Below, piece by piece: positions 1-58,357 of a DNA stretch of 58,357 bases. The notes beneath the pieces were generated by a model that was not told where the DNA came from, ran no database searches, and was given only the letters and a program-made list of their open reading frames with translations. Every line of letters begins with the position of its first letter. Positions within the stretch are counted from its first letter, which is position 1. The stretch is from positions 1-58,357 of IMG/VR virus record IMGVR_UViG_3300030430_000907; one strand, written 5' to 3'. The translations under genes were made by a program, and so were the position numbers. This DNA is from a virus. Its lineage: Duplodnaviria > Caudoviricetes.

Positions 1-1296
1 ACAATAGATGCAGCTCAGACAGGTATTACCTCTTTACTAGCTACAGATATTAAAATAGGTGAAGATGATGAAACAAAAATAGATTTTGAAACAGCAGATG
101 AAATACATTTTTATGCTGCCAATGCTGAACAAGTGTTTGTATCAGATGGTGTTTTTGGACCACAGACAGATAGTGATGTTGATTTAGGTACAACAGGTGT
201 TCGTTTTAAAGATGCTTATGTAGATAGTATTACAGTAACAGGTGAAGTAGATGGTGCTTCATTAGATATTTCTGGTGATGCAGATATTGATGGTACTTTA
301 GAAGCTGATGCGATTACTGTTAATGGCACAGCTCTTGATGAGTTTATTCAAGATACTGTAGGTGCTATGGTATCATCTAATACAGAATCAGGTATATCTG
401 TAACTTATCAAGATGGTGATGGAACATTAGATTTTTCAGTTTCTGGTGGTGGCACAACAATTAATAATAATGCAGACAATAGATTAATAACTGGTAGTGG
501 CACAGCAGATACCCTTGAGGGAGAAGCTAATGCCACATGGAATGGAAACACTTTAGCTTTAACAGCAGGAGCAGGAAATACTGGTATATCTCTTACTGAT
601 GGTTCCACAAACTATGGTTTTATCGGTGGTGGTAATGCTCTAAAGTCTGGTGGTAGTGCTAATGACTTTTCATTTAGAACCGACACTGGCTCTATAGACT
701 TTTACACTAATGGTCAAAATTTAAGATTTGCTATTGAGTCAGGAGGACAAATTTTTATGACAGATAATGTCACTATGGGAACTGCTACTCAAAGAGACAA
801 TGCTGTAATAACTGCTGTAAAAAGTGGCAGTAACTCTGATGCTTGTTTAGATATGGACCATGGTACAGGTGATGCCTCATTTTATAGATTTATAAAGTTT
901 AGAAAGAAATCCGAATCTTCTGCTGTAGGTAGACTTGATGCAGATATAACAGGTAGTTCTATGACACTTGCTTTTGACTCTGATGGTAGATACAAAGATA
1001 TTTTAGGTGATGCAGATGGTTTAAATCTTATATCAAAACTAGAGCCAATTAAATTTAAGTGGAAAGATGGCACAGGAGAAGGCTCACAAGGTTTTATTGC
1101 ACAAGACTTTAAAAAAGCATTTGATGATGTTGGTTCATACGCAAGAGGTGTATATGAGCCCAAAGACGAAAGCAAAGATAAATGGCAACTTGACTATGGC
1201 ACTCTTGTACCAAACTTAGTTAAAGCTATACAAGAGCAACAAGAACAAATAGAAGTATTACAAAACGAAATACAACAACTTAAAGGAGAATCATAA
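1..1296 (+). CDS. Tail fibre protein, 5'-truncated, with C-terminal intramolecular chaperone (peptidase S74-like)
   Basis: Frame is open from base 1. G/D/T-rich fibre repeats, then SDGRYKD...GFIAQD...LDYGTLVPNLVKAIQEQ plus a coiled coil, typical of chaperone domains. Confidence 0.88.
   Translation, partial: TIDAAQTGITSLLATDIKIGEDDETKIDFETADEIHFYAANAEQVFVSDGVFGPQTDSDVDLGTTGVRFKDAYVDSITVTGEVDGASLDISGDADIDGTLEADAITVNGTALDEFIQDTVGAMVSSNTESGISVTYQDGDGTLDFSVSGGGTTINNNADNRLITGSGTADTLEGEANATWNGNTLALTAGAGNTGISLTDGSTNYGFIGGGNALKSGGSANDFSFRTDTGSIDFYTNGQNLRFAIESGGQIFMTDNVTMGTATQRDNAVITAVKSGSNSDACLDMDHGTGDASFYRFIKFRKKSESSAVGRLDADITGSSMTLAFDSDGRYKDILGDADGLNLISKLEPIKFKWKDGTGEGSQGFIAQDFKKAFDDVGSYARGVYEPKDESKDKWQLDYGTLVPNLVKAIQEQQEQIEVLQNEIQQLKGES
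454..1035 (+). repeat. Imperfect direct repeat (582 nt), copy 1; pairs with 57776-58357
   Basis: Colinear with the contig end, with many synonymous changes. 959-1035 is identical to 58281-58357. Confidence 0.95.
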
Positions 1297-1643
1297 TGGC
1301 TGTAAATTTTGAATGGGATGTATCAAACTGTGAAGTTTATCCTAGTAAAAGTGGTAAATCTAATGTAGTACATAAAGTGCACTACGAACTGAAAGGTGTT
1401 GATGATACTAATACAGACAGCAATGGTAAGAATTATTTTGCAGTATCTAGAGGTAGAGTTTACTTAGACACATCTGATTTATCGAGTTTTATAAACTGGT
1501 CAAGTCTAACTGCCTCTGATGTACAAGGTTGGGTAGAAAGTGCCATGGGTTCTAGTAATGTAGCATCCGTTAAGTCAGCACTAGAGTCAGATATAAGCAA
1601 TCAAATAAATCCTAGCTCTGTTCACAAAATATTAGGTGGTTAA
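1296..1643 (+). CDS. Tail-fibre-associated small protein
   Basis: GGAG SD, coupled to the fibre stop. MAVNFEWDVS...WVE pattern is common after phage fibres. Confidence 0.65.
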   Translation: MAVNFEWDVSNCEVYPSKSGKSNVVHKVHYELKGVDDTNTDSNGKNYFAVSRGRVYLDTSDLSSFINWSSLTASDVQGWVESAMGSSNVASVKSALESDISNQINPSSVHKILGG

Positions 1644-1848
1644 TATGGATGAAAAAAAATTCTATGCAAATGTTTTACAGCTAATAGATGTCTCTGTAAG
1701 AAGAGGAGCTTGGGAAGGTACAGAGCTAGCTTTGCTGGCAGAAATTAGAGAAGAGGTAGTTATAAAATTAAAGAATTGGTCAAATGGTATAGATGTTCCA
1801 GAAAGTTCAAAAGAATTATCTGAAGAAAATAAAAATGAAAAAAGTTAG
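1636..1848 (+). CDS. Hypothetical protein
   Basis: ORF overlapping neighbours in the operon; start may be ATG 1645. Confidence 0.6.
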   Translation: MVNMDEKKFYANVLQLIDVSVRRGAWEGTELALLAEIREEVVIKLKNWSNGIDVPESSKELSEENKNEKS

Positions 1849-2017
1849 TTCTATGGAAAAAATTATTTCACATGAAAAAGAATGTGCTATTCGTTATGAA
1901 AATATAGAAAAACGTTTAGAAGATGGTTCTAAAAGATTTGATAGACTAGAACTTATGTTGTGGGGAGTATATCCTTTTATTGTAGGAGCATTAGTAGTAA
2001 GTAGGTATTTATCGTGA
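1835..2017 (+). CDS. Small coiled-coil membrane protein (XhlA-like or holin-associated)
   Basis: HEKECAIRYENIEKRL coiled coil followed by a C-terminal hydrophobic helix. Confidence 0.6.
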   Translation: MKKVSSMEKIISHEKECAIRYENIEKRLEDGSKRFDRLELMLWGVYPFIVGALVVSRYLS

Positions 2018-2301
2018 GTAGAGCAAAAAAAGTTATATCAAGAGTTGTAGGCAAGCTTAAAAAGGCTAGCAAGGCTCATGCTAATCAAGCTAAAAGTTTA
2101 GAGATGTTAAAGCTTAAAAAAGGTCGTAAAGCTAAAAGCAGAGTTAATGAAGCTGGTAATTATACAAAGCCTGGTATGAGAAAAAGATTATTTAATAAAA
2201 TAAAAGCAGGCGGTAAAGGCGGTAATCCTGGTCAATGGTCTGCTAGAAAAGCACAGATGTTAGCAAAACAATACAAGGCTGCAGGTGGCGGTTACAAATA
2301 G
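2014..2301 (+). CDS. Small Lys/Arg-rich basic protein
   Basis: GNYTKPGMRKRLF...GQWSARKAQMLAKQYKAAGGGYK; very basic. Confidence 0.75.
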   Translation: MSRAKKVISRVVGKLKKASKAHANQAKSLEMLKLKKGRKAKSRVNEAGNYTKPGMRKRLFNKIKAGGKGGNPGQWSARKAQMLAKQYKAAGGGYK

Positions 2302-2884
2302 TATATTCATAGATGATTTAGAAATACCAACATCTAAACATCCTGAAGTAAGAAAACTAAAAAAGAAATATAACAATCATTCTATACATGGTTATAAAAT
2401 ATGGAACTCTAGTTTAGTTCTTATAGATGCTTTAAAGAAACTTAACCTTAAATTTTCAGAAGACAATTTAATTTTAGACTTAGGTTGTGGCTGGGGTGTA
2501 TTAAGCTCTTATCTTGCAATGCAAGGTGCTAATGTAGTGGGTGTTGATATAGATAAAAAGGTTAAACCATACTTTGAATTTATATCTCAACTAAATGATG
2601 TCTATCCTAAATTTATAAATGATGATATTTTTTCTAAAGATTTTAATATCGACTATGATTACTTTATAGCCTGTGATGTTTGTTTTTATAAGAAACATAC
2701 AAAAGACTGGGCAAAGTTTATAAAAAGAATAACATCAGAAAATAAACAATTATTAATGTCAGACCCAGGTAGAGACCCTTTTTGGGAACTTCTTAAAATA
2801 TGTGATGTGCCTCATATTATTGAAAGATATCACGTTAAAGAACCTAGAAAAGCTGACTCATATTTAGTTATATTCGGAGAATGA
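2285..2884 (+). CDS. Class I SAM-dependent methyltransferase (METTL21/Methyltransf_16-like, probable protein methyltransferase)
   Basis: G.KIWNSS before motif I, ILDLGCGWG (motif I), GVDID, IACDVCFY, MSDPGR. Confidence 0.8.
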   Translation: MAVTNSIFIDDLEIPTSKHPEVRKLKKKYNNHSIHGYKIWNSSLVLIDALKKLNLKFSEDNLILDLGCGWGVLSSYLAMQGANVVGVDIDKKVKPYFEFISQLNDVYPKFINDDIFSKDFNIDYDYFIACDVCFYKKHTKDWAKFIKRITSENKQLLMSDPGRDPFWELLKICDVPHIIERYHVKEPRKADSYLVIFGE

Positions 2885-2885
2885 G

Positions 2886-3128
2886 ATGGCACTCAAAAAA
2901 ACACAAAAGAGTTTAAAAACATGGACAGGTCAAGATTGGACTACAGCTAGTGGTAAGAAGTCATCTGAAACAGGTGAAGTCTATGCTCCTAGAAAACAAA
3001 TAGAAAGATTAAAGTCTAGTCCAGCAGGCAGAAGAAAATTAGCCGCAGCTAATAGAAAAAAAAGAGAGGCAACTAGAAAAGGTAAACAACACGCTAGACA
3101 TGGTTTACATAAAGGTAAAAGAAAATAA
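2886..3128 (+). CDS. Small Lys/Arg-rich basic protein
   Basis: GGAG SD; QKSLKTWTGQDWTTASGKKSSETGEVYAP; very basic. Confidence 0.75.
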   Translation: MALKKTQKSLKTWTGQDWTTASGKKSSETGEVYAPRKQIERLKSSPAGRRKLAAANRKKREATRKGKQHARHGLHKGKRK

Positions 3129-3547
3129 TGTATGAGTATAAGTTTAAATTAGATAGAGTTGTTGATGGCGATACTATAGATATTGTTATTGATTTAGGTT
3201 TTTCTATTCTGCATAAATGTAGAGTACGTTTATTTGGAATTGATACTCCAGAATCTAGAACTAGAGATTTAGATGAAAAGGCTAGAGGTAAACTTGCAAA
3301 AGACTTTTTATCTTTTTGTTTAGCTTCATCTGATGAGCACGTTATAAAAACTAGTGTAGATGGTAAAGGTAAGTTTGGTAGAGTTCTTGGCGAAATATAT
3401 TGTGATGGAAAAAATATTAATCTTCTAATGATTGATAAGCATCATGCAGTTGCATACAAAGGACAAAGCAAAGATGAGATTGCTGCTGAACATTTAGTAA
3501 ATAGACAAATCTTGATAGACCAAGAAATATACATACCAAGTAAATGA
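3128..3547 (+). CDS. Thermonuclease (SNase) family nuclease
   Basis: RVVDGDT, VRLFGIDTPE and GKFGRVLG motifs. Confidence 0.9.
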   Translation: MYEYKFKLDRVVDGDTIDIVIDLGFSILHKCRVRLFGIDTPESRTRDLDEKARGKLAKDFLSFCLASSDEHVIKTSVDGKGKFGRVLGEIYCDGKNINLLMIDKHHAVAYKGQSKDEIAAEHLVNRQILIDQEIYIPSK

Positions 3548-3575
3548 ACATATAATCAAAAAATGATAGGAGGTA

Positions 3576-3755
3576 ATGATGTTAGAATTTTTTGAATATT
3601 TAATAAGATGGGTACAGGTTGTACCTTGGCTTGTTATGGTTGCATCTGTGATAGCAGCTTGCACCGACACTCCTAAAGATGATGCTGTAATAAAAAAATA
3701 TTACAGATTTATAGATTGGCTAGCTTTTAATATAGGTAAAGCTAAGGACAAGTAA
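3576..3755 (+). CDS. Small membrane protein, holin-like (59 aa, absent from ORF track)
   Basis: GGAGG SD; MMLEFFEYLIRWVQVVPWLVMVASVIAACTDTPKDDAVIKKYYRFIDWLAFNIGKAKDK. Confidence 0.7.
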   Translation: MMLEFFEYLIRWVQVVPWLVMVASVIAACTDTPKDDAVIKKYYRFIDWLAFNIGKAKDK

Positions 3756-4139
3756 ATGCACGAAGACGGAAGATTTAGAGGCGATATGGACAGAAATGAG
3801 GTCGAGATGGACCTTAAGAAGTTCATGGCTATGGTGGAAGAGATAGGTGCTTTAAAAGATAAAATTAGAGATTTAGAGGATAAACGTAATGTTAACCCTC
3901 ATCAAAAATGGATACATCTTGCGAGAGCCATAGACTCATGGCGTATTTTTCCCAGAGCTTTTTTAAGCGTCTATATTTTTCTATTGTATTATTCTACTAT
4001 GTGGTTTATGGCTCTCGAAGAACCATCATTTGAACAATCAGGTTTAATATCAATAATAGTAGGAGCAGGTGCAGCATGGTTTGGTTTATATGCTGGTACG
4101 TCAAATTCATCAAAGGGGTTTAAAGGTGAAGATAACTAG
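3756..4139 (+). CDS. Two-TM membrane protein, holin candidate
   Basis: Two hydrophobic helices (RAFLSVYIFLLYY; LISIIVGAGAAWFGLY); lies in the lysis region. Confidence 0.6.
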   Translation: MHEDGRFRGDMDRNEVEMDLKKFMAMVEEIGALKDKIRDLEDKRNVNPHQKWIHLARAIDSWRIFPRAFLSVYIFLLYYSTMWFMALEEPSFEQSGLISIIVGAGAAWFGLYAGTSNSSKGFKGEDN

Positions 4140-5229
4140 ATTAATTTTATTCTCAATTTTATTATGGTGCGGTAATTATTTACAGGCACAGGCTACAGGT
4201 ACTTGTACTGCTGGTACAGAGTATTGTGAGGCGGTAACTACTTCAAACGATACCACTACAAATAATACAAATAACAATACTAATACAAATACAAACACGA
4301 ATACCAATACGAATACAAATACTTCGACCTCTACAGCAACAAATACGAATTACAATACCAATAGTTCGACTGCTACTAACACAAATAATAATAATAATAC
4401 ATCGACTTCAACATCGACTAATACGAATAATAATAATAATAATTCAACTTCTAATAATACGAATACGAATTACAACAACTCAAACTCAAACTCTACAGTT
4501 AACTCAACTGTAGACCAAACTGTTAATAACAATACTACTACTAACAATACAAACACCAATTATAATGAGAGTAATTCGACTTCAGACAATACGAACAGGA
4601 ATTATAATGAAAGTAATAGTAATTCAAATGTAAATTCTAATAATAAGAATTACAACGAAAATAATTCTAAGTCAGATAATACAAATAGAAACTACAATAA
4701 ATCTGAGTCAGTACAAACTATTAATCAAAACGTTACAACCAAAGCACCACCTGCATCTGCTATAGCTCCTAGCATAATGAGTTATTCGCAGGACCTTTGT
4801 ACAACTGGATTATCTGCAGCATATCAAGGACAGATATTTGGTTTCTCAGGTGGTAAGAGTGTCAGAGATGAAAACTGTGAAAGATTAAAACTTTCTAAGT
4901 ATGTTTATGACATGGGCATGAAAGTAGCAGCAGTTGCTTTGTTATGCCAAGATGAAAGAGTTTTTGCAGCCATGTGGAAAGCAGGCACACCTTGCCCATA
5001 CAATGGCAAAATAGGAGATGAGGCAAAAGCAGAATGGGTTTCTAATGCATGGGAAAGACCTGACAGAATAGAGGCAGAAGAAGATTTTCTACGAAAATGT
5101 ATGGAACAAATAAATCCTAATTGGAGAAAAAGGAGTTGGGGTGAAAAAATTACATCACCTTTAAGTGATAAACCTTTTGCATCAAAATACAAAAGTAGGA
5201 GACAATGCTTAGACGAATTTTATGGCTAG
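4126..5229 (+). CDS. Putative exported protein with Asn/Thr low-complexity region and Cys-containing C-terminal domain
   Basis: GTG 4126 start gives a signal-peptide-like N-terminus. Long N/T/S tract; DENCERLKL...LLCQD...GTPCP. Confidence 0.7.
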   Translation: MKITRLILFSILLWCGNYLQAQATGTCTAGTEYCEAVTTSNDTTTNNTNNNTNTNTNTNTNTNTNTSTSTATNTNYNTNSSTATNTNNNNNTSTSTSTNTNNNNNNSTSNNTNTNYNNSNSNSTVNSTVDQTVNNNTTTNNTNTNYNESNSTSDNTNRNYNESNSNSNVNSNNKNYNENNSKSDNTNRNYNKSESVQTINQNVTTKAPPASAIAPSIMSYSQDLCTTGLSAAYQGQIFGFSGGKSVRDENCERLKLSKYVYDMGMKVAAVALLCQDERVFAAMWKAGTPCPYNGKIGDEAKAEWVSNAWERPDRIEAEEDFLRKCMEQINPNWRKRSWGEKITSPLSDKPFASKYKSRRQCLDEFYG

Positions 5230-7523
5230 TACTTATATTTTGTTTGCAAGGACATTCTCAATATATATACGAGGCTAATCAACCTTTATATCATTTACAA
5301 ACAAATGCTAATGCTTTTCAAGGAGAGCTTGCATATGAGATTGTAGATGATGGCATTTCACCAGTTATAGACTTTTCTTTTGACTTTAATTTTTATGGTA
5401 ATACTTTTGATTTTGCAAGAATAGCTACCAATGGATGTTTGCATTTTGGTTTAACTTCTACAGCATATAATGATTATTGTGGTGATTACACACCAGACCC
5501 ATTACCTAGATACAAGAATACTTTATATCCTTTTTGGACAGATTTAATAAGAGATAATAACTCTAGAATAAAGTCCTATGGTGATAGTGAGAAAATGATT
5601 TTTGGTTGGTACGATATGCGAGAGTACAATCGTAGTGGTTCAGATAATAGTTTTGAAATAATATTATGGTCAAATCATACATTTGAATATAGGTATGGTG
5701 CTTTAGATATAATAAATCATGATGTTTTAATAGGTGAGCAAGGACCTGACTCTAACAAAATATATACATATTTATTTCACGATGAATGTAATACAGGCAC
5801 AACAAACTCTAGTAGTTGTGTAAATACAAATTGGAACAATACATCTTTTAATACAACTTTAGAAAATGGTGGTTCTCTTTATAGTGATGGCTCAGACCAT
5901 AGTATAGATTGTAGTAACCCTCTAAACGATTCTAGTTGTACTGGTTATGCTGAGGCATTATTAACTCAACAATGTAATTTATCTCAGTTGTATAGCACAA
6001 GTTGTCCTGACTATGATGAGGCTTATGATGAGCTACAATGTGAAGAAGACCCTCAGTATAGACCATTTTGTTCAGGCTATAGACAAGAAGACTCAGTAGC
6101 TTTCTTTCAAGAAGATGATATGAACTTTGGTGGACAAAGAAATGATGGACAACACCAAGATATGTTTGGACATGATGATATGTTTTCTAATGAAGATTTT
6201 TTATTAGGCGACCCTTTTGTAGATTTAAACATTATTAGAGATGCAGAAATATTTGAAGAGCCTTTATTAGATGAGCCAATATTTTTTGATTTCAATGATG
6301 ATGGTTTTGCACCTATGAGCATAACATCTAGGCATGAAGACTTGCATAGTCCACATGGAGGAGGAGATGAAGTAGTGCCTTGGAATTTACAACCAGTCAG
6401 TCAAATAGCTCCTTTACCTCAGTATGATGTGCCAGAAGTATTAGCACCTTTAGGTGGAGATGTTTTATTAGCAGAGTTTATAGTTTTAGAAACTATAGTT
6501 GTTGAAGACTATAGAGAGCCAGAAACTTTTATTGAGTTTGATACTATTGAACAGTTAGACGAATGGTTTGAAAATGAAAGAGGCAGTAGAGAGGAAGAAG
6601 AAGTAGCACATCAAGAAAATGTACAACAAAGACCTGAAAGAGAAGAGATAGTTGCAGAACAAGAAGTAGAAGAAGTTTTAGAAGAAATAAGAGAAGAACA
6701 AGAAGAAATTGCAGAACTTGAAGAAGAAGTAATTGAAGAAGAAGAAATATTAGAACTACATGAAGAAGAGTTAGTTGCTGATAATAAAGACAGAAAAGCT
6801 ATGAAGATGAATATTGTAGCTGACTCTATAAAGGCTGCAGCAAATAGTGTTAATTATGGTACACAAAGCTCTAACTCAGGAGGCTATGGTGCAGGTGGTA
6901 ATAGTTCTAGTTCTACTGCACATTCAGGTTCTAGCAGTAGCTTTGCTGGTAGTTCTAACTCTACTAGCAGTTCACCAAGTATAAGTGACCAGATTGCATC
7001 TGCATCTGTACAGACAAATAATATATTATCTATGTCACAAAATTCTGGAGATATGTCAGGCACAGGTTCACAGATAGGTGGTAGCGTTACTACAAACTTA
7101 ATACCTTTACCTACTGCAGATGGCGGACAAATGGTTATGGCTGAAGTACAGATAAATAATTTACAAGGTGATATTAGTTCTGCTACATCAGGAGTTGTAT
7201 CTGCAAGTGAAGCTGATGAAATAGCTAATCAGATAATAGAAAATAATATTAAAAGTCAACAAGAAGAAATACAACAACAACAAGAAGAAACAGGTGAGTA
7301 TGCTGACCAAACTACATTAGTAGCTTATTTAGGATTTGTTCCTGGATTTGATAGCTATAAAACTTTAGAGTTGCCTAAACAAGACACATGGTATGAGGCT
7401 AAAGAAATTTACAGTGACATAGTTATGAACGATAATATAAATGCCTTTTATGGTTTAGCAGGTAGTAATATAAATACTATGAATATCTTGATACAAGAAC
7501 AACCAAACTTACAGGAGGAATAA
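5205..7523 (+). CDS. Putative exported protein with NIDO-like domain, Cys-rich repeats, acidic and Ser-rich tracts
   Basis: Signal-peptide-like start; DDGIS..IDF.FDFNFYG...IATNG...PFWTDL resembles the nidogen-like domain. Confidence 0.65.
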   Translation: MLRRILWLVLIFCLQGHSQYIYEANQPLYHLQTNANAFQGELAYEIVDDGISPVIDFSFDFNFYGNTFDFARIATNGCLHFGLTSTAYNDYCGDYTPDPLPRYKNTLYPFWTDLIRDNNSRIKSYGDSEKMIFGWYDMREYNRSGSDNSFEIILWSNHTFEYRYGALDIINHDVLIGEQGPDSNKIYTYLFHDECNTGTTNSSSCVNTNWNNTSFNTTLENGGSLYSDGSDHSIDCSNPLNDSSCTGYAEALLTQQCNLSQLYSTSCPDYDEAYDELQCEEDPQYRPFCSGYRQEDSVAFFQEDDMNFGGQRNDGQHQDMFGHDDMFSNEDFLLGDPFVDLNIIRDAEIFEEPLLDEPIFFDFNDDGFAPMSITSRHEDLHSPHGGGDEVVPWNLQPVSQIAPLPQYDVPEVLAPLGGDVLLAEFIVLETIVVEDYREPETFIEFDTIEQLDEWFENERGSREEEEVAHQENVQQRPEREEIVAEQEVEEVLEEIREEQEEIAELEEEVIEEEEILELHEEELVADNKDRKAMKMNIVADSIKAAANSVNYGTQSSNSGGYGAGGNSSSSTAHSGSSSSFAGSSNSTSSSPSISDQIASASVQTNNILSMSQNSGDMSGTGSQIGGSVTTNLIPLPTADGGQMVMAEVQINNLQGDISSATSGVVSASEADEIANQIIENNIKSQQEEIQQQQEETGEYADQTTLVAYLGFVPGFDSYKTLELPKQDTWYEAKEIYSDIVMNDNINAFYGLAGSNINTMNILIQEQPNLQEE

Positions 7524-7882
7524 TGGATTGGTTTCAAAATAAAACAACACAACTAATAGCTTTAGTGTCAATAGTCGGAACACTAGCTGGTTTTGGTTAT
7601 ACAGGTGCAACCTATATAAATAGATTAGAAAATTTAGAATCTAAGATTGGTGGCATTAGTGATAATGAAAACGAGGTACAAATTATAGAAGAGAGATTTG
7701 TAGCTATAGAAACAAGCGTAGAGTTTTTAGAAAAAGAAATAGATGGTATAGAGATACCTAATGTTTCTGAAATACAAAGTGAGCTAGCTGCAATAAAAGT
7801 ACAGCTTTCTGATTCTAAAGAAGACATACAAGAGTTAAAAGAAAAACTAAAAGACTTAGATAAGAATCCACTGGCTAATTAA
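7523..7882 (+). CDS. Membrane-anchored coiled-coil protein
   Basis: GGAGG SD; N-terminal TM helix then heptad repeats. Confidence 0.65.
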   Translation: MDWFQNKTTQLIALVSIVGTLAGFGYTGATYINRLENLESKIGGISDNENEVQIIEERFVAIETSVEFLEKEIDGIEIPNVSEIQSELAAIKVQLSDSKEDIQELKEKLKDLDKNPLAN

Positions 7883-7883
7883 T

Positions 7884-8102
7884 ATGGCAGAATTTTGGGA
7901 GTGGCTTAAAAGTTTATTTATAACTTACTACAAGTTAACAGTTAGTTATAATGCGACTTGGGGTGATAAAGACGACCAAAGTTTTGTAGTAAAAAAGTTT
8001 TATGTTAAGAAAGAAAAACATCTTAAATTTAAAACAAAAAAAAATGAGATAGTAGAAATACGTGGAGCTGAAGGTCTTAATTATAAAATAGAGGAACTGT
8101 AA
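7884..8102 (+). CDS. Hypothetical protein
   Basis: Tightly packed ORF in the operon. Confidence 0.6.
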   Translation: MAEFWEWLKSLFITYYKLTVSYNATWGDKDDQSFVVKKFYVKKEKHLKFKTKKNEIVEIRGAEGLNYKIEEL

Positions 8103-8497
8103 TGTATCAATTTTTATTTGCGATAATACTATCACTTTCAGGTTTGTGTTATTACATTTGGAATGAGAACGTAGTTTTAAAAGATAATAATTTAAAACTA
8201 GAGAACGCTGTAGCAGAACAAAAAGAAACTATAAAATCTTTACAAGCTGATTTTGAATTACAATCTAATTCATTATTAGAAATGACTTTAAAAAATCAAG
8301 CAGCAGAAAGAGAGTTGAATAGATACTCAGAGTTTATAAGAAACTATAAACTTACTGCTAAGATTTTAGAAGACCCAGTAGAAATGCAAAGGAAGATAAA
8401 TAATGGAACTAAACACATTATGGAAGACATTGAAAAACTCAGTGGCACTGTTGATAGTCTTGATGATGGCTTGCAGTTGCAGTCTCCTTCCAACTAG
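8102..8497 (+). CDS. Inner-membrane spanin (Rz-like)
   Basis: N-terminal TM plus coiled coil; overlaps a lipoprotein gene upstream of the endolysin. Confidence 0.7.
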   Translation: MYQFLFAIILSLSGLCYYIWNENVVLKDNNLKLENAVAEQKETIKSLQADFELQSNSLLEMTLKNQAAERELNRYSEFIRNYKLTAKILEDPVEMQRKINNGTKHIMEDIEKLSGTVDSLDDGLQLQSPSN

Positions 8498-8795
8498 AGA
8501 TATACAAATACAATCTAAACCTGTAGACAGGAAGATAATACAACCTGTCATGCCTAGGGAAATAGATTTAAGAGAAGTTAAATGGCTAACGATTACTCCT
8601 GAAAATTTTGAAGAACAATTTGCAATCATAGAAGAACAAGAAGGCGAGTTAGTTTTTTTAGCTATGACAATACCTGACTATGAGTTGATGGCATATAATA
8701 TGCAAGAAATTAAAAGGTACATAACAGAATTAAAAGATGTAGTTGTTTACTATAGAACAGTAACAACTAATGAACCTAAAAAAGAAAATGAGTAG
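8403..8795 (+). CDS. Outer-membrane spanin (Rz1-like lipoprotein)
   Basis: Hydrophobic stretch ending in lipobox-like MACSC, then Pro-rich; overlaps the i-spanin. Confidence 0.7.
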   Translation: MELNTLWKTLKNSVALLIVLMMACSCSLLPTRDIQIQSKPVDRKIIQPVMPREIDLREVKWLTITPENFEEQFAIIEEQEGELVFLAMTIPDYELMAYNMQEIKRYITELKDVVVYYRTVTTNEPKKENE

Positions 8796-9243
8796 CAATA
8801 TGAAAATTTCAGAAGAGGGTAAAGCTTTAATTAAAAAGTTTGAAGGCTGTGAATTAAAAGCATATAGATGTCCAGCAGGAAAATTAACAATCGGTTATGG
8901 TCATGTTAAAGGTGTTAAAGAAGGTGATGAATGGTCACAGTCACACGCAGAACATATGCTCGATGTAGAGCTAGAAGAATACGAGGGCTATATAAATGAC
9001 TACGTACAAGCTCCCTTATCACAAAGTCAATTTGATGCCCTCGTAGCCTGGGTTTACAACTTAGGACCAAGCAATCTAAAACAATCTACTTTATTAAAAG
9101 TATTAAATGCTGGTGAGTATGATGATGTGCCAAAAGAAATTAGAAGATGGAATAAAGCCAATGGTAAAGTTTTGGATGGTCTAATAAGAAGAAGGGAGGC
9201 AGAGGCTTTATTATTTCAAAATAAAGAATGGATAGAGGTATAA
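8788..9243 (+). CDS. Endolysin, phage lysozyme (GH24)
   Basis: IKKFEGCELKAY.CPAG.LTIGYGH, QFDAL, YNLG, GLIRRREAE. Confidence 0.93.
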   Translation: MSSNMKISEEGKALIKKFEGCELKAYRCPAGKLTIGYGHVKGVKEGDEWSQSHAEHMLDVELEEYEGYINDYVQAPLSQSQFDALVAWVYNLGPSNLKQSTLLKVLNAGEYDDVPKEIRRWNKANGKVLDGLIRRREAEALLFQNKEWIEV

Positions 9244-9246
9244 GTA

Positions 9247-11118
9247 ATGGCATTAAGTAAATTCATATTTCAACCAGGCATAAATAAAGAAGGTACAAAT
9301 TATTCTAATGAAGGTGGTTGGTTTGATGCAGACAAAGTTAGATTTAGAAAAGGTAGACCTGAAAGAATAGGTGGTTGGGCAAAGCAAACTGATAATTCAT
9401 ATAGAGGCACTGCTAGAAAAATTCATGTCTATAACACAATAGAACAAGATTACTATAATGTTGTAGGTACACATAAAAAACTTTATGTACAGCAAGGAGT
9501 TACCTTTCACGATGTTACACCTATAAGATTGACTACATCTGCAGGAGATGCAACTTTTGCTAAAGTAGCTGATGATTCTAGTTTAATTACAGTAACTGAA
9601 AATGGTCATGGAGCTACAGCAGGAGATAGTGTAACTTTTAGTGATGCTGTAAGTTTAGGTGGCAATATAGTTGCTGCTGTTCTAAATCAAGAATATGAAA
9701 TAACAAGAGTATTGACAGATAATACTTATCAAATAAATGCTAAAGATACTAATGGTACTGAAGTTCTAGCCAACTCATCTGATAGTGGTAATGGTGGTTC
9801 TAGCACAGTTGCTGTTTATCAAATTAATAGTGGTTTAGATGATTATGTAAAATCTACAGGTTGGGGTGCTTCTACATGGGGTGGTCCTGCTTGGGGTTCA
9901 GCTACATCATTAAGTTATACAAATCAACTAAGGTTGTGGAGTATAGATAATTTTGGTAATGATACTATAGCTTGTCCTAGAGGTGGACCATTATATTACT
10001 GGGATGAATCTTCAGGTTTAAGCACAAGAGCAGTTGCAGCTAGTAGCAGAGCAGGAGCAAGTAATACGCCAACAGCAGTATTACAAATAATGATGTCAGA
10101 TATAGATAGGCACGTCATAGCATTTGGTTGCAATCCTATAGGGTCATCTACTATAGACCCACTATTAGTAAGATTTTCTGATAGAGAAAATGCTGTAGAC
10201 TGGACACCTACAGCAACAAACTCAGCAGGTGGTGTTCAGCTATCTTCAGGTAGTTATATAGTTGGTGCTATAAAAACTAGACAAGAAATATTAATTTGGA
10301 CAGATGTAGGCATAACTTCCATGAGATTTGTTGGAGCACCTTTTGTATTTACTTTTAATGAAGTAGCTAGCGGTATGTCTTTAATATCACCTAATGCTGC
10401 AGTAACTATAGGAAACGTAGTTTACTTTATGGACAAAGGAGCTTTCTATGCATACGCAGGTGCTGCACAACGTATACCTTGTACAGTATTAGACCATGTG
10501 TTTAGTGACTTTAATGACTCTCAAGCATTTAAAGTTTTTGGAGCACCCATACCAGAACATAATGAAATCATATGGTTTTATCCAAGTGCTAATTCTTCTG
10601 AGCTTGATAGATATGTTATTTATAACTATTTAGAGAAGTCATGGAGCATAGGCACTACAAGCGATGGCTTTACAAGAACTGCTTGGAATCCTGCATACTC
10701 AGAAGATTTTCCATTAGCTGCAGGCAAACTAGATGAAACAGATAATAACTATTTGTACTACCATGAGTTTGGGCATAGTGCTGATGGTTCTAACTTTACT
10801 GCTTTTATAGAATCTGCAGATTTTGATTTAGACCCTGATGGAGAAAACTATATGTTTATTTCTAAGATAATACCTGACGTAGAATATAGAGGGTCTTCAG
10901 ATACAGGCAATACAGTAAGCATTACTTTAAAAGGTAGAAACTATCCTCTAGAAAGTTTAACGAGCTTAGACACGATATCTGTAACTCCTAACACTACTTT
11001 TGTTAATACTAGAGCAAGAAGTAGGCAAACTGCTATCAGAGTAGAAAACAATGCAGATAATTTTGGTTGGCGATTAGGTGACTTAAGATTAGATTTAAAA
11101 CAGGATGGTAAAAGATAA
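9247..11118 (+). CDS. Virion tail/head-completion protein (P22 gp10-like DNA stabilisation or nozzle)
   Basis: PGINKEGT...W.DADKVRFR start, beta-rich body, WRLGDLRLDLKQDGKR end; precedes the ejection genes. Confidence 0.7.
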   Translation: MALSKFIFQPGINKEGTNYSNEGGWFDADKVRFRKGRPERIGGWAKQTDNSYRGTARKIHVYNTIEQDYYNVVGTHKKLYVQQGVTFHDVTPIRLTTSAGDATFAKVADDSSLITVTENGHGATAGDSVTFSDAVSLGGNIVAAVLNQEYEITRVLTDNTYQINAKDTNGTEVLANSSDSGNGGSSTVAVYQINSGLDDYVKSTGWGASTWGGPAWGSATSLSYTNQLRLWSIDNFGNDTIACPRGGPLYYWDESSGLSTRAVAASSRAGASNTPTAVLQIMMSDIDRHVIAFGCNPIGSSTIDPLLVRFSDRENAVDWTPTATNSAGGVQLSSGSYIVGAIKTRQEILIWTDVGITSMRFVGAPFVFTFNEVASGMSLISPNAAVTIGNVVYFMDKGAFYAYAGAAQRIPCTVLDHVFSDFNDSQAFKVFGAPIPEHNEIIWFYPSANSSELDRYVIYNYLEKSWSIGTTSDGFTRTAWNPAYSEDFPLAAGKLDETDNNYLYYHEFGHSADGSNFTAFIESADFDLDPDGENYMFISKIIPDVEYRGSSDTGNTVSITLKGRNYPLESLTSLDTISVTPNTTFVNTRARSRQTAIRVENNADNFGWRLGDLRLDLKQDGKR

Positions 11119-11321
11119 TGGCAGAAAAAACTAATATCCCTCTACCATTAGCCTCTAGCGAATACGATGAAATGAATGAGGCTATAACTAGAAGAAATAT
11201 AGAACAAGGCTTTCAAGATATAAATAGTGAAGTAGGTGCTACTAAAAGAATACAAGACCCTGTAACTTCTAAGGCTATACGTAGACATCAATTTTTATTA
11301 ATGGGAGCAAAGCATGGCTGA
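11118..11321 (+). CDS. Hypothetical virion protein
   Basis: Coupled ORF in the structural operon. Confidence 0.6.
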   Translation: MAEKTNIPLPLASSEYDEMNEAITRRNIEQGFQDINSEVGATKRIQDPVTSKAIRRHQFLLMGAKHG

Positions 11322-11652
11322 TAGTTTAAAAGTTTTAGCACAGCTTGACCCTGCTGCTACAACTACTACAACTCTCTATACAGTGCCTGATAAAACACAG
11401 ACAACAATAAGTTCTATTGTTGCTGCAAATAGAACTGGCTCTGCTATAACATTTAGATTAAGTGTTCATGTAGCAGGAGCTGGAGCTGATGATAAACAAT
11501 TTGTTTTTTATGATAAATCAGTAGCAGCAAATGATTCATTCGCTATAGTAATAGGCATGACACTAAATCAAGCAGATGTTTTGAAAGTGCATACTAGTGC
11601 TGTTGATATGAGTTTTAATGTATTTGGTTGTGAAACAACTGAGGAAAGATAA
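11314..11652 (+). CDS. Small beta-rich virion protein
   Basis: TTLYTVP...FNVFG jelly-roll-like pattern; GGAG SD. Confidence 0.65.
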
Positions 11653-14153
11653 TGAAAGATAAAAATATAGAACAGCTTTTTAATTTAGCAGGATATAACA
11701 AAAAAACAGACGATATAGATAGTGTTATATCAGACTTAGAAGAACGTATAGATTATGTCTTTGCCAAAGAAAAAGAGGCAAGAGAAGCTAGAAGTGCTTT
11801 GTTTGGACCAAGACCTAAACGTTTTATAGTTTCAGATGAAGAATTTTTAGAAAGATATCCTGTACGAGAAAAAGACTTATCTGTTGTACCACCAATAGCT
11901 GCAGCAGGAGCTAGGATGGCTATGTCTAATGAAGATAGAATAAGAAATTTTTATTTTGATGATGATAATAAACCTATAAAAAGTGCTCTAGCTGGACCAT
12001 TTAAAAGAGCCCTAGGTGAAGGAGCACCAAATATTATAAATAAGTCTAGAGTAGACGCTATGCAAGAATTATTAAAAGTATTAAGAAAACAAAAAAATAT
12101 AGAAAAAGAAAGTTTTCAAATGGGTGGTTTAACTGGTATGCAAGAACAAGTACAAGATGTAGCACAACAAGGTAGATTTGGTGACTCAACACTAATGCAT
12201 ATGTCTCCATTAGAAGTTGAGGCACTTAGAAGAACAGGTATGCTAACAGTTAATCCTATTACAGGATTACCAGAGGCATTTAAATTAAAAGACTATTTAC
12301 CCTTTATAGCTTCAGCAATAGCTACAGCAGCAGGAGCTACTCCTTTAGTAGCTGCTGGTGTTACAGGTGCAACCACTGCAGCGACCACAGGTAATATACA
12401 AAAAGGTTTAACGGCTGCTCTTATGAGTTATGGCATAGGTAGAGCTACTAAAGGCTTAGGTGGAGAACAAATAGCAGATACTGCAACAGATGTAGCAGTA
12501 GAAGGAACTGATGTAGTTACTACAGCCACAATGCCACAACCTGTTCCAACAGTTACTGTTCCTTCATCTGATGTAGTTACTACAGCAGCAAGACCAGGTG
12601 CTAATATAAATTTTGGTCAACAAGCAGATGCTTTTGCTAATCTTCCAAACGAAGTAGTTACTGTAGGCACACCTCCTCCGCCTCCTCCAACTTTTGATGA
12701 TAAGTTTGACCAATTTTTATCACAAGCTGCACAACCATCTTCCTTTGTACCTTTTGGTGTCGGAGCAGGTGGATATGGTGCTATACAATCTCAAGAGGCT
12801 TTTGAAAGATTTATGGCTAATCAAGAAACAGATGAAGAAAGAAGAAAAAGATTAGCAGCTATGTATCCTGAAAATGTTCCAATAGCATATGCAGATGAAG
12901 GTGGAGTAGTTAGATATTCAGATGGAACTAATTTAAATGGAAGTGGAACAGGTGGGAATCAAAATACAGCAGGAGCTAATTTGCTTCCAGTTTTTGAAAG
13001 AACAGCTAATCCAATAGCACCAGGATTTATGCCTGGATTTATGGGTGAGTATGATTACTTTACAGGAGGCAATCCTACAGCTACAGAATTACAACTAGGT
13101 ATATTAAATAGTGATGCAGTAGGTGGTCCAGATGCATTTGTTATGCCTGACATACCTGTATTTGACCCTACACAAATGGCAAGCTATCAACAATTTTATG
13201 GAGCACCAATAGAGGCAGGTGTACCTATAGCTTTTAATCCTAGAGGACCTATTAATCCTTTAGACGTTCCTATATTTGGTCCTTTTATACCTGAACAATC
13301 ATATGTACCACAACCAACACCAGCACCTACTCCAGCTCCAACACCTGCACCAACACCAGCTCCAACACCAGCACCAACCCCTGCTCCGACACCAGCTCCG
13401 ACACCAGCTCCTACTCCTGCACCTACACCTGCACCGACCCCTGCACCGACTCCTGCTCCAACTCCAGCACCTACACCTGCACCTACTCCAGCACCTACGC
13501 CTGCTCCGACACCAGCTCCTACTCCACCTCCAATAATAGGAGGAGGAGGTGATAATTTACTAACAGATAACTTATTAGAAAGAGTAATTAAAAATATACC
13601 AGGACCTTTTATACCTGATATTGTAACTAAGAGTGAAGGTAAAGAATTAAAACCTATACCAGAAGATAATGAGGGTTTACCTAAATTACCTGAAGATGTG
13701 AGAAATAAAATGGGTTATATGCAAAGTGGTCGACAAGTAGAGTCAGATTTAGTAAATAAAGTTATAGCTATTATCTTAGGACAAGCTAGAGATAATGGTG
13801 AAATAGATATGTTTGTTGAAAAGTATGGTAGTGAAATGTTTCAAATGTTAAGACAAAGACTTTTACAAAGCGTTGATGTAAACCCACAAACACAAGGACT
13901 TATACAGGGTCAACCTAATGGTGGGATGAGTGATGAGATATTTGGCACTATAGCACCTAATCAACCAGTTGCTGTATCACCAGGAGAATATATTATACCT
14001 GCTGATGTAGTCTCTGATTTAGGCGATGGTGATACAAACTCAGGAGCTAGAAAGTTAGATAACTTTTTGAACAATGTTAGAGAAGAAAAAACAGGAAGTT
14101 TAAAACAAGCAGAACCTATAAAGCTTGATGATGTTATGAAAGGAGTAATGTGA
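11652..14153 (+). CDS. Internal virion/ejection protein with (PTPA)n linker
   Basis: QGRFGD..LMHM...TVNP.TGLPEAF, Ala/Gly helices, C-terminal [17 protein letters not shown]. Confidence 0.65.
13314..13517 (+). repeat. 17 tandem 12-nt units encoding PTPA
   Basis: CCN-ACN-CCN-GCN repeated with varied third positions. Confidence 0.95.
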
Positions 14154-14154
14154 T

Positions 14155-14637
14155 ATGCAACAAAAAGCAGTAAAAGAACATTCACCAGTGAATATTAAAG
14201 CACACATATCTGCTGTGCTACCAGAACATCTTCCTGTTGTATGGGATGATATAAAGTTTTTAATACATAGAGCTTGTAAAAGGTCTAATGGTAGACACAC
14301 TATGGAAACTGTTTATGAGCAGATTGTTAAACAACAACAGCAGCTATGGATAATTATTAGCGAAGATACAGAAAAGATTATAGCTTGTGCTACAACACAG
14401 ATTATGTCATATCCTACTGGATTAAATATGCTAGAAGTAGTTTTATTGGGTGGTAGTCAAAAAGAAGATTGGTTAATAGAAGGATGGGATATTTTAGAAA
14501 AGTTTGCTAGGGCAAATAATTGTTCTGGATTACAAGCTATAGGTAGAAAAGGTTTAAGATATTTAACAGTTAAAATAGATAAAGACTGGGAAGAAAAGGC
14601 TTATCTATTTGAGAAAAAATTTAAGGAGTATAAGTAA
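14155..14637 (+). CDS. Hypothetical protein (possible GNAT-like fold)
   Basis: Between ejection genes; QLWII...IACATT...LLGG...IGRKG pattern. Confidence 0.55.
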   Translation: MQQKAVKEHSPVNIKAHISAVLPEHLPVVWDDIKFLIHRACKRSNGRHTMETVYEQIVKQQQQLWIIISEDTEKIIACATTQIMSYPTGLNMLEVVLLGGSQKEDWLIEGWDILEKFARANNCSGLQAIGRKGLRYLTVKIDKDWEEKAYLFEKKFKEYK

Positions 14638-15674
14638 TGTCATTCGGAGGCGGTGGTTCACAGCAACCAACAGATACAACAGTAACACAAACTAATTTGC
14701 CAGAATACGTTCAGCCGTATTTTGAAAGATTATTGCAAAGAAGTGAGGCTGAATCATTACAGCCTTATACACCTTTTGCAGGTCAAAGACTAGCGTACTT
14801 TGGACCTGATGAATTAGTAGCACAAGGTTTAACTAGAGGTTTTGGTTATAGCGGTACTAATCCAGAACTATTACAAGCTAGTGCTAACTTACAAGGCATG
14901 GATTTTAATAGACCATCAACTTATACTGCTGCATCGAATGTGGAAGGCTTTGCAGCACCTGAATTTGTTAAAGAAGATTTTGCTACTGGAGTTTCAAGAT
15001 TTATGTCTCCTTATCAGCAAGCAGTAACAGACATCGCTAAGAATGAGGCAGTGCGAGCATCACAGATGGCAGAACGAGATATAGCTAATAGAGCTGCTCA
15101 AGCAGGTGGACTAGGTGGTTATAGAGAGGCTATTTTACAAGGAGAAAGACTAAGAGGTTTAGGACAACAACTTACTGATATTCAAACTAGAGGCAGTCAA
15201 TCTGCTTTTGATAGAGCTGTTGCTCAACTGGGTAGAGAACGAGCCATTGATTTACAAGGAGCTAAATTTGATTTAGGCACATTAGCACAATTAGAAAAAG
15301 ATAGACAAATGCAAGAGAGGTTAGGTCAAACTGCTTTTGATTTATCTAGTAAGTTTGGTATTGCTGGAGCAGGTGCTTTAGGAGATATTGGCAAAAGTAT
15401 AGATGCAAATACTCTAGCAAGAATAGAGGCTTTATCAAAGTCAGGTCAACAGCAAAGAGCTTTACAACAAGCAGGTTTAGATATGGGTTATGAAGATTTC
15501 TTAAGACAACAAAACAGAGCAAGAGACCAGTTAGGTTTCTTTGGCGGTATGCTTAGAGGTGTGCCTGTTCAACCAACTAGAACAGTTAGCACTTATCAAC
15601 AACAGCCTGGATTATTCCAATCGTTAGCTGGTTTAGGATTAGCAGGCTTAGGATTATATAGGGGATTATCGTGA
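14637..15674 (+). CDS. DNA ejection/pilot protein
   Basis: MSFGGGGS start, Q/A/G-rich helices, FMSPYQQAV, hydrophobic Gly-rich C-terminus. Confidence 0.7.
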   Translation: MSFGGGGSQQPTDTTVTQTNLPEYVQPYFERLLQRSEAESLQPYTPFAGQRLAYFGPDELVAQGLTRGFGYSGTNPELLQASANLQGMDFNRPSTYTAASNVEGFAAPEFVKEDFATGVSRFMSPYQQAVTDIAKNEAVRASQMAERDIANRAAQAGGLGGYREAILQGERLRGLGQQLTDIQTRGSQSAFDRAVAQLGRERAIDLQGAKFDLGTLAQLEKDRQMQERLGQTAFDLSSKFGIAGAGALGDIGKSIDANTLARIEALSKSGQQQRALQQAGLDMGYEDFLRQQNRARDQLGFFGGMLRGVPVQPTRTVSTYQQQPGLFQSLAGLGLAGLGLYRGLS

Positions 15675-16969
15675 GTTTAATTGACCAAGCACAAGAATTA
15701 GAAAGCGTAGCAGATGCTGATTTAGTTAGAATGGCAGGTATGCCTGATGGCAGATACCCACCATTTTTAATTATTTCAGAAATGCAAAGACGAAAAAAAA
15801 TTAGAGCTGCTTATCAAGCAGATTTAAGTAAGATGGAAATGCCAACACAAAGTATTGCAGAAAGAGAAATAATGGAGTTTAGTCAAGGTGCTATGCCAAG
15901 TCAGCCTAGGGTCTCCTCATCCTCTAACTCTGGATTAACGAGCATAGCACCGAATCCTATGATGAGAGCAGCAGGCGGTGGTTTAACTCGTATGCAATTT
16001 GGTTCTGTTTTACCTTTTACAGATATGAATACAGAAGAATATTTAAAATATGGTTTTAATCCAACATTTTTTACTAAGGGATTATATAGTTCACAAGACC
16101 CTAACGTTGTTGACAATAGTAAAAATTTATATAACGCTTTTAACAGAATTTTATCAGGTGAATTTGACAGAAATGACTCAATGACACATGGTGGAACTTC
16201 GCTTTTCGGTCTCACAAACGATGTAGATAGAATAGCAGATGTTTTAGGCGTAGACATTGGTGGCTTAAGTAAACAAGAAGCAGGAGAGCTTCTTAGAAAA
16301 ACAATGTTAGAAAATTATCAAGGTAATACTGCTGGTAGTAGTGGTGGTGGTGATATTGATATTGGTGATGATTCACAAGTTGGTGGTCTTCCAGTTTTAA
16401 AAGGAGGATTTAACATAACAGACCCAGATACGTTTGAAGATTCACAAGGTTTAAGTGCTAAAAAATCTGTAGCAGATAGAATTAAAGAATATGAAGAGGC
16501 TATGGATTTTACAAAAGTTTCTCCAGAAGAATTAACTGATGAAGATGTAAGTGAAAGATTACAAACTGAAGGATTGTTGTCGCTTGCTGGAGCTATATCT
16601 ACAGGTAAGAATTTATCAGAGGTAGCTAGTGGCATTGCTGAAGCTGGTAAAGATATATTAGCAGAGAGAGATAGACTAGAAACAAAACAACTAGAAGGAG
16701 CTGCTGCAAGAAGAGCACAAGAACTAGAAGAAAGAGGTCAAGCTATTAAATTAATAGAATTAGATATTGCAGCAGATGCTAGTGATAAAGCATCAGATGC
16801 ACAGTTTTTTGCTCTAGTTAATACTGCTATGAGTGAGATTATGAGTGCACCTCCTTCTGCAAGAAGTTTTGGCATAGGTATATTGGAGCAGGCTTTTAAA
16901 GTAAGAGGTTTTCCTATACCTGGTTTTATTAAAGATTTAGAAGTAGAAGATTTACCAGGTCAAAGATAA
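15671..16969 (+). CDS. Internal virion/ejection protein
   Basis: Helical protein between the pilot protein and the giant protein. Confidence 0.6.
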   Translation: MSLIDQAQELESVADADLVRMAGMPDGRYPPFLIISEMQRRKKIRAAYQADLSKMEMPTQSIAEREIMEFSQGAMPSQPRVSSSSNSGLTSIAPNPMMRAAGGGLTRMQFGSVLPFTDMNTEEYLKYGFNPTFFTKGLYSSQDPNVVDNSKNLYNAFNRILSGEFDRNDSMTHGGTSLFGLTNDVDRIADVLGVDIGGLSKQEAGELLRKTMLENYQGNTAGSSGGGDIDIGDDSQVGGLPVLKGGFNITDPDTFEDSQGLSAKKSVADRIKEYEEAMDFTKVSPEELTDEDVSERLQTEGLLSLAGAISTGKNLSEVASGIAEAGKDILAERDRLETKQLEGAAARRAQELEERGQAIKLIELDIAADASDKASDAQFFALVNTAMSEIMSAPPSARSFGIGILEQAFKVRGFPIPGFIKDLEVEDLPGQR

Positions 16970-16979
16970 TAAAGGATGA

Positions 16980-19900
16980 GTGATGGCTAGATATACATTA
17001 CCTGATGGTAGAGTTTTAGATATAGATTTAGAACAGTTAAGTAGTGAAGATAAAGTTAATTTACAAAATTGGTTAGCAGAAACATATCCAGATAATTTTG
17101 ATAGATATATAGAAAAAGATATACAAGGTTATACTGCAGAATTATTTAAAGGTATTCCAAGAGGTGGCTTACAAACTTTAGCTTCATCTGCAGAGGGTAT
17201 AGTTAATTTATTTGATGCTGGTAATGATAGTGAAATAGGAAATTCTTTAAGAGCCTTTCAACAAAGTTTAAATGAAAATAAATACATAGGTATAGGCGAA
17301 GGGTATGAAGATGCTTTTGCTACTAAACTTGGTGCAGGTCTAGGTTCATTTGCATCATTTTTAATACCTGGTGGTTTAGCTGGTAAGATTGCAGGTCGAG
17401 CTGGTAAAGGTTTAGATATTGCAGCAAGAAAATCATTAGTTCAAAGAGCACAAACAAGAGGTGCAGCAGCAGTGGCTGTGCCTGCAGGTGTAGCAGAACA
17501 AGGCAGAAATATTGAAAGAGCTAGAGAGCTAGGAGAAGAAGTAGGCTATGGACAAGAATTAGTTTCTGAACTACTAGGTGGAGCAATAGGTTATACAGAA
17601 GTATATTCTATAGAAAGACTTTTACGATATTTACCTTCTGGTTATGCTCCAGTAGTAAATAATAGATTAGGCTCTGCTTTTGTATTAGGTGGGATGGAAG
17701 GTCTACAAGAAGCAACAGCAGGTCTATTACAAGATGCAGTAGCTAGAGGAATATATAGTGAAGAGCTGCCTATAGGCGAAAGTGCTCTTGATGATTTTAC
17801 TGTAGGTGGTGCTGTAGGTTTTATTGCTGATTTAGTATTACGTAATCGTATGAGTGGTTTTAATTCTGACTACGTAAGAGAACAAGAACAAGAAGCAAGA
17901 AAGAGGAGAGAAGAACTTAAATTTGAAGCTAAAGAAATGTTTGAGTCAACTCCAGAAAGCCAGACTCCTGATGTAGACCCAAGAATAATTTTACCTGAAT
18001 TAGAATCCAATCTAGATACACTAGATGCTAATAAAGTTTTTAAAGTAAAAAATCAAGCTGCAAAGGTAGTAGGAGATTTAGCAGTTTACAATAATAAAAT
18101 TTCTAATTCAGTTACACCTGTTAAAGATAATTTTGGTATTGATTATGCTGAAATATATTTAAATGAGGTGTTTGAAAAAATTGAAGACAATATTAGAGCA
18201 CGAACTGACTTAACAGAAGAACAAAGAAATAAATTAATACAAGGTGCTATCAGTAGTAAATCAAAAGAGTTAGATGATTTACTTCAAGCAGCACTAGACG
18301 CAGCACCTACAACTGCACCTGATGAGCCTATACAAAGATTAAATGCTTTTAATAAAGAACCTGTTAAAGAAAAACTAGAAATTATAGATAATCCTAATGG
18401 CACATTTTCTGTAGTAGGAGAAGAAAGTGCTAATGATTATGGCAGTGTAACTTATCCTGATTACAATACTGCTGCTATAGAAATGAGGAAAATTGAAAAT
18501 AATATTGATAAAGATTTTAATACTCAAAGAATAAAACAGGCTTTATATTTACAAGGTAACTATGGTAATGGTACAGCAGCAAAAATTGGTAGTCTTGTTT
18601 ATGATAATTTGTTTAATGATATACCAAAAACATTCATAGCAAACTTAGACTCAACTATAAAGCCTGCTAGAAAAACTAAAACAGATGCTGTTAAAGGTGC
18701 TCAACAAAGAATTAATCAAGGAATATTTGATGATATAACAGGTGAGAGACCTATTAGTGAGCAAGATATTGCAGCATTAAATCAGATTATTGAAGAAGGA
18801 GCTCAAGGTAATATACCTATCAAAGCACGTAAGATTCAATCAGATAGTTTAGCAGATAATTTTAATAAAAAAGTTGAAAAGCTTGGTCTACCTATAAAAG
18901 AAAATTATACAGTTGCTGAAGCTAAAAAGATTCTTAACAAAAATGACTTCAACGATTTGATGGCAGAGAGAGCTAGAGTTGTACATAAACTGTCTGTATC
19001 AACAGGAACTATATTTGCCAATCAAAGAAATCAAGACTTTATAGATAGCACTATACCAGGCATACAAGAAATTTTACAAAAGAAAAATATAGAAACACAA
19101 ATTAGTGATGCAGGTTTTGAATATTTTGCTGAACAAGTTACAGGTGAAAAAAAATATTCAAAAATGAATCAGGGTCAAAAAGATTTATTAGCATCTAGAT
19201 TAAAAGAACTACCAAGATTTGATGTTATTACTAAGTTCCCTGATTTTAGACCTAGACCTTATACTGTAAAAGATGTTAATGATTTCTATGTAAACAATAA
19301 AGGTAAAACAATTACTAATGAAATATTAAAAAATAATATTAAAAATAGAAATGGCAAAAACTTATCACAAAATGATATAAAAATATTACGACAAGATTTA
19401 ATAGATAGTGGTCGAGCTGTAGTAGATAAAAACAAATTAAAACTTACATTTGATTTTGAACTGGAACAAGCAAGAAGAGCTAATGGATTAAATGAGTCGC
19501 AACAAGAGTTTAGAGAAAGACTTAGAAATACAACTGCTTTATCTGAAGAAGAAATAGCAAGCAGAGTACAAGCTAATGAAGGAGCAGATGCAGCCACCAT
19601 AGAGGAAGGTGATTTAAAATTATTACCACCACCTGCAACTCTAGAAAAATTTGAAAGATTATTTGAGATAGCTAGAGGTCAACTAAATAAATTAGGTTTA
19701 TCAGATGTAGGTTTAAAATTTAGCGATAGGCTTAGAAGTGCAGGTAATTTACAAGAAGTAAATGGCAAATTAGTATTTACTGGAGCTACAGAAGCAGGAG
19801 CTTATGACCCCAGTCTCAATAAAATATTTCTTTCTTTTAACAGTATAGACCCTAATGGCACACTAACAGAAAAAGAACTTGAAAGTAAAATTGCTGGGAT

Positions 19901-22900
19901 AATGAATCACGAAGTAATTCATGCTTTACGTGAATTAGATTTGTTAACAGAGAGAGAATATAACTTACTAGTAACCTATGCAAAAAATACACTTAAAAGA
20001 ATAAAAGTTTTAAATCCAGAAGGCAAAGAAGTTACACTTGCACAAGATATTACTGCCAAATATACAGGACCAAACACACCAGATTTAGACCCAGTTTCAT
20101 TAGATGAAGAATATGTTGCAGAATTATTTAGAGTTTATGTAGCAAACCCTAATGATGTTAAAGGTAAGTCTAAAGGTATACTGAAAAAGATAGTAGATTT
20201 TTTCAAAAGTATTTTAGATGCTATTACAGGAGCAGGATTTAGAACACCTTTAGGTGTCTTAGAAGATATAAAGACAGGAAAAATAGGTAAAAGAGAAAGA
20301 GGAAAATTTAGGTCTAACAAAGATATTTTAGCAGAGCAGGTAAATCAAAATGTACCTGTTACTGAGTTAAAGTTTAGTATTGATGAAGATAAATTAAGAA
20401 AAGAATTAGATGACGCAGCCTCAGAATTATACACTGCTCAAAGTATATTAAGAGCAGAGGGTAATAGAGTTTCTCGTAGAAACTATGATGCCATGTATAA
20501 AAGATATCAAGATGCTAATAATAAAGTTATCTATCTTGAATCAGAGTTAGCTAAAATTCCTAAACAACTATCTCTTAAATTTGGTAATGTACGTAAAACA
20601 GGATTACCTCCAAAATATTCAATAGATAAAATTACTCCTAGAGACCCAGTTGTTGTAGAAAAAAAATTAACACAAGAAGAAAAAAGAAACATATTAGATG
20701 GTGAATTTGTTTATCATATAACTCCTACAAAAAATGCTAGAAAAATAGCAGAAGAAGGTTTTAATATTTTTGCTGACAGTAATTATGTAAAAGCAGGAGA
20801 TGGCAGTAGATATCAAGACAGTCCTGGTGTTTTTGTTTTTAAAAATCCTTATGATGCTGTGGCTTTTGTAAAAAGAGTTAATTGGAAAGATGAAGATAAT
20901 TTTTCCATGATAAAACTTAGGAAAGGTAATAGAAGATATGAGGCAGATAAAGCTGCTGACTTTCAGTTGTATCCTAATTTTTCTTCTAATACTGCAGAAG
21001 ATTTAGGTGTTGAGTTAAATGAATTTTCTTTAAATCAATTAACAAGAGGTCAGGAAGATAAGTCTGGCAATCTTAGAACTACATATTATGTGCCTTCTTT
21101 ACAAACTCCAGAACCATTTAAACCTGAAGATATAGTTGGTATTGTTACTTTTCCAGATATGGAAAAAGCTTTTAAAGACCCAATCGTAGATTTTCGTCAA
21201 TACAATAATCATTCAGAAGAAAGTTTTAACAGTAATTTAGATAATCCTAGTCCTTTTGGATTTGCTAAAATTATAGATAACTTATTTGAAACAAGAGAAG
21301 CTGTAGAGGGTGCAGTTAAAGAACTAAATAAATTTTCACCTATATCACCAAAGTTTTCTAGAGGCACTATTACTCCAATAGAATTATTTGGTGATGGTAA
21401 ATTAGAACAAAGAATACAAAGAGAATTTTTAGATAATAATAAAGAACTTACAGGTAAACAAATAGAGGATATCTTAAAAGATTTTGCTCTTAAACCTACC
21501 CCTAAAAGAAAATGGATTGGCACAAAAGAATTAGAGCAATCTATGAGAGATGCTTTAGCAAGAGGAGATGACCCATTTTGGTATGAGAGATGGGCAGATA
21601 TAAAAGATGATATAGGTTCAGCTAACATTAATGAGTTTTCTGGAGTATTTGGTGTAACATCAGAACAGGCTCAACCAGAAAAGAATTTAAAAGATACTTT
21701 GCGAACTATGATTATAGCTAGACGAGTTGACCCTGATAAGAATCCTAAAAAATTTATAAACGAATTAAAGAAAGCTAACGTAGGTAATAAAGAACCTAGA
21801 AGATTACAAAGAATATTAGACTTTTATGAATTAGGTATTTTAAAAAGAGAAGAGACTGGTCAAAAAACTGCGACATATGGTTTAGAAATAAATAGAGCTA
21901 TGCGTAATATGTTTACACCATTTAGTGTAATTGATAGACATATGCTAAGAAAGTTTGGTATTGATAGTGAAAAAGCAAATCAAACAGAATATAGAGTGAT
22001 GCAAGCAATAATTGGAAATATTGCTAAATATAAAGGTAATAATTTTACAACCAAAGATGGCACACCTTTAAATTTAAGTTTGCCACGACAAGTGCAAGCT
22101 TTGATTTGGGCAGACCAAAGATATACAGGTCCTACTAGAATATCTAATGAAGGCTCATATGAGGCAGCAAGAAGAGAATCATCTCAAGAATTATCAGAAA
22201 TAAAATTAATGAAACAAGATGGTTCATTTAATAGCAATAGACCTCTAAATGGTAAGTTTATATATGAGCCTGAGTATTCTACTAATATAAAAGATGACCC
22301 TATGAGCACAGAGGTTAGTAAGGATTTATACAATGCAACTATGAATCAGAGTCCTAGCCTAGCAATAGAATTAAAACCAGGAGTTGGTAGAGGATATTTA
22401 CCACCAAATCCTATTGTTAATGGCAACCCTCTATCTTTTTTTGATTATAGAAATTTTCAATTAGATGTTTTAAAAAGTATAACAGATGGTAATCAAATAA
22501 AATTTTTACAAGATTTAGGCATATCTCACAGAGTAACAGAATCTGCAGGTTCATATAAAGATGGCTTTGCAGTGCCTAATTTAGTTATACAGTTTCCAAA
22601 CTCTACAGCTACTGAGATAAAAGATTATGGCAGATTATTAGGAGATGCTTTCTTACAAGATGCTGTAGTTTATTTTAAAGCTTCAACAAGAGGCAGACAG
22701 TCTACTGGTGTTATGTTTGTTAAGCCTGATAACAGTTTACTAACACAAACTGAACTTAATGATTTAGTTCGTGATTTAAAAAACATAGACCGAGATTTTG
22801 ATTTTACTTTACTAGCAGGACACAAAGTAGGACCAATGGTTTTAGACCCTAAATCTTTTCTTGAAGGACAACCATATGATAAAAGACAATACGCAAACTT

Positions 22901-25900
22901 CTTAAGGAAGTTAGTACCTTTAGCTAAAGAAAAAGGTTATACTTTAGAGAGTTTTAATGGTGACTCAAGTTATTTAGCTTATGAAACAGGACAAGAAGGA
23001 ACAAGCGGAAGTGGATATTCCAACGCTCTTGAAAGAGTTAGGAGTAAAAGAGGCGGACTCGAATCATCCAGTTTACAAAGAGCAGCCCTTTCTAATCTTT
23101 ACATCCCTATCTACAAAAAATACGAAAAGTTCGCAAGACAACTAGACGATTTTAATTTACCCCCACCACCATATACCCTACCAGGCAGTGCAGTAGGCAA
23201 TCTTAATAACATAAATTTAAAATCAGCAGAGGCACGTGCAAGAGCAATAAAAGATAGAGAAGACTTATCTCCTACAACAGTTCCAAAATTTAACGAGAAC
23301 GCAAATCCTTTAGCTCTAGCCATAGCTTATGATTATCAAGATGGCAAAATACCAGACGATACTCCACCAAAGATACCTCTTAAATATTCTAGAACAACAA
23401 CTAATGTTCCAGAAAAATATGCAGAAATATCTAAGAAAGTAGGTGAGTCTGAGATAAAAGAAAATAAAACTTTTGGAGCAGCCATACTAGATTCTTTTGC
23501 TTTAACTGATGATGATAGTTCAGTAAATTTTTTAGACAGAATATATAAAGCTTTAGTAGATAGATTAGCTTTCGTTGAAAGAGGAGTTAAACAGTCTGTA
23601 GATATTTTAAATAAACGAGCAGAAGAAGGTGATATTGAGGCAGCAGAAGCACAAAACTGGGCACAAAGTGGAGCTATGCAACAGCTACGTCATACTGATA
23701 AGTCTAATCAAATAGTAGCTCAAGCTATGACAAAAGGACCTCCTGTAATAAAAAGAGGTGACAAAGACCTTGGGATAACAACTACTATAGATTTTAAACA
23801 TGGTGGTCTAGCAGATATTTTTGCACCTTTATATGAAGACCCTAGTCTATTTCAAAATGAACAATATATGGGAGAACAGCTATTTAAAATACTAGCTGTG
23901 GGTTCTAGGTCAGAAACATTAAATGCTCAGGGTATAGAAGTGCCTTTAGATGAAGACATGATAAAGTTAGCACAAGAAATAAGAACTGACTTTCCTGTAG
24001 TTGCACAAGTCTATGATAGATATCAAGAATTTAATGCCAAGGTTATTGAGTTTGCAGTTGAGACTGGCATATTAGAGGGCACTAGAGACCCTGTTGATTT
24101 AGCTAGAGATATTGTTAAAGCTGCTGCGGAAAATGATATCCCTGGATACAAATTTAATTCTTTAAGAGAACTATCTTTAGGAGAGTTATCATCAATAGCT
24201 GGTGATTTAAACTCACAATTACGAGGAACAAAAGGTTTTGAGCCTATAAGAATAAAGTCTCAAGCAGATATGTGGTTAGAAAATTCTAACTATTATCCTT
24301 TCTATAGAAAAATGATAGATGAAACTATAGGAGGACCTAATGTTGCTGCAGGTATACTATCAGGTAATCCATTAAATATTCGTATAAAAGGCAGTAAAGA
24401 AGCATTAGAGCCAGCACCACTGGATGTTATTTTTAGAAACCTTCAAGCAATTACAAATGCTGCTATGAAGAATGAAGGTTTACAAAGATTAATGGAGTTA
24501 CATAGACAAGCAGGCAGGGCAGAACTGGCGACAGCCAATACTCCTATAACTCAAAAAGTTACAGTTTATGAAAATGGTAAGAAAGTAGAGTATCAAGTAG
24601 CTGATGCTTTATTAATAGATGGACTACAGTCTATGAATATGGCAGATGACTCTGGATTTTTAATAGGTTTAGCTGCAGGAGCTTCTAATATATTAAGGGA
24701 GGCAGTTACTAGAGACCCTATCTTTATGGTTAGAAACTTGACTAGAGATAGTTTAGTTTCAAGAGTTATAACAGGCGTTGACTATCTCCCTATAATAGAA
24801 ACATTTAAAAAATTTAATTCTGATATGACTGAATTGGAAAGGCGTGGAATTATAGGTGGTTATGATGCTGCAAGAGACCCAAATGATGCAGGTAAATTTT
24901 TCAGAAAATTAATGAAAAAAAGAAAGCTAGATGAATATGGGTCTTTAAATCCTTTTGATTCTGTAGTACAAATGTGGGATTGGTTAGGAGACCTGACTAC
25001 AGCATCAGATGGTGCAACTAGAAATGTAGTGTACGAAAAAGTTTTAGAGTTAACTGATAGTCAGGCTGAGGCATCTTATCAGGCTCTAGAGATTATGAAC
25101 TTTAACAGAAGAGGTAGTAATCCACTTTTTAAAATTGTTACCGCAGCTATACCTTTCTTAAATGCTAGAATACAAGGTTTAGACGTATTGGCTAGAGCAC
25201 ATAGAGGACATTATTCAGCAGTAAAAAAATTGCAAGGACAGTCTATTGATAGAAAAGAATTAGAGAGTGAAATCTTTATCGGCACTCTAACTAGAGGTAT
25301 GTTTTTAGCTATGGTAACTGCATTGTATTATCTGTTTGTTTCTGATGATGAAGTTTACAAAAATGCAAGAAGAGAAACGAGAGATGATAATTGGTTAATA
25401 CCATTAGGCAGAGATTTACCTGCTCTAAAAGTACCTATACCTTTTGAAGTTGGTGTTTTGTATAAGGTTATACCTGAGAGATTGATTGACTTAACATTTG
25501 GTGATGCTACGTTTGACCAGACTATGAAATCATTGTCAAGGCAGGCGATTGTCACGTTTAAAGCAGACCCTTTAGGATTTCAATTTGTCAAACCTATAGT
25601 TGAAGTTATGAACAACAGGAGTGCTTATTTAGGCACAGATATCATTCCCTTCTATATGAAAGAAGGAGTAACTGCACAAGCACAATACAATGCTAATACT
25701 ACTGAATTTTCCAAAGGTTTAAGTGAGGCGTTAGGAAACGTTGGTATAGATATTGCTCCGATACATTTAGATTACCTTATCACTGGATACACAGGAACTA
25801 TAGGAGTTTATATGTCTGCGGTTGCTGATGCAGTAGCAAAGCAAACTACAGGCGATGAAGTTGTGCCAAGAGATATAGAACGTCTACCTATGTTTAGGTC

Positions 25901-26243
25901 TATCTTGCAGTCTAGAGATGGCGGAGGACTTCTTCAAGAATTTTACGAAATGAGAAAAGAGAGCAATAAATTTATTGGCACAGTCAACAAATTAATTAAA
26001 GAAGGTAAGTCAGACCAACTGAATATGTATTACAACAACCCTGATGGTCTCTTACAAACTAGAGCAGAAATATTAAAGCTAGACAGATACATAGCACATA
26101 TGAGGGATTTAGAGACAAAAATTAGAGCAGACAAAAAAATAACAGGTGAAATGAAAAAGATGTTAATAGATGAAATTAAAGCAGAAAAGCAAAAGAGATT
26201 AGCATATTTTTTACCTGATTTAAGAGACAGGATTACAGGCTAA
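16980..26243 (+). CDS. Giant polyvalent virion protein (zincin HExxH, ART-like, HhH-glycosylase-like and LPD38-like domains)
   Basis: 3087 aa. NHEVIHAL..EEYVAE; VYHITP...PGVFVF; WYER...VIDRHM...QVQALIW; C-terminal IPFLNARIQG, KVPIPFEVG, KPIVEVMNN. Confidence 0.75.
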   Translation: MMARYTLPDGRVLDIDLEQLSSEDKVNLQNWLAETYPDNFDRYIEKDIQGYTAELFKGIPRGGLQTLASSAEGIVNLFDAGNDSEIGNSLRAFQQSLNENKYIGIGEGYEDAFATKLGAGLGSFASFLIPGGLAGKIAGRAGKGLDIAARKSLVQRAQTRGAAAVAVPAGVAEQGRNIERARELGEEVGYGQELVSELLGGAIGYTEVYSIERLLRYLPSGYAPVVNNRLGSAFVLGGMEGLQEATAGLLQDAVARGIYSEELPIGESALDDFTVGGAVGFIADLVLRNRMSGFNSDYVREQEQEARKRREELKFEAKEMFESTPESQTPDVDPRIILPELESNLDTLDANKVFKVKNQAAKVVGDLAVYNNKISNSVTPVKDNFGIDYAEIYLNEVFEKIEDNIRARTDLTEEQRNKLIQGAISSKSKELDDLLQAALDAAPTTAPDEPIQRLNAFNKEPVKEKLEIIDNPNGTFSVVGEESANDYGSVTYPDYNTAAIEMRKIENNIDKDFNTQRIKQALYLQGNYGNGTAAKIGSLVYDNLFNDIPKTFIANLDSTIKPARKTKTDAVKGAQQRINQGIFDDITGERPISEQDIAALNQIIEEGAQGNIPIKARKIQSDSLADNFNKKVEKLGLPIKENYTVAEAKKILNKNDFNDLMAERARVVHKLSVSTGTIFANQRNQDFIDSTIPGIQEILQKKNIETQISDAGFEYFAEQVTGEKKYSKMNQGQKDLLASRLKELPRFDVITKFPDFRPRPYTVKDVNDFYVNNKGKTITNEILKNNIKNRNGKNLSQNDIKILRQDLIDSGRAVVDKNKLKLTFDFELEQARRANGLNESQQEFRERLRNTTALSEEEIASRVQANEGADAATIEEGDLKLLPPPATLEKFERLFEIARGQLNKLGLSDVGLKFSDRLRSAGNLQEVNGKLVFTGATEAGAYDPSLNKIFLSFNSIDPNGTLTEKELESKIAGIMNHEVIHALRELDLLTEREYNLLVTYAKNTLKRIKVLNPEGKEVTLAQDITAKYTGPNTPDLDPVSLDEEYVAELFRVYVANPNDVKGKSKGILKKIVDFFKSILDAITGAGFRTPLGVLEDIKTGKIGKRERGKFRSNKDILAEQVNQNVPVTELKFSIDEDKLRKELDDAASELYTAQSILRAEGNRVSRRNYDAMYKRYQDANNKVIYLESELAKIPKQLSLKFGNVRKTGLPPKYSIDKITPRDPVVVEKKLTQEEKRNILDGEFVYHITPTKNARKIAEEGFNIFADSNYVKAGDGSRYQDSPGVFVFKNPYDAVAFVKRVNWKDEDNFSMIKLRKGNRRYEADKAADFQLYPNFSSNTAEDLGVELNEFSLNQLTRGQEDKSGNLRTTYYVPSLQTPEPFKPEDIVGIVTFPDMEKAFKDPIVDFRQYNNHSEESFNSNLDNPSPFGFAKIIDNLFETREAVEGAVKELNKFSPISPKFSRGTITPIELFGDGKLEQRIQREFLDNNKELTGKQIEDILKDFALKPTPKRKWIGTKELEQSMRDALARGDDPFWYERWADIKDDIGSANINEFSGVFGVTSEQAQPEKNLKDTLRTMIIARRVDPDKNPKKFINELKKANVGNKEPRRLQRILDFYELGILKREETGQKTATYGLEINRAMRNMFTPFSVIDRHMLRKFGIDSEKANQTEYRVMQAIIGNIAKYKGNNFTTKDGTPLNLSLPRQVQALIWADQRYTGPTRISNEGSYEAARRESSQELSEIKLMKQDGSFNSNRPLNGKFIYEPEYSTNIKDDPMSTEVSKDLYNATMNQSPSLAIELKPGVGRGYLPPNPIVNGNPLSFFDYRNFQLDVLKSITDGNQIKFLQDLGISHRVTESAGSYKDGFAVPNLVIQFPNSTATEIKDYGRLLGDAFLQDAVVYFKASTRGRQSTGVMFVKPDNSLLTQTELNDLVRDLKNIDRDFDFTLLAGHKVGPMVLDPKSFLEGQPYDKRQYANFLRKLVPLAKEKGYTLESFNGDSSYLAYETGQEGTSGSGYSNALERVRSKRGGLESSSLQRAALSNLYIPIYKKYEKFARQLDDFNLPPPPYTLPGSAVGNLNNINLKSAEARARAIKDREDLSPTTVPKFNENANPLALAIAYDYQDGKIPDDTPPKIPLKYSRTTTNVPEKYAEISKKVGESEIKENKTFGAAILDSFALTDDDSSVNFLDRIYKALVDRLAFVERGVKQSVDILNKRAEEGDIEAAEAQNWAQSGAMQQLRHTDKSNQIVAQAMTKGPPVIKRGDKDLGITTTIDFKHGGLADIFAPLYEDPSLFQNEQYMGEQLFKILAVGSRSETLNAQGIEVPLDEDMIKLAQEIRTDFPVVAQVYDRYQEFNAKVIEFAVETGILEGTRDPVDLARDIVKAAAENDIPGYKFNSLRELSLGELSSIAGDLNSQLRGTKGFEPIRIKSQADMWLENSNYYPFYRKMIDETIGGPNVAAGILSGNPLNIRIKGSKEALEPAPLDVIFRNLQAITNAAMKNEGLQRLMELHRQAGRAELATANTPITQKVTVYENGKKVEYQVADALLIDGLQSMNMADDSGFLIGLAAGASNILREAVTRDPIFMVRNLTRDSLVSRVITGVDYLPIIETFKKFNSDMTELERRGIIGGYDAARDPNDAGKFFRKLMKKRKLDEYGSLNPFDSVVQMWDWLGDLTTASDGATRNVVYEKVLELTDSQAEASYQALEIMNFNRRGSNPLFKIVTAAIPFLNARIQGLDVLARAHRGHYSAVKKLQGQSIDRKELESEIFIGTLTRGMFLAMVTALYYLFVSDDEVYKNARRETRDDNWLIPLGRDLPALKVPIPFEVGVLYKVIPERLIDLTFGDATFDQTMKSLSRQAIVTFKADPLGFQFVKPIVEVMNNRSAYLGTDIIPFYMKEGVTAQAQYNANTTEFSKGLSEALGNVGIDIAPIHLDYLITGYTGTIGVYMSAVADAVAKQTTGDEVVPRDIERLPMFRSILQSRDGGGLLQEFYEMRKESNKFIGTVNKLIKEGKSDQLNMYYNNPDGLLQTRAEILKLDRYIAHMRDLETKIRADKKITGEMKKMLIDEIKAEKQKRLAYFLPDLRDRITG

Positions 26244-26619
26244 ATAATCTAGTCTCTTCATCATAGTCAGGCTCTTCTAGTTTTTCTAGCCTTGATATCT
26301 CTTTCTCTTCTTTGAAAGGTTTAAGTCTAAAGAAACCTTCATGCTCAGGATACTTGGCATGAAACATACGAGCATAGAAAGATATGTAGTTATTACTTAT
26401 CTTAAACTCCCCACCTTGCGTTTCAATCTCTTCATTCCATCTTATGCGGTTGATGATTGCCCATTGAGAATAATGCTTTCTACCGCTACGTATAGCCTCT
26501 AGAGTGTAATCTCTAAAACGTTCCCATACTTTTGGGTTGTTCTTATGCCATTCCCACCATTCTTCTTTACGTTCCTGTAATTTTTTTTCGTAGTAACTAA
26601 TCATCATACCAATCCCCAC
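26233..26619 (-). CDS. Conserved phage hypothetical protein
   Basis: HKNNPKVWERF...IINRIRW...FKISNNYISFYARMF. Confidence 0.7.
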   Translation of the reverse strand: MGIGMMISYYEKKLQERKEEWWEWHKNNPKVWERFRDYTLEAIRSGRKHYSQWAIINRIRWNEEIETQGGEFKISNNYISFYARMFHAKYPEHEGFFRLKPFKEEKEISRLEKLEEPDYDEETRLFSL

Positions 26620-26716
26620 ATAATATTACACATCCCCAAACGACATACTTATAGATTAATATAAACATCATTAATACTAATCCCCATTCTAAAAGTTTTT
26701 TATTTTTCTCTTTCAC
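26597..26716 (-). CDS. Small membrane peptide (39 aa, absent from track)
   Basis: GGAGG SD, GTG start, one hydrophobic helix. Confidence 0.45.
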   Translation of the reverse strand: MKEKNKKLLEWGLVLMMFILIYKYVVWGCVILCGDWYDD

Positions 26717-26855
26717 TTTCTTCCTCCTTTTCTAGACAGAGTTTACATACATCACCATACTGTCTGACGTAGTTCCTCTGCCTTGACCTGTACATATTTA
26801 AAGGCAATCGCCTGTCACACACTGTACAAACTTTACCCATTACTTCTGACTTCAT
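26700..26855 (-). CDS. Small zinc-finger protein (51 aa, absent from track)
   Basis: CTVC...CKLC. Confidence 0.55.
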   Translation of the reverse strand: MKSEVMGKVCTVCDRRLPLNMYRSRQRNYVRQYGDVCKLCLEKEEESEREK

Positions 26856-26885
26856 GTTAGTTTTTTACCATATCCTCTGAGACCT

Positions 26886-26918
26886 GCAAAAGAACATACA
26901 CCAGTGAATATTCTTTGC
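26886..26918. promoter_or_regulatory. Copy of dispersed 22-bp palindrome (GAAYATWCAC-YR-GTGAATATTC)
   Basis: GCAAAAGAACATACACCAGTGAATATTCTTTGC, intergenic. Confidence 0.7.
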
Positions 26919-26927
26919 TGTGGATTT

Positions 26928-27245
26928 TCACTGAACTTCTCCTGAAAAAAGCAGATATTTTTCCACCTCTTTTAATAAGCTACTTTCAGAGCCATACATA
27001 TCCTCAAATCTCTTCTTATACGGGTGTCTACTTATTGGGTGTTCTTGATTACCTTTGCGATGATGCTCGAAACATAAGGGTAAAACTTTGAAGTGGCAAT
27101 CTTTTTTTGTCTTGCCTTCTACATGATGTATCTCGGCAGGCACGTAGCCTAAGCCACGCATACGACAGACGATACATCCTATCTGAGAAACTCTGTCCAT
27201 GTGCTTTTTCTCAGCTTTGTTTGGTGTTCTTCCTTTTAGTGCCAT
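26928..27245 (-). CDS. HNH-type nuclease (Ref/DUF968-like)
   Basis: GCIVC...AEIHH...VLPLCFEHHR. Confidence 0.8.
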   Translation of the reverse strand: MALKGRTPNKAEKKHMDRVSQIGCIVCRMRGLGYVPAEIHHVEGKTKKDCHFKVLPLCFEHHRKGNQEHPISRHPYKKRFEDMYGSESSLLKEVEKYLLFSGEVQ

Positions 27246-27327
27246 GCTTTTTCTTGCCGAAGATACTATCCCAGTTTTTGTCTATCTTCTTTTTATTCTC
27301 AGGTCTTCTATTACTTCCTTTTGACAT
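27211..27327 (-). CDS. Small basic peptide (38 aa, absent from track)
   Basis: MSKGSNRRPENKKKIDKNWDSIFGKKK. Confidence 0.55.
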   Translation of the reverse strand: MSKGSNRRPENKKKIDKNWDSIFGKKKHGTKRKNTKQS

Positions 27328-27387
27328 TACAAATAACTAGCAACAAATTGAATGAACTCGGTTAACATTTATTGCTAGTTAATCCTC

Positions 27388-27732
27388 CTACTCGTTAACG
27401 GCATATCTTCTACGTTCTTCTCTTTCATTAACCATTTTAGTTCGCCACTCCTCAAAGCCAACTTTAAGAGCATCTATCTGTAATTTTGTAGAGGAAAGAA
27501 ACCCAGTAGCTACTCCTACTTTGAGCCTTGCCTGATACAATTTATCCTGTGACTCTGCCCAAACTTCTTGGGAGGCTACAGTCTTACAACCACTAGCACT
27601 AGCCTCTGTCTTTAACAGAGCCAAAACTTTCTGTACATCTGCTTTAGCTTTAAAGACTTCATACTCTGCCCTCTCAACAACAGGAGCAAGCTTTCTAATC
27701 CTGTCCATCCATAGTTCTTGTTGTTCATCCAT
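27388..27732 (-). CDS. Hypothetical coiled-coil protein
   Basis: Helical ORF in the leftward operon. Confidence 0.65.
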   Translation of the reverse strand: MDEQQELWMDRIRKLAPVVERAEYEVFKAKADVQKVLALLKTEASASGCKTVASQEVWAESQDKLYQARLKVGVATGFLSSTKLQIDALKVGFEEWRTKMVNEREERRRYAVNE

Positions 27733-27735
27733 TCT

Positions 27736-28044
27736 CTAACACCTCGTAATAAATTTCATAACATCTTGATTGCTCATATCGGATAGCATTGACGAAGTCA
27801 AAGCCATAATTAACATTTTCTTTTCGTATTCATCTAGTTCCGCTATCAGTTTGTCCGCAACTAAAAGTACATCTTCATCCTCCCTTGTTTCTACTTCCTC
27901 TGTACAACCTACTTCTTCAGCTTGAAAATCAAATTCCAAACCTTGTTCTACTCTCCACTCTGCATGGGCAATAGCCTCCTCTTCATTTTCACAATCAAGA
28001 ACTTCTAGTTCTATCTCGGCAGTTACAATATATGTTTTACTCAT
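27736..28044 (-). CDS. Hypothetical acidic protein
   Basis: ATG 28044 follows a G-rich SD; paralogous to the upstream ORF. Confidence 0.65.
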   Translation of the reverse strand: MSKTYIVTAEIELEVLDCENEEEAIAHAEWRVEQGLEFDFQAEEVGCTEEVETREDEDVLLVADKLIAELDEYEKKMLIMALTSSMLSDMSNQDVMKFITRC

Positions 28045-28213
28045 TATCCCCCCCACATTGATAAGCCTCTAATTCATAGTCGAAATCAAGTTCTTCTATC
28101 TTCTTTTCTGCATAGGCAATAGCCTCATGTTCATCTATACAATCAAGTACTTCTACATCAATTACAGCACGTTTAAAAGTGACACAATAATCTTTCCTTT
28201 TATCTTTACTCAT
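28037..28213 (-). CDS. Hypothetical protein (58 aa, absent from track), paralog of 27736-28044
   Basis: GGAGG SD; VEVLDCIDEHEAIAYAE versus LEVLDCENEEEAIAHAE. Confidence 0.65.
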   Translation of the reverse strand: MSKDKRKDYCVTFKRAVIDVEVLDCIDEHEAIAYAEKKIEELDFDYELEAYQCGGDNE

Positions 28214-28395
28214 TTTTCCTCCTCTTCTTTTCTTTTGTTAAGTAAATTCATATATCTTGTCCAAAGTCGTCTGTCTGTTGGATGGACATTTCCACTCACT
28301 CGCCACCAATATTCATTCTCTCTCCAACCTTTGTAATATCGGCTTTCAACTTCAAACAACTTTTTTTCTATTTCTTCTACTGTTAGCCTGCTCAT
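28210..28395 (-). CDS. Hypothetical protein
   Basis: Strong GGAGGAGG SD. Confidence 0.65.
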   Translation of the reverse strand: MSRLTVEEIEKKLFEVESRYYKGWRENEYWWRVSGNVHPTDRRLWTRYMNLLNKRKEEEEK

Positions 28396-28406
28396 TTTCC
28401 TCCTCC

Positions 28407-28610
28407 TCAGTGCAACTCACTTTTCTTTGGTCTAAGATAACCATAATCAAGCATCTCTTGTGCAGTTCTACCTATTCTCCCTTGAAGTTTCCATGCCATA
28501 TCAGTATCAACTAATACTTGCCATGCCTCCAAGACTTCGTATTCATCGTTAGGGTCTCTTAATCCCTCAACGATATCTATCGCTTTATTTACATCCATAG
28601 TCTTACTCAC
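28407..28610 (-). CDS. Hypothetical protein
   Basis: AGGAG SD before GTG 28610; AWQVLVDTDMAWKLQGRIGR motif. Confidence 0.65.
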   Translation of the reverse strand: MSKTMDVNKAIDIVEGLRDPNDEYEVLEAWQVLVDTDMAWKLQGRIGRTAQEMLDYGYLRPKKSELH

Positions 28611-28707
28611 TATCTTCTCCTTCTCTGTTAAACCAAATGGCAAAACCTGTTGCCATTGCGGTAAAAATTAAAACCAATATAAAAATTACTACTAACTCAA
28701 AACTCAT
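28603..28707 (-). CDS. Small membrane peptide (34 aa, absent from track)
   Basis: GGGGG SD; single TM helix. Confidence 0.45.
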   Translation of the reverse strand: MSFELVVIFILVLIFTAMATGFAIWFNREGEDSE

Positions 28708-28717
28708 GTATCCCCCT

Positions 28718-28745
28718 AAAGAAAATACACCAGTGAATATTCTTT
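28718..28745. promoter_or_regulatory. Copy of dispersed palindrome
   Basis: AAAGAAAATACACCAGTGAATATTCTTT, intergenic. Confidence 0.7.
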
Positions 28746-28767
28746 GTTCCGCCATGTCGCTTGAAAG

Positions 28768-29013
28768 TCATTTCACTCGCCATACACCAACTCCTTTATC
28801 TAGTTTTCTTACTGAAAACTTTTTGCCTGCGTTTCGATGTTGATATCTTAAGACAGTGTTCCTGATGATAAGTATCTCCATAGGTACATCTGTTTTAGAC
28901 ATGGGTATCTCAACCATCTGTCCTTTCTTCAAGGCATCTAGATTTATATCGTACTTTATTGGTCTACCTCTGCTCTTAGGCAAAGGTATACCATCTTTAA
29001 TTTCGTATTCCAC
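28768..29013 (-). CDS. Small putative DNA-binding protein
   Basis: IKDGIPLPKSRGRP.KY...FSVRK...GVWRV; AGGAG SD. Confidence 0.65.
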   Translation of the reverse strand: MEYEIKDGIPLPKSRGRPIKYDINLDALKKGQMVEIPMSKTDVPMEILIIRNTVLRYQHRNAGKKFSVRKLDKGVGVWRVK

Positions 29014-29257
29014 TATTTCTCCTTTCTTGCATTTCTTCTAACCTTTCATCCCTACGCACACCTTTGATGAACGCAAGATAGTCCATCAAAAGGTTGTGTG
29101 CAGTAGTTCCAAATCCATCGCTTACATTTGATATCTCTTTTATCAACCTATCGTAAGCAATTTCAAATTCGTAGAACGTTGGCTCGTCAATGTTCTGCTC
29201 TATATCTTGCACAGTGTTCTTCCACTTCTGATATTTAGAATGGGATTTCGTCTTCAA
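28997..29257 (-). CDS. Hypothetical protein
   Basis: Overlapping ORF in the operon. Confidence 0.55.
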   Translation of the reverse strand: MKTKSHSKYQKWKNTVQDIEQNIDEPTFYEFEIAYDRLIKEISNVSDGFGTTAHNLLMDYLAFIKGVRRDERLEEMQERRNSGIRN

Positions 29258-29564
29258 AGTTACTTCCTCCGCTTGACTCTTGTGCTTGTTGAACAGGCTC
29301 TTGTTTTACCTCAACGTTCTCTTTCACTGGTTTGTCTTTACTCTCCTGTAAATCCATCCTCAGATACTTATACTCATTCCCTTGTTTGGAAGTTCTATTC
29401 CAAAGGGCAATACGTACTTCGGGGTCTCCACCTTCCTTTGCGACATTGACTAACTGCTTTAATAAGTCTTTATTAAATTCTAGTTTGCCTGTCCAATCAG
29501 GTTGAGTATCCTTGTCCTTGAACTTATTAATAAAAATAGTTCCTTCAGTTTGTGGTTTCTGCAT
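29235..29564 (-). CDS. Single-stranded DNA-binding protein
   Basis: GGAGG SD; QPDWTG...IALW...KYL and acidic tail EDEIPF; next to the annealase. Confidence 0.75.
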   Translation of the reverse strand: MQKPQTEGTIFINKFKDKDTQPDWTGKLEFNKDLLKQLVNVAKEGGDPEVRIALWNRTSKQGNEYKYLRMDLQESKDKPVKENVEVKQEPVQQAQESSGGSNFEDEIPF

Positions 29565-30291
29565 CGTTGTTACCTCCTTTAACAAAAACATCTAGCTTAT
29601 CTATGAAAGCCTGTCTCATTTCTTTGTAGACATCAGTAAACTTTTCTTTCATAAACTTACCATCTTCACTTTCACTCCATGCTTTCCACTGACCTGACAC
29701 AGAGTCCTTGTCTTCAAGAGCATCTAAGATAGCCAACAAGCCATCCTTAACTAGATTTGCTCCATCTAACGTGCCATCCACTTTCCAATCAACAGTATCT
29801 TTCTTTACTGGTTTCTCTTCAGCTACTGGCTTTACTTCTTTCTTAGGCTCTGCCTTTGGTTTGGCTTTGGTTTCTTCCTTAACCTCTTCTCTTGGCAAAT
29901 CCTCACCCGCAAAGATGTAGTGACCGAGACCAAACATAGCCAAGCATTTTACTAGACACCTCATTTTAGTATCGCTTACTTGCCTAGAGTTTGGATTAGC
30001 TATGGCATTGTTCTTATAGTCCATAACTGGTAGCCACATTTCACGTGAGCAATCTCCTATCTGCACCTTGCATATAACCTCAGCAGTACCATCAGGATAC
30101 TGAACGTAAGGTACTTTAGTCTCAGGTTGCACATAGAAATTGTAAGTAGCATCAGCAAAGTGTTCTTGAATAACACCCCATGCCCATGCCCATGAAAGAT
30201 AAGTTAGACCCATCTTTTGTTCTACCTTATCGTTACAATTAATAGCACTCAAGGTATTCCATATAGTCTTATAAGTAATTTTATCACTCAT
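29545..30291 (-). CDS. Sak-like single-strand annealing protein (DUF1071)
   Basis: LTYLSWAWAW, MWLPVMDYKN, MRCLVKCLAMFGLGHYIFAGEDLP. Confidence 0.88.
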   Translation of the reverse strand: MSDKITYKTIWNTLSAINCNDKVEQKMGLTYLSWAWAWGVIQEHFADATYNFYVQPETKVPYVQYPDGTAEVICKVQIGDCSREMWLPVMDYKNNAIANPNSRQVSDTKMRCLVKCLAMFGLGHYIFAGEDLPREEVKEETKAKPKAEPKKEVKPVAEEKPVKKDTVDWKVDGTLDGANLVKDGLLAILDALEDKDSVSGQWKAWSESEDGKFMKEKFTDVYKEMRQAFIDKLDVFVKGGNNDAETTN

Positions 30292-30688
30292 ATACTTTCT
30301 CCTCGTCACATCCTTCTGAAAGTTCGTCAAAATCTAAACAGGATAAATACCCATTAACCACTACGAAATCTTCGTATGTCATAGGTTGAATAACTACTAC
30401 AGATATAAGTCTTTGACCATCCCAGTGAGACTTCATGTGGTCGTTCCATTCACAGTGATGGTAATTCCAGTCAAGAATTAACTCTTCATACTGTTCCCAC
30501 TTTTCATCGTGAGCATTTAAGTCTTCTGCTGATGATACTAGAAAAGAATCTGTATATTCATGGCTACCATCTATGCATTTCGTTTTTACGTAAAAGTAGA
30601 AGTTTCCTTCTACATTATCTTCTACATTATTTTTTGCATCATTCATTAACATCCTCCGAAAATTGATTACAAAATTCAGCAACACCAC
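30284..30688 (-). CDS. Hypothetical protein
   Basis: ORF in the recombination operon; real start is probably a later ATG. Confidence 0.6.
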   Translation of the reverse strand: MVLLNFVINFRRMLMNDAKNNVEDNVEGNFYFYVKTKCIDGSHEYTDSFLVSSAEDLNAHDEKWEQYEELILDWNYHHCEWNDHMKSHWDGQRLISVVVIQPMTYEDFVVVNGYLSCLDFDELSEGCDEEKVYE

Positions 30689-31535
30689 AGTAATTTCCTG
30701 TGCATCTTATACACTCACCAAGTGAATGTTCAATGCTCAAGTCCGCACTGGTGTCACTATTTACACAATACTTTTTCGCATCATTCATAGAGTCAAAGAC
30801 TCGCAATGCAGTCTTCCTACCCTTTTTCATTACACGAAAAGTATCATTTCTTTTCCACCTCTCTGCATCATTGCAAAGCGGAGGCTCTTCCCCCATCTGC
30901 TTAAGCACTTCTGCTTGCTGATGAAGGTTGACTCTGTGTTCTATAAATTCTTCTTGTTTTTCTGTTGACCACAAAGGTATCTTGATAGTGGTTATCATTG
31001 ACTCAGGGTAATCTCCACCTCTTCTTTGTAGTTCTCTTTTGTTCCAATCTCTTGCCAACGCAATGATATTACACTGGTGAATATTCTCTCCAGTATTTTT
31101 CCAATACAACCATGCGTAACAGTTGAGTTGTTGTTCCCATTCTGATTTGCCATCTTTCAATGCATTGATAATTGTCCACACTGAAGTAACTTTCAAATCC
31201 TTTAATGTGTTGTCTGCTAGAGAAAGGGTGTCTGTCTGTCCGCTTATAGTCCATCCTGATACATCTGCAAATAGCCTTTGCTCAGTTATGGTATCTTCAT
31301 AGCTTTCGTTGGCTCGTTCCATAATAGTGTGTATGCTCTGCCCTAGTATCTTCCATACTTCATCAGAGTAATCTGAAGTTATCTTATCTTTATTTATATC
31401 TTGCAAGACTCTAATCCTCGGTGGTTGTATTAGACCTGTCACAGAGATATCAGCATTACCTTTTGTGTAATCGTCATTCTCTATTGCTCTAATAATTTCC
31501 ACAGGTATGTTGTACTTGTTTGTATACTTAGGCAT
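30639..31535 (-). CDS. PD-(D/E)XK exonuclease (Cas4/RecB-like)
   Basis: G.SIH, EQRL, SGQTD, DLKVT, QLNCY and C-terminal Cys cluster. Confidence 0.82.
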   Translation of the reverse strand: MPKYTNKYNIPVEIIRAIENDDYTKGNADISVTGLIQPPRIRVLQDINKDKITSDYSDEVWKILGQSIHTIMERANESYEDTITEQRLFADVSGWTISGQTDTLSLADNTLKDLKVTSVWTIINALKDGKSEWEQQLNCYAWLYWKNTGENIHQCNIIALARDWNKRELQRRGGDYPESMITTIKIPLWSTEKQEEFIEHRVNLHQQAEVLKQMGEEPPLCNDAERWKRNDTFRVMKKGRKTALRVFDSMNDAKKYCVNSDTSADLSIEHSLGECIRCTGNYCGVAEFCNQFSEDVNE

Positions 31536-31537
31536 TT

Positions 31538-32290
31538 CTAGAAGTCGAACTTCTCCCTTTCTATTGGAGTGCCATAATGATAGATATGTTTAGCTATCCT
31601 ATAGATAATCATCTGCGGACTTAGTCCTGTCTTTCTGTGTGTGCTTGACACACTTTCTTTAGATAAGTTCTTGATGGTTATATTGCCCTCTCTAAACCTA
31701 TCATAAGTTTGCTCATGCTCTGCTCTAGTGATACCACTTTTCCATCCGCCTGTTACGTAGTTAATAAGTTGCTCGTTATCTCTTAGTAACATACCTATTG
31801 CATCTAGATTGTGATACTTATATCCCCAAAGAACTGACCAATTAAATTCAGACTTTTTAGACTCAGTGCTTTCATCCTCTTTTGTTTGTTCGCTTTGATT
31901 GAGTTTCTTGATGGTCTGATATTGTTTTTTAATTGTCTTTTCTTTTTTGGTTTCAACAGGTTTGCTATCGTAGTCTTGGATTACCTCTGACCTTAAGACT
32001 TCAGTTGAGCCATCAGGCAGAATTAATCTAGTGACTCTCTCTATCGTAGTGTGAGTATGTCCTTTGATAGACTTCCAAGCAGTCCTATCTTCTAGTTGGT
32101 TAGGAAGTACAGGTATTGTTTCCTGTTCATCATTTACATTTTGCAGAACGACAAAGACTATGTTTTGTCCATTGACTTTATCATCGTATATTTTTAAAAC
32201 CTTATAGATACTTTTGCTTTCATCTGTAAGATTAACGTACAAACCTTGATGGTTTGCTTTCTTGAATTGGCTTAGAATTTTATTATTCAT
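31538..32290 (-). CDS. Hypothetical protein
   Basis: 250-aa ORF directly after a sigma70-like promoter. Confidence 0.7.
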   Translation of the reverse strand: MNNKILSQFKKANHQGLYVNLTDESKSIYKVLKIYDDKVNGQNIVFVVLQNVNDEQETIPVLPNQLEDRTAWKSIKGHTHTTIERVTRLILPDGSTEVLRSEVIQDYDSKPVETKKEKTIKKQYQTIKKLNQSEQTKEDESTESKKSEFNWSVLWGYKYHNLDAIGMLLRDNEQLINYVTGGWKSGITRAEHEQTYDRFREGNITIKNLSKESVSSTHRKTGLSPQMIIYRIAKHIYHYGTPIEREKFDF

Positions 32291-32298
32291 AACAATAA

Positions 32299-32327
32299 AT
32301 TATGGATGCTATCTTTTTAAATGTCAA
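32299..32327 (-). promoter_or_regulatory. Sigma70-type promoter
   Basis: TTGACA-17-CATAAT, 8 nt before ATG 32290; GATAGCA in the spacer. Confidence 0.7.
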
Positions 32328-32358
32328 ATTAATGTTAATTTAATTTTATGTTAAATAA

Positions 32359-32646
32359 ATGATTGCTTTGTTAGAAGACAGTGTTATTATTGCAAAGATG
32401 TGGAGTAGGAAATTAGAGATGGCTATACTTAAACAAGCAGTCAGAGATGTGGCTAGCAAAGACAGTAAAGTATCTTCTAAGGCACTATTATACTTTTTTT
32501 CCAAGGACTTTGAAAACTTTTGTGACGAGCATGAACTAGATGGAATGTTGGTTAGGAGGAGCATCAAGAAGATGTACAGATACCCAAAGATTTCTAGACA
32601 GAAAGTTGCAAATGATATTACAAAGTTGATAGATAACTTGGAGTAG
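32359..32646 (+). CDS. Hypothetical protein
   Basis: ORF upstream of the primase; AILKQAVRD motif. Confidence 0.6.
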   Translation: MIALLEDSVIIAKMWSRKLEMAILKQAVRDVASKDSKVSSKALLYFFSKDFENFCDEHELDGMLVRRSIKKMYRYPKISRQKVANDITKLIDNLE

Positions 32647-32656
32647 TAGATACCAC

Positions 32657-32713
32657 TAGTAGTTACTACTAAGTTTAATACCTAGATAGTAACTACTGTA
32701 TGTAGTAACTACT
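32657..32713. repeat. Three near-palindromic TAGTWACTACT units (possible origin or regulator site)
   Basis: TAGTAGTTACTACTA 32657-71, ATAGTAACTACT 32686-97, GTAGTAACTACT 32702-13. Confidence 0.55.
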
Positions 32714-32734
32714 AAAGAAAATAGAGGAAAAATT

Positions 32735-34480
32735 ATGATTGTCAATACTGAAATTGAAAATGTAGCGAGGAGATTAAACGTAGGTCAGCACAAAGTAAAA
32801 TGTCCTTTGTGTCAAGACCAAAGAAGTAAACATAAAGGAGACAAGCCTTTATCTTTGAATATAGAAAGTGATAAGGTTGTGTTTAATTGTCACCATTGTG
32901 GAGAGAACGGAGTAGTATTTAACGATAACAAAGCAGTGTCTGTAAATGGAAAGAAAGCACCGAAGAATGTGTTGAAGTCTGTGCCTGAGAATAATGAGAC
33001 AGGCAAAAGTGCAAGTTATCTTGAGTCGAGAGGCATAGATATAGAAGTGGCAAATCGGTCTGGTGTTTTGTGCGTTGATAAAGAATATTCACCAGTGATA
33101 GGTTTTAAGTTTGCTTCAGACGATAAGGTTGAGGCTATTAAGTACAGAAGTGCAGATGATAGTAAAAAGTTTTGGTGGGAAGGAACTGCTCACAAACTGT
33201 GGGGTCAAAGTTATAAAGATGAAAACCTAAAAAGCCTAGACGATACAGTGGTAATTACTGAGGGTGAGATAGATGCTTTAAGTATACTCACTGCTTTCAA
33301 AGACTATGCTAACTTAGATGTTTACTCTGTACCGAATGGTGCACCATCCAAGATTACAGATAATAAAGTAGATGCCTCAGAAGATGGAAGGTTTAAATAC
33401 GTTTGGGAAGACCGAGAAAAATTTGAGAACAAAGAGAGAATAATACTTGCTACTGATAGCGATGTATCAGGAGATGCTTTAGCTGATGAACTCTCAAGAA
33501 GAATGAACAAGGCTAAATGTTATAGGGTAGATTACAAGGGATGTAAAGATAGTAATGAACTTCTTTTACAAGATGGTGCAGAAGAACTTCGCAAACAAGT
33601 CTTGTCAGCAGAGCCAATACCTTTACATGGTTTAAATAATATAGACCACTACTCAGAGGATTTTCAAAGCTTGTATGACAAGGGTATGCCGAGTGGTATC
33701 TCCACAGGTTTTGCCAGTGTAGATGAACTTTTTACTTTGGCTACAGGAAACTTGTACGTAGTGAGTGGTCATGCAGGTGATGGCAAGAGTGCTTTCATAG
33801 ACCAACTGGTAGTGAACATGGGTAAGAACTATGGATGGAAAACTTGTTTCTGTTCTTTCGAGAAACCACCACAACTTCATGCAGTACAACTCAGTCAGAT
33901 ATTATCAGGCAAACCTTTCTTCGAGGGTCTTAATACAAGAATGACTCAAGAGCAAAAGGATGATGCTGAAACTTGGATTAGAGAACACATACTCTTTCAA
34001 GATTACATAGATGGAGATATGCCTACGATAGAAAAGATACTAGAGAAAGGAGCAAGTGCAGTGATGCGGAAGGGAGTTAGGGTTTTAGTTATCGACCCAT
34101 TCAACTTTATACAAACAGATAAGCAGTATGCATTAGAAACAGATATGGTTTCGGATATGCTTACCAAAGTGCAACTGTTCGCAAAACAACATTCTGTGTT
34201 AGTCTTCTTTGTTGCCCACCCCACAAAGCCGATTATCAGGGATGGTAAGAAGAACGTCATTACTGGTGTCGATATAGCTAAGTCTTATGCTTGGTTTAGT
34301 AAATGCGATACAGGTATTACAGTTTATCGAGGGCAAGAAGGTGTAGAAATACATAACTGGAAACAACGTTGGGGATGGCATGGTAAAACAGGTCATGTTA
34401 TCATGGACTACAATCCTATTAATGGTAGGTTTTTAGAGGCAGAAGACAGAGAAGATGACTTCGATTGGGAATTTGAATAA
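32735..34480 (+). CDS. Primase-helicase (T7 gp4/Twinkle-like)
   Basis: Zn finger CPLC/CHHC, TOPRIM ITEGEIDAL and DSD, Walker A GHAGDGKS, VIDP, VAHP. Confidence 0.92.
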   Translation: MIVNTEIENVARRLNVGQHKVKCPLCQDQRSKHKGDKPLSLNIESDKVVFNCHHCGENGVVFNDNKAVSVNGKKAPKNVLKSVPENNETGKSASYLESRGIDIEVANRSGVLCVDKEYSPVIGFKFASDDKVEAIKYRSADDSKKFWWEGTAHKLWGQSYKDENLKSLDDTVVITEGEIDALSILTAFKDYANLDVYSVPNGAPSKITDNKVDASEDGRFKYVWEDREKFENKERIILATDSDVSGDALADELSRRMNKAKCYRVDYKGCKDSNELLLQDGAEELRKQVLSAEPIPLHGLNNIDHYSEDFQSLYDKGMPSGISTGFASVDELFTLATGNLYVVSGHAGDGKSAFIDQLVVNMGKNYGWKTCFCSFEKPPQLHAVQLSQILSGKPFFEGLNTRMTQEQKDDAETWIREHILFQDYIDGDMPTIEKILEKGASAVMRKGVRVLVIDPFNFIQTDKQYALETDMVSDMLTKVQLFAKQHSVLVFFVAHPTKPIIRDGKKNVITGVDIAKSYAWFSKCDTGITVYRGQEGVEIHNWKQRWGWHGKTGHVIMDYNPINGRFLEAEDREDDFDWEFE

Positions 34481-34964
34481 TCTATACTACAAAGATGTAG
34501 GGTCTAGGTATCTCCATAAAAGAAACAAAGTAGGTATCACAACCATCGGCAGAAGTAAGATGGCTAGAGCAATGGTCTATGACCAACACATCATAGACCG
34601 ACTTTATCTCAACAAAAAAATCACAGAGTATCAACACAATGTCTGCGACAGATATCTTGGCATGATACATTCGTCAGGTGCATTTGTTTCAACTCCTGCG
34701 TTAGAAAGAATATTCACTAGTGGCTGTTCTTCTACTACGCCTAGGTCAGTGATACTCATCAAGGTGCAAAGAATGTTAAGAAAAAGATGCGGTAGAGAAA
34801 CAGAGAAAAGGTTTTGGAAGATAATGACTACCAACAACAAGAAACCTAACGATGTAGATTTACTCGTTGTACAAAAGTGTAGCGAGGCTCTGCTTAATTA
34901 TTGGGCAACTGACCTTAACTCACCTGTGACTTTGTTTCAGCAAGCGATTGCAAACCCAATTTAA
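34455..34964 (+). CDS. Hypothetical basic protein
   Basis: Coupled to the helicase; DQHIIDRLY...IT..Q motif. Confidence 0.6.
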   Translation: MTSIGNLNNLYYKDVGSRYLHKRNKVGITTIGRSKMARAMVYDQHIIDRLYLNKKITEYQHNVCDRYLGMIHSSGAFVSTPALERIFTSGCSSTTPRSVILIKVQRMLRKRCGRETEKRFWKIMTTNNKKPNDVDLLVVQKCSEALLNYWATDLNSPVTLFQQAIANPI

Positions 34965-35118
34965 CTTCCTTCTTACTAAGACTAATACCTTTCCTATCAG
35001 CCTCTTCATGTATCATGTGTATGATTTGTTTGGTTAAACTTCTGTTTTCATTCTCAGCCAAGGCATGAGCAAGTGCTTGTGTTTCTTCTGAACATCTAAT
35101 GAATAGACTCTTCGCCAT
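34915..35118 (-). CDS. Arc-like ribbon-helix-helix DNA-binding protein
   Basis: SLFIRCSEE...LAENENRSLTKQIIHMI fits the Arc/RHH pattern. Confidence 0.72.
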   Translation of the reverse strand: MAKSLFIRCSEETQALAHALAENENRSLTKQIIHMIHEEADRKGISLSKKEVKLGLQSLAETKSQVS

Positions 35119-35395
35119 CTTCTTCCTCCGAAATTACTTTTAATTTTTCTTTGACTTTGCCTATCGCTACACTCTCCCTACCTACTTGAAAATACTTTCC
35201 TGTTTGCAAAGTTTCTATTGCATAAGCTAAGGAATGTTCGTTAGCCAAAAGGATAGGATTATCTAGTAGAGTAATTGCATAGGTCATAGCCTCTTCCTCA
35301 GTATCAAACAACCATACGTGATGTTTCCACTCGCCTACCGATGCATACTTGTCTTTAGTATCCATGTCAAAGGTGTGTCTGATTACTGCATACAT
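35096..35395 (-). CDS. Hypothetical protein, probably leaderless
   Basis: ATG 35395 lies 6 nt after a -10 box. Confidence 0.6.
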   Translation of the reverse strand: MYAVIRHTFDMDTKDKYASVGEWKHHVWLFDTEEEAMTYAITLLDNPILLANEHSLAYAIETLQTGKYFQVGRESVAIGKVKEKLKVISEEEDGEESIH

Positions 35396-35401
35396 AGAAT
35401 T

Positions 35402-35430
35402 AGTATAATGCAAAGTGCTATCTAAATGAA
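35402..35430 (-). promoter_or_regulatory. Sigma70-type promoter
   Basis: TTCATT-17-TATACT with GATAGCACTTTGC in the spacer. Confidence 0.55.
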
Positions 35431-35449
35431 AGTCCATTGTGGGCAAAGA

Positions 35450-35898
35450 GGACTAGCCTTCGATTAACAAGTTTGACAAGGAATAAATAAAAAAAATCAG
35501 TCAAACTCTTCCCTAAGAGTCAGACAGATTGTCAGTCTTATTATGGAGGTCATACAACTATACGACTAGAAGGTATGACTATGAAATACAAAAAAATGAT
35601 TACACTACTTTTTTGGTATGACAATCTGTCTAACAATAATTAGGTAGTCGCATGATGGTTTCTAACACTTATTTGCATTTCATCCTTGACTTCCCTCGTC
35701 ACTCCATATCCCCGAATTAAATCTAGGATTTATAATGGTGCAGACTTCAAGATTTTATAAAGGCTCATTACCTACCTAAACTAAAAGCAAGGCGTTGTTC
35801 ATATGCTTTTTAATCTACTGACAACCTAATGTCTTCAATCTCAAGCAAACGAGGATTTATACTTTAATACCTATCCTGTTCTCCGATAACCTTACAAC
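35450..35898 (-). ncRNA. Putative structured ncRNA locus
   Basis: No long ORF, upstream promoter, several inverted repeats (e.g. AGACAGATTGTCA/TGACAATCTGTCT). Confidence 0.4.
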
Positions 35899-35904
35899 AG
35901 TATT

Positions 35905-35932
35905 AGTATACACATTGATAGCATTTTGCCAA
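35905..35932 (-). promoter_or_regulatory. Possible sigma70-type promoter
   Basis: TTGGCA-16-TATACT, overlapping a GATAGCATTTTGC motif. Confidence 0.45.
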
Positions 35933-35999
35933 ACAATTTCCTGAAGAAGATGGAAGAATTTTTCAGGCTGGGATGAATATATTTTGTCAGCCTACAAAT

Positions 36000-36023
36000 A
36001 AACATACACTGGTGAATATTCTC
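36000..36023. promoter_or_regulatory. Copy of dispersed palindrome
   Basis: AAACATACACTGGTGAATATTCTC, intergenic. Confidence 0.65.
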
Positions 36024-36077
36024 TTGATATAGAGCTTCAGTTCAGGTAAAATTTATGGAGTAAATTTTATTTTGAAC

Positions 36078-36114
36078 AAAAAAAAAGGCGGTGACTACCG
36101 AAGTAATCACCGCC
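36078..36114 (-). terminator. Rho-independent terminator ending the early operon
   Basis: GGCGGUGAUUAC-UUCG-GUAGUCACCGCC followed by U9. Confidence 0.93.
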
Positions 36115-36141
36115 TAAACACAACCTCAAGTCACATTAGAT

Positions 36142-36807
36142 TTATAGAACTACAACCTTCTCGCTATACTCTTTATCCCAAATAATATTGCTACAAACAT
36201 TTTGATAATGCTTTCCTAATATCATTTGATTAGCAAGACAAATTACAGGGTCTGAGTAAGACAACATCTTCTCAGGTTTTAGTAATGAGTATCTGACAAT
36301 CTTGTCAGCAGATATCATTCCTTCGTGGCAACAAGTACCTAAAAGAGCAAGGCTTTTCTCATAGAACATTCTATTCTTTGAGTCCATGTGGAACTCATAA
36401 AGATTATCTTTAAACCACAACGTTCTATCTTCCATACTCATTTCAGAAAATCCTATAGGAAAATCACTGTGCCAGTTTGCGATATCCAAGTCACCCAATT
36501 CGTAACTGTCAGCATACTTAGAATTATTTACTTGTTCTAAAGCATCTTCGTCAGGAAATAAATTCATCATGCTTTCTTCATCAAATTTTATTTCCAAGAC
36601 TACAGGCTTATCATCATCATCTTCTAAGCTTGCAAGACTATAATAAGGTGCATAAGAATTAGTTAAGTAAACCATATTGTCATGCGACTCATTATCATCC
36701 CAGTTACTTTTACCACTAAGTCTTCTTGGCATAATTCCATCTTTCAGTATTGACTCAAGCTTGCTAAGGCTTGTGCCATGATAGAGTAATAAATATTCAC
36801 TAGTCAT
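36142..36807 (-). CDS. NAD-binding ADP-ribosyltransferase-fold protein (Tpt1/KptA-like N-terminus)
   Basis: LYHGTS...SILKDGIMP...VYLT...VVLEI. Confidence 0.6.
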   Translation of the reverse strand: MTSEYLLLYHGTSLSKLESILKDGIMPRRLSGKSNWDDNESHDNMVYLTNSYAPYYSLASLEDDDDKPVVLEIKFDEESMMNLFPDEDALEQVNNSKYADSYELGDLDIANWHSDFPIGFSEMSMEDRTLWFKDNLYEFHMDSKNRMFYEKSLALLGTCCHEGMISADKIVRYSLLKPEKMLSYSDPVICLANQMILGKHYQNVCSNIIWDKEYSEKVVVL

Positions 36808-36810
36808 ATT

Positions 36811-37008
36811 TTATTCCCCCACAATCTCGATAATTTTTTTCAAGACTTCTTTGTAGGCACATATGTTACCTTCACAATACCAACTCTCGTCACGACTATC
36901 AGACTGACCGAGAGCAATCTCAGTAACGTGTATTTGGTTATCAACCCAACCCGCTAAAAGTTTCAGCTTGGTTTCTTTTTTAACAACACTAGCCATAATA
37001 AACATCAC
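36811..37008 (-). CDS. Hypothetical protein
   Basis: GGAGG SD. Confidence 0.6.
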   Translation of the reverse strand: MMFIMASVVKKETKLKLLAGWVDNQIHVTEIALGQSDSRDESWYCEGNICAYKEVLKKIIEIVGE

Positions 37009-37171
37009 CTCCTAGTGAAAGCATAACTAAAAATAATACTGCAAATCCGCCAACAATTATGACACTGCTAACGACATAATAAATACACTCTAAAACGAAA
37101 GCGATTTCGTCAGAGTACTTCTCGATAAAATCTCTTGTAGGAGATTTTCTTCTTTCCCAAAAATTTCTCAT
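36989..37171 (-). CDS. Small membrane protein
   Basis: GGAGG SD just after the ribozyme; long hydrophobic helix. Confidence 0.65.
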   Translation of the reverse strand: MRNFWERRKSPTRDFIEKYSDEIAFVLECIYYVVSSVIIVGGFAVLFLVMLSLGGDVYYG

Positions 37172-37196
37172 ATTACCTCCATGATTTTTTTGGTTA

Positions 37197-37252
37197 TCTG
37201 TTTCGACCCTTTTGGGTCTTCATCAGTAGGAAATACACATTTCCTAGACAGA
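37197..37252 (-). ncRNA. Hammerhead ribozyme, type III (HHR-A)
   Basis: UCUG-UC-UAGGAAAU(GUGU)AUUUCCUA-CUGAUGA-A-GACCC(AAAA)GGGUC-GAAA-CAGA; GUC cut predicted at 37247/37246. Confidence 0.92.
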
Positions 37253-37307
37253 ACTCTAAAAAACGAGGCTCTAATTTAGCCTCTAACGAAAAGTTTAGGG
37301 GTAAGCA

Positions 37308-37339
37308 AGGGTAAGGCATACCTAAATATGCCCTACCCT
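37308..37339 (-). other. Stable RNA hairpin after the vWA gene
   Basis: 13-bp stem whose A/C mismatch becomes G-U on the minus strand; no U-tract. Confidence 0.6.
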
Positions 37340-37350
37340 CATAGCTTAAA

Positions 37351-38739
37351 CTAGTAAGCATCACTAGTATCTACGTAAATCAACTCACCGAAAGGTATGT
37401 CTTCCCTTTCTCTAGACTCGTTTCTGTAGACCCACTTAGAAGTGATACCCCAAAAGACAGGGATATCAGGCTCTAAGTCTTCATCCACGTAACACTCACC
37501 ATCAGTGAAATATATCAAGGCATCAATATCTTCATCATCAGTGAAGTCATTAAGAAGATTAAACACTGGGTCAAACTCTGTACCACCTCTGCCACGAAAC
37601 TTCATATCGATAGTCTCGCCACTGGCAATATCAAATCTATCCCACCATTCATCAGTCTCAGGATTTTTACGAACTGTAGTATCGCAATAACAAACTAAGA
37701 CTTCATCAATACCTATCTGCTCACAGATTGATTGAACTTCTGCTCCAAAGTAATTCAACTCATGCTGACTTACTGAACATGAAGTATCAACTGCAATAGC
37801 AATTTTCTTGATGCGAGGCTCTCGCATTTTGCTAGGCAAGTTAAGACCACTCCACTGATATCTGCGGTGAGGTCTAGACCAAGTAGTATCATTAGAGATA
37901 TCGGTAGACAACAAATCAGTAAGGATATCGACCCAGTTAGTTTGAGCCTCCTTAATTTGTGTCAGCCTATCTGAGACACCGCTTGTGCCATCGCCACTCA
38001 TACGTTGCATCATATCGCCCAACTGCATTGCTCTCTGAACATCAGACTCTATCTCTTGGATATCTTGCTCAGATAGAGCCTCACCATCCTCACCAGTAGG
38101 CATTATGATTTCTCCTTGAGATACAGGGATAGCATCATACTTATCTGTGCCATCTTCTGCATCTTGCTGTGAGTCATCAGTAGAAGAATATTCACCAGTG
38201 TCATTTCTTTCCGACTCGTCAGAGCCATCAGAATTTCCACTGTCATTTTCTTCCGAGTCAGAGTCACCATTCTCTTCCTTCATTTGATTGATAGCATCTT
38301 GAAGAGCATCATCATCATTATCAAGAATGTGATAGATTTTCTCTGCGGTCATGTGGTCGTACTTTTCATCCCACAAACCACCTTCGGGCAATTCAAAGTC
38401 TGTGTGGTCATAGATGTAATTGTTGATAGCATAATCACAGGCTATGTTCCACAACTTGTGATTTCTGTTACCCATCCTAGTGTGATGTAAAAGTATGACG
38501 TGGTAGCCCTCATGTAGAAGAACACCTTCACACTCTGCACCAGTAATCTTTAAAACAAAATCATCAGAGTATTTGATAACTTTGCCATCGGTACACATAG
38601 TCTCGATACTATTGTCGCTGACTAGAGGCAGACGTAGAAGTATCGAAGATATTCCTACGTCTTTTCTCATGCATCTAGCTAGAGCATTTTGTATTTTTGT
38701 TCTAGCTAATTCTGATTTATCTGTGACAACACTAGTCAT
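37351..38739 (-). CDS. DUF2201-type metallopeptidase plus vWA domain protein
   Basis: GGAGGTG SD; TMCTDG, LLHEGYH, WNIACDYAIN; vWA motifs VDTSCS, GRGGTEF, YFTDG. Confidence 0.88.
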   Translation of the reverse strand: MTSVVTDKSELARTKIQNALARCMRKDVGISSILLRLPLVSDNSIETMCTDGKVIKYSDDFVLKITGAECEGVLLHEGYHVILLHHTRMGNRNHKLWNIACDYAINNYIYDHTDFELPEGGLWDEKYDHMTAEKIYHILDNDDDALQDAINQMKEENGDSDSEENDSGNSDGSDESERNDTGEYSSTDDSQQDAEDGTDKYDAIPVSQGEIIMPTGEDGEALSEQDIQEIESDVQRAMQLGDMMQRMSGDGTSGVSDRLTQIKEAQTNWVDILTDLLSTDISNDTTWSRPHRRYQWSGLNLPSKMREPRIKKIAIAVDTSCSVSQHELNYFGAEVQSICEQIGIDEVLVCYCDTTVRKNPETDEWWDRFDIASGETIDMKFRGRGGTEFDPVFNLLNDFTDDEDIDALIYFTDGECYVDEDLEPDIPVFWGITSKWVYRNESREREDIPFGELIYVDTSDAY

Positions 38740-39721
38740 TTTCACCTCCCTTGAAGGCATCAAAGAAACCTGACTTAACAGGGTCAATGGCATCACTGAT
38801 ATCTTGAGCAACTTCTTTCCTAGCCTTATCAGACTTATCATCATCTGCTCTAATATCATCTACAGAATTTAACTTAACAATAACACCCATAAGCTTTTGG
38901 TGAGCCTGAGTAATGGTCTTATCATTACCGCATATAGCCTCATTAAAAGTAGGCAGTAATCCCACTGTATCCTTGAACAAATTCACAGACCCATCCTTGA
39001 AGAAACCGCCCTTCCTTTTATTCTTAGGGTCATAGTTTTTTAACTTCTCGGATAAGTGTTCACTTTGCTCAATCAGGTTATCGACTAACTGCTGAACACA
39101 AGCTTTAGAGTTAGACTCTTGTAGCCTAGTAACGTCAGCCTTCATCTTCTTAACAAGACTAGATGATGCTTTAACTCTGACATCATCTATGGAAGTAGCA
39201 TCAGGCACTTGAGCAGTAGACCACTCAAAACGAAACTTACTTCGAATATCATCAAGGTCAGGATAATCATCCTCGTCAAAAGCATCACCAAGAACTTCTT
39301 TTGCTCTCTCAATAAGCTTAGGATAGTCTCTGATAAAACCATCAACTTCTTTCCAAAAAGTAGTCTGAGATTTCTCCATTGCCTCGTTCAATTTATCCCA
39401 GTGTTTGTTAGGACATAATCTCCAACCACTGACGAGTCTTCCCTCGTAGTGGTCAAAGCTTGTATCAGACCAAGGCAGAGTAAACTCCTTCATAGGCTTT
39501 CTCAAAGTATCAACACAAGACTTCCATTGTTTCTTGTGGTCACTACCTACGAGATACTTTTGCACATTGAATGAACTACTCTGAGCCTCGTAGTCTTCAG
39601 CGAGAGTTTGACGTAACTTAGGGTCACTTTTAATGCCACTCCAAGTCTTAGTCTCAAGACGTACCAAGGTACAATTTTGTGCTATTGCACTAACGTTTTT
39701 ATCTTTATTTTTATTGGTCAT
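38732..39721 (-). CDS. DUF3150-like protein
   Basis: TLPWSD, F...YP, LGDAFDEDDYP...IRSKFRF; lies between the AAA and vWA genes. Confidence 0.65.
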   Translation of the reverse strand: MTNKNKDKNVSAIAQNCTLVRLETKTWSGIKSDPKLRQTLAEDYEAQSSSFNVQKYLVGSDHKKQWKSCVDTLRKPMKEFTLPWSDTSFDHYEGRLVSGWRLCPNKHWDKLNEAMEKSQTTFWKEVDGFIRDYPKLIERAKEVLGDAFDEDDYPDLDDIRSKFRFEWSTAQVPDATSIDDVRVKASSSLVKKMKADVTRLQESNSKACVQQLVDNLIEQSEHLSEKLKNYDPKNKRKGGFFKDGSVNLFKDTVGLLPTFNEAICGNDKTITQAHQKLMGVIVKLNSVDDIRADDDKSDKARKEVAQDISDAIDPVKSGFFDAFKGGEND

Positions 39722-40806
39722 TTTTCCTCCTTACCAAAATCAAATTCAACGTTAACGTTATCTACTTTGAACTGAGAATATGTCTCAGTCTCAATCAACT
39801 CTTCTCTTCTTGTGACTAATTGTTTCACAAAGAAGATTGAGAACTCAGGGCTAGCACTTTGCTTTACATAGGCTAGAGCATTGTCAAAGTATGCATAAAC
39901 ATCTTTGTCTTTAGCAGACAATATTCTCTGTGTTAAACCAACACAAAGAGCATACATAAGACCGCCATTGCCCTCTTCAATTTCAACCTCCTTACCATCA
40001 AGAATATCTTGTAGGTTTGGAAGGTCTTCACTGAGCCTAACGAAGTTAGAAAACTCTATGGCATTTTCTTCACCTATTGTGGTGCAACCAAAGTCTTCCC
40101 ATAACTTTTTGTCAGCAACTTTTATTGCATTGCTAAAGTTAGTCCAAGTCCTTGGAGAACTTTGCGGAGCAATAATTTTTGGGTCAAACATATTTAGTCT
40201 CTCAGGGAACTGCTCAATAAATGCACAGACCCAAGGTGAGACATCATTCTTTGTAGCCCAAGCTAACCAGTCATTAGCACTATGCTCAAAGTCAATAGTG
40301 AATACTCTACCGATAAGGTGACTAGGCACTTTAGAACTGCCTGCCCTATCCTCGGCTCTGTTACCTGCAACAACGACTTTCCATCCATCAGGCAACTTGT
40401 ACTCACCAAGTCTTCTTTCATAAAGCAACTGTCCACTGGCAGTTTGCAAACCTAAGTTTGCCTGAGCAATTTCATCCAAGAATAAAATGCCCTCACCACC
40501 TGTAGGTAAGTTACCTAGAAATGCTCTCTTTTGTTCACCAGTATCTTGATTGATATATGGCAAACCACTTAAGTCAATCGACTCGTAGTAAGAGAGTCTA
40601 AAATCAATAAACCCAAACTCTTTTTTGTTTGGATTAATTGCATCTTCGCCTTCAACAATCTTGCGACCTTTTGCAAGTGTCTCAGCTATATCTCGAACAA
40701 CTGCTGATTTACCAACACCTGTTCCTCCACGAAAGAATGGCACATTGCCAATCTGTAAAATAGTAAGAGCCAATTCCTTAGCCTTACTTGGTATAAATGA
40801 TTTCAT
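39718..40806 (-). CDS. MoxR-like AAA+ ATPase
   Basis: GGTGVGKS, DLSGLP, ILFLDE, VVAGNR, SPRTW. Confidence 0.9.
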   Translation of the reverse strand: MKSFIPSKAKELALTILQIGNVPFFRGGTGVGKSAVVRDIAETLAKGRKIVEGEDAINPNKKEFGFIDFRLSYYESIDLSGLPYINQDTGEQKRAFLGNLPTGGEGILFLDEIAQANLGLQTASGQLLYERRLGEYKLPDGWKVVVAGNRAEDRAGSSKVPSHLIGRVFTIDFEHSANDWLAWATKNDVSPWVCAFIEQFPERLNMFDPKIIAPQSSPRTWTNFSNAIKVADKKLWEDFGCTTIGEENAIEFSNFVRLSEDLPNLQDILDGKEVEIEEGNGGLMYALCVGLTQRILSAKDKDVYAYFDNALAYVKQSASPEFSIFFVKQLVTRREELIETETYSQFKVDNVNVEFDFGKEEK

Positions 40807-40825
40807 ATTTCATTTCTCCATAGTT

Positions 40826-40877
40826 ACCGATTTCATGCTTTTGCAATCATCAGACAGGGCGACACCCTGTTATCGAT
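40826..40877 (-). ncRNA. Hammerhead ribozyme, type III (HHR-B)
   Basis: AUCGA-UA-ACAGGGU(GUC)GCCCUGU-CUGAUGA-UUGC(AAAA)GCAU-GAAA-UCGGU; cut predicted at 40871/40870. Confidence 0.88.
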
Positions 40878-40879
40878 AA

Positions 40880-40903
40880 AAGAATATTCACTGGTGAATG
40901 TTT
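40880..40903. promoter_or_regulatory. Copy of dispersed palindrome, between hairpin and HHR-B
   Basis: AAGAATATTCACTGGTGAATGTTT; absent from the otherwise homologous HHR-C cassette. Confidence 0.7.
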
Positions 40904-40925
40904 GTGGGCAGATTTCTCTGCCCAC
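40904..40925 (-). repeat. GNRA-capped hairpin, copy 1
   Basis: GUGGGCAGA-GAAA-UCUGCCCAC, identical to 41301-41322. Confidence 0.85.
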
Positions 40926-40932
40926 CATCCTC

Positions 40933-41223
40933 CTAGTTTTGAATTGCAGATATGAATTCTTCCTTGAACTTCCTTGCTTGACCCATCATTTCTAGTAATG
41001 CCCATTCCTTAGCATCCTTGAAATCTACAACTGTGAGCCAGTTATGATGAACATAAAAATCATCATGCAATCCACGAACAGTGACATCATAGCCATACTT
41101 TCTGTCATAGCTTATGACCGCCTCTGTTGTTCCGAATGGACACTTGGCAGACCATTGTCCAAACTTATAAGTTTTCTCACCAACTTCCTTGGCATCATCG
41201 TTCCATACTAATTTATATTTCAT
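40933..41223 (-). CDS. Hypothetical early protein (between HHR-C and HHR-B)
   Basis: AGGAGG SD; 96 aa. Confidence 0.75.
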   Translation of the reverse strand: MKYKLVWNDDAKEVGEKTYKFGQWSAKCPFGTTEAVISYDRKYGYDVTVRGLHDDFYVHHNWLTVVDFKDAKEWALLEMMGQARKFKEEFISAIQN

Positions 41224-41247
41224 ATTTCCTCCTTGAAAAAATTAGTT

Positions 41248-41300
41248 ACCGATTTCATGCTTTCGCAATCGTCAGACAGAGTACACACTCTGTTATCGGT
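41248..41300 (-). ncRNA. Hammerhead ribozyme, type III (HHR-C)
   Basis: ACCGA-UA-ACAGAGU(GUGU)ACUCUGU-CUGACGA-UUGC(GAAA)GCAU-GAAA-UCGGU; cut predicted at 41294/41293. Confidence 0.9.
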
Positions 41301-41322
41301 GTGGGCAGATTTCTCTGCCCAC
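41301..41322 (-). repeat. GNRA-capped hairpin, copy 2
   Basis: Identical to 40904-40925; abuts HHR-C. Confidence 0.85.
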
Positions 41323-41331
41323 CATCCTCCC

Positions 41332-41709
41332 TCATAAAGTTATTCTAAATTTATCTTCGTTGTAGAAACTTCTGCTAACAAAAACTTTGATAAGTTTGTC
41401 GTTATAGACGTCACTAAAATTAGAAATAATTTCCTTTGCGGTTTTTTTAGTTAAGTCAACTCTGACACTGAAAGCATGAGGATAATATCTATCGTTCTTT
41501 AGACTTTCTTCATCATAACCACCAAGTGATGTAGATAAAGCAATATTTCTACATCTTCGTGATTTTACAATCTGACTTAATTCATCAGTGGTGACATAAA
41601 TGTGACCATAAGTAACAGTTTCTAACTGCTCAGGATTATCTCCATAGCCCTTTGGCTCTTGCCTCTTAGCTATAGCATCTTCGATTTTCTTCTTTAGTAA
41701 TGTTTTCAT
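41332..41709 (-). CDS. Hypothetical early protein (between HHR-D and HHR-C)
   Basis: GGAGG SD before ATG 41709 (MKTLLKKK). Confidence 0.75.
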   Translation of the reverse strand: MKTLLKKKIEDAIAKRQEPKGYGDNPEQLETVTYGHIYVTTDELSQIVKSRRCRNIALSTSLGGYDEESLKNDRYYPHAFSVRVDLTKKTAKEIISNFSDVYNDKLIKVFVSRSFYNEDKFRITL

Positions 41710-41734
41710 AATTTCCTCCATAAAAAACATTGGC

Positions 41735-41830
41735 AATCATCATCAGTTATCTACCGCCACGTAGATAAGACAACGTTAATTTGAAACATTGTTCTACGTA
41801 GAACAAAATGCAATCAACGAGGTTTCGATT
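41735..41830 (-). ncRNA. Hammerhead ribozyme, type II, with extended stem III and loop-I pseudoknot (HHR-D)
   Basis: AAUC-GAAA-C...long stem III...G-UC-UUAUCUAC(GUGGCG)GUAGAUAA-CUGAUGA-U-GAUU-GCCA; cut predicted at 41769/41768. Confidence 0.75.
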
Positions 41831-42207
41831 TAATTATCAACTGTCTGTTGGGAAACAGACGTGATGTGACTTGAGGCAACCCATCCCGAAGTAAAGCAAT
41901 CCCTTGCAAAGTGTAGTTTGTGTTGGCAAACATACACCCTTCATTTAAGAACAGGTCTAGGTCGTTTTCATGGCTATCGAAGAACTGGGGAGAACTTCTA
42001 CTAGCAACAGTCTGTTTGTGTTGATACTCTACCGAGCAACAAACTGACTGAACGCAGAACACACATAAGGTTGACTGTCACAGTCATACCTATCGAGGCG
42101 GTCTGTATATCTATTATTGAGTAAGAGAGATATTGATATTTCACTCCCATACCTTGTGGTGCAAGGCTGATTTGCTTGTTGTTTTCTGTGTCGTATATTT
42201 CCTCCAT
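41831..42207 (-). ncRNA. Putative large structured leader RNA
   Basis: At least seven hairpins in series between the promoter and HHR-D. Confidence 0.55.
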
Positions 42208-42213
42208 GTGTTT

Positions 42214-42242
42214 AATATAAGGGCAACAGGAAAATAATGCAA
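42214..42242 (-). promoter_or_regulatory. Sigma70-type promoter of the early operon
   Basis: TTGCAT-17-TATATT; start site near 42207. Confidence 0.65.
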
Positions 42243-42289
42243 CATTTAATTCAACACTAAAATGTATATCAATATGTGAGCATAGATAA

Positions 42290-42310
42290 AAGAACATTCA
42301 CTGGTTAAAA
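42290..42310. promoter_or_regulatory. Partial copy of dispersed palindrome in the divergent control region
   Basis: AAGAACATTCACTGGT; shares the GATAAAAG flank with the 40880 copy. Confidence 0.55.
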
Positions 42311-42343
42311 TTTAATCATGTACATCGACTGCAGGCACACAAT

Positions 42344-42784
42344 ATGGAAAAGAAATTAACAATAAAGCAAAGGGCATTTGTAGACGAGATTATCAAGGGC
42401 AAGGTAGGTAGTTATCAGGATGCATATATCAAAGTCTATGATGTGGCTCTAACCAAGACTGGGAAAGTACCTAAGTGGGTCAGGAATGAGGCTAGTAAGT
42501 TGGTAGCCAACCCTAGCATCACAATGGCAATCCAGAGAGGTCTGGAGAAGAAGGAACAGACAGTAGTGGCATCTGCAGTCAAGACCAAGCAATACGTCAT
42601 AGATAGGCTTTACAAGGAGAGTATAGAGTCTGATAGCGATGCAAGTAGAGTTAGAGCCTTGGAACTTTTGGGAAAAAGTGTGTCTCTGTTCACTGATGTA
42701 GTAGAGAACAAGGAGGCGAGGAGCAGTACAGAAATAGAGGCTGAACTAGAAGAGAGGATTGAGCAACTACTAACAAAGCATTGA
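42344..42784 (+). CDS. terS: Terminase small subunit
   Basis: LTIKQRAFV, AY..VY, ASKL..NP.I, RVRALELLGK...LF; upstream of terL. Confidence 0.88.
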   Translation: MEKKLTIKQRAFVDEIIKGKVGSYQDAYIKVYDVALTKTGKVPKWVRNEASKLVANPSITMAIQRGLEKKEQTVVASAVKTKQYVIDRLYKESIESDSDASRVRALELLGKSVSLFTDVVENKEARSSTEIEAELEERIEQLLTKH

Positions 42785-43143
42785 TTAAAAAATAACCAAC
42801 TACCACCCTATAAATAAGACTCGCATTTACTGACCCCACCCCCCGCAAACGCCTGCAGGCAGACAGACATACATACATAGTGTTTTACTCATTCTAATAC
42901 TAGATTTGATAGACCCCCTACCCCCTATTTTGCAGAAAAAGACCCTAGGAATCCTAAGCCTCTAAAAATTTTATATCATTTTATGTTGACTTTTCGTGTG
43001 AAGAGACCGATTATTGTATAATCTGTAGATACTTATACCTATCTAGTAGGTACATACTGTAAGTTAGTGACCACATATAGGTAACTACGTAAATTTTTTA
43101 CCGAGTATCTACAAAGTATTTGGTTACTACATATGTAGTATGT

Positions 43144-44643
43144 ATGAATAGTAATGTTTTAAGTAAGTTACATACGCTTTCCTCTTCTGAGAAAGAAGAA
43201 CTTTTATCTCTGTTACAAGAATTAGAACTATCAAAGGCTAGAGAATCATGTGAGGATGAGTTCCTAAGCTTTGTTAAACAGATGTGGTCAGCTTTTATTC
43301 ATGGTAAACACCATGAGATTATGGCTGAGGCTTTTGAAAGAGTAGCCAAAGGTGAATTAAAGAGGCTAATTATTAATATGCCTCCCAGACATACGAAGTC
43401 AGAGTTCGCATCTTACCTATTACCTGCTTGGTTTCTTGGTAAGTATCCTGATAAGAAGATTATTCAGACTGCCCATACTGCAGAACTAGCGGTAGGGTTT
43501 GGTCGTAAGGTTAGGAACTTAGTTAATAGTTCTGACTTCAAAGAGATATTCCCTGCTATAAGTCTGCAAGCAGATAGTAAAGCAGCAGGAAGATGGAACA
43601 CAAACAAAGGTGGTGAGTATTTTGCTATCGGTGTTGGCGGTGCAGTTACTGGTAAGGGTGCAGATTTGTTAATCATTGATGACCCTCACAGTGAACAAGA
43701 AGGTGCTAGTGCTGATATCAATGTCTTTAACAAGACCTATGAGTGGTATACCTCTGGTCCAAGACAGCGTTTACAACCCAAAGGCTCTATCGTTGTGGTG
43801 ATGACAAGATGGCATGATAAGGATTTAACTGGACAGTTAGTCGATGCTAGTGTTAAACGTGGCGGTGCAGACGAATGGGAAGTTATAGAACTACCTGCAA
43901 TACTACCATCAGGTAATCCATTGTGGGAAGAGTTCTGGAAGTTGGAAGAACTTGAGGCTCTACGTGCCGAACTACCGACCTCAAAGTGGATGGCTCAGTA
44001 TCAGCAAGACCCCACTGCAGAGGAAGGAGCTATCATCAAAAGAGAATGGTGGCGTGAATGGGAAGGTCGAGAGCCACCAAAGTGTGAGTTTGTTATTCAA
44101 TCTTGGGATACTGCTTTCTTAAAATCGCAGCGAGCCGACTACTCTGCCTGTACTACCTGGGGAGTATTCTATCGTGAGAGTGATGAAGATGGCATGATGA
44201 GACCTGAAATCATTCTGCTAGATGCTCACAAAGCTAGACTAGAGTTTCCTGAATTAAAGAAACGAGCTATGGAATGTTATAGGTCCTATAAGCCTGATGC
44301 TTTTATTATTGAGGCAAAGGCAGCAGGTACACCTTTAATATTTGAGTTAAGGCAGATGGGTATACCAGTACAGGAATACACACCAAGTAGAGGTAATGAT
44401 AAGATTGCTAGAGTTAATGCAGTAGCTGATTTATTTTCTTCAGGCATTGTTTGGTGTCCTCAAACTCGTTGGGCAGAAGAAGTAGTAGAGGAGTTTGCCT
44501 CTTTCCCAAATGCCGAACACGATGACTTAGTAGATAGCAGTACACAAGCACTATTAAGATTTAGACAAGGTGGTTTTGTTCCATTACATAGTGATGAAGA
44601 AGATGAGCCACTAGAACATAATAAGACAGCGAATTATTACTAG
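43144..44643 (+). CDS. terL: Terminase large subunit
   Basis: INMPPRHTKS, LLIIDDP, VMTRW, YQQDP, SWDTA, IEAKAAG, HDDLVDS. Confidence 0.96.
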   Translation: MNSNVLSKLHTLSSSEKEELLSLLQELELSKARESCEDEFLSFVKQMWSAFIHGKHHEIMAEAFERVAKGELKRLIINMPPRHTKSEFASYLLPAWFLGKYPDKKIIQTAHTAELAVGFGRKVRNLVNSSDFKEIFPAISLQADSKAAGRWNTNKGGEYFAIGVGGAVTGKGADLLIIDDPHSEQEGASADINVFNKTYEWYTSGPRQRLQPKGSIVVVMTRWHDKDLTGQLVDASVKRGGADEWEVIELPAILPSGNPLWEEFWKLEELEALRAELPTSKWMAQYQQDPTAEEGAIIKREWWREWEGREPPKCEFVIQSWDTAFLKSQRADYSACTTWGVFYRESDEDGMMRPEIILLDAHKARLEFPELKKRAMECYRSYKPDAFIIEAKAAGTPLIFELRQMGIPVQEYTPSRGNDKIARVNAVADLFSSGIVWCPQTRWAEEVVEEFASFPNAEHDDLVDSSTQALLRFRQGGFVPLHSDEEDEPLEHNKTANYY

Positions 44644-44652
44644 GAGAAAATA

Positions 44653-47094
44653 TTGGCTACAGAAAGAACACCAGTTGATGGTTTGATAGAACAAGACCCA
44701 GAAGAGGCAAAGGATGTTAGCATCACTGTAGAAAACCCTGAGTCTGTTGCGATAGAAACAGAGGATGGCGGTATGCTTATAGACTTTGACCCTGAGTCAA
44801 AAGATAATATTAATGCAGGTTTCAATAGCAACCTAGTTGATTTTATAGATGACAATGAGCTAGAGAGCTTAGGCTCAGAGCTTGTGGGTGCATACAAAAT
44901 GGATAAGGACTCTCGTAAAGAATGGGAGGATACTTATACTAAAGGTTTAGACCAACTAGGATTAAAGATAGAAGAACGTACACAACCTTGGAATGGAGCT
45001 TGTGGTGTCTTTCATCCTATGTTATCTGAGGCAGTTATTAGATTTCAATCTCAAGCTATAGCTGAAATATTCCCTGCTAAAGGTCCAGTTAAAACTAAGA
45101 TAGTTGGCAAGATAACTGAAGACAAAGAAAAACAATCACAAAGAGTTCAAGACTACATGAACTATTTACTCACACATGAGATGTCTGAGTATAGAACTGA
45201 AACAGAAAAACTTTTATTTTCCTTACCACTGGCAGGGTCTGCTTTCCGCAAAGTTTACTTCGACCCAAATTTAGGCAGACCCAGTGGCATCTTTGTACCA
45301 TCCGAAGATGTAGTAGTTAATTATGGTGCAAGTGACTTAGAGACTTGTGAACGTGCAACTCATGTTATGCGTAAGTCTGCTAATGAAGTTAGGAAGTTAC
45401 AGGTCAGTGGTTTCTATAGAGATGTAGAACTTAGCGAATCAAGTAATTCATATTCAAGCATAGAAGAAAAGTATGATGAACTAACTGGTGAGATGAGTAG
45501 TGAAGACTACGACCAGAGACATACTCTATTAGAGATGCAAGTTAATCTAGACCTCAAAGGTTTTGAGGATGTTAAGGATGGCAAGGAAACAGGAATACAG
45601 TTACCTTATGTAGTTACTTTAGATTATCCAAGCGGTAAAGTTCTAAGCATTAGAAGAAACTATTATGAAGATGATGAACAAAAGAAAAGAAGGTCACACT
45701 TCGTTCACTATCAATACTTACCAGGTTTAGGTTTCTATGGTTTTGGTTTAATACATATGATAGGTGGCTTGGCTAAATCAGCTACTAGTTTACTTAGACA
45801 GTTAGTAGATGCAGGTACATTATCAAACTTACCAGGTGGTTTAAAAGCTAGAGGTCTACGTATCAAAGGAGATGATACTCCTATTATGCCAGGAGAGTTT
45901 AGAGATGTAGATGTACCAGGTGGTGCAATTAGAGATAATATAACTTTCTTACCATACAAAGAGCCATCAGCTACTTTATATTCTTTATTACAAAACATAG
46001 TTGAAGAGGGTAGAAGATTTGCAAGCATGGCTGATATGAAAATATCAGATATGAATAACCAAGCACCTGTTGGTACAACATTAGCACTTATAGAAAGAAA
46101 CATGAAAGTTATGAGTGCAGTGCAAGCTAGACTTCATGCCTCTATGAAAAGAGAGTTTGATATCTTAGTAAATGTTATTAAGGATTTTGGTGAGCCATCA
46201 TATCCTTATGAAACAGATGAAGAAGAACAAATAAAATCAGAAGACTTTGATAATAGAGTAGATGTATTGCCAGTCTCAGACCCAAACAGTACAACTATGG
46301 CACAAAGGATAATGCAGTATCAATCTGCTATGCAGTTAGCACAATCAGCACCACAGATGTATGATATGAAAGAACTACATAGAGAGATGCTTATGGTATT
46401 AGGCATACCTGATGTTGATAGTATTATCCCTGATGATGGTGATGTGCCTGCAGTAGACCCAGTCACTGCAGTACAAAACTTAATCAACAATGTTCCTGTT
46501 CAGGCATATGAGTATCAAGACCATGATGCACATATACAAACAGTAGCAGCAGCACAAGATAATCCAGAGATTAGAGCTTTACTAGAGAAGTCTCCTAACG
46601 CTGGTGGAATATTAGCTGCAGCATCTGCTTATATAAATGACCATCTAACTATGAAGTTTAGAGACCAAGTAGAAAAAGAAATGGGTATTGAACTACCACC
46701 TATTGGTGAGCCAATCCCTGCAGACCTAGAGAAGAGAATATCAGAGTTAGTTGCTGAGGCTGCATCTAGAGTTACAGAGAGAGCTAGATTAGAACAGCAA
46801 CAGAAACAACAAGCTGAACAACAAAGAGACCCATTAGTAGTTCTTAAAGAAAGAGAGATAGGTATTAAAGAGGCTGATGTACAAAGAAAAGCTTTAGGCG
46901 ACCAAGCAAGATTTGCTCTAGCAAAAGAAAAACTAGATGCTGATACTCAGGTAAAAGGTGCAGAGCTTGGTGTTAAAATTGCTAGCGACTTGCTATCAGA
47001 TGAAAAAGATAACAAAAAGCAAGCACTCGAAGAATACAAAATAGGACTTGACTTAGGCAAAGACATCGTAGAAGATAGCAATAAGAATGAGTGA
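44653..47094 (+). CDS. Portal protein
   Basis: Follows terL; 813 aa; HPML.EAV..FQ, GSAFRKVYFD, GFYGFGLIH, LRQLVDAG. Confidence 0.9.
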   Translation: MATERTPVDGLIEQDPEEAKDVSITVENPESVAIETEDGGMLIDFDPESKDNINAGFNSNLVDFIDDNELESLGSELVGAYKMDKDSRKEWEDTYTKGLDQLGLKIEERTQPWNGACGVFHPMLSEAVIRFQSQAIAEIFPAKGPVKTKIVGKITEDKEKQSQRVQDYMNYLLTHEMSEYRTETEKLLFSLPLAGSAFRKVYFDPNLGRPSGIFVPSEDVVVNYGASDLETCERATHVMRKSANEVRKLQVSGFYRDVELSESSNSYSSIEEKYDELTGEMSSEDYDQRHTLLEMQVNLDLKGFEDVKDGKETGIQLPYVVTLDYPSGKVLSIRRNYYEDDEQKKRRSHFVHYQYLPGLGFYGFGLIHMIGGLAKSATSLLRQLVDAGTLSNLPGGLKARGLRIKGDDTPIMPGEFRDVDVPGGAIRDNITFLPYKEPSATLYSLLQNIVEEGRRFASMADMKISDMNNQAPVGTTLALIERNMKVMSAVQARLHASMKREFDILVNVIKDFGEPSYPYETDEEEQIKSEDFDNRVDVLPVSDPNSTTMAQRIMQYQSAMQLAQSAPQMYDMKELHREMLMVLGIPDVDSIIPDDGDVPAVDPVTAVQNLINNVPVQAYEYQDHDAHIQTVAAAQDNPEIRALLEKSPNAGGILAAASAYINDHLTMKFRDQVEKEMGIELPPIGEPIPADLEKRISELVAEAASRVTERARLEQQQKQQAEQQRDPLVVLKEREIGIKEADVQRKALGDQARFALAKEKLDADTQVKGAELGVKIASDLLSDEKDNKKQALEEYKIGLDLGKDIVEDSNKNE

Positions 47095-47290
47095 AGATAT
47101 CAGAGAGCAATCTCTATCTGAATTTTTAAAGAAAAGATTCAGAGATATTATGAATGAACACGCAGACCATATATCAACTGGTAGTGTTAAAGACTACCCT
47201 GAGTATAAAAAGCTGTGTGGGGTGATAGAAGGTTTAGCATTAGCAGAACGTGAAATGTTAGATTGGCTAGAACAACACTCATTGAATTGA
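47087..47290 (+). CDS. Small conserved head-module protein
   Basis: DYPEYKKLCGVIEGL; directly after the portal. Confidence 0.7.
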   Translation: MSEDIREQSLSEFLKKRFRDIMNEHADHISTGSVKDYPEYKKLCGVIEGLALAEREMLDWLEQHSLN

Positions 47291-47297
47291 AACTTTT

Positions 47298-47693
47298 ATG
47301 GATAAGAAAGCAACAGTTAAGCCAGATAGTGTAGATAAACCTGTAGTTCCAGAAAATACTAAAAGTCAGTTACCTGAGCCAATGGGTTTTAAAGTATTAG
47401 TTGCTATGCCACAAGCAGAAGAAAAAACTGAAGGTGGTATATTAAAGGCTAGTCAAACTATAAGGGATGAAGAAGTTAGTAATATCTGTGGTTACGTTTT
47501 AAAACTAGGTCCTGATGCATACAATGATAAGAATAGATTTCCAAGCGGTCCTTGGTGTAAGCAAGGAGATTGGGTAGTTTTCAGAGCATACTCAGGAACT
47601 AGAATGAAAATGTATGGACAAGAGTTTCGCTTAATTAATGATGACACTGTAGAGGCAGTTGTCGAAGACCCAACAGGAGTAGTTAGAGCATGA
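47298..47693 (+). CDS. groES: GroES/Cpn10-like co-chaperonin
   Basis: P.GFKVLV..EEKTEGGIL, V...GPDAY, CKQGDWV.F..YSG, RLINDD.V.AVV. Confidence 0.85.
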   Translation: MDKKATVKPDSVDKPVVPENTKSQLPEPMGFKVLVAMPQAEEKTEGGILKASQTIRDEEVSNICGYVLKLGPDAYNDKNRFPSGPWCKQGDWVVFRAYSGTRMKMYGQEFRLINDDTVEAVVEDPTGVVRA

Positions 47694-48742
47694 GTGAGCA
47701 ACAGGTAGAAACAGCTATCGAAACAACTTTTGAGCCTGACACAGATGGTAAAGTAAAACCACAAAGTAGTGAGGATAAATTTTTTGGAGTTAAGACAGAA
47801 ATAAATTCTGATAGCAACGAAAAAGTAGAAGTAGAAGTCGTTAATGAAGACGAGCCAGTAGAACAAGAGGAGCAAGTTCCTGAAGAGAATAAGGAACAAC
47901 CTCAAGATGATGATGCTATAGATAAAGAAATATCTGACTATAGTAAAAGAGCTGGTGACAGAATAAATAAAATTAAGTACGAGTTCCATGAAGAACGTAG
48001 AGCTAAAGAAAGAGAGCAGAAAGAAAAAGACGAGGCTCTAAAAGTTAGCAAAACTTTATTAGCTGAAAATGAAAAGTTAAGAAAAGTTTTAAAAGAAGGT
48101 GGTGAGTTAATTAATAAGCAAGCTGTAAGCAATGCTCAGTTTGCTCTTAAACAGGCTCAAGAAAATTATAAGAAAGCTTTTGATGAAGGTGATACTCAAG
48201 CAATGGCAGATGCTCAAGCAGCAATAGCTAAAGCATCATACGCAGAGCAGCAAGCTCCTAGTTATGCACAAGCTATAGAGTCATCTATACAATCAGAGGT
48301 AAAACCTGAACAGTTACCAAATAATCAAGCAGCTCAAGTTGACCCTGCTATGAAAGAATGGTCAGCAAGAAATCCTTGGTTTATGGGTACAAGCAGTGAC
48401 AATAAAGCTATGACAGCTTACTCACTATTTTTAGATGAACAAATTAGAGCATCTGGTATTGACCCGATTGCTCAATCAGACAAGTATTATGCCAGTGTAG
48501 ATGAAGGCATGAGAAAACAGTTTCCTAATTATTTCGGCATATCACAACCAAGTGCGGAAGCAGAAGTTGTGGTAGACCCTAATTTGGAAAAAAGACAACC
48601 ATCAAATGTTGTCGCACCTGTGACGAGGGATACAGGAAAAAAACCTCGCAATGTTCGATTGACTCAGACGCAAGTTAAACTAGCACGTCAACTTGGTATA
48701 ACGCCTGAGCAATACGCAAAGCAAATTTTAAAGGAAGCTTAA
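47690..48742 (+). CDS. Capsid scaffolding protein
   Basis: Acidic N-terminus, coiled coil, NPWF, C-terminal LARQLGITPEQYAKQ. Confidence 0.75.
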   Translation: MSEQQVETAIETTFEPDTDGKVKPQSSEDKFFGVKTEINSDSNEKVEVEVVNEDEPVEQEEQVPEENKEQPQDDDAIDKEISDYSKRAGDRINKIKYEFHEERRAKEREQKEKDEALKVSKTLLAENEKLRKVLKEGGELINKQAVSNAQFALKQAQENYKKAFDEGDTQAMADAQAAIAKASYAEQQAPSYAQAIESSIQSEVKPEQLPNNQAAQVDPAMKEWSARNPWFMGTSSDNKAMTAYSLFLDEQIRASGIDPIAQSDKYYASVDEGMRKQFPNYFGISQPSAEAEVVVDPNLEKRQPSNVVAPVTRDTGKKPRNVRLTQTQVKLARQLGITPEQYAKQILKEA

Positions 48743-48743
48743 A

Positions 48744-49256
48744 ATGGAAGAAGACGTAAAAAATAACGTAGAAGAAAATGTAGAGGAATCTGCAGAACAA
48801 GTGCGTTCCCCTAGGGAAAGTGAAGACCGAGAGGTAGAACAAAGAGTAGAAAGTTGGGAGAACCCATCAAACCTCCCAAATCCAACTCCACAACCTGGTT
48901 GGGTTTTTAGATGGATTAGGACTAGTTTATTAGGTAATGCTGATAACCCTAATGTTTCTAAAAAGTTCAGAGAAGGTTGGCAACCATGCAGAAGTGAAGA
49001 CCATCCAGAATTACATATTCATATGATGGACTACAAATCTGAATGGGCAGATAAAGGTAATATAGAAATTGGTGGACAGTTGTTATGCAAGATGCCAAAA
49101 GAAAAGGCGGAAGCCAGAGATGCACATTTTAGAAAAATTGCTGCAAATCAAATTGAATCTGTTGACAACGTATATTTTAAGGACCAAGACTCAAGGATGG
49201 CTACTAAACAAGTGTTTGAGAGAAAATCAAGAACAACGTTTGGAAAAGATTCTTAG
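48744..49256 (+). CDS. Head-module protein
   Basis: GWVFRWIR...REGW..GGQLLCKMP; between scaffold and capsid. Confidence 0.65.
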   Translation: MEEDVKNNVEENVEESAEQVRSPRESEDREVEQRVESWENPSNLPNPTPQPGWVFRWIRTSLLGNADNPNVSKKFREGWQPCRSEDHPELHIHMMDYKSEWADKGNIEIGGQLLCKMPKEKAEARDAHFRKIAANQIESVDNVYFKDQDSRMATKQVFERKSRTTFGKDS

Positions 49257-49300
49257 TCTAGTCATAAACAATTTTAATAATTTTTTTTTAAGGAGAAACG

Positions 49301-49888
49301 ATGGCAGCATCAGCAGCACCTCATGGTGCAAGACCTGTAGGGTCATTAGTATCTTGTGCGTATAATGCAAAGATTTCTCACTATAAAATTAAAAACAATT
49401 ATGGCACAGCCATATTTTATGGTGACTTTGTAAAGTGGGCGGATGATAATCCAAACACAACTATACAAAAAGATACAGGAACATCCTCTTTAACACCTAT
49501 TGGTGTTTTCTTGGGAGTTTCTTATACTGACCCAGTATCAGGAGAATTTCGACAAGACAATCAATATCCTGCTTCAACAGCAGCAGATGATATTATTGCC
49601 TATGTTGCATCTGACCCATTCTTAGTAATGCAGATGCAATCAGATGAATCGCTTGACCAAGATGACTTGGGCAAGAATGTAGGAGTTATACAAACTGCAG
49701 GTTCTACAGTTTTTGGCATTAGTAAAAATGCTATAGACGGAAGTACCGCAGCAACAACTAATACACTACCTTTAAAGATTATCGACTTTGTCGATGGTCC
49801 AGATAGTGCTATTGGTGATAGTAAAACTGACGTATTAGTTATGTTCAATGTTGGACATCAACTACTTAACACAACAGGTATAGGTTAA
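49301..49888 (+). CDS. Capsid decoration/minor capsid protein
   Basis: GGAG SD; AIFYGDFV, IGVFLG; immediately before the major capsid gene. Confidence 0.7.
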   Translation: MAASAAPHGARPVGSLVSCAYNAKISHYKIKNNYGTAIFYGDFVKWADDNPNTTIQKDTGTSSLTPIGVFLGVSYTDPVSGEFRQDNQYPASTAADDIIAYVASDPFLVMQMQSDESLDQDDLGKNVGVIQTAGSTVFGISKNAIDGSTAATTNTLPLKIIDFVDGPDSAIGDSKTDVLVMFNVGHQLLNTTGIG

Positions 49889-49900
49889 TAGGAGAATAAC

Positions 49901-50842
49901 ATGGCAGCTATTTCAAGAGCTAATCAGCTAAAACAACTTCTTCCTGGACTTAATGCACTGTTTGGTGAAGAGTACAACAATTACGAAAACGAGCATGAAC
50001 AAATTTATGTAAGTGAAAACTCAGAACGTTCATTCGAGGAAGAGTTAAAACTTTCAGGATTTGGTGCAGCTCCAGTAAAAGATGAAGGTGCAGCAGTATC
50101 TTATGACGTTGCAAATGAATCTTTTGTAGCTCGTTATGCACACGAAACTATTGCTTTAGGCTACAGTATCACAGAAGAAGCTATGGAGGATAACCTCTAT
50201 GTTTCACTATCTGCTAGATACACAAAGGCTTTAGCAAGAGCTATGGCTTACACAAAGCAAGTCAAAGCAGCAGTTCCGTTAAATAACGGATTCAGTAATT
50301 CTTTCCAATCTGGAGATGGGGTAAACCTATTTACAGCAGATGGTGATGGAGTTACTGGTGGTGACGGACACCCATTGGTTAATGGCGGTAAGAACTCAAA
50401 TAGACCAGCTACAGGTGCTGATTTAAATGAAACATCTCTAGAAGATGCAGTAATTCAAATCGGTAAATGGACTGACGAAAGAGGTCTTAAAATCGCAGCA
50501 AGACCAAGAAAGTTAATCGTTCCATCAGACTTACAGTTTGTTGCAACTCGACTACTAGAGAGTGAATACAGACCAAGTTCTGCTGACAATGATATCAATG
50601 CAATTAGAAACAATGGTGTGATTCCAGAAGGCTATTCAGTTAATCATTATTTAACTGATACAAATGCTTTCTTTTTAATCACTGATGTGCCTGATGGCAT
50701 GAAGCATTTTGTCAGAAGTCCTATGGTAACAAGTATGGATGGAGACTTTGACACTGGTAATGTTAGATACAAAGCTAGAGAAAGATACTCATTTGGAGTA
50801 TCTGACCCACTTGGTATCTTTGGTTCACCAGGTTCAAGTTAA
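49901..50842 (+). CDS. Major capsid protein (Mu gpT-like)
   Basis: ISRANQLKQLLPGLNALFG, SERSFEE, ITEEAMEDNLY, YKARERYSFG; strong SD; followed by a terminator. Confidence 0.9.
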   Translation: MAAISRANQLKQLLPGLNALFGEEYNNYENEHEQIYVSENSERSFEEELKLSGFGAAPVKDEGAAVSYDVANESFVARYAHETIALGYSITEEAMEDNLYVSLSARYTKALARAMAYTKQVKAAVPLNNGFSNSFQSGDGVNLFTADGDGVTGGDGHPLVNGGKNSNRPATGADLNETSLEDAVIQIGKWTDERGLKIAARPRKLIVPSDLQFVATRLLESEYRPSSADNDINAIRNNGVIPEGYSVNHYLTDTNAFFLITDVPDGMKHFVRSPMVTSMDGDFDTGNVRYKARERYSFGVSDPLGIFGSPGSS

Positions 50843-50848
50843 TACTTT

Positions 50849-50872
50849 AGGGGAGCTTATGCTCCCCTTTTT
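50849..50872 (+). terminator. Rho-independent terminator after the major capsid gene
   Basis: GGGGAGC-TTAT-GCTCCCC followed by TTTTT. Confidence 0.85.
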
Positions 50873-50878
50873 CTATAT

Positions 50879-50935
50879 CTAGGGATTTTTTTAACCTTTC
50901 TATCGACTGCCCTAGCAGACAAGCCAAGACGATAG
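50879..50935 (+). ncRNA. Pseudoknotted element downstream of the capsid gene (possibly Mu-gpT-DE-like)
   Basis: CTAGGG pairs with loop CCCTAG inside the CTATCG/CGATAG stem; family name recalled, not searched. Confidence 0.5.
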
Positions 50936-50957
50936 ATTTTTTTCCCAAGGAGGGAAC

Positions 50958-51485
50958 ATGGCAAATACTTCTTTTAATGGACCAGTAAGGTCCGAAAATG
51001 GCTTTAAAGTCATATCCAAAGATTCAAGCTCAGGAGCTGTAACAGAGTCATTTGTATTAGATGGCTCAGGTTTACAAGTAGCACCTGTAGCATTAGCTGA
51101 TTCAGCAGCTATTTCGTTAACGGCAGCAGCACATGGTGGTAGGGTATCAGTAGTACCTGCACTAGGTCAGAACTGCACATTATCACTTCCTTCACCATCA
51201 GCAGGAGTTTACTTCAAGATTATTTATGGTGGTGCAGCAGAAGAAACAGAAAACCTTATCATTGATTCAGGTTCAGATACCAATTTCTTTTTAGGCGGTA
51301 TTGTTCATTTAGATTCAAATGCAGATAACGTATCTGTGTTCGCAGACGGAAACTCAAACTCTATATTAACTCTTACAGACTTCGGTGTGTTCGAGATTAA
51401 TATATTGGCAAAAGATTCAACCAACTGGTATATCTGGGGTAGCCAAGAAGGTGCAGATGCTCCAGCATTTACTGACCAATCTTAA
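50958..51485 (+). CDS. Virion structural protein
   Basis: GGAGG SD; MANTSFNGPVRSENGF start; beta-rich. Confidence 0.7.
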   Translation: MANTSFNGPVRSENGFKVISKDSSSGAVTESFVLDGSGLQVAPVALADSAAISLTAAAHGGRVSVVPALGQNCTLSLPSPSAGVYFKIIYGGAAEETENLIIDSGSDTNFFLGGIVHLDSNADNVSVFADGNSNSILTLTDFGVFEINILAKDSTNWYIWGSQEGADAPAFTDQS

Positions 51486-51497
51486 TAGGAGTAAACA

Positions 51498-51905
51498 ATG
51501 GCTGATGCAGTAACTTCACAAACTATTATAGATGGCGAAAGAAACTGTGTTATGAAGTTTACTAATGTTAGTGATGGCACTGGCGAATCTGCGGTAGCTA
51601 AAGTAGATGTTTCTGAATTAGCTCCTAATGCAGAGGGCGTGGCTTGTTCAGAAGTACGAGTGCTTAGAGTGAGTCATGCTATCGTTGGTATGTCTGTTCA
51701 ATTATTTCTTAATGCTACTTCTAATGTTTTACTTATGGAATTAGCAGAAAGTAGTAATGGACATATGGACTTCAAAGACTTTGGTGGTCTTCCTAATAAT
51801 GCAGGAAGTGGCAAGAATGGAGACATTTTATTTACTACTAAAGGACACAGTTCAGGAGATACATATTCAATCGTCTTAGAGATGGTTAAAGTATATTCTG
51901 ACTAA
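51498..51905 (+). CDS. Virion structural protein
   Basis: GGAG SD; MADAVTSQTI.DG...SDGTGESAV.KVD. Confidence 0.7.
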   Translation: MADAVTSQTIIDGERNCVMKFTNVSDGTGESAVAKVDVSELAPNAEGVACSEVRVLRVSHAIVGMSVQLFLNATSNVLLMELAESSNGHMDFKDFGGLPNNAGSGKNGDILFTTKGHSSGDTYSIVLEMVKVYSD

Positions 51906-51914
51906 GGAGAAACT

Positions 51915-52202
51915 ATGTATTATATTTCTGAAAATGGAGATTTTCCCCCACAGTATTTTGTGTTAAAGCAAGATGAAGATGGTGTCTTAAGACCTGTATT
52001 TGGTCCAGACCCAGACTTTGTGGATGCGGAACGTAAACTTGCAGAACTATCTGGTTCAGATGAAAGAGCTAGAAATGATAAAGGTCATTTCATAGCTGAT
52101 GATGAATCTACTCCAGATATAAATGAGGCTTATGTTTCAGGAAAAGCACCTGCTAAGAAAAAGAAAGTAGGTAGACCTAAAAAGAAAGCATCTAAGAAAT
52201 AA
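51915..52202 (+). CDS. Hypothetical protein with basic tail
   Basis: GGAG SD; RARNDKGHFIADDESTPDINEAY. Confidence 0.65.
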   Translation: MYYISENGDFPPQYFVLKQDEDGVLRPVFGPDPDFVDAERKLAELSGSDERARNDKGHFIADDESTPDINEAYVSGKAPAKKKKVGRPKKKASKK

Positions 52203-52732
52203 TGCTAAACGAATCTTTACTGGCTAAAGAACTACGTCAGTGGAGCAAAGATGTATTAGAAAAACCAAATAAAAAGTTTAATAACTTACCAGCTTGTCCT
52301 TTTACAAAGTTGACTTGGGATAAAAACAAAGCAAAGGTTGTTTTAGGAGAAGGTGGTCTTTGGGAAGACCTAATACAATTAATTGAAAATTTTGATGATA
52401 CTTACGATGTCATAATATATTGTGGCACTGATATAGATATTGTTGATAGTACAGAAGTTGAAAATAGATTAAAGACTTTAAATGATTGGATAGTAAAAGA
52501 TAATCTATGGGTTATGGGTTCACACCCAGAAACTGACGAAGATAATCATGCTGCTAGTCAAGAAGACTTTGAGCCTATTGTTCAAGATTCTTACTACACA
52601 GTATATTTACAAAGACTTGATATGTTAGTTAAAGCATCGGATAGTATAGAAAGAAAAGGTTATTACAAGAATTATTCTAGTGATAACTACAACAAGCTTA
52701 TAAAAGCAAGGAGAAAAAAATGGCTGGAATGA
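52202..52732 (+). CDS. Hypothetical protein (DUF1415-like)
   Basis: LPACPF, SHP and LQRL motifs. Confidence 0.6.
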   Translation: MLNESLLAKELRQWSKDVLEKPNKKFNNLPACPFTKLTWDKNKAKVVLGEGGLWEDLIQLIENFDDTYDVIIYCGTDIDIVDSTEVENRLKTLNDWIVKDNLWVMGSHPETDEDNHAASQEDFEPIVQDSYYTVYLQRLDMLVKASDSIERKGYYKNYSSDNYNKLIKARRKKWLE

Positions 52733-52983
52733 AAAAGTCAAATGTTAAAAAGAAACCTATGCCAGGAATGGCAGGCGGTGGCAAAGCATCTGTTAAGAAA
52801 AAACCTATGCCAGGTATGGCAGGTGGCGGTAAGTCATCTGTGAAAAAGAAACCTATGCCAGGTATGCGAAAAGGTATGAAGGTAAAAGGTAAAGGCATGA
52901 ATAAACGCAAAGGTGGTATGCAAATGCCTATGGTTGAAAACTTTAACGACATGGTCAAAAGAAGGTTTGGCGGTAAAGTTTAA
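52720..52983 (+). CDS. Small basic repeat protein
   Basis: VKKKPMPGMAGGGK unit (48 nt) repeated about 2.5 times. Confidence 0.7.
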   Translation: MAGMKKSNVKKKPMPGMAGGGKASVKKKPMPGMAGGGKSSVKKKPMPGMRKGMKVKGKGMNKRKGGMQMPMVENFNDMVKRRFGGKV

Positions 52984-52989
52984 ACAGAT

Positions 52990-53280
52990 ATGTCTAGAGC
53001 CAAAAAGGATTCTAGGTTGGCTAGGGCGGGAGTCTCAGGTTATAACAAACCTAAGAGAACGCCCAACCATCCTACTAAGTCTCATGTAGTTGTTGCTAAA
53101 GACGGCAACAAAATTAAGACTATTCGTTTTGGACAACAAGGAGTTAAAGGTGCTGGTAAGAACCCTAAGACTAAAAAGGATAAAGCTAGACGTAAATCTT
53201 ACTACGCTAGGCATAATGCCCAAGATAAAAACCCTAGCAAGTTAAGTGCTAGATACTGGTCACATAAAGTAAAATGGTAA
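52990..53280 (+). CDS. Small basic protein
   Basis: PKRTPNHPTKSHVV...IRFGQQG...RRKSYYARH...ARYWS. Confidence 0.75.
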   Translation: MSRAKKDSRLARAGVSGYNKPKRTPNHPTKSHVVVAKDGNKIKTIRFGQQGVKGAGKNPKTKKDKARRKSYYARHNAQDKNPSKLSARYWSHKVKW

Positions 53281-53337
53281 TGACAAGAGCAAATTTTAAA
53301 GTTTTAACTAGAAAAGCTCCTGCAGGAAAAAAGAAAA

Positions 53338-53496
53338 ATGCCCTTAAAAAAAGGAAGAACAAGAGAAGTAATAAGCGATAATATATCAAAGCTTAGAAAA
53401 GAAGGTAAACCACAAAAGCAAGCAATAGCTATAGCTTTACAAAAAGCTGGAAAAAGTGAAAAGAAAAAGAAGAGACCCAAAAGTAGGAACAGGTAA
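53338..53496 (+). CDS. Small basic protein (52 aa, absent from track)
   Basis: [38 protein letters not shown]. Confidence 0.65.
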
Positions 53497-53746
53497 AAAA
53501 CCTAAAGGCAGTGGTCGAAGGTTATATACCGATGAAAATCCTAAAGATACAGTTGGTATTAAGTTTGCTACACCAGCAGATGCTAGAGCAACTGTAGCTA
53601 AGGTTAAAAGAATTAATAAACCTTTTGCACGTAAGATACAGATACTAACTGTCTTAGAACAAAGAGCAAAGGTTGCAGGTAAAAATGAACAAGCAAAGAT
53701 AGCTAAAAAAGGTAAAGAGGCTATCAGAAGGAAAGAAGGTAAGTAA
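53456..53746 (+). CDS. Small basic protein
   Basis: [27 protein letters not shown]. Confidence 0.7.
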
Positions 53747-54438
53747 TGGCAACAAGCGGTACAACAACATTTAATTTAGATTTATCTGACATCATGGAAG
53801 AGGCTTATGAATTATGCGGTCTAACTATGAGGTCAGGTTATGATTATAGAACTGCAAGACGAGCACTTAATTTAATATTCTTAGAGTGGCAAAATAAAGG
53901 ACTAAACCTTTGGAAGATAGAACAAGCTACGCAAACTTTAACTGCTGGCACAAGTAGTTATGCTGCAGAAACATCAGCACTAGAAATAGTAGATGCATTT
54001 ATTAGAACTGATAGTGGTGATACAAACAAACAGTTTGACCAACAACTAACTAGAATATCTAGAACAGAATATAATCATCAAGCAAAGAAACTTACACAAT
54101 CAAAACCTACTCAGTTTTTTGCAGATAAAGGTACAAGTGGTATAAACATAGTATTATGGGCAACACCTGATGATACGCAAACATATACTTTAGTTTATGA
54201 CTACATAAAAAGAATAGAAGATGCAGGTAGTGTAGCTAGCAATAATGCAGATGTTCCTGCTAGATATCTACCATGTTTAACTTATGCTTTGGCTTATAAC
54301 ATAGCTTGTAAAGAGCCTGATGCTATAAACAAAGTTAATATGATAAGAGGCAGATACTTAGAATTATGGAATGAAGTATCTGAGTCTGATAGAGAAAGAG
54401 CAGCAGTTAAGTTTGTTCCAGGTGGAACAATTTATTAG
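53746..54438 (+). CDS. Head-tail adaptor/tail tubular protein
   Basis: [11 protein letters not shown]...EEAYE.CG, ARRALNL...W.N.G.NLW, DVP.RYLPCL. Confidence 0.75.
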   Translation: MATSGTTTFNLDLSDIMEEAYELCGLTMRSGYDYRTARRALNLIFLEWQNKGLNLWKIEQATQTLTAGTSSYAAETSALEIVDAFIRTDSGDTNKQFDQQLTRISRTEYNHQAKKLTQSKPTQFFADKGTSGINIVLWATPDDTQTYTLVYDYIKRIEDAGSVASNNADVPARYLPCLTYALAYNIACKEPDAINKVNMIRGRYLELWNEVSESDRERAAVKFVPGGTIY

Positions 54439-54440
54439 TT

Positions 54441-54755
54441 ATGGCATATGCAGTAGGAAGAAAAGCTTTAGGTCAGTGCGATAGATGTGGTTTTACATAT
54501 AAGTTAAAAGATTTAAAGTATGAAGTAGAAGATGAAAGCAGAAATGGTTTGAGAGTATGTCAAGAATGTTTTGACCCAGACCATCCTCAGCTACAAGTAG
54601 GTAAATTAAATACTTCTGACCCAGAGGCATTATTTAATCCAAGAGCTGATGCTGGAGAAAAAGACTCAACTACTTACTTTGGTTTTAACCCTGTATCTAG
54701 TACAGGTATGATTGCAAGAGCTAAAGCAGGTAAAGTTAAGGTGGTGATAGGATGA
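54441..54755 (+). CDS. Zinc-binding virion-module protein
   Basis: CDRCGF...VCQECFDP.HPQL. Confidence 0.7.
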   Translation: MAYAVGRKALGQCDRCGFTYKLKDLKYEVEDESRNGLRVCQECFDPDHPQLQVGKLNTSDPEALFNPRADAGEKDSTTYFGFNPVSSTGMIARAKAGKVKVVIG

Positions 54756-55393
54756 CCTATGCAGAATTAAAAAGTTTAATACAAAATTATTTAGAAAATA
54801 CTGAGGCTACTTTTGTTTCAGACTTACCTAAGATAATAGAACAAGCAGAAACTAGAATACTTAAAAGTGTAAAGCTACCTGTATTTAGAAAGAATGTAGA
54901 AGGTTCTATAACTTCTGGCAATAAATATTTAAACACACCATCAGATTTTTTAGATAATTATTCTTTAGCTTTAACAAATTCTGATAGCCAAGAGTTTTTA
55001 TTGTTTAAGGATGTAAACTTTATTAGAGAGGCATATCCTAATCCTTCAACAACAGGAGTGCCAAAACACTATGCTTTATTTGATAATACTACTTTTATAT
55101 TAGGACCAACTCCTAATGCAACTTTTGTAGCAGAGTTACATTATTTTTATAAACCAACATCTATAACAGCAGGAGCAGAAAGTGGTACGACATGGTTATC
55201 TACTAATGCAGAAAATGCTTTACTTTATGGAGCTATATTAGAGTCATACGTTTATATGAAAGGAGATTTAAACTTAATGCAAGTTTATGAAAAACGATAC
55301 GACCAAGCATTAGCAAGATTAAAAACTCTAGGTGAAGGTGAAAATACTAGAGACCAGTACAGAGATGATACCTATAGGGTACAAAGAACATAA
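54752..55393 (+). CDS. Head-tail adaptor protein
   Basis: MTYAELK..IQNY, AE.RI, PKHYA, PTP, TWLS.NA..ALLYG. Confidence 0.72.
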   Translation: MTYAELKSLIQNYLENTEATFVSDLPKIIEQAETRILKSVKLPVFRKNVEGSITSGNKYLNTPSDFLDNYSLALTNSDSQEFLLFKDVNFIREAYPNPSTTGVPKHYALFDNTTFILGPTPNATFVAELHYFYKPTSITAGAESGTTWLSTNAENALLYGAILESYVYMKGDLNLMQVYEKRYDQALARLKTLGEGENTRDQYRDDTYRVQRT

Positions 55394-55683
55394 TGTTTAG
55401 TGTAGATGTAAAATCAGGAATAGGTGATGTTGGAGTAAAAACAACACACAATGAAGGATTAAGCCCTGAATACTGGACAGAAAGAATAGTAGAAAGATTA
55501 GTATCAATAAGCAATAATGCTGACCCTATGGTTAAGGCACAAGCTGAAGCCTTTAGAGATAGTATTACTAATTTAATTTTACTATATATGAAACAAGCTA
55601 TATCAAGTGACAGAGCTACTGTAGCAGGTCTATTAGAAAAGCAAGGTCATAAAGATATGGCTGATATTGTAAGGAGATTATAA
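55393..55683 (+). CDS. Hypothetical protein
   Basis: Coupled ORF in the tail module. Confidence 0.65.
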   Translation: MFSVDVKSGIGDVGVKTTHNEGLSPEYWTERIVERLVSISNNADPMVKAQAEAFRDSITNLILLYMKQAISSDRATVAGLLEKQGHKDMADIVRRL

Positions 55684-56114
55684 TGGCGATTTCGCAAGCA
55701 ATGTGTACTTCATTTAAAAAAGAACTTTTAGAGGGTGTACACAATTTTAAAAATTCAGGTGGCAATGATTTTAAACTAGCACTTTATACAAGTTCAGCTA
55801 CTTTAGGAGCATCCACTACAGCATACACTACCTCTAATGAGGCTAGTGGTACGAACTATACAGCTAAAGGAGCATCTCTAACTAGAGTTGACCCTTCAAC
55901 ATCTAGCACTACAGCACTTACTGACTTTGCAGATTTAACTTTTAGTAATGCAAGTGTTACAGCTAGAGGCTGTTTAATATTTAATGACACTGCTTCAGGA
56001 GACCCTGCAGTTTGTGTTTTAGATTTTGGTGGAGATAAAACATCTACTGCTGGAGATTTTACAATTCAGTTCCCTGCAGCAGATGCATCAAACGCAATAA
56101 TTAGAATAGCTTAA
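55683..56114 (+). CDS. Tail-associated structural protein
   Basis: SFKKELL, FKLALYTSSA, VLDFGGDK...FTIQFP. Confidence 0.72.
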   Translation: MAISQAMCTSFKKELLEGVHNFKNSGGNDFKLALYTSSATLGASTTAYTTSNEASGTNYTAKGASLTRVDPSTSSTTALTDFADLTFSNASVTARGCLIFNDTASGDPAVCVLDFGGDKTSTAGDFTIQFPAADASNAIIRIA

Positions 56115-56116
56115 CT

Positions 56117-56581
56117 ATGGCAATAATTAATGGTTGGGGTCGAGGCACTTGGGGAGAAGGTGCTTGGAGTCAACCGATTGCAGTTTCAGTAACTGGTGTA
56201 GCTGGTACAACTGCATTAGGTGATGAAAGTGTTTCTATAAGCACTGTATCAGGTGTAAGTGCAGTAGCAGCAACATCTGGTCTAGGTGATGAATCTGTAA
56301 GTGCTGCAGCTAATGTAAGTGTTACAGGATTAGTAGGAACATCAGCTTTAGGCTCTGTATCATTAATTACAAACAACAATTTATCTGTTACAGGTTTTGT
56401 TGGAACAACTTCACTAGGTGATGACACAACAACAGGTGATGCTAATGCACCAGTAACTCTGGATTCTTTAGTATCAGGTTTAGGTGGAGTAGTAGTTTGG
56501 GGAGCAGTAGATACTTCACAAACACCAAATTATAGTAATATAAGTACATCTCAAACGCCTGATTGGCAAGAGGTGGCATAA
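56117..56581 (+). CDS. Tail-associated protein with G/V/S/T repeats
   Basis: GWGRGTWG.GAW start, repeated VSVTG..GT..LG units. Confidence 0.7.
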   Translation: MAIINGWGRGTWGEGAWSQPIAVSVTGVAGTTALGDESVSISTVSGVSAVAATSGLGDESVSAAANVSVTGLVGTSALGSVSLITNNNLSVTGFVGTTSLGDDTTTGDANAPVTLDSLVSGLGGVVVWGAVDTSQTPNYSNISTSQTPDWQEVA

Positions 56582-56593
56582 CAAAGGAAAATT

Positions 56594-58357
56594 ATGGCAA
56601 CGTATGTAAACAATTTAAGATTAAAAGAAATAGCTACAGGTGATGAGGCTGGAACTTGGGGTGCTTCTACTAATACAAATTTAGAATTAGTTGGAGAAGG
56701 TTTAGGTTTTGGCACTGAGGCTATCACAACAAATGCAGATACTCATACATCTACTGTAGCTGATGGCTCAGCAGATGAGGCTAGAGCTATGTACATTAAA
56801 TATACAGGCACATTAGACAGTGCTTGTACTATAACAATAGGACCAAACACATTAAAAAGAGTTCACTTTATAGAGAATGGTACATCAGGTAGTCAAAACA
56901 TAATAATAAAACAAGGCTCTGGAGCTACAGTAACTATTGGTCCAGGAGATGTTAAGGTAGTTTATCTAGATGGTGCAGGCTCAGGTGCAGCAGTAAATGA
57001 TGCTTTTGCAAGCTTATCAACAGTAGATTTAAAAGTAGGTGATGATTTAACAGTTACAGATGATGCATCAGTGGGTGGTGATTTATTGGTGAGTGGTGAA
57101 GTGCAGACTGCTAATATAGGTTTTACCGATGGAGATAACGCTATCACAATAGCTGATGGCGGAGGTATAACAGCAGCAGCAGGAATCACATCCACTGCCG
57201 CATCTAACACATTTGGAGCAACATCTTTTAATGATGCCAATATAACTAACGTTGGTGATATTGCATTAGATAGTTTATCAGCAGATGGGTCTAGTATTTC
57301 AATAGCTAGTCCAGTTGTTATAAATGGTACAACACCTAGTTTAACTATAGGTGATGCAGGAGCAGAGGATACAAGTTTAGTCTTTGATGGCAATGCAAAA
57401 GATTTTTATGTGGGTCTTGATGACTCGGCTGATAAATTAGTCGTAGGTGTAGGCTCAACAGTAGGTACAAACTCAATACTAACTTTAGATGATGACTCAC
57501 TTGTTATAGGTGATGGAGCAGCAGTTGATACTTCCATTGTCTTTGATGGTAATGCTCAAGACTTTTATATTGCACTTGATGACTCTGCTGATGACTTATT
57601 AATAGGTAATGGCAGTACAGTAGGCTCTAATGTAGCTATCGGTATTAATGAAAGCCAAGTGGTGCAATTTAATGGAGCATATACATTTCCAACATCAGAT
57701 GGTAGTGCTGACCAAGTATTAAAAACAAATGGTAGTGGTGCATTATCTTTTGGCACAGTTTCTTCAGGCACAACAACAACTATTAATAACAATGCAGACA
57801 ATAGACTAATAACAGGAAGTGGCACAGCTAACACATTAGAAGGTGAGGCTAATGCTACATGGAATGGTAATACTCTTGCATTAACAGCAGGAGCAGGAAA
57901 TACAGGTATATCTCTTACAGATGGCTCAACTAACTATGGTTTTATTGGTGGTGGTAATGCTCTTAAATCAGGTGGTAGTGCCAATGACTTTTCATTTAGA
58001 ACCGACACTGGCTCTATAGACTTTTACACTAATGGTCAAAATTTAAGGTTTTCTCTTGAATCAAGTGGGCAAATTAACATGACTGATAATATATGTATGG
58101 GTACTACTTCACAAAGAGACAATGCTGTAATAACTGCTATAAAAGATGGTAATAATTCTGACGCTGTTTTAGATATGGACCATGGTACAGGTGATGCCTC
58201 ATTTTATAGATTTATAAAGTTTAGAAAGAAGAATGAATCTTCTGCTGTAGGTAGACTTGATGCAGATATAACAGGTAGCACTATGACACTTGCTTTTGAC
58301 TCTGATGGTAGATACAAAGATATTTTAGGTGATGCAGATGGTTTAAATCTTATATCA
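56594..58357 (+). CDS. Tail fibre protein, 3'-truncated (absent from ORF track)
   Basis: ATG 56594 MATYVNNLRLKEIATGDEAGTWG.STN.NL, open to the window end; the end matches the fibre at 1-1296. Confidence 0.88.
   Translation, partial: MATYVNNLRLKEIATGDEAGTWGASTNTNLELVGEGLGFGTEAITTNADTHTSTVADGSADEARAMYIKYTGTLDSACTITIGPNTLKRVHFIENGTSGSQNIIIKQGSGATVTIGPGDVKVVYLDGAGSGAAVNDAFASLSTVDLKVGDDLTVTDDASVGGDLLVSGEVQTANIGFTDGDNAITIADGGGITAAAGITSTAASNTFGATSFNDANITNVGDIALDSLSADGSSISIASPVVINGTTPSLTIGDAGAEDTSLVFDGNAKDFYVGLDDSADKLVVGVGSTVGTNSILTLDDDSLVIGDGAAVDTSIVFDGNAQDFYIALDDSADDLLIGNGSTVGSNVAIGINESQVVQFNGAYTFPTSDGSADQVLKTNGSGALSFGTVSSGTTTTINNNADNRLITGSGTANTLEGEANATWNGNTLALTAGAGNTGISLTDGSTNYGFIGGGNALKSGGSANDFSFRTDTGSIDFYTNGQNLRFSLESSGQINMTDNICMGTTSQRDNAVITAIKDGNNSDAVLDMDHGTGDASFYRFIKFRKKNESSAVGRLDADITGSTMTLAFDSDGRYKDILGDADGLNLIS
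57776..58357 (+). repeat. Imperfect direct repeat (582 nt), copy 2
   Basis: Colinear with 454-1035. Confidence 0.95.

Follow-up and report, generated by a model that had tools for sequence, protein, structure and literature searches.

Hammerhead ribozymes just upstream of ribosome-binding sites in an uncultured marine phage probably divide the messages of a gene block

Introduction

Prophages have been described in which multiple hammerhead ribozymes border one gene or a small group of genes; three tandem phage arrangements from that work were shown to cleave in vitro, and for one of them cleavage was seen in E. coli in vivo (Perreault et al., 2011; PMC3088659). In the haloviruses HF1 and HF2 the first ORF of an early polycistronic transcript has its start codon 13 nt past the hammerhead HHphage, and a mapped 5′ end lies no more than 3 nt from the cut site of this ribozyme (PMC3088659). 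The purpose of the hammerheads of bacteria and phages was still described as open in a review of 2019 (PMC6765202).

The stretch of DNA analysed here, referred to below as the window, is the whole 58,357 nt of record IMGVR_UViG_3300030430_000907, from an uncultured marine phage of about 58 kb; the phage context comes from terminase, primase/helicase, Sak and exonuclease matches in Pfam and PHROGs protein scans. As far as the account of Perreault et al. (2011) describes them, the published clusters resemble the window in having co-oriented hammerheads of mixed type in phage intergenic spacers, in the role proposed for them (turning long phage transcripts into gene-length mRNAs) and in their natural variants (U10.1–U11.1 and weak stems). 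They differ in that their hosts are cultured bacteria (Agrobacterium, Azorhizobium, Clostridium and Legionella) and their cleavage was assayed, whereas the window belongs to an uncultured marine virus and the cleavage of its array is predicted; a regular spacing of hairpin, ribozyme and Shine–Dalgarno (SD) sequence is not stated in that paper's account of the phage clusters. HHphage shares with our sites its place just upstream of an ORF but has an archaeal host, a salt-dependent core variant and insertions near C3, and it occurs singly, not in an array. The literature already contains the arrangement, the idea of processing and the U.U variant, and the suggestion in the original prediction for this locus that no operon-wide array had been described is contradicted by the published phage clusters.

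The early transcript of phage T7 is also divided, in that case by RNase III, a host protein enzyme that recognizes double-stranded sites, leaves 5′-phosphate and 3′-OH ends and cuts between cistrons to give stable hairpin-ended units. The likeness lies in a polycistronic early phage RNA that is cut between its cistrons; in the window the cut would instead be RNA-catalysed and host-independent, with 5′-OH and cyclic phosphate ends. RiboJ is an engineered insulator in which the sTRSV hammerhead stands before a ribosome-binding site, with an added downstream hairpin. Here too a type III hammerhead upstream of a ribosome-binding site strips off the 5′ part and remains as a 5′ structure, a likeness to our sites that is one of functional analogy and not of family relationship.

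Results and discussion

Three of the four hammerheads in the window, all on the minus strand, are of type III: hammerhead 2 (41248..41300), hammerhead 3 (40824..40879) and hammerhead 4 (37197..37252). A descriptor made up of CUGANGA, GAAA, UH and three stems matched exactly these three in the whole window and gave no match in 100 of 100 dinucleotide shuffles. All carry CUGAYGA, GAAA and the A15.1–U16.1 pair, have stems I and II capped and stem III open, and have the hammerhead three-way junction as both their MFE and their centroid structure; the predicted cuts, at 41294/93 (triplet AUA), 40871/70 (AUA) and 37247/46 (GUC), satisfy the N-U-H rule. Stem II of hammerhead 2 consists of U.U followed by UGC/GCA and is closed by a GAAA loop. 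Hammerhead 3 is a paralogue of hammerhead 2 from which it differs by a compensatory A-U to G-C change in stem I and by G-C to G-U in stem III, and in both of them the G10.1–C11.1 closing pair of stem II is absent, with U.U in its place. As U10.1–U11.1 is a natural variant which supports more cleavage than any other mismatch in the published work (Perreault et al., 2011; PMC3088659), it does not exclude these two from type III. In hammerhead 4 one additional A stands between A9 and G10.1–C11.1. A covariance model (R1) built on the own family of hammerheads 2 and 3 scored these at 77.3 and 69.7 bits, respectively, both being training sequences of the model, and hammerhead 4, which lies outside the training set, at 32.9 bits (E 2.2e-6); the latter was the sole further significant match in the whole window (both strands, filters off). 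Hammerheads 2 and 3 are supported by descriptor, R1, fold and covariation (see below) and hammerhead 4 by descriptor, R1, fold and the Rfam model RF00008.

Hammerhead 1 (41735..41830, minus strand) is of type II, with stem II open. In RNA order it consists of AAUC, GAAA, a long imperfect stem III hairpin, UC (predicted cut 41769/68), an 8-bp stem I hairpin, CUGAUGA, an extra U and GAUU. The core is complete, stems I and III are capped, and stem II is formed by GAUU/AAUC after the one extra U; stem III has only 2 bp next to the core, then a 2×2 mismatch and then at least 8 bp. In type II hammerheads loop I is expected to pair, over 4 bp or more, with the sequence that immediately follows stem II on its 3′ side (Perreault et al., 2011; PMC3088659), and such a pseudoknot can form here between loop I UGGC and GCCA at 41734-41731. 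A relaxed type II descriptor matched the whole window once, at 41735-41830; on shuffled sequences it gave any match in 3/300 and a match with a pseudoknot of at least 4 bp in 0/300. Folded in isolation, hammerhead 1 has an MFE structure that differs from the hammerhead fold. In a strain 98.9% identical to the window (L125) stem III of this hammerhead is shorter and carries compensatory changes, and loop I and the 3′ tail fit the RF02276 pseudoknot consensus (conserved UGG and GCCaA). The weak core-proximal stem III of site 1 and the extra A after A9 of site 4 are recorded here as contrary evidence.

The RF00008 and RF02276 families share with the window sites the core, the three-way junction and the cleavage-site rule, and RF02276 shares its pseudoknot consensus with hammerhead 1; the window sites differ in scoring below the gathering cut-offs or not matching. 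Searched with Rfam at the gathering threshold, the whole window gave no match. Hammerhead 4 reached 33.0 bits with RF00008 (E 6.2e-6, 121-nt search; gathering score 48.5) and the L125 copy of hammerhead 1 reached 34.4 bits with RF02276 (E 6.5e-6; gathering cut-off 37), so that the Rfam check named in the original prediction supported these two sites below threshold and none at the gathering score. For hammerheads 2 and 3 there was no match even at E ≤ 10 in searches of 1071 and 75 nt, because their stem II starts with the U10.1–U11.1 mismatch, and the window copy of hammerhead 1, also without a match, was probably missed owing to a 23-nt longer tip of its stem III. The descriptors nevertheless recover all four minus-strand hammerheads of that prediction (shuffle matches 0/100 for type III, 3/300 for type II), the four cut sites given there agree with the motifs, and the lengths given for the resulting pieces (~440, 475, 423, 3624 and ~1170 nt) are arithmetically right.

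All four hammerheads lie in intergenic spacers and are co-oriented with the genes of a minus-strand block that adjoins the terminase genes. They delimit p125, p96, ATPase–DUF3150–VWA and p60–p65–p221, so that single genes or short blocks are flanked, as in the phage clusters. The first cistron past hammerhead 1, p125 (125 aa, 41332..41709), and p96 (96 aa, 40933..41223), between hammerheads 2 and 3, are both without a family match. Past hammerhead 3 comes a translationally coupled three-gene unit (37351..40806) of an AAA ATPase (39718-40806, phrog_1297), a DUF3150-like protein (38732-39721) and a DUF2201 metallopeptidase/VWA protein (37351 to about 38739), in which stop and start codons, read from the sequence, overlap (ATGA, ATGACTAG). 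Another three-gene unit follows hammerhead 4 (36142..37171): p60, a 60-aa membrane-like protein, p65, of about 61-65 aa, and p221, of 221 aa (phrog_13493). From ribozyme to next SD the distance is 15 nt at sites 1 and 2 (11 nt at site 1 when counted from the pseudoknot), 4 nt at site 3 and 16 nt at site 4, in keeping with the figure of about 20 nt or less proposed earlier. Judged by their letters, the four motifs look like genuine hammerheads set just upstream of ribosome-binding sites.

A syntenic relative (L123, with 70–74% DNA identity to the window) has hammerheads before DUF3150, VWA and two further genes, as found with the covariance model, and a type I-like hammerhead, found by eye, before its ATPase gene. 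Its homologue of hammerhead 4 scores 44.7 bits with R1, and both stem I and stem III show compensatory changes there. The positions of the ribozymes differ between the window and this relative, so that no particular junction is essential, a point against the reading proposed below. A DNA contig of a relative (X3) diverges exactly at 40933.

A 31-nt exact repeat (family D18, 100% identity, minus strand) occurs in two copies, of which copy 1 (41300..41330) holds a hairpin, GUGGGCAGA-GAAA-UCUGCCCAC, without a U-tract. From the end of this hairpin to the cut of hammerhead 2 there are 7 nt, which would make it the 3′-terminal hairpin of the upstream product. Copy 2 (40903..40933) has the same hairpin directly past the p96 stop codon. 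A terminator-like hairpin, GAGGCUAAAUUAGAGCCUC followed by GUUUUUU (37258..37283, minus strand; stem 37283-37265), lies 12 nt upstream of hammerhead 4, and the block ends at a strong intrinsic terminator (36078..36115, minus strand) with a 13-bp stem, located at 36115-36086 and followed by a T8 tail. The terminator proposed originally, that at the end of the block, is real, but the hairpin before site 4 is a second, terminator-like one within the supposed operon.

As the hammerheads stand just ahead of ribosome-binding sites, long messages are probably cut into gene-sized pieces, and dicing of the mRNA in this way is plausible. We think it rather likely that four real hammerheads, one of type II and three of type III, split the RNA of the block into separate messages. 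After the polymerase has passed a ribozyme the RNA would fold and cut itself at 41769/68, 41294/93, 40871/70 or 37247/46, and each downstream piece would begin with a 5′-OH; at the type III sites the folded stem I, core and stem II would remain as a cap-like 5′ structure 4–16 nt before the SD. Each upstream piece would end in a 2′,3′-cyclic phosphate a few nucleotides past a stable hairpin, which would be stem III itself at site 1, the hairpin without a U-tract at site 2 and the terminator-like hairpin at site 4. The resulting messages would be p125, p96, ATPase–DUF3150–VWA and p60–p65–p221, with stability and translation independent of their neighbours and of host RNases. Of this reading, the identity of the motifs, the covariation in their family and the kept placement are seen in the sequences, and we infer that the RNA is cleaved, that the whole block is transcribed from one start and that the new RNA ends are protective.

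The same ribozymes, if active, might instead each trim the short 5′ leader of a transcript from a nearby internal promoter, giving uniform 5′-OH, structure-capped mRNAs in the manner of a natural 5′-UTR insulator, an explanation that we consider unlikely. It draws on a 28-bp palindrome, AAAGAAyATTCACCAGTGAATATTCTTT (40879..40907, unstranded; family D4), which may be an operator or promoter element. The genome has about 8 copies (8 matches versus 2.06 expected), one of them directly before site 3, between the repeat hairpin and the hammerhead, and another at 42296-42309 in the divergent region; by eye, similar TTsAC-nn-GTsAA-TATT motifs precede three of the L123 hammerheads, and one such motif precedes a hammerhead in each of two further loci (L006 and L070). 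The terminator-like hairpin just upstream of site 4 speaks for the same explanation, and together with the palindrome before site 3 it leaves room for several transcripts rather than one. However, the 38 nt between the p125 stop codon and the cut of site 2 are filled by a hairpin and the gap between the terminator-like stem and hammerhead 4 is only 12 nt, so that neither site 2 nor site 4 has space for a promoter, and the promoter role of the palindrome is itself putative. A σ70 scan of the sequence returned 16 promoter-like sites, fewer than shuffled sequences did (mean 21.9). The single promoter proposed originally (42214..42242, minus strand; TTGCAT, 17 nt, TATATT) is weak, agreeing with the consensus at 8/12 positions, and does not appear among those 16; the original picture of one promoter and one terminator is thus not upheld. 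The RNA data are sparse: eleven short contig records fall on the stretch, and no ribozyme is spanned by any of them. Only two RNA runs had signal, and their 8 short contigs lie inside the ATPase, DUF3150 and VWA genes.

Division of the block into separate messages can also be viewed against the wider family to which the type III hammerheads belong. A 23-nt pattern of core plus stem II recurs in viral contigs, with at least 120 stretches that carry it, whereas bacterial genomes nearly lack the exact core pattern (4 stretches in 185,579 species genomes). Covariation was scored on 79 aligned members found with a fishing pattern that left stems I and III free. In stem I all cells (100%) were paired and 6/6 pairs showed compensatory changes; in stem III the figures were 96% and 5/6, with only two sequence classes across the family. 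The family covariation score was 0.772 versus 0.219 for shuffled alignments, was reached by none of 500 shuffles and fell to at most 0.095 with slid partners. The stems thus covary in relatives as anticipated, the core being fixed by the search pattern. The placement of ribozyme before ribosome-binding site is kept as well: an SD and a start codon (counted only with an ORF of at least 40 aa) follow within 60 nt in 149 of 163 unique members (median 28 nt) as against 89 of 815 random positions. Upstream, the distance from the end of a GC hairpin to the cut is at most 19 nt in 88/165 members compared with 47/825 controls, most often 5–7 nt, and a U-rich tail follows this hairpin in only 3 of the 88. 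Among the matches listed, 66 of 120 loci have two or more descriptor matches, in 66/66 cases all on one strand, and the covariance model finds up to 5 ribozymes per locus (e.g. L022, L021 and L116). The cleavage triplets (n = 133) are GUA in 59, AUA in 43, GUC in 20, GUU in 6, CUA in 3 and AUC in 2, where the U and the H were demanded by the descriptor itself. Stem II of the 62 members outside the fishing pattern is closed by U.U in 33, G-C in 15 and G.U in 4, and by G-C after a U bulge in 8 or an A bulge in 2. At the gathering threshold Rfam gave no match in the ribozyme-rich loci of 14 relatives, and with Rfam 15 at curated thresholds there was none in 139 kb of ribozyme-rich relatives.

That the motifs are structural or relic elements, cleaving poorly or not at all in vivo, seems to us less probable again than leader trimming; as such they might act as 5′ stabilizing hairpins, pause sites, recombination boundaries or conditionally active switches. 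Every site is non-canonical in some way (U.U at 10.1/11.1 in hammerheads 2 and 3, the extra A in hammerhead 4, a weak stem III and extra U in hammerhead 1), none reaches the Rfam gathering score, and for some phage variants slowness and a possible regulation have been noted (Perreault et al., 2011; PMC3088659). On the other hand the U.U pair is reported in the same paper as the most active mismatch. The 13 core nucleotides are invariant in 79/79 members while the stems covary, though here the core was fixed by the fishing pattern itself, and as the descriptor demanded the core in the 62 members outside that pattern their invariance provides no independent support. Loop I is GUGU in 71/133 members and loop II, RAAA, is conserved, which suggests a tertiary contact that would be needed only for catalysis and so argues against relics.

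Finally, it is very improbable that the segments with a hammerhead at either end (p125, 475 nt; p96, 423 nt) are excised and circularized into exonuclease-proof mRNAs, their 5′-OH and 2′,3′-cyclic phosphate ends being ones that hammerhead reversal or an RtcB-type ligase could join: the 5′ strand of stem III at site 3 does form 8 bp with its 3′ counterpart at site 2, equalling the cognate pairing, and in relatives 46/72 adjacent pairs could form chimeric stems of at least 4 bp versus 45% of random between-locus pairs, but this enrichment is small and would be explained by within-genome paralogy, stem III having only two classes, the Pfam and PHROGs scans of 16 proteins (a minority of those of the genome) showed no ligase, and circular or spliced products were sought in the published clusters and, by a statement given there as data not shown, were not found (Perreault et al., 2011; PMC3088659).

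Concluding remarks

We return to the cutting of the block's RNA into separate messages, and to what it would mean if the layout is general. We tentatively propose, while regarding it as clearly less probable than the processing of this block, that a GC hairpin without a U-tract, a hammerhead, some 10–30 nt and then the SD and start codon may together form a modular 'RNA punctuation mark' that is widespread among uncultured marine phages. If this is true, the unit replaces a terminator-plus-promoter pair: it would provide a hairpin-protected 2′,3′-cyclic-phosphate 3′ end for one message and a ribozyme-capped 5′-OH end for the next and would need neither a polymerase stop nor host RNases. It would also move freely among gene junctions, since ribozyme positions differ between genomes of 70% identity and homology to the contig of a relative stops exactly at such a module. 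Such units would use all three hammerhead topologies and would be concentrated around the ATPase–DUF3150–VWA trio, wholly missed by current Rfam models. As Rfam 15 annotates none of these ribozymes at curated thresholds, routine phage annotation misses a very common regulatory element. The window supplies one clean example and its relatives a comparative set of 133 unique ribozymes with gene context, which sharpens the standing hypothesis into one in which the cut would fall 5–7 nt past a hairpin without a U-tract, with a start codon following the cut after about 28 nt.

Type III hammerheads at sites 2, 3 and 4

Four hammerhead motifs with conserved placement and covariation lie on the coding strand of the first 6 kb of the minus-strand gene block. 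Three of these (site 2, 41248–41300; site 3, 40824–40879; site 4, 37197–37252) are type III and read, on the minus strand, in the order stem III 5′ strand, U-H, stem I hairpin, CUGAYGA, stem II hairpin, GAAA and stem III 3′ strand. A type III descriptor applied to both strands of the window returned exactly these three sites and no match in any of 100 dinucleotide-preserving shuffles; an earlier, stricter descriptor found sites 2 and 3, with 0.05 matches expected per shuffle. The cuts implied by the descriptor (41294/93, 40871/70 and 37247/46) are the same as those of the original prediction, and for all three sites the MFE and centroid folds both form the hammerhead junction (z-scores −2.35, −2.38 and −3.09).

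Searching with the Rfam hammerhead models had been proposed as a check and gave a mixed outcome. At the gathering threshold there was no match to any Rfam family in the whole window, and at E≤10 the 13 matches in 35500–43000 included no ribozyme. Site 4 does match RF00008 (Hammerhead_3), although below threshold (a 121-nt search gave 33.0 bits and E 6.2e-6, the cut-off being 48.5), whereas sites 2 and 3 have no Rfam match at E≤10 (1071-nt and 75-nt searches) and neither has the window copy of site 1, a search with RF02276 (Hammerhead_II) included. The only return of one RF00008 search, which missed the 33-bit site 4, was at 38193–38245 inside the VWA gene (14.3 bits, E 0.14) and was taken as chance. 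Stem II of sites 2 and 3 is U-UGC-RAAA-GCA-U, so that positions 10.1/11.1 form a U·U mismatch instead of G-C, and at site 4 A9 is followed by an additional A; we attribute the weak or absent scores to these features. An extra A after A9 also occurs in a viroid hammerhead. As U10.1–U11.1 is noted by Perreault et al. (2011; PMC3088659), the feature that blinds Rfam is a known one and compatible with activity. Nor is the blindness confined to the window: 14 ribozyme-rich loci of relatives (139 kb in total) gave no match at the gathering threshold. Site 4 has the loop I (UGUGUA) and loop II (AAAA) of the family described below, and its homologue in a syntenic relative (L123) shows compensatory changes in stems I and III. 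Sites 2–4 are almost certainly real ribozymes.

Covariation in the ribozyme family

A 23-nt pattern comprising the core and stem II of sites 2 and 3 was used to fish for relatives and matched at least 120 IMG/VR contig stretches, with 127 matches in the loci listed, 83 of which, among the matches listed, are distinct with their flanks. The alignment has 79 rows, made up of 77 distinct copies from relatives with full flanks and the two window copies, two aberrant copies from one locus (L040) having been dropped. As stems I and III lie outside the fishing pattern they provide a fair test of covariation. In these 79 rows, drawn from the matches listed, stem I is paired in 100% of cells with compensatory double changes at all six pairs, and stem III is paired in 96% of cells with compensatory changes at five of six. 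The covariation score was 0.772, compared with 0.219 in column shuffles (none of 500 reaching the observed value) and at most 0.095 when the partners were slid by 1–3 columns.

When the whole window was searched, with filters off, using the family covariance model (R1), there were three significant matches. Two were training copies (77.3 and 69.7 bits), and the third, with 32.9 bits (E 2.2e-6), was site 4, which is outside the training set; the match ranked after these has 11.8 bits (E 1.8). Among the matches listed R1 has 198 matches in 100 loci, and a further 42 come from 24 other sources. The highest count at a single locus is five, seen for example within 2.9 kb of L116, one of the relatives' loci. 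In the 62 family members that fall outside the pattern, stem II is closed by U·U (33), G-C (15), a bulged U then G-C (8), G·U (4) or a bulged A then G-C (2), and across the family the inner stem II pairs covary (UGC, UCC, CUC, UGG, UAC, CGC and others). The type III descriptor found 206 ribozymes in the relatives' 120 loci (1.07 Mb, among the matches listed) and one match in one shuffle of all loci; 66 of these loci, again among the matches listed, hold at least two ribozymes, on the same strand in every case (66/66). A crude test flagged 27 of 163 relatives' ribozymes as inside a long stop-free frame; either the descriptor or the frame test may have called some of these in error.

A probable type II hammerhead at site 1

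Site 1 was initially doubted as there is no GAAA after stem II. Read as type II, it has the order AAUC-GAAA, a long stem III hairpin, the GUC cut, an 8-bp stem I, CUGAUGA, an extra U and GAUU, and in this form (41735–41830, cut at 41769/68, as originally predicted) it is the single match in the window to a relaxed type II descriptor. Loop I (UGGC) is predicted to form a 4-bp pseudoknot with GCCA directly after stem II, and such a pseudoknot is described for most type II hammerheads by Perreault et al. (2011; PMC3088659). In 300 shuffles any match to the descriptor occurred in three and a match with the pseudoknot in none. Against these points, the proximal stem III of the window copy has just 2 bp followed by a conserved 2×2 mismatch, and folding this copy in isolation gives an MFE structure other than the hammerhead.

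Between the window and a strain 98.9% identical to it (L125), all 30 gap positions fall in peripheral parts of site 1. The L125 copy retains the core, the pseudoknot and stems I and II, and has a hairpin 23 nt shorter at the tip of stem III; the retained helix carries two compensatory changes (G·U to G-C and A-U to G-C). On RF02276 this copy reaches 34.4 bits (E 6.5e-6), the cut-off being 37, and in the alignment its loop I falls on the conserved UGG of the model and its 3′ tail on the conserved GCCaA. Site 1 is likely, with less assurance than for the other three, to be a real ribozyme.

A hairpin–ribozyme–Shine–Dalgarno module

Each ribozyme is intergenic and, as predicted, ends close to the next gene, 4–16 nt before a strong Shine–Dalgarno sequence (SD; GGAGG or GGAG). 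The placement before a ribosome-binding site also holds in relatives, where 149 of 163 distinct ribozymes among the matches listed have an SD and start codon (ORF of 40 aa or longer) no more than 60 nt away, compared with 89 of 815 random same-strand positions; the median distance, counted from where stem III ends on its 3′ side, is 28 nt (5th–95th percentiles 20–36 nt). On the upstream side a hairpin (at least 6 bp with at least three G-C pairs) ends within 19 nt of the cut in 88 of 165 cases, against 47 of 825 controls. The mode of the hairpin-to-cut distance is 5–7 nt, and only three of the 88 hairpins have a U-rich tail. From the placement of hairpin and SD we recognize a common module consisting of a hairpin without a U-tract, a ribozyme, a short spacer and an SD.

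In the window a repeat scan found a 31-nt exact repeat on the minus strand (40903–40933 and 41300–41330), consisting of the SD-like GGAGGAUGG and a 9-bp GC hairpin without a U-tract. It follows the stop codons of two unrelated genes (p125 and p96, of 125 and 96 aa), each time just ahead of a hammerhead, and at site 2 the repeat hairpin ends 7 nt before the cut.

Gene context and relatives

The record (IMG/VR, 58,357 bp) is complete or nearly complete (99%). Plus-strand genes extend from the small terminase subunit at 42344 through the end of the record to about 26243. One of them (16980–26243) encodes a 3087-aa protein that, by family scan, matches phrog_18222 and carries an LPD38 (large polyvalent protein) domain at its C terminus. 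The minus-strand block, which begins with the four-hammerhead region, runs from about 42300 down to 26233 and encodes replication/recombination functions, including a Sak annealing protein and an exonuclease, with a primase/helicase gene on the plus strand inside it. Between the ribozymes lie p125 and p96, both without a family, a coupled trio and three small genes. The trio (37351–40806) is translationally coupled and encodes an AAA ATPase (phrog_1297), a DUF3150-like protein and a DUF2201 metallopeptidase/VWA protein.

Elsewhere in the record, about 25 tandem copies of a 12-nt unit inside an 833-aa gene (13277–13573, reported as 17 overlapping 105-nt register copies) encode a four-residue protein repeat, and there are three tandem 48-nt copies at 52743–52886. 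Near the two ends of the record 454–753 and 57776–58075 form a 300-nt direct repeat (88% identity), perhaps a terminal repeat that has diverged or else part of a gene that was duplicated.

The 128 non-redundant downstream proteins among the matches listed fall into 71 clusters, and 31 of them are homologues of the trio (ATPase 11, DUF3150 16, VWA 4). L123 is syntenic with the window at 70–74% DNA identity, its proteins being 39–50% identical, and its ribozymes precede the DUF3150 and VWA genes and two further genes. In L123 (4186–7881) each trio gene has its own ribozyme, compared with the single ribozyme in front of the window trio. By eye, the ATPase gene of L123 is preceded by a type I hammerhead (7890–7990, minus strand; cut after UUA) with an open stem I (ACCAA/UUGGU), a stem II closed by U·U and an 8-bp stem III hairpin. 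If so, all three hammerhead topologies occur in this phage group. L123 and the window thus share the rule of placement before the ribosome-binding site and differ in the junctions at which it is applied.

A DNA contig from a closer relative (X3) retains sites 3 and 4; its homology stops exactly at 40933, where the hairpin repeat ends, and it lacks 40934–41907. The position of this break hints that hairpin–ribozyme modules may act as gene-cassette boundaries. In the same contig, 182 nt of 36823–37006 (most of a gene of about 61–65 aa) is replaced by 219 unrelated letters, a second cassette swap.

Promoters, terminators and a repeated palindrome

The original prediction placed all four hammerheads between one promoter and one terminator. 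The proposed promoter (42214–42242) matches the consensus at 8 of 12 positions and is missing from the list of a promoter scan. A strong terminator (36115–36086) does close the block, but a terminator-like hairpin with GUUUUUU also precedes site 4. Given the weak promoter, the internal terminator-like hairpin and a repeated palindrome, a single promoter and a single terminator are not established. A stretch of about 640 nt (35447–36085), which separates the strong terminator from the minus-strand gene that comes next, has no ORF of 45 aa or more; it holds one palindrome copy, has no Rfam match and could be a promoter region or a non-coding RNA.

The 28-bp palindrome (AAAGAAyATTCACCAGTGAATATTCTTT) has about eight copies in the genome (14180–14193, 26896–26909, 28725–28738, 31069–31082, 33087–33100, 36004–36017, 40886–40899 and 42296–42309), the eight matches comparing with 2.06 expected and being reached in one of 100 shuffles. 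Most copies are within or close to intergenic parts of the minus-strand block or lie in the divergent region, one being directly before site 3 and another in the divergent terminase/early region (42296–42309). Similar TTsAC-nn-GTsAA-TATT motifs precede hammerheads in three relatives' loci (L006, L070 and L123). The palindrome may be an operator or a phage-specific promoter element. The idea that the copies are hairpin promoters of a virion RNA polymerase was dropped, as the 3087-aa protein matches only LPD38 and phrog_18222 and gives no polymerase signal.

Distribution and relation to known hammerheads

Parts of the region are present in seawater and marine metagenome runs. The exact pattern occurs in only four stretches of bacterial and archaeal genomes (one genome for each of 185,579 species), namely two Flavobacterium, one gammaproteobacterial MAG and one Nodularia MAG. 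Against 50,697 GenBank phage records blastn with the 6.4-kb region gave no match, and with site 2 alone it gave 17 records at chance level (at most 32% query cover, E 2–6, inside annotated CDSs), so that blastn found no cultured phage with the subfamily. A protein-based search for the locus with the ATPase returned only a fragment of the same phage.

The original prediction regarded an operon-wide array as undescribed, a claim that fails. Perreault et al. (2011; PMC3088659) report multiple hammerheads flanking genes in prophages, propose the same role in transcript processing, and describe three tandem arrangements cleaved in vitro and one in Escherichia coli. They also discuss a hammerhead in a halovirus, situated 13 nt ahead of the opening ORF of an early polycistronic transcript, the mapped 5′ end of which matches the cut. 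A 2019 review (PMC6765202) still calls the purpose of hammerheads unresolved and a 2026 paper treats the hammerheads of DNA bacteriophages as already described. The supplements of Perreault et al. (Dataset S1, Figures S1–S8) may already contain the subfamily of sites 2 and 3. Those supplements aside, our literature search found no paper on hammerhead arrays of marine phages, on the hairpin–ribozyme–SD module, on its link to the trio or on Rfam missing these ribozymes. What may be new is the quantitative picture that uncultured marine phages give of this module, the association of the module with the trio and the failure of Rfam to detect it.

Transcripts and proposed processing

Some of the stretch was present in five of 13 RNA runs, the libraries of which may also contain DNA, and contigs from four of these were compared. 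Two runs from one seawater metatranscriptome sample (X1 and X2) gave eight contigs of 151–271 nt within 38413–40811, in the trio genes, and another run (X6) gave three short pieces; across the RNA runs no contig bridges or ends at a cut site. The predicted fragments of about 440, 475, 423, 3624 and about 1170 nt would require a transcript that begins near 42207 and stops at 36080. Circularization of the fragments is not supported, as the compatibility of chimeric stem III between neighbours (46 of 72) is only modestly higher than random (45%) and is explained by paralogy.

The leader ahead of site 1 (41770–42207, about 440 nt) holds ORFs of 68–98 aa and 82 aa without an SD or family; these ORFs (42001–42297 and 41814–42062) have no support as coding sequence, those scanned giving no family match, and in the X3 relative the leader carries indels of −2, −1 and +1. 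Cleavage at site 1 would free the leader as an RNA of its own, with the long stem III hairpin at its 3′ end.

Hammerhead cleavage leaves a 5′-OH and a 2′,3′-cyclic phosphate, and RNA with a 5′-OH is a poor substrate for decay that depends on 5′-monophosphate sensing by RNase E; an RtcB-type ligase could join such ends. Known parallels are the synthetic RiboJ insulator, in which a hammerhead stands before a ribosome-binding site, and the cutting of T7 early mRNA by RNase III. In the module it is cleavage, not termination, that would make a hairpin-ended 3′ end while the polymerase continues. Cutting during transcription would divide the transcript into separate mRNAs, each 5′ end of which would be a folded ribozyme with a 5′-OH and each 3′ end of which would be protected by a hairpin.

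What the first reader, a model, noticed from the sequence alone, without database searches (positions are those of the whole stretch)
41769..42207. About 440-nt highly structured leader RNA released by a ribozyme
Seen: between the promoter and HHR-D lies a run of hairpins at 42151-67, 42068-91, 42008-50, 41911-37, 41896-907 and 41843-60. Two loops are complementary (GGGA in GCAA/UUGC and UCCC in GUCUGUU/AACAGAC), suggesting a kissing contact, and loop CUCCC could pair with upstream GGGAG. HHR-D would define its 3' end exactly. It does not resemble tRNA, tmRNA or RNase P by eye. Inference: a new large phage ncRNA made first in infection (antiterminator, decoy or scaffold). Caveat: a leaderless 68-aa ORF (42001-42207) overlaps it.
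Basis: partly seen in the sequence, partly recalled or inferred. Interest (0 to 1): 0.75.

Follow-up and report, generated by a model that had tools for sequence, protein, structure and literature searches.

The report
Structured early leader RNA of phage
The stretch is a non-coding, hairpin-rich leader at the start of a marine phage's early operon whose folds are conserved in a sister lineage. The ribozyme said to cut it free is a broken remnant here, although intact hammerhead-type elements sit at that spot in relatives.

Summary
The window is a near-complete 58-kb marine phage record. Its nearest cultured relatives are phage DSL-LC04 and Pelagibacter phages HTVC027P and HTVC023P.

Region 41769-42207 (- strand) lies in the 607-nt divergent gap between terS and the leftward operon. 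It is non-coding: the 68-aa ORF shows no codon-type conservation.

The core 42207-41862 is shared by six other contigs in two clades. It is 79% identical between clades, against 61-68% at four-fold sites of terS and terL.

The consensus fold is significant only on the - strand (z -3.4, against -0.6 on the + strand). One of them has four compensatory pairs.

The kissing contact is not supported, because the UCCC hairpin is missing from the sister clade.

"HHR-D" keeps GUC, helix I and CUGAUGA. It lacks the 3' strand of helix II, a GAAA core in register and helix III, and Rfam does not see it. It is a truncated hammerhead.

In the sister clade a covariation-supported hammerhead variant follows the leader core directly. 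In many relatives a hammerhead-type element sits just before the first gene's ribosome-binding site.

There is no Rfam match and no expression data. Best reading: a new structured early leader, processed by a ribozyme in relatives but probably not in this genome.

The parts
42279..42308 (-). P1, promoter-like site: TTAACC, 18 nt, TATGCT. It overlaps the repeated motif CCAGTGAATGTTCTTTTATC.
   Evidence: Read. The -10-like motif TAATGCTCACA (up to 2 mismatches) is present in 16 of 36 terS-upstream regions of relatives. The motif is repeated in the window. The tool's own promoter scan did not list this site.
42214..42242 (-). P2, sigma-70-type promoter-like site: TTGCAT, 17 nt, TATATT. The predicted start is A 42207.
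   Evidence: Read. GATGTTGCA (up to 1 mismatch) is present in 15 of 36 relatives. The spacing is kept in clade B. One search did not list it, because only 3 of 6 positions match in the -35. No transcript mapping.
42183..42207 (-). 5' block invariant between the two clades (AUGGAGGAAAUAUACGACACAGAAA). It contains an SD-like GGAGGA.
   Evidence: Invariant columns 6-30 of alignment A3. The block resembles the true gene starts at 41722-41707 and 41236-41221.
41862..42207 (-). Conserved leader core, about 346 nt, shared by clades A and B.
   Evidence: 272 of 343 ungapped positions identical between window and L014. alifold z -3.38 on the - strand against -0.61 on the + strand. 77 consensus pairs, 9 of them compensatory.
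42001..42207 (-). 68-aa ORF starting at the predicted transcript start. Judged not coding.
   Evidence: Differences by codon position 10/12/11. 4 synonymous against 21 non-synonymous codon changes. Amino-acid identity 39 of 60. A frameshift lies near the end in clade B. No Pfam or PHROG hit for the 98-aa frame that contains it.
42151..42167 (-). Hairpin H3 (GCCUUG/CAAGGU). The stem is invariant and the loop varies (A/U/C).
   Evidence: (helix 3).
42001..42057 (-). Long hairpin H5, 21 pairs with its tip.
   Evidence: helices 5 and 6: 0 broken pairs, 1 compensatory change (CG to GC) and 3 UA-to-UG changes. It folds independently in both clades at -19.7 and -20.9 kcal/mol. RNAalifold does not recover it on the + strand.
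41979..41998 (-). Hairpin GAAG...CUUC. It is weak in the window (CCCC loop) and an 8-bp stem in clade B.
   Evidence: L014 and L018 differ by U-A against U.G. Clade B carries a 51-nt hairpin insertion just 5' of it.
41937..41962 (-). 26-nt block invariant between the clades and mostly unpaired in the consensus structure.
   Evidence: Columns 302-327 of A3. As an exact pattern it is found only in this family's contigs.
41908..41940 (-). Hairpin H11, the best-supported helix.
   Evidence: 11 pairs, 4 with compensatory double changes and none broken. Both clades fold it independently.
41896..41907 (-). GGGA-loop hairpin (GCAA/UUGC). It is CUAA/UUAG in clade B.
   Evidence: Independent folds give the same hairpin with a changed stem and an invariant loop. 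MAFFT misaligns it.
41869..41892 (-). Hairpin H12 (ACUU.GGG...CCU.AAGU), the last element common to both clades.
   Evidence: helix 12. L019 has G.U changed to A-U. Folds.
41772..41861 (-). 3' extension specific to clade A. It holds the UCCC-loop hairpin 41843-41860 and a variable hairpin region.
   Evidence: Absent from clade B. It differs by indels even among window, L002 and L019. Hairpin fold.
41710..41771 (-). 'HHR-D', a truncated hammerhead remnant. GUC is at 41771-41769, helix I at 41768-41747 and CUGAUGA at 41746-41740. The rest is replaced by the RBS cassette of the next gene.
   Evidence: Position. It fails the rule scan that found 29 hammerhead-type elements. No Rfam hammerhead at E<=10 in a 151-nt search, whereas the same kind of search finds Hammerhead_3 at 37195-37254. 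It aligns to the 5' half of the L051 hammerhead-like element and lacks that element's helix II hairpin and its AAAUCGAAAC segment.
41332..41709 (-). First leftward gene (125 aa from the ATG at 41709), with RBS GGAGG just upstream.
   Evidence: Homologues in L009 (97%) and L010 (72%). No family hit. A metatranscriptome contig covers 41512-41746.

Best explanation
The region is the non-coding 5' leader of the phage's leftward (presumably early) operon.

How it is made (inferred): it is transcribed from a sigma-70-type promoter P2, with a predicted start at 42207. A second conserved promoter-like site, P1, lies about 65 nt upstream and probably also contributes.

What it is (shown by comparison): its first ~346 nt (42207-41862) form a chain of conserved hairpins with two invariant stretches. 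This is an RNA-level element under purifying selection.

Its 3' end in relatives (shown as sequence and covariation; cleavage itself untested): in the sister clade the core is followed within about 16 nt by a hammerhead-type self-cleaving motif and then the ribosome-binding site of the first gene. There the leader would be severed from the mRNA.

Its 3' end here (inferred): the corresponding hammerhead has been truncated by recombination with the cassette that carries the 125-aa gene's ribosome-binding site. So the leader most likely stays attached as a ~500-nt 5' UTR, or is trimmed by host RNases.

Likely role (inferred): a cis-acting early leader that sets the stability, processing or translation of the first early message.
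For: Context:
- terS and terL are on the + strand, and the ATPase, DUF3150 and DUF2201/VWA genes are on the - strand.
- In most of the 36 relatives examined, the first ORF of at least 60 aa on the leftward strand starts 400-850 nt from terS.

Non-coding: codon-position differences are 10/12/11, against 12/9/54 in terS.

Constraint: 79% identity, against 61% (terS) and 67.5% (terL) at four-fold sites.

Structure:
- RNAalifold gives 77 pairs, 9 of them compensatory, with 99.7% of cells paired. Slid controls give 37-49% paired and 0-1 compensatory pairs.
- Column-shuffle test: - strand -71.7 against -53.7 +/- 5.3, with 0 of 150 shuffles as low. + strand z -0.61, with 40 of 150.
- Five hairpins fold alike when each clade is folded alone.

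Promoter motifs are conserved in relatives.

Ribozyme at the leader's end in relatives: the U.U-type hammerhead variant has 12 of 17 pairs compensatory and an invariant core.

HHR-D is truncated.

Precedent: Pelagibacter phage HTVC027P has a 548-nt gap at the same place, holding the Rfam family Flavobacterium-1 RNA at 90.2 bits.
Against: - Only two clades, effectively two independent sequences, carry this leader. Covariation counts therefore rest on one divergence event per column. The consensus structure was also derived from the same alignment it was tested on.
- Taking the window's own MFE as the structure, 15 of 99 pairs are broken in clade B. The global fold is therefore not conserved; only individual hairpins are.
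- The single-sequence z-score is only -1.7.
- RNAalifold finds about as many compensatory pairs on the + strand (10 of 79).
- There is no transcript evidence. The two metatranscriptome contigs lie on the 125-aa gene and on terS, not on the leader.
- The promoters are consensus readings, and the tool's own scan did not list them.
- The covariance model of the 3' domain found no further homologue in 94 sources.
- Rfam does not recognise the U.U-type hammerheads, and their activity is untested.
Confidence: 0.6

Rival explanations
1. It is a free-standing, trans-acting phage ncRNA. The leader would be liberated from the early transcript, by the hammerhead in relatives and by a host RNase or residual HHR-D activity here. 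It would then act on its own as a decoy, sponge or scaffold early in infection.
For: - Invariant loop and single-stranded blocks (GGGA loop, 26-nt block 41937-41962, 25-nt 5' block) suggest recognition by a partner.
- Relatives place a self-cleaving motif exactly between leader and RBS.
- Non-homologous leaders occupy the same slot in related phages.
- In HTVC027P that slot holds a family that Rfam types as sRNA.
Against: - There is no intact ribozyme and no terminator in this genome.
- No partner or target has been identified.
- No RNA data cover the leader.
- The family is very narrow: the window plus six other contigs.
Confidence: 0.2
2. It is a DNA-level element, such as a replication origin, a packaging signal or a cluster of protein-binding inverted repeats in the divergent control region. 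The inverted repeats would be kept for DNA or protein recognition, not for RNA folding.
For: - It lies at the strand-switch point next to terS, where the cumulative GC skew turns.
- A palindromic motif is repeated across the genome, and one copy lies at 42287-42310.
- Watson-Crick compensatory changes are symmetric between strands.
Against: - The signal is strand-specific: z -3.4 against -0.6.
- Several one-sided changes go to G.U, which would be A.C on the other strand.
- The helices lie downstream of promoters that point the same way.
Confidence: 0.08
3. It encodes a small protein: the leaderless 68-aa ORF 42207-42001, which is 75 aa in clade B.
For: - The frame is open in both clades (69 and 76 codons).
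- Its AUG coincides with the predicted P2 start.
- It has a hydrophobic C-terminal half.
Against: - There is no third-position bias (10/12/11, chi-square p 0.91).
- 4 synonymous against 21 non-synonymous codon changes, many of them radical.
- The C-terminus is frameshifted in clade B.
- No family hit.
Confidence: 0.04
4. It is ordinary spacer sequence. The hairpins would be chance or remnants of mobile hairpins and decayed genes, and the conservation would only reflect recent common ancestry.
For: - The single-sequence fold is not significant.
- Only close relatives share the region.
- A 51-nt hairpin like one in the 3' part of L002 and L019 is inserted in clade B.
- The 5' block looks like a decayed gene start.
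Against: - Identity is well above that of neighbouring four-fold sites.
- One 11-pair helix has four compensatory pairs and none broken.
- The column-shuffle z is -3.4.
Confidence: 0.08

Closest known systems
HHphage hammerhead of haloarchaeal viruses HF1/HF2 (Perreault et al. 2011, PMC3088659; passages read)
   Same: A hammerhead sits a few nucleotides (13 nt) upstream of the start codon of the first ORF of an early polycistronic transcript. The mapped 5' end lies within 3 nt of the cleavage site. This is the same design as in clade B and many relatives here.
   Different: That case concerns the ribozyme, not the upstream piece. No conserved structured leader was described in the passages read. 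Here the window's own copy of the ribozyme is truncated.
Early leader of coliphage T7, removed by RNase III at site R0.3 (recalled from Dunn and Studier 1983; not found)
   Same: Tandem host-type early promoters are followed by a leader of several hundred nucleotides. The leader is cut off just before the first early gene, and further processing sites lie between early genes.
   Different: In T7 the cut is made by host RNase III at hairpins. In this phage group the sites are hammerhead-type motifs. The T7 coordinates are recalled, not checked.
Flavobacterium-1 RNA (Rfam RF02976, typed sRNA)
   Same: In Pelagibacter phage HTVC027P it lies at the equivalent place on the same strand. That place is the 548-nt gap between the divergent gene blocks. 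The hit scores 90.2 bits against a gathering score of 58.9.
   Different: There is no match in the window and none at gathering in 20 relatives. The two RNAs are positional analogues, not homologues. I found nothing on this family's function: it does not occur in the main text of Weinberg 2017, and the supplements are closed.
Type III hammerhead ribozyme (Rfam RF00008)
   Same: HHR-D has the GUC site, a closed helix I and CUGAUGA. The window holds a recognisable copy at 37195-37254 (33 bits, E 7.8e-6, below the gathering score of 48.5). It also holds two U.U-type variants, at 40821-40882 and at the CUGACGA site 41253-41275.
   Different: HHR-D lacks the helix II closing strand, G12/GAAA in register and helix III.
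Large phage-associated ncRNAs GOLLD and ROOL (named in Weinberg 2017)
   Same: They are long, multi-hairpin, phage-borne RNAs of unknown function.
   Different: No Rfam match of any kind. No tRNA neighbours. The RNA here is shorter, lies in a 5' UTR position, and has a far narrower distribution.

Membership tests
Hammerhead ribozyme (for HHR-D, 41710-41771) | Cleavage triplet NUH followed by helix I, then core CUGANGA | tested here: met
   GUC, an 8-bp helix I (41768-41747) and CUGAUGA (41746-41740). L019 has a C-to-U change that keeps a G.U pair.
Hammerhead ribozyme (for HHR-D, 41710-41771) | Helix II closed by a 3' strand, followed directly by core G12-A13-A14 (GAAA) | tested here: not met
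   No register gives both a helix II and GAAA (reading). Alignment to the L051 hammerhead-like element shows that its helix II hairpin and AAAUCGAAAC segment are missing.
Hammerhead ribozyme (for HHR-D, 41710-41771) | Helix III pairing of the sequence 3' of GAAA with the sequence 5' of the cleavage site | tested here: not met
   It fails the 3-pair rule of the scan that accepted 29 elements in the window and relatives.
Hammerhead ribozyme (for HHR-D, 41710-41771) | Score against the Rfam hammerhead covariance models | tested here: not met
   No hammerhead family at E<=10 in a 151-nt search. The control at 37195-37254 scores 33 bits. Caveat: the U.U-type variants are also missed.
Hammerhead ribozyme (for HHR-D, 41710-41771) | Self-cleavage activity | not testable with these tools
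   Needs an in vitro transcription assay.
Any described RNA family (Rfam 15) for the leader | Covariance-model match | tested here: not met
   0 matches at gathering in the whole window. Only chance-level hits at E<=10 in 41300-42700. RF02976 was specifically absent. No tRNA or tmRNA.
Conserved structured non-coding RNA (general criteria) | Helices kept by compensatory changes, above controls | tested here: met
   9 of 77 pairs, against 0-1 in slid controls. H11 has 4 of 11. The limitation is that there are only two clades.
Conserved structured non-coding RNA (general criteria) | Structure signal specific to the transcribed strand | tested here: met
   z -3.38 (0 of 150) on the - strand against -0.61 (40 of 150) on the + strand.
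Conserved structured non-coding RNA (general criteria) | No coding signature | tested here: met
   with the terS control.
Conserved structured non-coding RNA (general criteria) | The region is transcribed | tested here: inconclusive
   One search for sequencing runs and one lay of reads. The RNA contigs cover only 41512-41746 and 42598-42811.
Protein-coding gene (ORF 42001-42207) | Excess of third-position and synonymous change between homologues | tested here: not met
   10/12/11 differences, and 4 synonymous against 21 non-synonymous codons.

The most novel reading that the evidence does not exclude
The leader is a new class of early phage ncRNA. It would be one of several unrelated structured RNAs, including Flavobacterium-1 RNA in Pelagibacter phage HTVC027P, that occupy the 'first transcribed' slot of HTVC023P/027P-like marine phages. 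These RNAs would be cut free by hammerhead ribozymes and act in trans on the host, for example as a decoy against a defence or as a takeover factor. The same ribozymes would at the same time unmask the ribosome-binding site of the first early gene.
Probability: 0.2. Interest if true: 0.8.

Novelty: new variant of a known kind. Interest (0 to 1): 0.55.

Why it matters
These phages belong to an abundant group of marine podoviruses related to pelagiphages, and their early gene control is unknown.

The data point to a recurrent design: host-type promoters, a long ORF-free structured leader, then a hammerhead-type motif directly before the first ribosome-binding site, with more such motifs before later genes. 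If that holds, these phages process their early messages with their own ribozymes. That would give a natural function to bacterial and phage hammerheads, a long-standing open question.

The leader itself would add a new structured RNA motif. The HTVC027P/Pelagibacter system is a cultured model in which the analogous leader, which holds an Rfam family of unknown function, can be tested.

Tried and rejected
- **Nucleotide search of cultured phages.** blastn of 41600-42400 against 50,697 phage records gave no match.
- **Exact-pattern scans.** Four conserved blocks were scanned in IMG/VR and one in GTDB genomes. They returned only contigs already in hand, or nothing.
- **More relatives through terL.** 80 loci were fetched. 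None carries this leader by sensitive blastn.
- **Covariance model of the 3' domain.** Model R1 found only its six training sequences in 94 sources (601 kb), plus one chance hit at E 0.26.
- **Other leader types.** Relatives carry other leaders. One of these, the 'C-type' (4 sequences), also shows a - strand consensus-fold signal: z -3.08 with 1 of 150 shuffles, against -1.54 with 11 of 150 on the + strand.
- **The window's own MFE as the test structure.** It gave only 16 maintained against 15 broken among the changed pairs. I dropped the global fold and kept single hairpins.
- **Expression.** The run search found two metatranscriptome runs with small shares. Their contigs lie at 41512-41746 and 42598-42811. 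There is no cover on the leader, and I draw no inference from that.
- **Rfam at gathering on 20 relatives.** 0 hits. Gathering-level Rfam therefore misses this group's hammerheads too.
- **Literature.** 'pelagiphage' + 'ribozyme' gave 2 papers, neither on hammerheads (one judged from its listing, one from a passage). 'Flavobacterium-1' gave 1 unrelated paper. A T7 early-leader source was not found. Weinberg 2017 does not mention Flavobacterium in its main text, and its supplements, which may describe the motif, are closed.
- **Rejected ideas.** tRNA or tmRNA. An intrinsic terminator ending a small RNA: 0 found. A conserved kissing loop: the partner hairpin is absent in clade B.

Full report
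**Context.** The window is a whole IMG/VR virus record of 58,357 bp, estimated 99% complete. The small and large terminase genes lie at 42344-42784 and 43120-44643 on the + strand. On the - strand run a 125-aa gene (41332-41709), a 96-aa gene, an ATPase, a DUF3150 protein and a DUF2201/VWA protein. By terL the closest cultured phages are Phage DSL-LC04 (59.7%) and Pelagibacter phages HTVC027P (57.2%) and HTVC023P (53%). The finding lies in the 607-nt divergent gap 41737-42343.

**The observation.** The six hairpins are present. On its own the 439-nt stretch folds only slightly better than shuffles: z -1.70 with 6 of 100 on the - strand, and z -1.17 on the + strand. Rfam gives nothing at gathering for the whole window. 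It gives only chance-level hits at E<=10 for 41300-42700. There are no tRNA or tmRNA genes and no terminator-like sites in 41200-42900.

**Homologues.** Scans of IMG/VR and of metagenome contigs with terS and with conserved blocks gave six other contigs that carry this leader.
- Clade A holds the window, L002 (about 97% identical), L019 (about 94-95%) and L001/L013 (partial).
- Clade B holds L014, L018 and L003/L012 (partial), 73-81% identical to the window by blastn.

Relatives with 69-70% terS identity, and 80 further loci found through terL, carry no detectable copy. A covariance model of the 3' domain found only its training sequences in 94 sources. The family is therefore narrow.

**Coding or not.** The 68-aa ORF starts at 42207. 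It stays open in clade B, but its differences fall evenly over codon positions (10/12/11). Only 4 of 25 changed codons are synonymous, amino-acid identity is 39 of 60, and the end is frameshifted. In terS the same comparison gives 12/9/54. No other frame is open in both clades.

**Constraint.** The core 42207-41862 is 272/343 = 79% identical between the window and L014. Four-fold degenerate sites are 30/49 identical in terS and 131/194 in terL.

**Structure.**
- RNAalifold on the six sequences predicts 77 pairs on the - strand, 9 of them with compensatory double changes.
- On that structure 99.7% of cells pair. When partners are slid by 1-3 columns, 37-49% pair and 0-1 pairs are compensatory.
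- The strongest helix is 41908-41940, with 4 compensatory pairs of 11 and none broken.
- The long hairpin 42001-42057 has no broken pair, one CG-to-GC swap and three UA-to-UG changes.
- Hairpin 42151-42167 has an invariant stem and a variable loop.
- The GGGA-loop hairpin 41896-41907 keeps its loop while the stem changes from GCAA/UUGC to CUAA/UUAG.
- Hairpins at 41979-41998 and 41869-41892 also recur.
- A column-shuffle test of the consensus fold gives z -3.38 (0 of 150) on the - strand and z -0.61 (40 of 150) on the + strand.

**Results against a strong reading.**
- There are only two clades, and the structure was derived from the alignment it was tested on.
- RNAalifold finds 10 compensatory pairs on the + strand too.
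- With the window's own MFE as the structure, 15 of 99 pairs break in clade B.
- Hairpin 42068-91 is not kept as drawn.
- The UCCC hairpin 41843-60 does not exist in clade B, so the kissing contact is not conserved.

**Promoters.** By reading, TTGCAT-17 nt-TATATT (42242-42214) predicts a start at A 42207. TTAACC-18 nt-TATGCT (42308-42279) lies upstream. Their core motifs recur in 15 and 16 of 36 relatives. The tool's own scan did not list them, and no mapping exists.

**HHR-D.** It has GUC, an 8-bp helix I and CUGAUGA. A rule-based scan asked for NUH, helix I, CUGA(N1-2)GA, GAAA and a 3-pair helix III. It found 29 distinct elements in the window and relatives, every one followed by GGAG and a start codon, but not HHR-D. 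A 151-nt Rfam search finds Hammerhead_3 at 37195-37254 (33 bits, E 7.8e-6). The same kind of search on 41680-41830 finds no hammerhead. HHR-D aligns with the 5' half of the L051 hammerhead-like element, down to the GUGGCG loop and the GAUGAU(A/U)GCCA segment. It lacks that element's helix II hairpin and its AAAUCGAAAC segment. In their place comes the same U-run plus RBS cassette that follows an intact hammerhead elsewhere in L019. I read it as a recombination-truncated remnant.

**What relatives show.** In clade B the leader core is followed within about 16 nt by a hammerhead-type motif, then the RBS. The motif's core reads CUGA(N1-2)GA, a 3-bp helix II flanked by U.U, then GAAA. Eight copies of this variant include two in the window: one at 40821-40882, and one, identical to L019:1920-1982, around the CUGACGA site at 41253-41275. 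Across the eight, 12 of 17 pairs are compensatory, 95.6% of cells pair and the core is invariant. Rfam does not recognise the variant, and its activity is untested. Most of the 36 relatives have a gap of 400-850 nt without ORFs of 60 aa or more between terS and the first leftward gene. Many end that gap with a hammerhead-type element. Published precedent is the HF1/HF2 halovirus hammerhead, 13 nt upstream of the first early ORF (PMC3088659, passages). In cultured HTVC027P the equivalent 548-nt gap holds Flavobacterium-1 RNA (RF02976) at 90.2 bits, on the strand of the leftward genes. That family is absent from the window.

**Conclusion.** The region is a real, conserved, non-coding and locally structured leader RNA element of a new sequence family. 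The claim that a ribozyme releases it holds for the sister clade by sequence, but not for this genome. Its function is not shown. I favour a cis-acting early leader (0.6) over a released trans-acting RNA (0.2).

Noticed in passing
window 37191-37258 (-): A type III hammerhead with a standard GUC, CUGAUGA and GAAAC core lies just before an RBS and start codon. Rfam Hammerhead_3 scores it 33 bits (E 7.8e-6), below the gathering score of 48.5. It is missed in whole-window searches.
   Followed up: partly
window 40821-40882 (-) and about 41240-41302 (-): Two copies of a hammerhead variant with a U.U mismatch flanking a 3-bp helix II lie between early genes. Eight copies across relatives show 12 of 17 compensatory pairs. 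Rfam does not recognise them.
   Followed up: partly
relatives, e.g. L032:2105-2166, L046:2080-2141, L055:1668-1737, L064:463-564: In 9 of 29 hammerhead-type elements a CUCC/CCUCC anti-Shine-Dalgarno sits within 22 nt upstream of the cut, and GGAG lies downstream. The two can pair across the ribozyme. Examples are CCUCCAA/UUGGAGG and CCUCCUA/UAGGAGG. Cleavage might unmask the RBS. Synthetic designs of this kind are recalled from the literature and were not checked.
   Followed up: partly
L100 678-798 (-), Pelagibacter phage HTVC027P record 17753-17873: Flavobacterium-1 RNA (RF02976) scores 90.2 bits in the 548-nt unannotated gap between the divergent gene blocks of this cultured pelagiphage. 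A near-consensus TTGACA-17-TATATA promoter lies upstream.
   Followed up: partly
window 26889-26917, 28718-28746, 40879-40907, 42287-42310 and others: The palindromic motif AAAGAAYATWCACYRGTGAATATTCTTT, or its half-site CAGTGAATRTTCTTT, gives 23 matches at up to 3 mismatches against 7.3 expected. Most lie between leftward genes. It could be an operator, a promoter element or a hairpin.
   Followed up: no
window 40903-40933 and 41300-41330: An identical 31-nt element holding the hairpin GUGGGCAGAGAAAUCUGCCCAC lies right after the stop codons of two successive early genes, just upstream of the hammerhead variants.
   Followed up: no
L014 about 2625-2675 (-); L002 and L019 3' part of the leader: The 51-nt insertion in clade B is itself a hairpin (CUCGUUGGUUAUUU...AACAACGAG). 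It resembles a hairpin found at a different place in the leader of L002 and L019. It may be a small mobile hairpin.
   Followed up: no
whole window: CTGATGA occurs 26 times against 9.3 expected. 0 of 100 shuffles reach that number. Only four sites were examined: three with a hammerhead-type context (40853, 41275 as CTGACGA, 37226) and the HHR-D remnant (41746).
   Followed up: partly
window 16980-26243 (+): A 3087-aa ORF has a C-terminal LPD38 domain (large polyvalent protein associated domain, E 3e-30). It is probably a giant virion or injected protein.
   Followed up: no
window 13277-13573; 454-753 and 57776-58075: There is a run of 12-nt tandem repeats inside a gene. Two 300-nt stretches near the record ends are 88% alike.
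   Followed up: no
window 41512-41746: A 235-nt contig from a marine metatranscriptome run (X1, depth 2.3) covers the 5' part of the 125-aa gene. It ends at the first base of CUGAUGA. One low-depth contig is too little to read as a transcript end.
   Followed up: no
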